Assembly: GCF_003044035.1 (NCBI RefSeq)
Contig: NZ_NVQC01000026.1
Span: forward strand, 39,764 to 71,763
DNA length: 32,000 nt
Direction of reading: 5' to 3'
Source of the DNA: Candidatus Methylomirabilis limnetica
GTDB lineage: Bacteria > Methylomirabilota > Methylomirabilia > Methylomirabilales > Methylomirabilaceae
In this document: piece by piece, positions 1 through 32,000 of the stretch
Numbering within the stretch: position 1 is the first letter of the stretch
Layout: each line of letters opens with the position of its first letter
The notes under the pieces: generated by a model
Database searches by the model: none
What the model was told of the DNA's origin: nothing
What the model saw: only the letters and a program-made list of their open reading frames with translations
Made by a program: the position numbers and the translations under genes

Positions 1-1723
1 CGAGCATCTGCTCCAGCCGCGGATTGGCATACAGGAACACGCCGTCCTGGGTAATGTAGATGCCGGTCAGCGACTGCTCGATCAAGCCGCGAAAGCGCTT
101 CTCACTCTCCTCAAGGGACTGCTCCTGCCGCCTGCGCTCGCTGATGTCCCCGATGATGCCGGTGACGAACCAGCCCCCGGCGCTCTCCCATCGGGCGAGC
201 GTGAGTTCCAGCGGAAACTCGCTTCCGTCCTGGCGCAGTCCATGCAATTCGACCGTCTTCCCGGCGAGGCGCGGCTCCGCGCCGGAACGGATGCGATGCA
301 TCCCCGCGAGATGCCCTTCGCGGTAGCGCTCCGGTATCAGCAGGGTCATGGGCTGCCCCATCGCCTGCGCTTCGGTATAGCCGAAGATGATCTCGGCGCC
401 GCGGTTCCAGCCCGCGATATTGCCCGCGCTGTCCGAAGTGATGATGGCTTCATAGGCGGACTGAGTGATCGCCAGGCTGCGTGCCTCGCTTTCGCGCAGC
501 GCCGCCTCGCCACGCTTGCGCTCGGTGATGTCGCACAGGAAACACACGAACATCCCGTCCTCTCCGGAACGGAACTGCACGCTGACTTCGACGTCGAACA
601 CGCTCCCGTCCTTGCGGCGATGCTTCGTTTCGAAACGGTCCTCACCCTGCCCCACGATCTTCTGCAGGTGTTCGGCGGTGTCCCTAGCCGTTTCGACGGC
701 CTCCAGGTCGGAAATCCGCAGGCTCAGCAGCTCCTCGATGCTGTAGCCGCTCATCCGGATATAAGCCTCGTTGACTTCCAGCAGGCGCCCCTGCGTGTCC
801 ACCATCCAGAAGCCGTCCATGGCTGTCATGAGAACGGCCTGGTGCCGCGCCGCGCTCGCCCGCAGCGCCTCCTCCGCCTGCTTGCGCTCGGTGACGTCAA
901 TAACGATGGAATGCAGCAACAGGCGGCCGCCCGCTCCCTGCGCCGGAATCGGGCTGCTGTATACCTCGACGTCGCGCACTTCGCCATTGGCCAGGCGGTG
1001 GCGGAAGTCGAAGTGCGTTTTGCGCAGCGTGCGTGCCCGCTCCATTTCCGCCTGCACCTCGTCCACGGAGAGCACATTGATGTCCTTGATGTTCATCGCC
1101 TGCAGCCGCGCCGGATCGAAGCCGTAGTAATCGCAGGCGGCGCTATTGGCTTTCACGATGCGCCCGTCGGCCGGATCGATCAGCAACTTGACGACGCAGC
1201 TCTCGGCGAAAACGCTGCGGTAACGCGCTTCGCTCTCGCGCAGGGATCGGCTTGCCGTCTCCAGTTCCGCGGTGCGCTCGGCGACGCGGTGCTCCAGCGT
1301 CTCGTTTGCCGTGCGCAACTGGATTTCCAGGCGTTTGCGCTCGATCGCGTAACGCAGCGTGCGCTCGATGAGCGCGCCGCCTGATTCGCCTTTGACGAGG
1401 TAATCCTGCGCGCCAAGCTTGATCGCCCTCGAGCCGGCATGCGGTTCGTGCGACCCCGTCATCACCACCAGCGGCAGCGCCGGGGCGCGGTCCATGATCG
1501 CCTGCGCCGTGGCCAGCCCATCGCTGTCGGGCAGGCAAAGGTCGCACAGTACGGCGTCGAATGGCTCCGCGGCGATGCGTGCCAGCGCATCGGCCAGCCG
1601 CTCGACGCTGGTAATGGCGAACGCGCCCGGCGCCTGTTCGTCGAGCGCGGTGCGCAGCAGCAGCGCATCGCCCGGGTTGTCCTCGATCAGCAGCACGCGC
1701 AAGGCAGGCAGGGGCGTATCCAT
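1..1723 (-). CDS. Response-regulator receiver fused to tandem PAS domains (N-terminus complete; C-terminus runs off the left edge)
   Basis: Own reverse-strand translation from ATG at 1723-1721. MDTPLPALRVLLIEDNPGDALLLRTAL...FDAVLCDLCLPDSDG...KLGAQDYLVKG is a CheY-type receiver. A coiled-coil linker follows, then three PAS-like modules each closing with a D(V/I)(T/S)ER(K/R) block (IVIDVTERKQ, FLCDITERKR, IIGDISERRR), and the start of a fourth. The frame stays open to base 1, so it is missing from the supplied ORF track. It starts 4 nt after the stop of the upstream CheY-like gene. Confidence 0.85.
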   Translation of the reverse strand, partial: MDTPLPALRVLLIEDNPGDALLLRTALDEQAPGAFAITSVERLADALARIAAEPFDAVLCDLCLPDSDGLATAQAIMDRAPALPLVVMTGSHEPHAGSRAIKLGAQDYLVKGESGGALIERTLRYAIERKRLEIQLRTANETLEHRVAERTAELETASRSLRESEARYRSVFAESCVVKLLIDPADGRIVKANSAACDYYGFDPARLQAMNIKDINVLSVDEVQAEMERARTLRKTHFDFRHRLANGEVRDVEVYSSPIPAQGAGGRLLLHSIVIDVTERKQAEEALRASAARHQAVLMTAMDGFWMVDTQGRLLEVNEAYIRMSGYSIEELLSLRISDLEAVETARDTAEHLQKIVGQGEDRFETKHRRKDGSVFDVEVSVQFRSGEDGMFVCFLCDITERKRGEAALRESEARSLAITQSAYEAIITSDSAGNIAGWNRGAEIIFGYTEAQAMGQPMTLLIPERYREGHLAGMHRIRSGAEPRLAGKTVELHGLRQDGSEFPLELTLARWESAGGWFVTGIIGDISERRRQEQSLEESEKRFRGLIEQSLTGIYITQDGVFLYANPRLEQML

Positions 1724-1727
1724 GGTT

Positions 1728-2177
1728 CTATCCTTTGGGCAAGACCACGACCTTGATCCAGAACTCTTCGATCTGGGCGACGATCTTCATGAACTGCGCC
1801 AGATCCACCGGCTTGGTCACGTAGCAGTTCGCATGCAGGTCGTAGGCGCGCAGCACGTCTTCCTCGGCGCGCGAAGTGGTCAGGACCACCACCGGGATGC
1901 GCTTGAGCGCGGGATCGGCTTTCACTTCGGCCAGCACCGCGCGCCCGTCCTTCTTCGGCAGGTTCAGGTCGAGCAGGATCAGATCCGGCCGCGGCGCATC
2001 GCCGAAGCGGCCTTCGCGGCGCAGGAACTGCATCGCCTCGACGCCGTCCTCGACGACGTGGATGCGGTTGCTCATCTTGGCTTCGCGCATCGCCTCGATG
2101 GTGAGGCGGGCGTCGCCAGGGTTGTCTTCCACCAGCAGGATTTCGATCGAACGGGCGTTGACTTCATTGGAACTCAT
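1728..2177 (-). CDS. Single-domain CheY-like response regulator
   Basis: 149-aa ORF with a complete receiver signature: [43 protein letters not shown] Shine-Dalgarno lies a few nt upstream of ATG 2177. Confidence 0.9.
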
Positions 2178-2200
2178 GGGAGTTTCTCCTCAGGTTGCGG

Positions 2201-2396
2201 ATTCAGAATTCAGAATTCAGAATTCAGAATCCAGAATCCTACTACTGACTCCTGCCTCCTGCCTCCTGACTACTGCCTCCTGACTCCTGCCTCCTGACTC
2301 CTGCCTCCTGCCTCCTGACTACTGCCTCCTGCCTCCTGCCTCCTGACTACTGCCTCCTGACTCCTGCCTCCTGACTCCTGCCTCCTGCCTCCTGAA
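2201..2396. repeat. Heptanucleotide tandem array, 28 units in perfect phase
   Basis: Read directly. Plus strand is 4x ATTCAGA, ATCCAGA, ATCCTAC, then 22 units of TCCTGCC/TCCTGAC/TACTGCC, ending in ATTTT. It fills the whole gap between the four-helix-bundle gene and the CheY-like gene. Confidence 0.95.
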
Positions 2397-2404
2397 TTTT
2401 GAAT

Positions 2405-2770
2405 TCAGGAGTCAGAATTCCGGATGGTGCGCGAATAGGCTTCAAGCAGTTTGCTGACTTCTTCAAGCAACGGTATCAATTTGGAAACATCGCCGTAATC
2501 AAGGTCCATGGTGAGAATCAAATAGTATCGGGATTCTTCGAGGGAACCTTGTGCGATGTTGTAAAAGCGGAGTTTGTCTTCTGTTCCGCGTTTCTTGAAT
2601 CCTTCCGCAATGTTTGCCGCAACGGAGACGGCCGCGCGTCGAAATTGAGACGACAGACCATAGGCCTCAGTTCGCGGGAATGTCCAGGACAAACGATAGG
2701 CCGCAAGTACAAACTGGTGGGCCTTTTGCCACACCACCAAGTCCTCAAAGCGCGTCGCCGGCGACCTCAT
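2405..2770 (-). CDS. Four-helix-bundle protein (23S rRNA intervening-sequence protein / Avd-like family)
   Basis: 121-aa ORF. The blocks FEDLVVWQKAHQF, SQFRRAAVSVAANIAEGF and FYNIAQGSLEESRYYL are the hallmark blocks of this family. GAGGAG Shine-Dalgarno upstream of ATG 2770. The gene is visibly more AT-rich than its neighbours. Confidence 0.85.
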   Translation of the reverse strand: MRSPATRFEDLVVWQKAHQFVLAAYRLSWTFPRTEAYGLSSQFRRAAVSVAANIAEGFKKRGTEDKLRFYNIAQGSLEESRYYLILTMDLDYGDVSKLIPLLEEVSKLLEAYSRTIRNSDS

Positions 2771-2789
2771 GCTGACTCCTCAATTTTGA

Positions 2790-2887
2790 ATCCAGAATTC
2801 AGAATTCAGAATTCAGCCTCCTGACTCCTGACTCCTGCCTCCTGACTCCTGACTCCTGACTCCTGCCTCCTGACTCCTGACTCCTGA

Positions 2888-2915
<28 letters not shown>
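2790..2915. repeat. Heptanucleotide tandem array, 18 units, same architecture as 2201-2396
   Basis: Plus strand is ATCCAGA, 2x ATTCAGA, ATTCAGC, then 14 units of CTCCTGA/CTCCTGC/CTACTGC, ending in ATTTT. It overlaps the last ~9 codons and the stop of the histidine-kinase ORF. Confidence 0.95.
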
Positions 2916-5500
<2,585 letters not shown>

Positions 5501-5860
5501 TTCTATTTTGACCCTGCACTTTTTCGGAGACCTGATATTGACCTATATCAATGGTTGTCTCTTTTTCACGGGCTCATGCGGTTGCATAGCGGCGGCGTGC
5601 CGAAGGTTTCGCAAAACAAATTGATAAGAAATCGCTTTTCGGGCGGTACGGGCACGCGCCCGTGGAGGCCGCAGGAAGAAGCGCACTCATGGGGGAAAGT
5701 GTGTGGGAATCATGTTGGAGAGTCAAGCTTAAAGTGGGATCACGCGTGTTGCGGCGCCGAGGCCGATCTGAATACCGACGCGGACCCGGCGTGCTGCGAG
5801 CAGGGCCGCACGTCGGCAGACCGCTCCTGTCGCGATGGTCTAATCCGTTCGCGTCCATCA

Positions 5861-6100
5861 TCACCGGTTCAGTGTCGTCATCCGGACAGGGTCATCGAGC
5901 CAGGGTTCGATGACCCTGTCCGCCATCTCAGGCGATGCTCTTGCTGAAGAGACGCGCACACCCTGTTGCCACACTCCGAGATGGCGAAGGATGCGCTCGA
6001 TGACCTGCCGGTCCTCACTGAGCGAGACGAGCCGCCTGTCCCGCTGACACGTCGGACAGAGCAAGAGGATCCGCGTCTCAGACTGTCTTGATGAGTTCAC
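5861..6100 (-). pseudogene. Relic of an IS91-family (rolling-circle) transposase, C-terminal ~70 aa only
   Basis: The 79-aa ORF contains LLLCPTCQRDRRLVSLSEDRQVIERILRHLGVW. This matches the characteristic IS91/IS801/IS1294 C-terminal pattern C-P-x-C-...-R-(I/V)-(I/L)-A-x-I-E-D-x-x-V-I-x-x-I-L-x-H-L-G-L-W. No upstream HUH/Y2 catalytic region is present in any frame. Confidence 0.5.
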
Positions 6101-6200
6101 GCCATGTCTCCCGAGGGGATCCGGCGGGGTTGGTGTTCCGATACATCGATCACCTCCACGGTCGTGCCGGCGGCAAAGAAGGGATCGAGGTAGTGCGGCC

Positions 6201-6225
6201 CCCTTCGACGAAGCTCAGGACAGGC
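6201..6225 (+). repeat. REP-like 25-nt motif CCCTTCGACGAAGCTCAGGACAGGC (copy 1 of 3)
   Basis: Near-identical motif at 28706-28729 (same strand) and 26239-26264 (opposite strand). This is the source of the spurious KLRTG-type peptides in the ORF track. It abuts the stop codon of the inositol-phosphate synthase gene. Confidence 0.8.
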
Positions 6226-7599
6226 TCAAGCCCCGCCCATGCCTGCTCGATAGGCATCTCCGGATTCGTAGTAATCAAGCCCGGAGTGGTCAAGTACCTC
6301 TTCCCCGACCAGGATGCGCAAGGTATTTGTCAGCTTTAGATGTTGGATGAACAGGTCATGCTCCGGCTGCAGGTCCACTCGGGCCATCGGAGACTTGAAG
6401 TAGAACGAGAGCCACTCCTGAATGCCCGATAATCCGGCCCGTTGGGCCAGGTCCAGAAACAGTGCCAGATCAAGGGCTACCGGCGCTGCCAGGATGGAGT
6501 CCCGACAGAGGAAGTTGATCTTGATCTGCATCGGCTGACCGAGCCAACCGAAGATGTCGATGTTATCCCACCCCTCTTTAGCATCGCCCCGCGGCGGATA
6601 ATATTCAATGCGGACCTTGTGGAACACCTTGCCATACAGATCCGGATAGAGCTCCGGCTGCAGGATCGCGCCCAGCACCGAGCTCTTGCTCACCTCCTTG
6701 GTTCTGAACGATCCCTGATCATCCAGCACCTCGCCGTCCCGGTTCCCCAGGATGTTGGTGGAAAACCAGCCGGTCAGCCCCAGCATCTTGGCCTTCAGCC
6801 CTGGCGCGACCACGGTTTTCAGAAAGGTCTGGCCCGTCTTGAAGTCCTTCCCGGCGATCGGGACGTGCCTTTTGTGAGCGTACTCTACCAGCGCCGGGAT
6901 ATCCACAGCCAGGTTGGGTGAGCCATTCGCAAAGGGCACGCCAGCCGAGATAGCGGCATAGGTATAGATCATGCACGGGGAGATTTCCGGGGCGTTCGCC
7001 TTGAGGCCAGCTTCAAAGGCCTCGATCGTCTCGTGCACGGGGGACGGCTGCATGAAGACCTCTGTTGATCCACACCAGACCATCACGACACGCTGGACCC
7101 CCTCTCTCCGACGGAAGGCCTCGATATCTTCGATCAGCATATCCGCCAGGTGTTTCTTGGTCGGGCCGGCTTTAAGGTGCGGCCCCGACAACCTCCGCAC
7201 ATAGGCCTGCTCGAAGACCGCTGGCCACGGCCTGACGGATTCCAGTTGGTCTTTGACCTGGTCCAGCAACTCCCTGGACAGAACCCCGGCATGGCATGCG
7301 ATCTGATAGGCGTTCTCAGGAAAGATGTCCCAGCCACCGAAGACCAGATCGTTAAGATTAGTGAGGGGGACCACCTCCTTGATCAGGGCAAACCGAGGGT
7401 TGGTCCGCTTGCCCAGGCGCATCCGCTGCATCTGCGTGAGGGAACCGTGCGGTTGGGCAAGACCTTTGTTGATCAGGTGGACCCCTGCGATAAGGGTAGT
7501 GGCCACCGCACCCAACCCCGGGAGCAGCACCCCAAGCGTACCTGTGGCCGGCTTGATCGCCCTGATCAGTTCCGGATAGAGAGAACTCTTTTCGCTCAT
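6226..7599 (-). CDS. ino1: myo-Inositol-1-phosphate synthase
   Basis: A Rossmann start (GVLLPGLGAVATTLIAG) plus conserved blocks ANGSPNLAVDIP, GKDFKTGQT, FSTNILGNRDG and IEYYPPRGDAKEGWDNID. I place the start at ATG 7599 (MSEKSSLYPE...), which overlaps the upstream stop as ATGA. The 110-aa N-terminal extension in the ORF track lies inside the upstream gene and looks non-coding. Confidence 0.9.
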   Translation of the reverse strand: MSEKSSLYPELIRAIKPATGTLGVLLPGLGAVATTLIAGVHLINKGLAQPHGSLTQMQRMRLGKRTNPRFALIKEVVPLTNLNDLVFGGWDIFPENAYQIACHAGVLSRELLDQVKDQLESVRPWPAVFEQAYVRRLSGPHLKAGPTKKHLADMLIEDIEAFRRREGVQRVVMVWCGSTEVFMQPSPVHETIEAFEAGLKANAPEISPCMIYTYAAISAGVPFANGSPNLAVDIPALVEYAHKRHVPIAGKDFKTGQTFLKTVVAPGLKAKMLGLTGWFSTNILGNRDGEVLDDQGSFRTKEVSKSSVLGAILQPELYPDLYGKVFHKVRIEYYPPRGDAKEGWDNIDIFGWLGQPMQIKINFLCRDSILAAPVALDLALFLDLAQRAGLSGIQEWLSFYFKSPMARVDLQPEHDLFIQHLKLTNTLRILVGEEVLDHSGLDYYESGDAYRAGMGGA

Positions 7600-8822
7600 G
7601 CCTTTACCCTTTCCCTGCGTGAGGTCCACAGCAATATGAAGAAAAAGAGCGGCGCACCGAAGGCGGCCAGAACCAAAAACCAATGAGCCTTTCCTAGTGC
7701 CGATAGGATGACGACAAGGTAGATGAAATCCCGCTTTGCGAGGGCATCGGCAAGAGTGATAAGGCGGGATGGGGCCTCGGAGTTGGTGACGGAGGTAAAG
7801 AGCGGCCCCTCTGAGACCTTGTTCCGCATGGTCTGTCGGTAGACGAGACCGGCTGACAGGAGGGTGCCGATCACCGCGGAAACCGCTAAGACCAAGGGGG
7901 CAGGAGCCTTGATGGCCATCTGCCATCCCAAGCCGATGCAGACAAAGACTACCGAGTGTACAACATTATCTCCCCAGAAGTCCAGGATGCCGCCCAGGCG
8001 AGACTCCAGATACTTGAGCCTGGCGATCTCCCCATCGCAGCCGTCCAGGATCGAATGCAAGAGGAACAGGAGCGCGCCGGTCAGTTGATACGCTGGTATG
8101 GACGAGAGAAAGAACAGGGCCCCCAATAGACCTATCGCCACGCTTACGGCTGTCATCTGGTTCGGGGTGATGTCCGTGCGTACGAGGCATCGGGTGACTG
8201 CCAGTGAAATCTTTCGCTCGAAATGCCTCGACATGAAGCCTTCCGTATCTTTGACCAGACCGCGCAGGAGCCACCGCTCGGCACTACGAAGATCCGCCCG
8301 GTTCGAGACCCGGACCCAGCCGGCACCGTCTATGAGAGCGCCCACTCTTTGGTAGGTCCGCTCCAGTCCGGAGAACACAGACAGATCATCGTCAGCACGC
8401 CCAATCATTGACAGAAGGACCTTGGGGTCAGCCGTCTCAACGGCAGCGATTCCGCTGGCTGGGACATGCATCGTCTCAGCGCGTAACGGCATCTCGGTGA
8501 GATGCGTGAGCAGCGATGGGCGCAGGAGAAGGTCAGAGGCGAGTACCAGGATACGGCTGGAGTGCGGGTGGCCCGTCTGAGTGCAACGCACAGGCAGGTC
8601 GGTGAGCTTCTCTGGAGGAAGCAGTACTGCCCGCGTTCCTGTCAAGAGCCTCGTGAGTCCTGGCCAACCGGTATCCACCACTAGAATCTCATGGCAGCCC
8701 GCTCGGGAGGCGACCATCACCATACGCCGAAGCAACGGGATCCCGGCTACAACGGTATCCGGGGAGATCTCTCCCGAGCCCTTCGTCATCATGATCAGGA
8801 CCGTGGCTCCCTTCATGACCAT
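7596..8822 (-). CDS. IPCT/DIPPS-type fusion: nucleotidyltransferase-like N-domain + CDP-alcohol phosphotransferase membrane domain
   Basis: The C-terminal half has the full CDP-alcohol transferase signature D-G-x2-D-G-x2-A-R-x8-G-x3-D-x3-D (LDGCDGEIARLKYLESRLGGILDFWGDNVVH) and several TM helices. The linker KDTEGFMSRHFERKISLAVTRCLVRTDITPNQMT is typical of the IPCT/DIPPS architecture. The N-domain resembles a MobA-like NTP transferase (AGIPLLRRMVMVASRAGCHEILVV), but its G-x-G-x-R loop reads KGSGEI. Confidence 0.8.
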   Translation of the reverse strand: MVMKGATVLIMMTKGSGEISPDTVVAGIPLLRRMVMVASRAGCHEILVVDTGWPGLTRLLTGTRAVLLPPEKLTDLPVRCTQTGHPHSSRILVLASDLLLRPSLLTHLTEMPLRAETMHVPASGIAAVETADPKVLLSMIGRADDDLSVFSGLERTYQRVGALIDGAGWVRVSNRADLRSAERWLLRGLVKDTEGFMSRHFERKISLAVTRCLVRTDITPNQMTAVSVAIGLLGALFFLSSIPAYQLTGALLFLLHSILDGCDGEIARLKYLESRLGGILDFWGDNVVHSVVFVCIGLGWQMAIKAPAPLVLAVSAVIGTLLSAGLVYRQTMRNKVSEGPLFTSVTNSEAPSRLITLADALAKRDFIYLVVILSALGKAHWFLVLAAFGAPLFFFILLWTSRRERVKA

Positions 8823-8835
8823 ACGTTCACACTGC

Positions 8836-8997
8836 GTAACTACTCAGGTAGATAGGCTGAAGGCTGAAGGCTTTTAGGGGAAAGTCATGCGTGATCATAC
8901 AAAACTCCGAAAAGGTCTTGAATGGCTCGATTCGTGCCTTGCGAGATAATTTAGAACCTTCAGCCTTCAGCCTTCAGCCTAAACACCTTGTAGTTAT
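8836..8997 (+). mobile_element. MITE-like element with heptamer-containing terminal inverted repeats (copy A)
   Basis: The left end is GTAACTACTCAGGTAGATAGGCTGAAGGCTGAAGG. The reverse complement of the right end is ATAACTACAAGGTGTTTAGGCTGAAGGCTGAAGGCTGAAGG. It is flanked by a perfect 8-bp direct repeat CACACTGC (8828-8835 and 8998-9005). A homologous copy in the opposite orientation sits at 20712-20840. Confidence 0.8.
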
Positions 8998-9035
8998 CAC
9001 ACTGCAATGTAAGGGCGCCGCTTGCTGCGCCCTCT

Positions 9036-9059
9036 GGGCAGGGCAAGCCCTGCCCCTAC
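9036..9059 (-). repeat. REP-like GC hairpin GTAGGGGCAGGGCTTGCCCTGCCC
   Basis: Stem GGGCAGGGC / GCCCTGCCC directly after the stop of the oxidoreductase gene. A related copy is at 22131-22185 on the other strand. Confidence 0.7.
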
Positions 9060-10138
9060 ACGGACAAATGCTGGCCCCCTCTGGCGTGCGATTCCTTGGC
9101 ACGGTGCAGAAGTTGTACGCAGTGCGACGCCATGGCGAGGTTCTCTCCGCTCCGCTCAGTGTCCGAAATCTCCTGTAGAAACTCGTCCCTCACCTGGCAG
9201 AACCACTCCGGATGGTGGGAGCCCTGCGAGAGCGGCTGTTCGAATGTCCAGTCCTGCTCGTCCCCGTCGCTTTTTAGAATCAGGGTGCCATCCTCTATCC
9301 GGATGGCCCCACGGGTCCCCTCGATCACAGCGCTATTGCCACGTGAAGACGCGGCCCACGTCAGAAAGATATCGGCCACTGCCTCAGGAAAGTTCACCTG
9401 AACGGTCGCCGTATCCTCAACGGGCCATTCTGGATGCACTCGCTTCTCGAGCGTGGCGGATATCGTCCTCGGGTCTTGACAAAGCCAGCGTAGGATGATG
9501 TACAGGGCGTGCCAACCGTGGTCAAGCAGGATTCCGCCACCCGCCATAGCCGGATCGAGCCGCCAGTTGCCGTGCGCTGCTCCACCTTGACTGGGCTCAG
9601 GACAGCCCTCGACGGAGCCTATGGTGAGCTCAGTCGAACCGCTCAGGACAGGCCCAACCGAGATTGATGGTTCACGACGGAGTACCTGCCAGCTTATGTG
9701 CCGCACTGTCCCGATCTGCCCCTCCAGGATTAAGTCCGTTGCCTTTTTGATGATCGGCGCGTACAGCCAGTTATGGACGGTATGCAGGACTCGCCCGCTT
9801 TCTACTTGCGCACGCCTCACGAGTCGCAGCTCATCGGGAGAGAGCACGAGAGGCTTTTCACATAAGACATGGAGTCCCCGCTGGAGGGCCAGATGGGTGA
9901 TAGATGCGTGGGTTCCGGGGGGCGTGCAGATATCGATAAAATCGAGGGGCTCGGAGGCAAGCAGCGCCTCGACCTCAGTGTAGAGCCTCGCCTTTGGAAG
10001 ACGCCCTCTGGCCTCGACGAGCCGCGGCTCGATGGCATCAGCGGCGGCAACGATCTGGGCCTGCTCGCACCCCTCCCATCCGGGCAGATGCCCATTTACC
10101 GCTACATTTCCCAGGCCGATGATGGCGCCTCTCAACAT
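9056..10138 (-). CDS. Gfo/Idh/MocA-family NAD(P)-dependent oxidoreductase (inositol-dehydrogenase-like)
   Basis: 360-aa ORF with N-terminal Rossmann GAIIGLGNVAVNGHLPG, the family EKP motif (HVLCEKPLV), and C-terminal GGGILLDHGWHALY. Confidence 0.85.
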   Translation of the reverse strand: MLRGAIIGLGNVAVNGHLPGWEGCEQAQIVAAADAIEPRLVEARGRLPKARLYTEVEALLASEPLDFIDICTPPGTHASITHLALQRGLHVLCEKPLVLSPDELRLVRRAQVESGRVLHTVHNWLYAPIIKKATDLILEGQIGTVRHISWQVLRREPSISVGPVLSGSTELTIGSVEGCPEPSQGGAAHGNWRLDPAMAGGGILLDHGWHALYIILRWLCQDPRTISATLEKRVHPEWPVEDTATVQVNFPEAVADIFLTWAASSRGNSAVIEGTRGAIRIEDGTLILKSDGDEQDWTFEQPLSQGSHHPEWFCQVRDEFLQEISDTERSGENLAMASHCVQLLHRAKESHARGGQHLSV

Positions 10139-10146
10139 CTCTTAAA

Positions 10147-10293
10147 GCAGGGTTTAGGGTACAGGGTTTAGGGTTTAGGGAAAAAGTCGATGATTTGCCT
10201 CATCCCTATACCCTTATACGCACACCCTATACCCTGTCCCCTTTACCCTCCACCCTATACCCTGTCTTCATCCCCTATACCCTGTCTTTTCTA
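10147..10293. repeat. Heptamer-armed palindromic element: (GGGNNNN)n left arm, (CCCNNNN)n right arm
   Basis: The left arm GGGTTTAGGGTACAGGGTTTAGGGTTTAGGG spans 10150-10180. The right arm, from 10204 to 10286, is made of CCCTATA / CCCTGTC / CCCTTTA / CCCTCCA units. The ends are AAAGCAGGGT and ACCCTGTCTTTTC. The right end supplies the last codons and the stop of the aminotransferase gene. Confidence 0.9.
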
Positions 10294-11593
10294 ATTCGGC
10301 AAAGGCCTCATCGAGAATAGCCAGGCCTTCCAATGCCTGCGCCTCGGTGACGAGAAGCGGCGGATTGATCCGGATATTGTAGGAATAGCACATCGCGAGT
10401 AGTCCCCTTCGGAGGCAGGCCTGAAACAACCTTTGCGTCATTGGCTTCGGAAGCGGCTCCTTGGTCTGCCTATCCTTGACCAGTTCGATGCCCAGCAAGA
10501 GCCCTCTGCCCCGCACGTCGCCCACAAACGGGTATTTCTCCTTCATCACTTCCAGCCGTTTCAGCATGACCGCGCCGACACGCTTGGCATTCGCCACAAG
10601 CCGATCCTTAACGATTACCTCGAGGGTAGCCAGCCCCGCTGTTGCGGCTAGCGGATTGCCTCCATAGCTTGAGGAGCTTCCGCTCGGATTACCAAAGGGC
10701 TTGCTCGCCATCAGCTCTTGTGTCGAAATCACCCCGCTGACAGGGAACCCGCCTCCCATCCCCTTGCCGACCGTCATCACGTCCGGTACAATCGGCTCGT
10801 GATCGCACCCCCACATCGATCCGGTGCGGCCGAAGCCTGTGAGCATCTCGTCGGCGATCAGCAGGGCATCATTCTCCTTGGCAATCGTCTGTACCGCGCT
10901 CAAAAACCCCTGGGGCGGAATTACATTTCCGGCAGTCCCCTGGATCGGTTCCACGATGATCGCAGCGATCTCGCCCTGGGTCTGATACTGGATCACTTGG
11001 CGCAGGAAATCAGCGCAGGCAATACCGCAGTCGGGATAACGGAGCTTCAAGGGACAGCGATAGCAGTTGGCGTACGGGGCGCTGTAGAGGCCAGGCATGA
11101 AGGGTCCCATCTGCTTCTTGAAGTCATCCCCCAACAGCCCAAGGACCCCGCCGGTCTTGCCGTGGAACCCGCCCCAGAACCCGACAAACTCAAACTTCTT
11201 AGTCGCCGACTTGGCGAGTCGGAAGGCAGCCTCGACCGCCTCCGCCCCGCTGGAATACATCTGGATCCGCTTGAGCCCTTTCGGCGTGACCGATGCTAGC
11301 AGCGCAAGAAACCGGGCCCGGTTCTCAGTGGTGAAGCTACCGAACGTCAGCCGCTCGATCTGGGCCTTCATCGCCTCGACGTAGTGCGGGTGCGTATACC
11401 CGATGCTCCCCACACCGATCCCAGCCATGAAATCGAGATATCGATTGCCGTCCTCATCGATGAGGGTACACCCTTCCCCTCTCGCCATCGCCAGCCCGGA
11501 ATACAGCGCAATCGACTGTAGACCCGGTGCCATATGGCGCGCCTCACGGGTGAAGATCGCCCTGGACCGCTTTCCAGGAATATTTCGCTTCAT
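10268..11593 (-). CDS. Class-III (PLP-dependent) aminotransferase
   Basis: Motifs GFWGGFHGKTGG, IVEPIQGTAGNV, LIADEMLTGFGRTG and MTVGKGMGGGFP (Schiff-base Lys). I place the start at ATG 11593 (MKRNIPGKRS...), which overlaps the stop of the upstream ATP-grasp gene as ATGA. Confidence 0.9.
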   Translation of the reverse strand: MKRNIPGKRSRAIFTREARHMAPGLQSIALYSGLAMARGEGCTLIDEDGNRYLDFMAGIGVGSIGYTHPHYVEAMKAQIERLTFGSFTTENRARFLALLASVTPKGLKRIQMYSSGAEAVEAAFRLAKSATKKFEFVGFWGGFHGKTGGVLGLLGDDFKKQMGPFMPGLYSAPYANCYRCPLKLRYPDCGIACADFLRQVIQYQTQGEIAAIIVEPIQGTAGNVIPPQGFLSAVQTIAKENDALLIADEMLTGFGRTGSMWGCDHEPIVPDVMTVGKGMGGGFPVSGVISTQELMASKPFGNPSGSSSSYGGNPLAATAGLATLEVIVKDRLVANAKRVGAVMLKRLEVMKEKYPFVGDVRGRGLLLGIELVKDRQTKEPLPKPMTQRLFQACLRRGLLAMCYSYNIRINPPLLVTEAQALEGLAILDEAFAELEKTGYRG

Positions 11594-12474
11594 AGGAGCG
11601 CTCCTTGTCTGAGGCGACGTAGCAACCACGTAGCGATCTGGGGAGCAGCTTCCTCGCGAAACAACGCAAACGAAGGCCACGCATTAATGTCGATGAGGAA
11701 GAACTCCCCGGTAGGCGTGATGATGGCATCACCTCCGTACACCTCAAGCCCGATGGTGGAAGCCGCCTGCTGGGTAACGGTCTGTAATGCCTCCTCCGAA
11801 AAGGGATACCGAGCCAGATCCTGATCCCGGTGATAGAACCACTTAAACCATGTGTCCTTCCGATGGCCTGTAAGAGACTTTCCGATCCCGTAGAACTTGA
11901 TCAAATCTCCCGGAATGTGCTGCTGCAGCACCACGTGGGAGATTCCCCTGCCGTAGAGCGCTGCCAGAACCCTCCGGAGATCCTCCAAAGATGATACGAG
12001 TTCAACATCCCCGGATTGGGTATTGTGGACATCGGCTCGCTTGACCCAGATCGGGAAAGAGCCTGTCGGAAGCTGTGGCGAAGGATGATCAGGGTTGAAC
12101 GAGTTGCTCGATATGACCTGGCTCCTCGGGATCGGAATCGCTGAGGCGGCGAGAAGTGGAATCATTCGGTCCCGATAGGTGTTCAGCACGGCCTGAAGAG
12201 GATTGACATGTGGGATAGCTTGCATCTCAATCGGCTCAAGAGAACGTAGGGTTTCGACCCGCTCGCACATTAAAAATACAAGCGACGGCAAAGGGTCTGG
12301 CCGAAGCCCAGTCGAAGGATCGGCTACTCCGAGCTCCTCCGGCGTCTTGAGGTGTACCTGGTAGCCGGCCGCTTCGACATGTTTGGCCACGAGCCTCAGG
12401 ATCTCAGCATCATCGAATTCCCGACCCGGCGAGTGCTGCTGTTCACGATAAATCCCCCAAAGGTACGGCATCAT
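11590..12474 (-). CDS. ATP-grasp fold enzyme (ligase or ITPK1-like inositol-phosphate kinase)
   Basis: 294-aa ORF with FPIWVKRADV (ATP Lys), VVLQQHIPGDLIKFYGIG, and a Mg-binding block GGDAIITPTGEFFLIDINAWPSF that carries D-x-N rather than the usual E-x-N. Confidence 0.7.
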   Translation of the reverse strand: MMPYLWGIYREQQHSPGREFDDAEILRLVAKHVEAAGYQVHLKTPEELGVADPSTGLRPDPLPSLVFLMCERVETLRSLEPIEMQAIPHVNPLQAVLNTYRDRMIPLLAASAIPIPRSQVISSNSFNPDHPSPQLPTGSFPIWVKRADVHNTQSGDVELVSSLEDLRRVLAALYGRGISHVVLQQHIPGDLIKFYGIGKSLTGHRKDTWFKWFYHRDQDLARYPFSEEALQTVTQQAASTIGLEVYGGDAIITPTGEFFLIDINAWPSFALFREEAAPQIATWLLRRLRQGALL

Positions 12475-12492
12475 GAGGTACTGCCTCCGCTT

Positions 12493-13242
12493 TTAAAACA
12501 GGGTAGAGGGTAGAGGGTGTAGGGTAGACCCTGTCTTTTCATGTTCTTGTACAAGAGTTTCGGCCAGGTGAAGATCCTCGGCGCGATCGACGTCGATGAC
12601 CTGGTCAATGACCACCCCATAGACCGGGATCCCGCGATCAACCATCCAGATCAGGAAGTCACGAAGCCGATCCAGTGTAGACGGGTGAGGGGCTTCGGCA
12701 AAGATTGAGCCGGGCACAAGGTAGAGTCCGGCGGTTACGACGTCACCCGAGTCACCCCCTATTCCCGTTACGCGCCCGGAAGGATCGAGGGTCACCCAGA
12801 GAGGCTTCTCGTCGGCCACGAATGGCGTCACGGCCAAAACGACGGAAGCCTGACTGCAGCGCCGGGCCTGATCGACGAATCGGCGGAAGGCCGGTTCCGG
12901 ACAGATCCAGTCCACGGTAGACATGAGGATGGGGCCTGGACCGGATCGCCCACCAACCTCCCAGAAGCTTTCGTACGATGAGCGTGTAGTTTTCACGATG
13001 CATTGGACGTCGAGATTCGGGAAACGCTCCTGAATGAATGTGGCGCACTCCCGGTCGTCCTCATTGAAGATGATCCGTAGCTGCGTGATACCGACCTTCA
13101 CAAAATTGCTCATCACCCGCTCGATCAACGGGATACCTGCGACCGGCACCATCGGCTTCGGCATCCTCAAGCCGTCCCGTTTCAACCGGGAACCTTCCCC
13201 GGCCGCAATGATGCCCCCTATCAGGGTTGTGGGCGCGTTCAC
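12493..13242 (-). CDS. Sugar/alcohol-phosphate nucleotidyltransferase (candidate inositol-1-phosphate cytidylyltransferase)
   Basis: Intact signature GGIIAAGEGSRL followed by PKPMVPVAGIPLIERV. The GTG start overlaps the HAD stop as GTGA. The C-terminal 13 codons are encoded by GGGTAGA heptamers. Confidence 0.85.
   Translation of the reverse strand: MNAPTTLIGGIIAAGEGSRLKRDGLRMPKPMVPVAGIPLIERVMSNFVKVGITQLRIIFNEDDRECATFIQERFPNLDVQCIVKTTRSSYESFWEVGGRSGPGPILMSTVDWICPEPAFRRFVDQARRCSQASVVLAVTPFVADEKPLWVTLDPSGRVTGIGGDSGDVVTAGLYLVPGSIFAEAPHPSTLDRLRDFLIWMVDRGIPVYGVVIDQVIDVDRAEDLHLAETLVQEHEKTGSTLHPLPSTLF
12497..12540. repeat. Compact heptamer element: 4x GGGTAGA/GGGTGTA followed by CCCTGTCTTTTC
   Basis: AAACAGGGTAGAGGGTAGAGGGTGTAGGGTAGACCCTGTCTTTTC. 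It has the same end sequences as the 10147-10293 element and lies inside the 3' end of the nucleotidyltransferase CDS. Confidence 0.9.
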
Positions 13243-13949
13243 AGGAGTATCTCCCGAAGATCTGCTAGCGACCTGATCATAGGGTCACCCGGGCAACAGG
13301 GTACGGCAGCACCGGAGTGGTCTGATACCAGCCAGATATGGGGCATCCCGAGACCTTTCGCCCCTTCCATGTCTCGAGGCAATGAGTCGCCGACAAATAC
13401 CGCCTCTCGTGGATCGAGTTGTAACTGCATCAGCGCGGCCTGAAAGATCCTAGGGTCCGGCTTGGTGAACCCGACGCGCGCCGAATCAACCATTACACTC
13501 ATGAGCGGGGTCAGCCCACTCTCAAGACAGACGCGTTCGAGATTGCCATAGAAGTTCGAGATGATGCCGAGTCGAAATCGTACTGACAGCTCCCGCAGGA
13601 TCGTCAGGTTAGAACGGATCTTATCCAGTGAGTCCTGAAGAAACCTGTCGCACAGACGCGACGCTACCCTCGCATCGGCCATATTCAACGCCTCCAGTAC
13701 GCCCGTGACCTGGAACAGGAGGCTCTCTCGAAACGAGTAGTCCGAGAATCCCCGCGCCACCAGAGCATCATCGCCAACATAGTAGGCTTGATCGTATCGA
13801 TCCCGCTCTATCTCCATATGCTCGGCGAGATAGAACGGATAGAATCTATCTTTCCAGGCGACTCCGTCGGCATCAAGGGTTCCCCCGAAATCGAAGAGAA
13901 TAGCTTTTGGCAACTCTTTTACCATCCGGCTTCGCGTCATCGCGTTCAT
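13239..13949 (-). CDS. HAD-superfamily hydrolase/phosphatase
   Basis: Motif I AILFDFGGTLD, motif II LGIISNF, motif III FTKPDPRIF, motif IV VFVGDSLPRDMEGA. The second Asp of motif I is Gly. The first ATG (13949) lies inside a repeat array, so ATG 13925 (MVKELPKAILFDF) is a plausible alternative start. Confidence 0.8.
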   Translation of the reverse strand: MNAMTRSRMVKELPKAILFDFGGTLDADGVAWKDRFYPFYLAEHMEIERDRYDQAYYVGDDALVARGFSDYSFRESLLFQVTGVLEALNMADARVASRLCDRFLQDSLDKIRSNLTILRELSVRFRLGIISNFYGNLERVCLESGLTPLMSVMVDSARVGFTKPDPRIFQAALMQLQLDPREAVFVGDSLPRDMEGAKGLGMPHIWLVSDHSGAAVPCCPGDPMIRSLADLREILL

Positions 13950-14033
13950 TGCGTCATTGCGTTCATTGCGTCATTGCGTCGTACGCTATAGACGCTATAG
14001 ACGCTATAGACGCAATAGCCGCTATAGACGTAC
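13934..14033. repeat. Paired tandem arrays with 8/9-nt period around a CGTACG centre
   Basis: The left arm alternates GCGTTCATT and GCGTCATT units. The right arm is GCTATAGAC x3, GCAATAGCC, GCTATAGAC. The GCGTC/GACGC cores of the two arms are complementary. Confidence 0.9.
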
Positions 14034-15587
14034 TCAGAGCTGCTCCATGAAGGAGGCGATCTCGTCGAGCTTGACGCCTCGAACGGCGATCTCGGGCGTA
14101 TAGATGACCTCGTCTGCCGCCCAGACCAAGGTTTCCCTTACATCCTTACCGATCGCGATGATATTAGAGAGAATCGTGTGGATATTATCGTTGATCCGTA
14201 CCGTATTGGGTTTCAGCGGCGTCGTGATCCGTCCGTCCTTAATGATGTACGAGTCACCAACCACTGTGCAGGTGAAGTCGCCGGCCCGTAACCCGTTGAT
14301 AGGATACGTATACCAGATCCGCCCGATGAGTAGGCCGTTCTTTACGGTGGCGATGAGCTCATCGAGGCTTTGGTCTCCACCCTGTACGACAGCATTGGTT
14401 GAGGCGACTGCGGTTTGGACACCGAACTGTCGACCGCCACCAGCCCAGGATCGGAAACCGTTCCGCGGCACGATTGCGCTGCCGTGCTGGTTCGGGTCCA
14501 CCCCCAGCTTCTCTGTACCCCTGGGATCTCTTACTATACGCTGCTGTTCGTAATAGTTGGTGAGCAGCCCTACCAATCTGCCCCGCTGGATCAGGCGTGT
14601 TTTCCCGGTCGGTAGTCCTTCGCAGGTGATCCCCTTGCTGCCCATCAACCCACGCTTATTGCCATGGTCGTAGAGGGTGAGATGCTTCGATGCGACTCGC
14701 TTCCCGAGCCGTCCCATGAACGGAGAGCTATCGCTGTAGAAGGTGCTGAGGCTGAGAGAAGGCAGGATCAGATTGTTCAGGAGGTCGGCCACAGGCTGAC
14801 GCCCGAAGATTACCGTATACTCCCCACCCTTGATCCGCTCTCCGCCAATCGCCGCGAGAGCGTTGTGTGCGGCTTCTACACCGGCGCCGTCAGTAAACTG
14901 GTCCAGGCGGGTGCCGGCGGAGCAGCCGCTGCCCTTGGAGGCCTTGGCCTCGACCATTGCGGTGATGAAGGCCATGATCAGGGTCGATTCGTCGGTCTGG
15001 ACCTCGGGCATGGCGGTCGAGGCGATGGCGATCCGCTCCTGCTGGATGGTCACATCGCCACCTACAATGAGGCCTAATGCACTGATCTGGCCCTTACCGC
15101 CCGCCAGTTCGGCAAGTTGAGGAGAAGCCGCAAAGGTCTTTAGTCCCCCCTGCAAAACCTTCCAGCCGACCTCAACCAGATCCTCGTCCCGAATCTTCAT
15201 CAGTTTAGGGTCGTGGTAGCGGCGGAGCCTTCGCCGCTCACCCGTGGCTCTCGGCAGCGACGAGAATTCGGGATCGACGACGGCGCCGCGCCTGGCCTTC
15301 CCGAGGGCTCTTTTTACCCCATCGAGGCTTAGATCGCTCGGTTCGCTGCCAAACCCGATCGTAACACCGGCCTCTGTCTTGAAAACCGCCGCAATTCCAA
15401 GGCCGTACGATTCACTTGATTTCGGCTCTTCGACGCCATTGCATGGGATGTGCGAGGTATAGTTCAGCCGGGCTAAGAGGTTACCGTTACTTGACGCAAA
15501 GACCTCGGCCTCGGCCACCTGCTCGGCTGACCCTAGATACTCCAAGGCTTGCGTCACAGCCTTAGCAAGTTCAGCGGTTGAGATCAT
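14034..15587 (-). CDS. pmbA: PmbA/TldE-family metallopeptidase partner subunit
   Basis: 517-aa ORF with overall PmbA/TldD-family similarity, including the C-terminal NGFRSWAGG...IGRIWYTYPINGLRAGDFT..RGVKLDEIA blocks. It has no HExxxH motif, as expected for the TldE partner. AGGAGA Shine-Dalgarno 7 nt upstream of the ATG. Confidence 0.8.
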   Translation of the reverse strand: MISTAELAKAVTQALEYLGSAEQVAEAEVFASSNGNLLARLNYTSHIPCNGVEEPKSSESYGLGIAAVFKTEAGVTIGFGSEPSDLSLDGVKRALGKARRGAVVDPEFSSLPRATGERRRLRRYHDPKLMKIRDEDLVEVGWKVLQGGLKTFAASPQLAELAGGKGQISALGLIVGGDVTIQQERIAIASTAMPEVQTDESTLIMAFITAMVEAKASKGSGCSAGTRLDQFTDGAGVEAAHNALAAIGGERIKGGEYTVIFGRQPVADLLNNLILPSLSLSTFYSDSSPFMGRLGKRVASKHLTLYDHGNKRGLMGSKGITCEGLPTGKTRLIQRGRLVGLLTNYYEQQRIVRDPRGTEKLGVDPNQHGSAIVPRNGFRSWAGGGRQFGVQTAVASTNAVVQGGDQSLDELIATVKNGLLIGRIWYTYPINGLRAGDFTCTVVGDSYIIKDGRITTPLKPNTVRINDNIHTILSNIIAIGKDVRETLVWAADEVIYTPEIAVRGVKLDEIASFMEQL

Positions 15588-15612
15588 CGGTAAGTCTCCT
15601 GGAACACAACAA

Positions 15613-15680
15613 GGGTTTAGCGGTTTAGCGGTTAGAACCCACCGGCCATGCTTTTCCTCTACCCTATACCCTCTACCCTT
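15613..15680. repeat. Short tandem arrays: GGTTTAGC x2-3 and CCCTATA/CCCTCTA units
   Basis: GGGTTTAGCGGTTTAGCGGTTAGAACCC, then a spacer, then CTTTTCCTCTACCCTATACCCTCTACCC. It sits between the TldD stop and the PmbA start. Confidence 0.85.
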
Positions 15681-17249
15681 TCAAGCTCCGGTGAGGATGG
15701 CGCGGCTGCGCATGGTGGGGCCCCCATTACCGAGCCGCTTGGTCTGCATCGGCTGGCCCTTGCCGCAATTGGGGATCGGGTAGAGACGGAAGTCGTTCCC
15801 TACCGCATCCACCTTCATCAAGTAGTCCTTCGTATCGGCCATGATCCCGCCGTTACAGAACAACTCTCCGATCTGCCCATGCTTGATCTCATAGACCTTC
15901 ATCGCGGAGATTCGGAAGTTTTCGCGCGATTCAGCGATCGAGGGAGTCCGGTGCCCTACGAGGTAGTAGCCATGGGGGATCTCCCTGATAATCTCATGGG
16001 GGTCCCGTTCGCCAGGACTGAACACCGTATTTGACATCCTGATCAAAGGAACCATCGAGGCGTCAGTAGCCGTGTACGACCCGTTCGGCGGGATACCCAG
16101 GATGGCAGCGGTCTGGCGGCTGTTCATGAAGCCGGTGAAGATCCCGTGGTCGATGTGCATAACCTTTCTCCCTGATGTACCTTCGTGATCATACTTATAA
16201 TGGCCGTACCCGGGAAGAGAGGGGTCGGAGAAGGCTGAGACGAGGGGAGAAGCGATCGGTTTGCCCATCTGATGTTCCTGGAGGTCCCGGAAAAGCCAGC
16301 TTCGGCCGGCGTAAGAAGCCTCCATCTTCAACGCGCGATCCAGCTCGGCCGGGTGGCCGACAATCTCGTGGACCGTCAGGGTGTTGTAGTGGGGGTCGGT
16401 GACAACCACCATCTCGCGGTCAGTGGCCTTGAGCGGCCTGGCATTGCACAGGCTCACCGCGTCACCCGTGAGGTTCATACAAAAGGTCCGGAAATCCGGA
16501 AATTGGATGAACTCCTCTTGCACGCCTTTGGTTAACACCTCCCACCCGCGCTGGTGGCCCATGTAATCGTACAGCTCCTGCGTGCCGGATTTGCCGTCGG
16601 TCACGATGAAACACGTGCCCTGAGTCAGAGCAAAGCACTGGTCGATGTTGGCACCCTCAGAGCTACACAGCAACTCCCGGCTCAACAGGGTAAAGGCCGA
16701 GATGAACGTATACTTGACATGAGGGTCGAGCGCAAGCGTGCTTTTGGAGATCTCGGTCGTCATGGCGACGATCTCGTCTAAGGGGACGGAGAGGGGATCG
16801 ACCTCAAAGCGCGCCGGAACGATATCCTGATGAATCTCGATGGGCGCGAGGGTAGTGCTGATCAGGGTATCCCCCAGAGGACTGAACGCCTCCCGTGTTG
16901 CGCTCTTGCGCTCGGCGTTGGCCAGTGCCCGATGATGCGCATGACGGAGCCCGCCCTTCACGACCTGCGCTAGTCGATCTATGTCGGCTATTCCGAGCGA
17001 TTGCCCGAAATAGCCCGGCGCGACCATCCCGTTACCGGACAGAGCGCGGATACCGACCGCAAAGCCATAGTCCCTGGTGCTATGTTTACTCCCACCATTC
17101 TCTGCTGCGGCCGATTGTCCTTCATCGACCTGTACGCGAATGTCCACATAGCGGCAGCCGCGAAGGGTCTTCCTGTAGCGGGTGGCGAGATCGAAGATCA
17201 TCGGCTTGATCTGATCGATGATCTGTACTGTCATTGGTTGTGTTGACAT
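15681..17249 (-). CDS. tldD: TldD-family zinc metallopeptidase
   Basis: Zinc motif TVHEIVGHPAELD (HExxxH) plus the family-typical C-terminus (GNDFRLYPIPNCGKGQP). I prefer ATG 17249 (MSTQPM...), which has a GGGGAAG Shine-Dalgarno-like stretch upstream. The track start at 17276 is the alternative. Confidence 0.88.
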   Translation of the reverse strand: MSTQPMTVQIIDQIKPMIFDLATRYRKTLRGCRYVDIRVQVDEGQSAAAENGGSKHSTRDYGFAVGIRALSGNGMVAPGYFGQSLGIADIDRLAQVVKGGLRHAHHRALANAERKSATREAFSPLGDTLISTTLAPIEIHQDIVPARFEVDPLSVPLDEIVAMTTEISKSTLALDPHVKYTFISAFTLLSRELLCSSEGANIDQCFALTQGTCFIVTDGKSGTQELYDYMGHQRGWEVLTKGVQEEFIQFPDFRTFCMNLTGDAVSLCNARPLKATDREMVVVTDPHYNTLTVHEIVGHPAELDRALKMEASYAGRSWLFRDLQEHQMGKPIASPLVSAFSDPSLPGYGHYKYDHEGTSGRKVMHIDHGIFTGFMNSRQTAAILGIPPNGSYTATDASMVPLIRMSNTVFSPGERDPHEIIREIPHGYYLVGHRTPSIAESRENFRISAMKVYEIKHGQIGELFCNGGIMADTKDYLMKVDAVGNDFRLYPIPNCGKGQPMQTKRLGNGGPTMRSRAILTGA

Positions 17250-17311
17250 CGTCTTTGCTTCCCCTATCCCCAGCATTGGTTACGTTCTTTTCAAGGACGG
17301 TAAAGCGCTAG

Positions 17312-17341
17312 ATTGTACCCCATCAGGGTGAGAACTGGGAA
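17312..17341 (-). promoter_or_regulatory. Candidate sigma70-type promoter for tldD (TTCCCA-N18-TACAAT)
   Basis: On the minus strand, TTCCCA (17341-17336) is followed by an 18-nt spacer and TACAAT (17317-12). This lies in the 106-nt gap between thpR and tldD. The call rests on sequence pattern only. Confidence 0.3.
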
Positions 17342-17389
17342 GCACCTTTTATACGGGACGTGTACGGGACTGCGCTGTTGGAAGAGATC

Positions 17390-17983
17390 TCAGCCGAGCG
17401 AAAAGCTTTGCAGGATAGAGTAGCGTGCGCCCGCCACGTGCAGGTCGCTCTTCATCAGCTCGATCCGGTCGAGCGCCATCTCGCCCAGCGTCTCGGTTGG
17501 CGCCCCAGTGAGCGCGCTAGCCAACTGCTCTCGGTGCGCGGGGCTCCGTACACGACCCAGCGTAAGATGCGCGGTGAACGGTCGCTCCTCCCGTGCAAAT
17601 CCGAGCGACTCGAGCCCCGTCTCAATCCTCGTCTGAAGCTTTGCCAGCGCCTCCGCGCCGTGGGAGAGCCCGATCCAGACGACCCGGGCCGCACGCGGAT
17701 GGGGAAAGGCGCCGAGACCCTCAAAGACCAGGCGAATCGGACCACACCCGGTAGCCGCTACAGCGATCGCCTCCCCGATGACACCGAGACGACCCTCCTC
17801 GACCTGCCCCAGAAATTTGAGCGTAAGGTGGAGGTTCTCCGGCCGCACCCATCCGACGTCGGCTCGTGTGGCCTTGAGCCGATCCTGCACCCTGGCCAGG
17901 GCTGCTTTGAGGCCGGAATCCAGATTAGCGGCGACAAAAGCGCGAATCTCCGAGACGGGCTGGGAGTCAGGTCTGTCCGGCAT
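17390..17983 (-). CDS. thpR: RNA 2',3'-cyclic phosphodiesterase (2H phosphoesterase, LigT/ThpR)
   Basis: Two H-x-T-x motifs at the expected spacing (NLHLTLKF and TAHLTLGR). I place the start at ATG 17983 (MPDRPDSQ...), which overlaps the end of cinA by 17 nt. Confidence 0.85.
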   Translation of the reverse strand: MPDRPDSQPVSEIRAFVAANLDSGLKAALARVQDRLKATRADVGWVRPENLHLTLKFLGQVEEGRLGVIGEAIAVAATGCGPIRLVFEGLGAFPHPRAARVVWIGLSHGAEALAKLQTRIETGLESLGFAREERPFTAHLTLGRVRSPAHREQLASALTGAPTETLGEMALDRIELMKSDLHVAGARYSILQSFSLG

Positions 17984-19241
17984 GTCGGTGCAGCAGCAGG
18001 TGTCGGCGAAGGATGTCGAGAGCCTCCTGGGAGGCGCGTAGCCTATTGGTCTCACGGTCCCCCAGGAACCGGTACTCACGGCAGGTGACGCCGTCGTGTG
18101 AGGCAATCGCGATGTAGGTCAGGCCGATCGGTTTAGTAGCGGTGCCCCCGCCCGGCCCGGCGATGCCGGTGATACCCAGCGCCAGATCCGTTCCGGCAAC
18201 CTGCCGCATCCCCGCAGCCATTGCAAGGGCGACTGGTTGACTGACGGCGCCATACTCTGCAATCAGCTCACGCGGCACCCCAAGCAGACCTTCTTTGGCG
18301 TCGTTACTGTAGACCACCTCGCCACGAACGAAATAGGCGGAACTCCCCGGGAGATTGGTCAGCCGGTGGCACACCAACCCTCCGGTGCACGACTCGGCGA
18401 CGGCAATGGTCTGTTTCGCCTCGAGTAGCAACCGCCCCACTACATCCTCGAGCCGCTCCTCATCCCGCCCAAAGAGTAGCTTACCTAGCCGCTCGCGAAT
18501 CCTGGATTCAAGATCATTGAGCAGTCGGTCGCCATCCGCCTCCGACTCGGTGTGCACGGTCAACCGGATATGGATCTCGCCGGGGTAGGCGAGCAACCCG
18601 ATCATTGGGTTTCGCGAATGGCGCATGAGGTCGCCGATAATCTCATCGAGCGCCGATTCCGCGATCCCGCAGGCTTTGAGCGTACGCGACCGAATGCTGC
18701 CGCTGGCACCGAAGGCCTCGCCAAGGCGCGGGATGACTTGCTCTGTGAGCATCGGCTGCATCTCCCCAGGAACCCCGGGCATCGCCACCACAATCTTTCC
18801 ATTCTCCATGCGGATGAAGAGGCCGGGCGCAGTCCCGTGGGGATTCGGCAACACGGTGGCGCCTTCCGGGATCATGGCTTGCCGTTCGTTGTTCCTGGGC
18901 ATGACGAGCCCACGATCGGCAAATCGGAGGCGGATCGATTCTAAGACCGTCTCGTCGAGGTGAAGCGTTCGACCCAGTTCCGCCGCGATGGCTCGGCAGG
19001 TCAGATCGTCCTCCGTGGGACCGAGGCCCCCCGTCGCAATCACAATCTCGGATCGTGTGAGCGCCACACGAAGCACCTCCCTGATCCGGGCCTCGTTGTC
19101 GCCAACGGTACTCTTCCAATAGACCTCGATTCCAGCCGCTGCAAGCGCTTCGCCGATGTAGGCCGAATTGGTATCGAGTGTCTGGCCCAGGAGCAACTCT
19201 GTCCCAATCGTGAGGATCTCAACCCGTACCTCCTTCTCCAC
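17967..19241 (-). CDS. cinA: CinA-family competence/damage-inducible protein (MoCF-binding domain + PncC-type NMN deamidase domain)
   Basis: N-terminal blocks EILTIGTELLLGQTLDTNSAYI and TGGLGPTEDDLT. C-terminal block VAESCTGGLVCHRLTNLPGSS. GTG start with an AGGAGGA Shine-Dalgarno 7 nt upstream. Confidence 0.9.
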   Translation of the reverse strand: MEKEVRVEILTIGTELLLGQTLDTNSAYIGEALAAAGIEVYWKSTVGDNEARIREVLRVALTRSEIVIATGGLGPTEDDLTCRAIAAELGRTLHLDETVLESIRLRFADRGLVMPRNNERQAMIPEGATVLPNPHGTAPGLFIRMENGKIVVAMPGVPGEMQPMLTEQVIPRLGEAFGASGSIRSRTLKACGIAESALDEIIGDLMRHSRNPMIGLLAYPGEIHIRLTVHTESEADGDRLLNDLESRIRERLGKLLFGRDEERLEDVVGRLLLEAKQTIAVAESCTGGLVCHRLTNLPGSSAYFVRGEVVYSNDAKEGLLGVPRELIAEYGAVSQPVALAMAAGMRQVAGTDLALGITGIAGPGGGTATKPIGLTYIAIASHDGVTCREYRFLGDRETNRLRASQEALDILRRHLLLHRHAGQT

Positions 19242-19260
19242 GGCAGGGTCCTCCTGACGA

Positions 19261-19443
19261 TTGAATCCACTGGGAGTTCATTCCCCGCAGCTTGCCGCGA
19301 GTTCGTCATACCGGCGGACCCCGGATCGGAGTCCGGGGCAGGCGCCGGTATCCAGAGGGCCCGACTGGATTCCGTGTCAAGCACGGAATGACGGGCCAGA
19401 ACAGAAGACGATACCCCGCAGCTTGCTGCGGGGTAGTTCATTC
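19261..19443 (+). mobile_element. MITE/REP-like ~180-bp element, family 2 (copy C)
   Basis: Collinear with 30946-31127. The shared blocks are TTGAATC..GGTTCATTCCCCGC.GCTTGCCGC, GCCGGTATCCAGAGGGCCCGACT.GATTCC and GTGTCAAGCACGGAATGACGGGCCAGAACAGAAGACGATACCCCG.AGCTTGCTGCGGGGTAGTTC.TTC. It produces the well-known spurious AGIQ / RGNDG-type peptides. The terminal CCCCGCAGC segments are inverted. Confidence 0.85.
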
Positions 19444-20659
19444 AGGCAGCAGAGGTCTGGTTGCCACCCGCCGCTTTAGATCGATAGAGCGCCTGATCCG
19501 CCACCCGCACCAGGTCTTCGACCTGGTGCATGTCGGGTCCGAAGCAGGCAACGCCGAGGCTCGCAGTAAGCCTCTCGCCGCCAGACGCTCTTTGCACTTT
19601 CAAAGCGTCGCACTCCATCGCACAGCGGATCCGTTCTGCATGCACCAAGGCCTGCTGCAGATCGGTTTCCGGAAGGATGATGCCAAACTCGTCCCCTCCA
19701 TATCGCGCGACAATATCAACACCCCTCGTGCTATTTACCAACAGGGTAGCAATGCGGTGAAGGGCCTCATCGCCGCCCAGGTGACCGTTGAGGTCGTTAT
19801 ACTGCTTGAAGTGATCGATATCCAACATGATCAGCGAGAGCGGGTGACCGTAGCGCAGAGTTCGATTGAACTCCTGCTCAAGTTGGCTATAGAAGTGGCG
19901 ATGGTTAAAGAGATCCGTTAACTCATCGGTCATTGCCAACCTGTTACTCTCTTGAAACAGACGCCCATGTTCGATCGCGATGGCCAACTGCTCGCTCAGA
20001 GGCACCATGAGCTCCAGTTCCTGATTGCCATAACGGTGAGGTGTAATGCTATCCATGCAGAGACAGCCGATCACCCCTCCCTTCACGATGAGGGGAAGGC
20101 GAAGGCAGGCCCGGATTCCGACCTTCAACAGCGACTCGTCCTCCGTGAATTGCTTCGATTCCGCCAGATCCTGCTCGATATGGGGGCGTTGCTGAGCCAT
20201 GACCCACCCGACACCTGTTCCTTCCTCAATGGCGAAGACACCTTCATGCCATCCGGTGGCAGGTTGGTCAGGCGCCAGCCGGAGCACCCTCCCCTCCAGA
20301 TCTGCATCATTTTGTCGCAGGATGAGTCCCATCCGATCGTAATGAACGAGCCGTCCCACCTCTGTGGCGAAAGCTTGATAGACCTCACTGAGATCAAATG
20401 AGGCGCCGATGACTCCGGTCAATCGATTGACCGCCGTAAGACGATAAGCTCGCTGTTGCAGAGTGACGTACGATCCGGCATCCAAGACCACCAGCTCAGC
20501 GTGGCCGGCAGCAAGGACATCCAGCGCCTCCTGCGTCGATGGGGCTTGCAGGACCAAGAATCCTTGACGCGTGAGCAGCTCACGGAGTCGGAGGATTGAT
20601 CCGACACCGTCCCCGACAATCAGGGCCGTCTTACTCTCATCTTCACGATGTTCCGGCAT
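19442..20659 (-). CDS. Diguanylate cyclase: truncated receiver-like N-terminus + GAF + GGDEF
   Basis: Active site ARYGGDEFGIIL, with an R-x-x-D I-site five residues upstream (RGVDIVARYGGDEF). A GAF-like middle region is present (GVIGCLCMDS...). I place the start at ATG 20659 (MPEHRED...). The 36-aa extension in the track is translated from MITE copy B. Confidence 0.9.
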   Translation of the reverse strand: MPEHREDESKTALIVGDGVGSILRLRELLTRQGFLVLQAPSTQEALDVLAAGHAELVVLDAGSYVTLQQRAYRLTAVNRLTGVIGASFDLSEVYQAFATEVGRLVHYDRMGLILRQNDADLEGRVLRLAPDQPATGWHEGVFAIEEGTGVGWVMAQQRPHIEQDLAESKQFTEDESLLKVGIRACLRLPLIVKGGVIGCLCMDSITPHRYGNQELELMVPLSEQLAIAIEHGRLFQESNRLAMTDELTDLFNHRHFYSQLEQEFNRTLRYGHPLSLIMLDIDHFKQYNDLNGHLGGDEALHRIATLLVNSTRGVDIVARYGGDEFGIILPETDLQQALVHAERIRCAMECDALKVQRASGGERLTASLGVACFGPDMHQVEDLVRVADQALYRSKAAGGNQTSAA

Positions 20660-20711
20660 GCTATCACTCAAGGCTGACACAACCTCTTCACGTGATGACT
20701 GGTAACTACTC

Positions 20712-20840
20712 AAGGTGTTTAGGCTGAAGGCTGAAGGTTCTGAATTATCTCGCAAGGCACGAATCAAGACCGTTCTCGGTTTCTACCCCTAAAAGCCTTC
20801 AGCCTTCAGCCTACCCACCTGAGTACTTACGATGGATGCT
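20712..20840 (-). mobile_element. MITE-like element with GGCTGAA/TTCAGCC arms (copy B, inverted relative to copy A)
   Basis: Its reverse complement aligns with 8836-8997 through both arms and through the core GGTCTTGA..ATTCGTGCCTTGCGAGATAATT.AGAACC. The core has one ~30-nt indel. The flanking 8-mers GATGACTG and GATGGATG match at only 5 of 8 positions. Confidence 0.8.
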
Positions 20841-20890
20841 ACACGATTTCGTTTGCCGGACAAGAAAAAACCAGGCAGCGAGCGGCCGCG

Positions 20891-21382
20891 TTACCGATAG
20901 TTGTCGAACTGCAGGTCGATGCCACAATCGTGCGCTCGAAGCGCTTGCATGACAGCTTGCAGATCGTCTTTACTCTTCGCCGAGACCCGTATCTGATCGC
21001 CTTGGATCTGCGCAGTAACCTTAAAACCAAGCCCCCTGATCACCTTGGCGACCTCTTTGGCCTTGTCTGCGGAGATACCTTGCTGCAGCGTTACCCGCTG
21101 CCGCAGGGTCCCTTTAGCCGCCGGCTCAGTGGCTTCGTAGACAAGGGCCTTCAGAGATACCTTTCGCCGCACCAGCTTCGATTCCAGCAGGTCCACCACA
21201 GCCTTCAGCTTGTAGGTATCGTCAGCGTGGAGCAGGAGACCTTGCTCGTCCCGCACGACGCGACAGGCTGTTCCCTTAAAATCGAACCGCTGCTGGATCT
21301 CTTTCATGACCTGCTGTACAGCGTTGTCTACCTCCTGCAAATCAACCGTTGAGCTGATATCGAAGGACGCCTCATTGGACAC
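20891..21382 (-). CDS. yajQ: YajQ-family (UPF0234) nucleotide / cyclic-di-GMP-binding protein
   Basis: 163 aa. N-terminal SFDISSTVDLQEVDNAVQQVMKEIQQRFDFKG and C-terminal VSAKSKDDLQAVMQALR...LQFDNYR are typical of the family. GTG start with an AAGGAGA Shine-Dalgarno 6 nt upstream. Confidence 0.88.
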   Translation of the reverse strand: MSNEASFDISSTVDLQEVDNAVQQVMKEIQQRFDFKGTACRVVRDEQGLLLHADDTYKLKAVVDLLESKLVRRKVSLKALVYEATEPAAKGTLRQRVTLQQGISADKAKEVAKVIRGLGFKVTAQIQGDQIRVSAKSKDDLQAVMQALRAHDCGIDLQFDNYR

Positions 21383-21399
21383 GTGTGATCTCCTTTTGG

Positions 21400-22077
21400 C
21401 TATGGAACGGGAGGCTTGAGAGGGGCCACGACATCCGTCCCTGGCGGTGGCGAGAATTGAAACAACTCGCCTTTTAGACCGCTGTTGACCTTCTGCTTGG
21501 ACAGCTCGACCTCAGTGGTGTTGCCATACAGGTCAAAAACCGTAAGTCGCTGGATGAAGAAACTTTCCCGATCCACCCCCAGGATCACCCGCTTGAAGGA
21601 CATATCCTTCCCCTTGGGGGTCAACTCCATGAGGTACTCCGGACTGTCCTTGGTCCCCGCGTGAACGATAGGCCGCACCTGAAAGTCTCGCCGGAGGCTG
21701 CTCATCCCGAACAGGATCCCGATAGGGCTCGTCGTAAGCACGCCGCTCACATCTTGCGACATGGCTTGTCGTTCGGATGGGCTGTAGCTCCAGAGGGTCT
21801 TACCATCGATCAAGAATAGCCTCGATTCAGGCTTCTCGTACTCCCAGCGCATCCTCCCTGGCCACTTGAGGAAGAGCCGGCCTGAGGCCTCTTGTGTCAT
21901 CCCGCTCAGTTTATTCGTGGCACGCTGGAGGAAGGTCCCCTGGAGGTCCGAGAACCCCTGGTAGGTTGCCTGGACCTTGTCTGCCACCTCATCTGCTGTA
22001 AGCGCGGACACGCTCAGCGGAGACCCTACACCCGCTAGTAGCAGGAGTGTGAGACCGATCACCGACCTATGCCGCAT
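21400..22077 (-). CDS. lolA: LolA-like outer-membrane lipoprotein carrier protein
   Basis: I place the start at ATG 22077. It has a signal peptide MRHRSVIGLTLLLLAGVGSPLSVSA, then a LolA-like fold signature (GRLFLKWPGRMRWEY...LFLIDGKTLWSY). The upstream extension in the track is translated from a REP hairpin. Confidence 0.75.
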   Translation of the reverse strand: MRHRSVIGLTLLLLAGVGSPLSVSALTADEVADKVQATYQGFSDLQGTFLQRATNKLSGMTQEASGRLFLKWPGRMRWEYEKPESRLFLIDGKTLWSYSPSERQAMSQDVSGVLTTSPIGILFGMSSLRRDFQVRPIVHAGTKDSPEYLMELTPKGKDMSFKRVILGVDRESFFIQRLTVFDLYGNTTEVELSKQKVNSGLKGELFQFSPPPGTDVVAPLKPPVP

Positions 22078-22130
22078 TGACCCTCGCGCTCCGCCCCATT
22101 CTCTTCGCACGCCGCGCCCCCTCCCTTCTT

Positions 22131-22185
22131 GTAGGGGCAGGCCTTGTGCCTGCCCGGATCGGGAGACCGCCAGGGTCGCCCCTAC
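22131..22185 (+). repeat. REP-like nested GC hairpin (GTAGGGGC...GCCCCTAC)
   Basis: An outer 8-bp stem GTAGGGGC/GCCCCTAC encloses GGGCAGG-CCTTGTG-CCTGCCC. It is related to 9036-9059 and lies between the ftsK stop and the lolA start. Confidence 0.7.
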
Positions 22186-22217
22186 GTCGGCGAGGGAGAG
22201 GGCACCTCGCACATCAT

Positions 22218-24485
22218 TCACGTATTCTGCGGTTCCACGAGGACCGCTCGCGGCCCGCCCCCTTCAATGCGACTCACAATCCGTTCATGCTCCATCCGCT
22301 CGATCATTCGCGCCGCTCGGTTAAACCCAATCCTGAGTCGCCGCTGAATAAGGGAAATCGAGGCCTGACGCGTGGTGACGACGACCTCAACCGCCTGCCG
22401 GTACAGCTCGTCGTCTTCATCCCCTGACTTTTCCTGCTCCTCCTCGGCCGGCAGCAGCGACCACGGAAACTCCTCGGCCTTCCCCTGCGCTTCCAGAAAC
22501 TCGACGACGCGCTTAATCTCGATATCGGACACGAACGATCCGTGAATCCGGTGCGGCTTTGAGCTTGATGGCGGGATGAATAGCATGTCGCCATCGCCTA
22601 ACAGTTGCTCGGCGCCATTCATGTCGAGGATCGTACGGGAATCGACCTTCGAGGAAACCTGGAAGGCGAGCCTGGCCGGAAAATTGGCCTTGATAACCCC
22701 GGTGATCACATCGACCGAGGGGCGCTGCGTTGCCACGATCAGATGGATGCCTACCGCCCGAGCCATCTGCGCCAGCCTGACGATGGACCGCTCGACGTCG
22801 GCGGAAGCGGTCAGCATCAGGTCGGCTAGTTCGTCGATGACCACCACCAGGTAGGGGAGCGGCTGAAAGATCTCGCCGCCTCCTTCCCGCTTGGCTTTCA
22901 GTTCCAACTCGTTGTAGCTGGCAATATTTCTGGCCCCGAGCCTGGCAAACAGTTTGTAGCGCCCTTCCATGTGAAGCACAAGGCGCTGAAGCCGTTTTGA
23001 CGCCTCCTTCGGATCGCATACGACGCGCTCAGCCAGATGCGGAATCCCGTTATAGACAGAGAGTTCCACCCGCTTCGGATCGATCAGCAGCAATCGAACG
23101 CTTTCTGCTGTGGCCTTGTACAGCAGGCTCACAATCAGGGCATTGATGCATACACTTTTGCCGGAACCTGTCGCCCCGGCGATGAGCAGGTGTGGCATCT
23201 GGCTCAGATTGACCACATAGGGTTCGCCGGCAATGTCCTTCCCTAAGGCAAGGGGAAGGTGTGAAGCAGTAGATCTCTCGAATGCTTTGGACGCCAGTAC
23301 CTCGCGCAGGTGTACCGTAGCACGACGGCGGTTCGGGATCTCCACGCCAACAACTGCTTTCCCTGGAATCGGCGCCACGACGCGCACGCTTAGCGCCCGT
23401 AAGGCCAAGGCCAGATCGTCAGCCAAAGCAACAATTCGGTTGATCTTGATCCCGGGCCCCGGCTCAATCTCATATCGGGTAATGACAGGCCCGGGCTGTG
23501 CCTGCGTGACCTTCCCCTCGACCCCGAAGTCCAGCAGCTTACGCTCGATGATCTGCGCGTTCGTCTCCCGCTCCTCATCGGAGAGCCCGCTCTCCACCCT
23601 TGCCGGCAGATCGAGCTTCGATAGCGGCGGGATCTGAAAACCCTCTTTCGAAATCGCAAAGGGAAAGGATGGCTGTGGAGGGGGAACGATCGCGTGGACT
23701 TGCTGCTCTGCTGTGGCCACCCCAGGAGCAGGCTCCATCAGCACGGGAAACGATCGGCTCTCGATTCGAGGCTCTTCCTCATCTGGAGGGGTATAGGGCG
23801 GCCGGATTCGGCCCGGCAGTTGCGCCTTCGCCGCTCGCCGTTCCCTCACGCGAGCCGCCACTCGCTCGATCACACCCCGGAATCCAAAGGAGAGGCCCGC
23901 AAGCGGCCGGCTGATCAGGCACACCATACCGAGGACGAGGGTCGTGAGTCCCAGCAACGGCAGTCCCACGGGGCCCACCAGCGGACTGAAGATCCGGTGC
24001 AGCTCTTCGCCAATAAAGCCACCAGGGCGTTCCCAGGTTCGGCCAACAGGCAGCCCTGCCATAGCGAAGAACTGGGCCAGTAGCCCAAGGCTCACCATGA
24101 GCAGGACGCACCCGGCCAGCTTCCAAATGACAAAGGGAGTAGCCTTCGCGCTGAGAAACCTCCAGCTCAACAGGGCCAGGAAGAATGGTACGGCTAGTAC
24201 GCCGACACCTAACAGCTCCAGAAGATCACCAGCAAGTTCTGCGCCCCACCGCCCCCCATAATTGTGCACCTGATGTCCAGGGCCGCCTCCGGAGTTGACG
24301 AACGATGGGTCGAGGGGATCGTAGGACAGGAGACTTGCCAGGAGAAAGAGGGCCACGGCGATCCCGAGGATACCCAGCGCCTCGTGAGTCTTGGGATGTG
24401 TGAGGAACTGGGTCCCTGGCGCTCGATCTCCTCCGCGCCGCTCCCCTGGGGTCGCCATCGGCTTCGGCGTGCCTTCAGTCGCCAT
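22218..24485 (-). CDS. ftsK: DNA translocase FtsK/SpoIIIE
   Basis: N-terminal TM helices, a Pro-rich linker, Walker A GATGSGKS, Walker B VVVIDELADL, and a C-terminal gamma wHTH (ASISLIQRRLRIGFNRAARMIERME). I prefer ATG 24485, which has a GAAGGAGG Shine-Dalgarno 6 nt upstream. The track start is a TTG one codon earlier. Confidence 0.95.
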   Translation of the reverse strand: MATEGTPKPMATPGERRGGDRAPGTQFLTHPKTHEALGILGIAVALFLLASLLSYDPLDPSFVNSGGGPGHQVHNYGGRWGAELAGDLLELLGVGVLAVPFFLALLSWRFLSAKATPFVIWKLAGCVLLMVSLGLLAQFFAMAGLPVGRTWERPGGFIGEELHRIFSPLVGPVGLPLLGLTTLVLGMVCLISRPLAGLSFGFRGVIERVAARVRERRAAKAQLPGRIRPPYTPPDEEEPRIESRSFPVLMEPAPGVATAEQQVHAIVPPPQPSFPFAISKEGFQIPPLSKLDLPARVESGLSDEERETNAQIIERKLLDFGVEGKVTQAQPGPVITRYEIEPGPGIKINRIVALADDLALALRALSVRVVAPIPGKAVVGVEIPNRRRATVHLREVLASKAFERSTASHLPLALGKDIAGEPYVVNLSQMPHLLIAGATGSGKSVCINALIVSLLYKATAESVRLLLIDPKRVELSVYNGIPHLAERVVCDPKEASKRLQRLVLHMEGRYKLFARLGARNIASYNELELKAKREGGGEIFQPLPYLVVVIDELADLMLTASADVERSIVRLAQMARAVGIHLIVATQRPSVDVITGVIKANFPARLAFQVSSKVDSRTILDMNGAEQLLGDGDMLFIPPSSSKPHRIHGSFVSDIEIKRVVEFLEAQGKAEEFPWSLLPAEEEQEKSGDEDDELYRQAVEVVVTTRQASISLIQRRLRIGFNRAARMIERMEHERIVSRIEGGGPRAVLVEPQNT

Positions 24486-24500
24486 CAACCGCCTCCTTCG

Positions 24501-26165
24501 TTACACCTCCATGATCACCGACAGGATCATGGGCCGTCGTTCGATCTCTTTCTGCAACTGCTTCTTAACCGCAGTCTTGATCCGTTGCTCCATGAGGCGC
24601 GGATCGGTGCGGTCCTCTTCAGAGGCATTTTCCAGTACGGAGCAGACCAGGATTTTGATGCTATCCGTGAGGGTTTTCGAATCCTGTGCATTGACGAACC
24701 CGCTGCAGATTATCTGAGGTCCTGTCACCAACTTGCCGCACTGCTGATCTACGGCAAGGACCACGGCCACTACCCCCTCCTGCGCCAACCGCTGCCGGTC
24801 GCGAATGACGGCGTCCCCAACATCCCCGATCCCCTTCCCGTCGATGAGGATCCGACCGACGGGTGCTCTACCAACGATCCGGGCGCTGCTGCCATCTAGC
24901 TCCAGGATGTCGCCGTCCTCGATGACGAGGGTCCTGGCTTCCGGTACTCCGACCTCCCGTGCCAAGTGGGCGTGCTGGTGCAGGTGGCGGTACTCTCCGT
25001 GAATCGGTACAAAGAAGGTGGGACGGGTCAGATTCAGCATCAGCTTCAGCTCTTCCCGGCTGGCATGTCCCGAGACATGGACTCCAGCCATATCCTCGGT
25101 GATGACACGGGCCCCCTGTCGGTAGAGGCCGTTAATTGTTCGAGCCACCGATTTTTCATTGCCAGGGATGACGCGCGACGAGAAGACGACGGTATCGCCG
25201 GGCGACACGTGGACCTGTTTGTGCGCCGCGACAGCCATTCTGGCGATGGCGGAGAGGGGTTCGCCTTGGCTCCCAGTGGTCACGATCACCCGCTCCGCAA
25301 TCGGGAGGCGCTCCAACTCGGCCAGTCCAACGAGCGTGTCATCAGGGATCCGGAGGCATCCCAACTCCGACGCGATCCGCGTATTGGCCACCATGCTCTT
25401 GCCACAAACCGCCACCCGCTTTCCCGTAGCTGCCGCCGCATCGAGGATCTGTTGGACGCGATGAATGTTTGAGGCGAAGCAGGCCACGATAACGCGTCCC
25501 TGAGCCTCCCGAAAGATTGCGTCGAAAGCCTGCCCCACCACCTGCTCCGAAGGCGTGAATCCATCCCGACCCGCATTCGTACTATCCGAGAGAAGGGCCA
25601 GCACGCCACCATCCCCGAGCTCGGCAAGCCGCCGGTAATCGGTAAGTTGGCCATCCACCGGGCTCTGGTCGAATTTGAAATCGCCGGTGTGTATAATCAG
25701 GCCGCCGGGGGTCCTGATGGACAGTGCTACGCCGTCTGGAATGCTGTGGCAGACCCGAAGAAACTCAACCTCAAAAAGGCCGAGCTGAAGGCGATCGCGG
25801 GGACGAATGAGCTTGAGGTCGGCATCGGACAGGAGATTCGCTTCCTTCAGTTTTTCCGCCGCCAGCCCCAGTGAGAAGCGCGTGCCATAAACCGGGACAT
25901 TGATCCTGCTCAGCAGGTAAGGAAGTGCGCCGATGTGATCCTCGTGGCCGTGGGTGAGCAGCACTGCCCGCACCTTCTCCCGATGTGCGATCAGATAGCT
26001 CATATCCGGGACCACGTGGTCGACCCCGAACACCTCCTCATCCGGGAACATCAACCCGGCATCTATCACCAGCAGGTCGCCCGCCGCTTCGACGACCATC
26101 ATGTTCAAACCGATCTCCCCCAGGCCTCCCAAGGGGACGATCCGAACCGTTCGGTCGTTAGACAC
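24501..26165 (-). CDS. rnj: Ribonuclease J (metallo-beta-lactamase / beta-CASP)
   Basis: [34 protein letters not shown] and [11 protein letters not shown]. The start is uncertain. GTG 26165 ([14 protein letters not shown]) gives a normal N-terminus. The track's TTG at 26297 adds ~44 aa translated from a REP element. Confidence 0.88.
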
Positions 26166-28770
26166 TGTATGGAGTCCCTTGTGCAGGAGCTGCGGGGTTC
26201 CGGTGTCTCGGCAAGCACGTTCTGAGCCCTGTCGAAGGGCCTGTCCTGAGCCCCGCCGAAGGGGTCGTCCCACGTTTAGCGCTGAGAGCCACAGCAAGGC
26301 GACGCTTGGCCCCTGTCTGCTTGACCAAGGCGATTTCGAGCACCTGGTCCATATGGTCCACGAACACGAACTCCATGCCCCGCTTCACATTGGCAGGAAG
26401 CTCTTTGATATCCTTGTCGTTCCTCGCCGGGACCACCACTGTATGGATGCCCATTCTTCTCGCTGCCAACGCCTTTTCCTTGATCCCACCGATCGGCAGG
26501 ACCTTGCCGCGAAGAGTCACCTCTCCGGTCATCGCCACGTCCCTCCTAACGGGCACCTTGGTCAGGGCGGAAATCAGCGCTACGGCCATCGTGATACCGG
26601 CTGACGGACCATCCTTGGGGATCGCTCCGGCAGGGACGTGGATATGGATATCAGATTTGGCGAAAAATTCATCCTTGATCCCCAGATCGGCGGATCGCGA
26701 GCGTGCATAGCTCAAGGCGGCTTGGGCCGACTCTTTCATCACCTCACCCAGATGCCCCGTAAGGGAGAGGCCGCCCTTACCGCGTAGGACGCTGCACTCG
26801 ATGTAGATGGTGTCCCCGCCCGCCTGCGTCCACGCGAGACCCGTGGCGACACCGACCTCATCGGTCTCCTGTTCCGAGTCGGACAGAAACTTTGGTGCAC
26901 CTAGAAACCGCTGCAGGACCGCCGGGGTCACCTTGGTCTGTCCCTTTTGCCCTTCCGCCACCAGGCGAGCTACCTTCCTGCAGATAGTGGCGATTTCTCG
27001 CTCCAGGTTCCGGAGCCCGGCCTCCCGGGTATACTCATTGATTATCTTCAGGATCGCCTCGTCGGTGATCAGCAGGCGCTTCTCGTCGATCCCATGTTCC
27101 TGGTACTGCCTGAGAACCAGATAGCGCTTGGCAATATGGAGTTTCTCCTCCTCGGTGTACCCGGAGATATCGATGATCTCCAGCCGATCGCGCAGCGCCG
27201 AGATGATCGGGTCAGCCGTGTTAGCCGTACAGATGAACATTACGTTAGAGAGATCAAAAGCAACGCCGAGGTAGTGGTCGCTGAAGCTATAGTTCTGCTC
27301 CGGGTCCAGCACCTCCAGCAGGGCCGAGGAGGGGTCGCCCCGAAAATCGGTCCCGACCTTGTCCACCTCGTCGATCATAAAGACGGGATTGTTCGATCCG
27401 GCCTGCTTGATCCCCTGGATGATACGACCAGGTAGCGCCCCGATATACGTCCGCCGATGACCGCGGATCTCCGCCTCGTCGCGAACACCGCCCAACGAGA
27501 TCCGGATGAATTTGCGCCCCATGGCGCGGGCGATGGAGCGGCCAAGGGAGGTCTTCCCCACCCCAGGCGGGCCGACGAAGCAGAGAATCGGCCCCTTCAT
27601 CTTCTTCTTCAGCTTGCGAACAGCTAGATATTCGAGGATTCGCTCCTTCACCTTTTCGAGGTCGTAGTGGTCCTCGTTGAGGATCTTCGATGCCTGCTTG
27701 ATCGCCAGTTTGTCCTTGGTCGACCGACTCCACGGCAGCTCAATCAACCAGTCCATATAGGTCCGGATGACAGAGGCCTCCGCTGCGTCGGGGTGCATTC
27801 GGCTGAGCCGCCCTAGCTGCGCCTTCGCCTCGGACTCTACCGCTACGGGCATCTTCGCCTTCTTGATCTTCTTCTCCAGCTCCTGCAGTTCCTGGCTTCG
27901 GTCATCGGTGTCACCCAGCTCTTTCTGGATGGCCTTCAACTGCTCCCGAAGGTAATACTCCCGATGAGTCTTGTCCATTTCCTCCCGAGCCTGGCTCTGG
28001 ATTCGATGCTGAACATCGAGCACCTCGAGCTCCTTGCTTAGCAGCTCGCTGACCCTCTTCAGGCGCTGGATCGGATCGAACAGTTCCAGCACCTCTTGGG
28101 CCTGTTCCATCTTCAGATCCAGGTGACTGGCCACGAGGTCAGCCAGGCGGCCCGAGTGCTCGAGGTTGTTGATAATCACCACCACATCCGACGAGATCTG
28201 TTTCCCGAGGGTTACGCTCTTGCTCACCAACTCTTTGACCGAACGGATCAGGGCCTCCACCTCAACGTCCGACGTGACCAGATCCGTTTCGGGGACTTCG
28301 GCGATCCTCGCCTCGAAGTAGAGTTCCCGCCGCTCAACCCCAATGACCCTGGCGCGGGACAGACCCTGAACCAACACCTTTACCCGCCCGTCCGGCATCT
28401 TGAGCATTCGCATGATCATCGCCACGGTCCCGACCGAGTGGATCTCATCGGCGCCGGGATCCTCCTTCTCGGCATCCCGTTGCGCCACCAGCAAGATAAG
28501 GCGGTCCCTCGAAAGCGCTTCGTCTACCGCTCTTACCGATTTCTCCCGACCTACAAAGAGAGGCAAGATCATGAAGGGATAGATCACCACGTCTCGCACC
28601 GGTAGGAGCGGGATCGTGCCAGGCACCTTCCGAGCTTGTCCCTCGGTTGTGGTCTCAGTGATCTCAGCGTCAGGGACCGACAGTTCCTCTGTACTTTCCA
28701 CCGTTCCTTCGATCGAACTCAGGACAGGCTTCTCGTCCGCCACGGCTCTCAGTTCTCCTTTCGATCCCAC
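26158..28770 (-). CDS. lon: ATP-dependent Lon protease (LonA)
   Basis: N-domain [26 protein letters not shown], Walker [10 protein letters not shown], and protease Ser-Lys dyad region [19 protein letters not shown]...GGIKEK. The start is uncertain (GTG at 28770, 28743 or 28626). The C-terminus runs ~45 aa past the usual end. Confidence 0.95.
26222..26264 (-). repeat. REP-like motif, one and a half units (copy 3 of the 6201-type motif)
   Basis: The minus strand reads CCCCTTCGGCGGGGCTCAGGACAGGC followed by CCTTCGACAGGGCTCAG. It lies inside the 3' extension of the lon ORF. Confidence 0.8.
28706..28729 (+). repeat. REP-like motif TCCTTCGATCGAACTCAGGACAGGC (copy 2)
   Basis: It matches 6201-6225 and lies within the putative N-terminal extension of lon (the translated PVLSSIEG stretch). 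Confidence 0.75.
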
Positions 28771-29654
28771 TCCACGGTCGCTCCCACCTCATCCAGATTG
28801 AGTGTCCTCAGGTATTCCCGCAATCCTGGTGCCAGATCCGGACGCTTGAGCGCAAACTGTAAGGTTGCCTTCAAAAAACCAAGTTTACTCCCGGCGTCAT
28901 ACCGACGCCCGTGAAACGCGAGTCCATACATCGTTTGTGTTCTCAGCAGCACCCGCAGACCATTCGTGAGCTGAACCTCTCCTCCTTTATCCCGGGGAGT
29001 CTGTTCAAGAGCCTCAAAGATCTCTGGTGTCAGAATGTAGCGCCCGACAATGGCCAGGTCAGACGGAGCTACTGCCGGGGACGGCTTTTCCACCAGATCC
29101 AGGATCTGATAGATCGTCTCCTCAACTGGCTTGGGGTCGATGATCCCGTAGCTGCTGGTTTCCTCCTTGCTGACCTGCTGCACAGCAATGATCGAGGACT
29201 GATACCGTTCAAATGCCGAGATCATCTGCTTGAGACAGGGGACCTCGGCATCGATGATGTCGTCTCCAAGCAAGACAGCAAAGGGCTCATTCCCCACGAG
29301 CGCTCTTGCCAACAGGATCGCGTGTCCCAAGCCGAGGGGCTCCTCTTGGCGGATGTAGCAAAACGACGCCAACCCGGAGATCCGCTCGATCTCCCGCAAC
29401 TGCTCCTCCTTGCCCTGCCGCCTAAGGGAGGTTTCTAATTCCAGCGATCGGTCAAAGTGGTTCTCGATCGCGTCCTTCCCACGTCCGGTCACAATGATGA
29501 TGTCCTCGATCCCAGACGCAGCGGCTTCCTCCACCACATACTGGATGGTAGGCTTGTCCACGATCGGAAGCATCTCTTTCGGCTGTGCCTTCGTTGCGGG
29601 GAGGAACCGCGTCCCCAAACCCGCAGCGGGCACAATTGCTTTACGAATCCGCAT
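28749..29654 (-). CDS. galU: UTP--glucose-1-phosphate uridylyltransferase
   Basis: [44 protein letters not shown] and VEKP blocks. 301 aa. Confidence 0.95.
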
Positions 29655-30018
29655 TGGTCAAGCCCACCCTGCTTCTACTCGAACTGCAAGAGAACGCTGC
29701 AACCTTAAGAGAAGATCCCGGGCGAACCTGAGGCGGGATCATATCTGCTAATGACCGCTCTGGAAAAGCCAGCACTGAGGACGGTGACCTTCGTGCCCGA
29801 GCGCACCCCTTTTCCGCCCAGACGAGCAGAGCCAGGCACAAGGTGCCCGAAAACCACACGATCGGGTTTCGCTTTCGCGAAAGATCCTCAGCTCCCTTGA
29901 TTCATACGCTTCTTTAATGACTTTAATTGTTTTTTATAGCATCTTTCGCCAAAAAGTCAAGCACCTGGGGCTGAACGTAGCAGCTAGGCACCCAACATCA
30001 CGGCAGATCTTTTCTGCG

Positions 30019-30047
30019 TTGACAAGAACCCTGTTTCGATATACAAA
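30019..30047 (+). promoter_or_regulatory. Candidate sigma70-type promoter for the OmpA-like gene (TTGACA-N17-TACAAA)
   Basis: A perfect -35 TTGACA sits at 30019-30024. An AT-rich -10 candidate TACAAA (30042-47) or TATACA (30040-45) follows. It lies ~90 nt upstream of ATG 30138, in the most AT-rich stretch of the window. Pattern only. Confidence 0.35.
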
Positions 30048-30137
30048 ATGTTATTCATTCAGTGGGTTGTCCCTCCGCTATGCGAAGGGCTCAGCTAATG
30101 CTATTAACGGATTTCACGTCTTGCAATGGGGGAGAGC

Positions 30138-30797
30138 ATGAAGAAATTGAAGGTTACAGTCCTTATAGCTGTGTTGTTCATAACAGGCTGCGCTAGCCAG
30201 CGACCCTGATATAACGCGCTCATATGCTCGGTGGCTGGAGGCGCCGCTGGCGCCGCAATTGGGGGAGGCGCTGCAGGGGGGAGGGAGGCTGGATATGGAG
30301 CTGCCGCCGGTGCGGTGGTGGGCGGAATTCTCTGCGCGGCGTTAACTCCCGGGGCGACTCCTGTGGATAGTGATGGGGATGGCGTAGCGGACGACAAAGA
30401 TCAGTGCCCAGGCACTCCTCATGGCGTAAAAGTGAATCAGCTCGGATGCCCGGAGCGAGAACCCATCGTCCTGAAAGGTGTGAACTTTGCGTACGATTCG
30501 GCCGAGCTGACCCAGAAATCTTTTGCGATTCTGGATGGTACTGCGAAGGTTCTCACCAAACACCCTGCCCTAAAGATCATTATTGCCGGCCATACGGACA
30601 GTATGGGCACGGCGGATTACAATAAGAAGCTGTCGCAGCAGCGTGCCGAGTCGGTGATGAACCACCTGATCTCACGTGGCGTAAGGTCAGCCAATCTCAC
30701 TGCTGTAGGATTCGGGGAAGAACAGCCGATCGCGTCGAACGATGAGGTTGAAGGTCGCGCAAAGAATCGGCGAGTTGAACTGCAACCGCAAGAGTAA
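30138..30797 (+). pseudogene. OmpA/Pal-family peptidoglycan-associated lipoprotein interrupted by an in-frame TGA
   Basis: ATG 30138 encodes a lipoprotein signal MKKLKVTVLIAVLFITGCASQRP, then TGA at 30207-30209. The same frame continues YNALICSVAGGAAGAAIGGGAAGG (glycine zipper), then DSDGDGVADDKDQCPG (TSP3-like), then an OmpA_C domain (NFAYDSAEL...GHTDSMGTADYNKKLSQQRAESV...NRRVEL). The track ORF 30231-30797 lacks any signal peptide. Confidence 0.7.
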
Positions 30798-30945
30798 CTG
30801 AAGTTTGATGGGGGCTTAGGTCCTCATCAGTTCAGTGGCTCACCGGCGTACGAGTGTGAACAGTGTGGCTGGGCCGCGATGCGGACCAGCCACACTGTCA
30901 TCCGGGTCCGGTACTTCTCTCGCGGGGGACTGGCTTTTCCGTTTG

Positions 30946-31127
30946 TTGAATCTGCTGGGGGTTCATTCCCCGCGGCTTGCCGCAAGCTCGTCATACCGGC
31001 GGAAGCCGGTATCCAGAGGGCCCGACTAGATTCCCCCGTATCAAGTACGGGGCAGGCGTGTCAAGCACGGAATGACGGGCCAGAACAGAAGACGATACCC
31101 CGTAGCTTGCTGCGGGGTAGTTCGTTC
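30946..31127 (+). mobile_element. MITE/REP-like ~180-bp element, family 2 (copy D)
   Basis: Collinear with 19261-19443. It differs by two reciprocal hairpin-sized indels. Confidence 0.85.
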
Positions 31128-31474
31128 TGCTTGTCAAGCAGCCTAAGCCCCTTGATGTAAGATAGTGCCGAGCTTCGACGTCTCTCCCGATTGGGACACA
31201 TCAGTAATGGCTCCCTCTACTTTTGGATTGTACTTCCCTCTTGGCAAAAGCCGCCAGGCGTGCTAGAGTACCTCGAAACTGTAGTAGCAAGATCGATCGA
31301 GACCCTGACGCGGCTCGATCGAGTGTCGAGCTGGGACGTTTTAGAATCTGCACGGCGACTTCTCCGGTGATCCCGCCGTTAGCCCCACTCATCAATCCGA
31401 CCGGACAAACAGCGCGGGCGCTTCTTTGCTCATCTCTGATGACAGGTGCGCCCAACCACCGCAGTAGGAGGAGT

Positions 31475-32000
31475 ATGCCGTTTTCATCATTCACCCTGAA
31501 CGCTAACCTTTTGAAAGCCATCCACACCATGGGGTTTGAGAAGCCCACGCCGATCCAAAGTCTCGCTGTGCCGCCCCTCATGGAGGGCCGCGACGTTATG
31601 GCTACCGCCGTGACAGGGAGCGGTAAGACCGCGGCGTTTCTCCTGCCTATCCTCCACCGCCTCATGGAGAAGCCCAGGGGCACCACGAGGGCGCTCATCC
31701 TGGCGCCCACCCGGGAACTGGCGGCGCAGATTGCGGAGCACTTTCACGCGCTCGCCGTACACACGTCTCTGAAGGGCGCCGCAGTCTACGGGGGCGTCTC
31801 CATGGGACCCCAGGAAGGAGCATTCCGCCGAGGCGTGGACGTCCTGGTCGCGACCCCCGGCAGGCTCCTCGATCACTGCCAGTACCCGTATGCGCGCCTC
31901 ACCGGCATCGAGTACCTGGTACTCGATGAAGCAGACCGCATGCTCGATATGGGCTTTCTGCCCGACATCCGCCGCATCCTGGCGCATGTCCCAAAGAAAG
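31475..32000 (+). CDS. DEAD-box ATP-dependent RNA helicase (N-terminal part; continues past the right edge)
   Basis: Own translation from ATG 31475, which has an AGGAGGAG Shine-Dalgarno upstream. Q-motif GFEKPTPIQ, motif I TGSGKT, motif Ia APTRELA, motif Ib TPGRL, motif II LVLDEADRMLDMGF. It is absent from the track because no stop falls in the window. It is preceded by a ~340-nt non-coding leader. Confidence 0.92.
   Translation, partial: MPFSSFTLNANLLKAIHTMGFEKPTPIQSLAVPPLMEGRDVMATAVTGSGKTAAFLLPILHRLMEKPRGTTRALILAPTRELAAQIAEHFHALAVHTSLKGAAVYGGVSMGPQEGAFRRGVDVLVATPGRLLDHCQYPYARLTGIEYLVLDEADRMLDMGFLPDIRRILAHVPKK

Follow-up and report, generated by a model that had tools for sequence, protein, structure and literature searches.

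A conserved inositol operon of Candidatus Methylomirabilis limnetica may specify an aminated inositol lipid

Results

The window, a 32,000-nt stretch of DNA from Candidatus Methylomirabilis limnetica, a methane-oxidising bacterium of the Methylomirabilota (NC10), carries seven ORFs on its minus strand in the order HAD protein, nucleotidyltransferase, ATP-grasp enzyme, class-III aminotransferase, Gfo/Idh/MocA oxidoreductase, CDP-alcohol phosphotransferase and myo-inositol-1-phosphate synthase (MIPS) (Table 1). The ORF coordinates confirm the layout described in the first-pass annotation, with seven co-directional, coupled genes, repeat-filled larger gaps and 4-nt overlaps at 13239-42 (HAD/nucleotidyltransferase), 11590-93 (ATP-grasp/aminotransferase) and 7596-99 (phosphotransferase/MIPS); an 18-nt gap (12475-12492) separates the nucleotidyltransferase and ATP-grasp genes. 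The aminotransferase start was taken as the ATG at 11593, which yields a protein of the same length as in relatives. The gene families named earlier also held: a Pfam profile search confirmed six of the seven, and structure prediction the ATP-grasp enzyme.

Table 1. Genes and repeat elements of the operon region (positions in the window)
Feature	Position	Strand	Remark
HAD-IA phosphatase-like protein, 236 aa	13239..13949	-	first gene of operon
Stand-alone nucleotidyltransferase, 249 aa, GTG start	12493..13242	-	Pfam NTP_transf_3
ATP-grasp enzyme, 294 aa	11590..12474	-	AlphaFold model + Foldseek
Class-III (omega) aminotransferase, 441 aa, ATG at 11593	10268..11593	-	Pfam Aminotran_3
Gfo/Idh/MocA NAD(P) oxidoreductase, 360 aa	9056..10138	-	Pfam GFO_IDH_MocA + C3
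CDP-alcohol phosphotransferase, 408 aa	7596..8822	-	Pfam CDP-OH_P_transf
Myo-inositol-1-phosphate synthase (MIPS), 457 aa	6226..7599	-	last gene; Pfam
Palindromic heptamer repeats, AGGGTTT / CCCTATA arrays	10139..10267		intergenic, aminotransferase/oxidoreductase junction
Palindromic repeats, AGGCTGA / CCTTCAG arrays	8823..9055		intergenic, oxidoreductase/CDP-alcohol phosphotransferase junction
8-9-nt tandem repeats	13934..14030		overlaps first 16 nt of HAD gene

Both larger intergenic gaps hold heptamer-repeat palindromes and nothing else. As RNA, the element between the aminotransferase and oxidoreductase genes is predicted to fold with -54.8 kcal/mol (z -5.0) and that between the oxidoreductase and phosphotransferase genes with -114.7 kcal/mol (z -9.2); the latter has a second copy at 20711-20831. 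In one relative (L004) the equivalents of these junctions measure 14 and 12 nt, respectively. The 3' end of the nucleotidyltransferase gene (12500-12528) is likewise a heptamer repeat. The tandem repeats at the start of the HAD gene occupy the site, between the TldD/PmbA genes and HAD, at which relatives carry a gene for the flippase-like protein LPG_synthase_TM.

MIPS matches Pfam NAD_binding_5 (1.2e-95) and Inos-1-P_synth (7e-30); judged by these profiles its assignment is unambiguous, and the inositol theme proposed for the cluster was correct. The stand-alone nucleotidyltransferase matches NTP_transf_3 (1.1e-7) and has an intact AAGxGxRL...PKP signature, visible in the PDB alignment to MurU-type enzymes. 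The NF041135 IPCT domain, one of the few NCBIfam models to cover most of this protein, aligns with residues 11-231 at an E-value of 2.7e-7, far under the model cut-off. We propose that the protein is a CTP:inositol-phosphate cytidylyltransferase. The CDP-alcohol phosphotransferase matches CDP-OH_P_transf (3e-10), and NTP_transf_3 at merely 0.003. Its C-terminal membrane domain is of the DIPPS/AF2299 type, with D-x2-D-G-x2-A-R...G-x3-D-x3-D intact; in the PDB it matches AF2299 at 4.7e-22, IPCT/DIPPS at 2.8e-20 and PIP synthase at 1e-9 to 6e-7. The N-terminal cytosolic domain of ~165 residues is probably a degenerate nucleotidyltransferase fold: hhalign pairs it with the stand-alone enzyme at 44% probability (E 2.4e-4), in an alignment that begins past the catalytic signature. 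MIPS, the IPCT-domain match and the similarity to AF2299 and DIPPS together argue for an inositol basis of the operon. The HAD protein matches Hydrolase (1.1e-17) and HAD_2 (1.9e-14) in Pfam, and NCBIfam at subfamily level only (TIGR02247 and YihX-like). Its motif I reads D-F-G-G-T-L-D, and the HAD motifs are invariant in seven orthologues from NC10-like, Rokubacteria-like, Bacteroides-like gut, Melioribacter roseus and other metagenomic loci.

The neighbourhood is strongly conserved beyond this genome, as the first-pass proposal required. The first six genes, HAD to CDP-alcohol transferase, follow one another in the same order in 57 of 60 complete loci, whose taxon labels span about seven phyla, these labels being taken from MAGs of which some are clearly mis-binned. 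The HAD gene is present in all 71 loci with enough upstream sequence, and relatives of the ATP-grasp enzyme occur in 291 species genomes, the family comprising 940 clusters at 50% identity (E <= 1e-3). MIPS adjoins the operon in its NC10, Elusimicrobia, Nitrospira, Verrucomicrobia, Acidobacteria, Ignavibacteria and Bacteroidales versions; an adjacent copy is present in 23 of 62 close loci but not in most Rokubacteria loci, and 46 of 80 distant loci have the gene. Host lineages come from groundwater, soil and gut, and none is labelled a thermophile.

The ATP-grasp gene is frequently fused to the nucleotidyltransferase gene (P0123, P0125, P0191, P0210, P0215, P0239 and P0244) and once to the CDP-alcohol transferase gene; the recorded types are NTP-ATPgrasp, HAD-NTP-ATPgrasp and ATPgrasp-CDP-OH. 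It is also present in most clusters in which aminotransferase and oxidoreductase are missing, Bacteroidales clusters among them; L087, L088, L012 and about 69 of 80 distant loci are of this core-only kind. These fusions and this distribution place the ATP-grasp enzyme in the core and overturn the earlier division of the operon into two halves plus an ATP-grasp enzyme. On comparative grounds the core is nucleotidyltransferase, ATP-grasp enzyme, CDP-alcohol transferase, HAD protein and flippase-like protein.

In the loci compared, gain or loss of the oxidoreductase always goes with that of the aminotransferase, and the pair is found in two gene orders. The aminotransferase (Aminotran_3, 1.8e-103) is the best-conserved operon protein, with a median identity of 72% across phyla; it resembles GABA, acetylornithine and omega-aminotransferases, GABA-type enzymes being its nearest solved structures. 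The oxidoreductase matches GFO_IDH_MocA (5.7e-19) and the C3 domain (3.8e-21), and scores 61 bits on NCBIfam iolG against a cut-off of 355. In the PDB it is surrounded by generic dehydrogenases of sugars and cyclitols, including those of inositol and scyllo-inositol. An oxidoreductase followed by an aminotransferase is the standard route from hydroxyl to amine, as in StrI/StsC (streptidine) and GnnA/GnnB (lipid A). As to the inosose/inosamine branch suggested earlier, HMM searches assigned neither protein to an inositol- or inosose-specific family. Gene context suggests that the two act on inositol or inosose, and we propose them as an add-on module of a cyclitol dehydrogenase, which makes the keto group for amination, and an inosose (or inosose-phosphate) aminotransferase.

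The ATP-grasp protein had no Pfam match at E <= 0.01, with Ins134_P3_kin at 14 bits under a cut-off of 23. Its fold is confirmed at the level of a predicted structure, by an AlphaFold model (pLDDT 85.5) whose best Foldseek matches are Ddl, RimK and ArgX (E about 1e-15); such ligases make up the entire top 50. A family profile run against the PDB gives 7drm (1e-6), ITPK4 (6e-6), a RimK-like ligase (2.6e-5) and ITPK1 (1.2e-3). Across the whole domain, RimK-type ligases (1.6e-4 to 2.6e-5) and ITPKs match about equally, and RimK-type ligases match equally well over the N-terminal two thirds. The C-terminal 100 residues align best with ITPK4 and ITPK1, ATP-grasp proteins with which they share the K-F-Y strand and the D-x-N metal motif, whereas RimK and 7drm have E-x-N. 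Source annotations call the family RimK/glutathione-synthase-like. From these motifs and the fusions we favour an inositol-phosphate kinase rather than a carboxylate-amine ligase. ITPK1 phosphorylates Ins(3)P, and archaeal ITPK1 homologues flank MIPS genes (PMC6900528).

Lipid-transport genes accompany the operon in relatives. LPG_synthase_TM adjoins it in most loci, immediately upstream of HAD in L004, L005, L008, L010, L013 and L055; Ignavibacteria including Melioribacter roseus carry MlaE, MlaF and MlaD within the operon, and MlaC and MMPL genes adjoin it in several Methylomirabilota loci. Flippase, Mla and MMPL genes are all missing from the window, in which tblastn at E 1e-6 found no LPG_synthase_TM. 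The genes in or beside the relatives' operons point to a membrane lipid as product, not a solute of the di-myo-inositol-phosphate (DIP) type.

Discussion

The first-pass annotation knew of no described pathway with both halves and an ATP-grasp enzyme in one operon. The gene content of the core is already on record: a 'putative alternative inositol lipid cluster' of Bacteroides and Prevotella, its function unconfirmed experimentally, comprises MIPS, NTP transferase, CDP-alcohol phosphatidyltransferase and HAD, lies near an LPG-synthase-like gene, was proposed to use a CDP-inositol route and is linked to inositol-phosphoceramide producers (Heaver et al., 2022; PMC9246714). The likeness between this Bacteroides vulgatus-type cluster and the operon core rests on shared gene content. 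In gut Bacteroidales loci of that content, such as L131, tblastn with the window proteins detects the NTP, CDP-OH, HAD and MIPS genes, and an ATP-grasp gene of the window's family is present; the published description does not mention it, and it is annotated 'hypothetical protein'. The Bacteroides transferase has 304 aa and lacks the N-terminal cytosolic domain of the window enzyme, and the cluster has neither aminotransferase nor oxidoreductase. This leaves the amination module and ATP-grasp enzyme as the only undescribed parts of the operon.

The CDP-DAG-dependent phosphatidylinositol (PI) pathway of mycobacteria and B. thetaiotaomicron (BT_1523/BT_1525), with its PIP synthase and PIP phosphatase, likewise starts from the MIPS product, employs an enzyme of the CDP-alcohol phosphotransferase family and has a phosphatase as its last step, and in Bacteroides an LPG-synthase-like gene stands alongside (PMC9246714). 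There, however, CDP-diacylglycerol serves as donor and Ins3P as acceptor, which removes the need for a soluble cytidylyltransferase or ATP-grasp enzyme, and PIP synthases are only distant matches to the operon transferase. Aminocyclitol pathways (streptidine, with StrI/StsC and inosamine kinase; rhizopine) share the logic of dehydrogenase, aminotransferase and kinase, acting on myo-inositol from MIPS and a phosphatase. Their aminotransferases are of the DegT/StsC type rather than class III, and these pathways yield soluble antibiotics or signals, in contrast to the CDP-activated lipid head group proposed here; the sequence comparisons did not place the operon enzymes among them.

We see about an even chance that the operon encodes a Kennedy-type pathway in which CDP-inositol leads to an inositol phospholipid, with ring amination added; its substrates, the order of its steps and the kinase role we infer. 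MIPS would convert glucose-6-phosphate to 1D-myo-inositol-3-phosphate, to which the ATP-grasp enzyme, as an ITPK-like kinase, would attach a second phosphate, probably to D-1; it may instead re-phosphorylate the ring once HAD has taken off the first phosphate. The stand-alone nucleotidyltransferase would use CTP to activate the phosphate, giving a CDP-inositol species, and the membrane phosphotransferase would pass the phospho-cyclitol to a lipid alcohol, e.g. diacylglycerol, with HAD removing the leftover phosphate. At some soluble stage the oxidoreductase would turn one ring hydroxyl into a ketone, which the aminotransferase would then aminate. The pathway would yield a lipid with an inosamine-phosphate (amino-deoxy-inositol) head; in contrast to anionic phosphatidylinositol, this lipid would be zwitterionic. 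In relatives, LPG_synthase_TM and Mla/MMPL proteins may carry it to the outer leaflet or the outer membrane. The MIPS product bears its phosphate at D-3 and PI is linked through D-1, which would explain why a CDP-inositol route requires both a kinase and a phosphatase. Two observations run against a lipid product, namely that DIPPS and AF2299, the closest relatives of the transferase, act on soluble substrates and that transport genes are absent from the window. Against a kinase stand the Foldseek ranking, with ligases first, and the nearly even split of the profile between RimK-type enzymes and ITPKs.

The same lipid pathway could instead employ the ATP-grasp enzyme as a carboxylate-amine (or carboxylate-hydroxyl) ligase that acylates the cyclitol, the acyl donor being an amino acid or other acid; the inosamine head group would then be N-acylated or aminoacylated (an ester in core-only clusters), and LPG_synthase_TM would flip it as the MprF flippase domain does Lys-PG. 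The Foldseek ranking, the RimK-type matches over the whole core and the family name all agree with this, GnnA/GnnB offer a precedent for an oxidoreductase and aminotransferase that convert a site of ester linkage to one of amide linkage, and Campylobacter capsule amidation uses a comparable set of aminotransferase, ATP-grasp amide ligase and HAD phosphatase. Yet most clusters without the amine-forming pair still have the ATP-grasp gene, its metal motif is that of ITPKs, and fusion to a nucleotidyltransferase, common among kinases, fits a kinase better. The inositol-phosphoceramide reported from Bacteroides and Prevotella strains with a core-like cluster is plain, no acylated form being on record, and LPG_synthase_TM also lies beside the B. 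thetaiotaomicron-type inositol cluster, described without an ATP-grasp enzyme, which ties it to inositol lipids, not aminoacylation (PMC9246714). We consider a ligase doubtful. It is improbable, in turn, that the oxidoreductase and aminotransferase act off the inositol ring, making an amino-alcohol phosphate or amino acid as acceptor or co-substrate, for example a serinol-phosphate-like compound joined to inositol phosphate. The nearest relatives of the aminotransferase, the generic oxidoreductase and the Rokubacteria loci without adjacent MIPS would suit such a role, but the pair is inserted in operons that contain MIPS, and this in at least two independent arrangements of the genes. Secondary alcohols of sugars and cyclitols are the typical substrates of Gfo/Idh/MocA enzymes, inositol and scyllo-inositol dehydrogenases being among the matches, and there is no gene to supply another polyol.

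Between the products offered earlier, lipid head group or compatible solute, the transport genes favour the lipid, and a DIP-type solute is unlikely in non-thermophile hosts. A soluble phosphodiester with one ring aminated, formed from CDP-inositol and inositol or inosamine phosphate and then dephosphorylated by HAD, has a slim chance in our estimate. All four functions of the hyperthermophile DIP pathway (MIPS, IPCT, DIPPS and phosphatase) are present, the nucleotidyltransferase is closest to the IPCT domain, and the transferase membrane domain is most similar to IPCT/DIPPS (4MND) and AF2299 (4O6M), the latter sharing its architecture of a cytosolic N-domain and six transmembrane helices. However, the transferase scores far under the NF041135 equivalog cut-off (107 bits against 580), the cytidylyltransferase has a gene of its own and the transferase carries a fused domain that looks degenerate. 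The operon has three extra enzymes, of which the ATP-grasp would be superfluous in DIP synthesis, is linked to LPG_synthase_TM, MlaEFD, MlaC and MMPL genes, and occurs in groundwater, soil and gut hosts, whereas DIP occurs in hyperthermophiles; core-like clusters are tied to inositol sphingolipid producers (Heaver et al., 2022; PMC9246714).

If the aminated-inositol lipid model is true, the product would belong to a lipid class for which our literature search found neither a description nor a chemical precedent, encoded by an operon that is conserved in many phyla of bacteria. Because the extended operon is present in the cultured Melioribacter roseus, the prediction is open to test.

Operon organization and gene families

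The first-pass annotation had described the operon as seven co-directional genes, and the ORF listing agrees on all seven, each on the minus strand. The three 4-nt start/stop overlaps and the 18-nt gap of the earlier description can be derived from the ORF coordinates, and the two larger gaps (8823-9055 and 10139-10267) hold heptamer-repeat palindromes only, as had been proposed. The family names also stand: Pfam and NCBIfam agree for every protein except the ATP-grasp protein, for which AlphaFold and Foldseek gave the fold. myo-Inositol-1-phosphate synthase (MIPS) matches the Pfam models NAD_binding_5 (1.2e-95) and Inos-1-P_synth (7e-30). Promoter and terminator scans gave no signal above chance.

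Genes of the operon in the window
Gene	Coordinates	Strand	Source
HAD	13949..13239	-	ORF listing
Nucleotidyltransferase	13242..12493	-	ORF listing
ATP-grasp	12474..11590	-	ORF listing
Class-III aminotransferase	11593..10268	-	ORF listing
Gfo/Idh/MocA oxidoreductase	10138..9056	-	ORF listing
CDP-alcohol phosphotransferase	8822..7596	-	ORF listing
MIPS	7599..6226	-	ORF listing

The HAD motifs are invariant in an alignment of seven diverse orthologues, with Gly at the Asp+2 position. We considered this Gly as an argument against a HAD phosphatase and rejected it because YihX-type HAD-IA phosphatases also carry Gly at Asp+2 of motif I and the protein matches YihX-type models. The N-terminal ~165 residues of the CDP-alcohol transferase have the VAGIPLL segment alone in common with the stand-alone nucleotidyltransferase. 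Profile-profile comparison of the two gave a probability of 44% (E 2.4e-4), in an alignment that begins past the catalytic signature, which fits a degenerate nucleotidyltransferase-like domain.

The neighbourhood is conserved across phyla

A scan of one genome per species found relatives of the ATP-grasp protein in 291 genomes, and homologues bear names such as Candidatus Methylomirabilis and NC10, which places the window in Methylomirabilota. We compared the seven window proteins by tblastn with the best 80 loci, taking as denominators the loci that reach far enough. HAD is present in 71/71 loci, the nucleotidyltransferase in 75/75, the CDP-alcohol transferase in 62/62, the aminotransferase in 70/72 and the oxidoreductase in 64/66; among these best 80, 60 loci contain the full set of six genes, in identical order in 57. 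Of the operon's proteins, the aminotransferase is the best conserved (median identity 72%). The neighbourhood on which the first-pass annotation had staked its claim is thus clearly conserved beyond this genome. Locus labels comprise Methylomirabilota/Rokubacteria, Elusimicrobia, Nitrospirae, Verrucomicrobia, Acidobacteriota including Thermoanaerobaculia, and Binatia; a few labels, Patescibacteria and Nitrosotalea, seem to reflect mis-binning. MIPS adjoins the other genes in 23 of 62 loci, and Rokubacteria usually have no MIPS at that position. In many Rokubacteria loci (L006, L015, L017 and others), the slot held by MIPS in other lineages is filled by a ~524-aa multi-pass membrane protein with a match to CopD (PF05425), which lies consistently between the CDP-alcohol transferase and the flippase-like LPG_synthase_TM gene, about +4.3 kb from ATP-grasp.

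An ATP-grasp-containing core and an add-on amination pair

An exhaustive search placed the ATP-grasp family in about 940 clusters at 50% identity. Nucleotidyltransferase-ATP-grasp fusions occur in seven representative clusters, and other fusions join HAD, nucleotidyltransferase and ATP-grasp, or ATP-grasp and the CDP-alcohol transferase. Two fusion contexts have no aminotransferase, oxidoreductase or MIPS and keep the CDP-alcohol transferase, LPG_synthase_TM and HAD. From a metagenome scan seeded with distant ATP-grasp family members we collected 80 distant loci, about 69 of which are core-only, with MIPS, nucleotidyltransferase, ATP-grasp, CDP-alcohol transferase, HAD and sometimes LPG_synthase_TM. 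The aminotransferase and the oxidoreductase occur together in eight of the 80, and the aminotransferase alone in three short loci. Even a close relative (L012, 65% identity) holds HAD, nucleotidyltransferase, ATP-grasp, CDP-alcohol transferase and MIPS with the pair missing. Because such core-only loci exist, the aminotransferase and the oxidoreductase are an add-on module; ATP-grasp is a core component. The earlier view of the ATP-grasp enzyme as a separate extra alongside an amine branch must be revised in light of the fusions and of the core-only loci without the pair. The pair is always gained or lost together and occupies two different positions in MIPS-containing operons.

A Gfo/Idh/MocA oxidoreductase combined with an aminotransferase is the standard device for converting a secondary alcohol to an amine, as in StrI/StsC of streptidine synthesis and GnnA/GnnB of lipid A. 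By analogy, the pair would oxidize a cyclitol and then transaminate it to an inosamine. Pfam places the oxidoreductase within the Gfo/Idh/MocA superfamily, and its PDB matches mix sugar and cyclitol dehydrogenases; against the IolG model TIGR04380 it scores 61.3 bits (cut-off 355), through the N-terminal Rossmann half only. The aminotransferase belongs to class III (Aminotran_3, 1.8e-103), as first annotated, and not to the DegT/DnrJ/EryC1/StrS (StsC) fold type, whereas the inosose aminotransferases of aminocyclitol pathways are of the DegT/StsC type. Since no HMM ties either enzyme to inositol, we infer the inosamine product from gene context.

The core resembles an alternative inositol-lipid cluster of Bacteroidetes

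A 'putative alternative inositol lipid cluster' has been described in B. vulgatus and Prevotella veroralis, both of which make inositol phosphoceramide (Heaver et al., 2022; PMC9246714). It comprises MIPS, an NTP-transferase-domain protein, a CDP-alcohol phosphatidyltransferase and a HAD hydrolase, and an LPG-synthase-like gene lies close by; a route via CDP-inositol was proposed, its function was stated as unconfirmed, and an ATP-grasp protein is not mentioned (PMC9246714). All four genes are present in the window by Pfam, and Bacteroidales loci such as L131 carry these four together with an ATP-grasp of the window's family. The LPG-synthase-like gene (PF03706) is absent from the 32-kb window and adjoins the operon in most relatives. 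Gut and rumen samples account for most of the core-only loci, and homologues of their ATP-grasp protein bear the names Bacteroides, Prevotellaceae and Tannerellaceae and are always annotated as 'hypothetical protein'. The core falls within a type of cluster that is known but uncharacterised, a link that consists in common gene content and Bacteroidales homology and not in direct comparison with the B. vulgatus locus (BVU_RS13095-13115); what is new is the amination module and the hidden ATP-grasp.

The ATP-grasp protein is a candidate inositol-phosphate kinase

The ATP-grasp protein has no Pfam match. Its AlphaFold model (pLDDT 85.5) matches many ATP-grasp structures with a Foldseek probability of 1.00, and K145, D249, D262 and N264 are invariant in 54 diverse family members. 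The modelled fold, together with the conserved Lys and metal-binding Asp/Asn, confirmed the assignment to the ATP-grasp superfamily.

Comparisons of the single sequence and of two profiles with the PDB, per-member Pfam searches and Foldseek reveal comparable, sub-threshold similarity to ITPKs and to RimK/Ddl-type ligases. The Pfam kinase model PF05770 (Ins134_P3_kin) gives 14 bits for the window protein (gathering score 23) and sub-threshold matches in 7/54 family members, and the family profile matches ITPK4 (6e-6) and ITPK1 (1.2e-3) in the PDB over the C-terminal part only. The alternative, that the protein is a ligase and not a kinase, draws on the top Foldseek matches (Ddl, RimK and ArgX), on the high fold similarity to ligases and on the family profile, which matches RimK-type ligases across the whole ATP-grasp domain. 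Pfam RimK is sub-threshold in 8/54 members, and the window protein reaches 16.3 bits with RimK TIGR00768 (cut-off 143). In favour of a kinase, the K-F-Y strand (near-invariant) and the D-x-N metal motif have counterparts in the aligned ITPKs, whereas the aligned ligases carry E-x-N. Fusion of a kinase to the following nucleotidyltransferase is a usual arrangement, so the repeated fusions of ATP-grasp to the nucleotidyltransferase count for a kinase. So does the presence of ATP-grasp in clusters of the type that Heaver et al. link to producers of plain inositol phosphoceramide. The MIPS product Ins(3)P is phosphorylated by ITPK1, whose archaeal homologues are encoded next to MIPS (PMC6900528). 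We therefore lean, with slightly better than even confidence, towards a predicted inositol-phosphate kinase.

A kinase would also fit the stereochemistry. MIPS leaves its phosphate at D-3 and PI-type lipids are linked through D-1; because of this, a CDP-inositol route to a D-1-linked lipid would need a second phosphorylation, by ATP-grasp, and a later dephosphorylation, by HAD, which would account for the presence of both in the core.

Two tandem ATP-grasp paralogues are found in Melioribacter-like Ignavibacteria, at 8298-9970 of L169 (Melioribacter roseus, CP003557.1) and at 7153-8870 of the related locus L099; the other lineages here have one copy. Judged by the 76% identity between the copies in L099, the duplication is recent.

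Gene neighbourhoods favour a membrane lipid over a soluble product

The first-pass annotation had proposed chemistry of the di-myo-inositol-phosphate (DIP) type, and the similarities of the transferase and the nucleotidyltransferase, if taken alone, would favour such a solute. The best PDB matches of the transferase are AF2299, a solved relative for which our search turned up no substrates, and the DIPPS domain of IPCT/DIPPS; its CDP-OH motif is intact, the nucleotidyltransferase matches the IPCT domain, and MIPS is present. Yet against NF041135, the model of bifunctional IPCT/DIPPS (cut-off 580 bits), the transferase reaches 107 bits and the separate nucleotidyltransferase 29.9, so the part of the proposal that stands is similarity at the family level. 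The hosts (NC10, Rokubacteria, Nitrospira, Acidobacteria, Verrucomicrobia, Elusimicrobia and gut Bacteroidales) bear no thermophile labels, and the gene neighbourhoods also argue against a DIP-type solute. In most loci LPG_synthase_TM lies directly upstream of HAD, or downstream past the CopD-like membrane protein; several Methylomirabilota loci have MlaC and an MMPL transporter alongside, and MlaE, MlaF and MlaD genes lie inside the operon in Ignavibacteria. None of the flippase, Mla and MMPL genes is within the window. Across the family, a membrane lipid is the favoured predicted product.

The cultured Melioribacter roseus P3M-2 (at about CP003557.1:1460267-1471467) carries 12 genes in the order nucleotidyltransferase, MlaE, MlaF, MlaD, two ATP-grasp genes, aminotransferase, CDP-alcohol transferase, oxidoreductase, LPG_synthase_TM, HAD and MIPS. 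The accessible Melioribacter papers mention neither inositol nor polar lipids.

Repeats and rearrangements in the window

RNA folds of the two larger gaps exceed shuffled controls (z -9.2 for 8823-9055 and -5.0 for 10139-10267). Because the matching junctions of a relative (L004) measure only 12 and 14 nt, respectively, the gap repeats are, by this comparison, insertions into an otherwise compact operon. Tandem heptanucleotide repeats (CTGCCTC x21, CTCCTGA x14, AGGCTGA and CCCTATA, for example) fill intergenic regions at 2201-2394, 2788-2915, 8854-8980, 10149-10263, 12500-12528, 15656-15679 and 20721-20812; they are often paired in inverted orientation, giving long hairpins reminiscent of cyanobacterial STRR or REP elements. 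The palindrome that separates the oxidoreductase from the transferase (8835-8990) recurs in inverted orientation about 11.7 kb away (20711-20831, 93-100% identity), which points to a mobile, MITE-like repeat. A heptamer repeat, AGGGTAG x4, encodes the final ~15-20 codons of the nucleotidyltransferase (…GSTLHPLPSTLF; 12493-12540), and the protein has 249 aa in the window vs 229 aa in L004; its reading frame seems to have been lengthened by insertion of a repeat. A dispersed repeat of ~180 nt, containing the hairpin TACCCCGCAGCTTGCTGCGGGGTA, is present at 19261-19443 and 30946-31127 (88-97% identity).

Tandem repeats of 8, 9 and 17 nt at 13934-14030, between a TldD/PmbA gene and HAD, occupy the slot of LPG_synthase_TM in close relatives, and this genome appears to have lost the flippase-like gene or to carry it elsewhere. 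LPG_synthase_TM is apparently missing there in locus L009 as well, whose TldD/PmbA and HAD matches are only ~420 nt apart. Immediately upstream of the operon (14034-17276), the window has a tandem pair of TldD/PmbA-family metallopeptidase genes, which together with CinA and LigT are syntenic only in Methylomirabilis-like relatives. We rejected them as part of the system because the linkage occurs only within Methylomirabilis-like loci and reflects lineage synteny.

Synteny with relatives, which have MlaC and MMPL downstream of MIPS, breaks at 1-5500. Besides a histidine kinase, this segment contains two ORFs without Pfam matches; its GC content is 0.65-0.68 over much of its length and 0.56 in the repeat-rich 2-3 kb stretch, and the rest of the window is mostly at 0.56-0.61. 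These features suggest a rearrangement or an acquired segment. Frameshifted minus-strand fragments at ~5950-6140 (…ETWRELIKTV / …LLCPTCQRDRRLVSLSEDRQVIERILRHLGVWQQG…) resemble the C-terminus of IS91/Y2-type transposases and are probably what is left of a transposase where synteny breaks, immediately downstream of MIPS.

Implications

Bacteria are considered to make inositol lipids only rarely, and in the open-access literature that we searched we found neither the extended cluster nor a natural inosamine phospholipid described. As a single joint claim, to which we give rather less than an even chance, we tentatively propose a membrane lipid class that we have not found described, with an inosamine (amino-deoxy-inositol) phosphate head group, in at least seven phyla (including NC10 methanotrophs, Rokubacteria, Nitrospira, Acidobacteria, Verrucomicrobia, Elusimicrobia and Ignavibacteria). 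ATP-grasp would be an ITPK-like inositol-phosphate kinase, an overlooked step that enables a CDP-inositol (Kennedy-type) route and would also be required in the alternative pathway of gut Bacteroides/Prevotella. Melioribacter roseus, cultured and with an extended 12-gene operon, is a ready test organism. The unannotated ATP-grasp exposed in gut Bacteroidales clusters with alternative-cluster gene content offers a concrete proposal for their unconfirmed biochemistry. If the joint claim is true, a zwitterionic inositol-derived lipid would be present in abundant soil, groundwater and wastewater lineages, including nitrite-dependent methanotrophs and nitrite oxidisers, where it would affect membrane charge and might serve as a biomarker.
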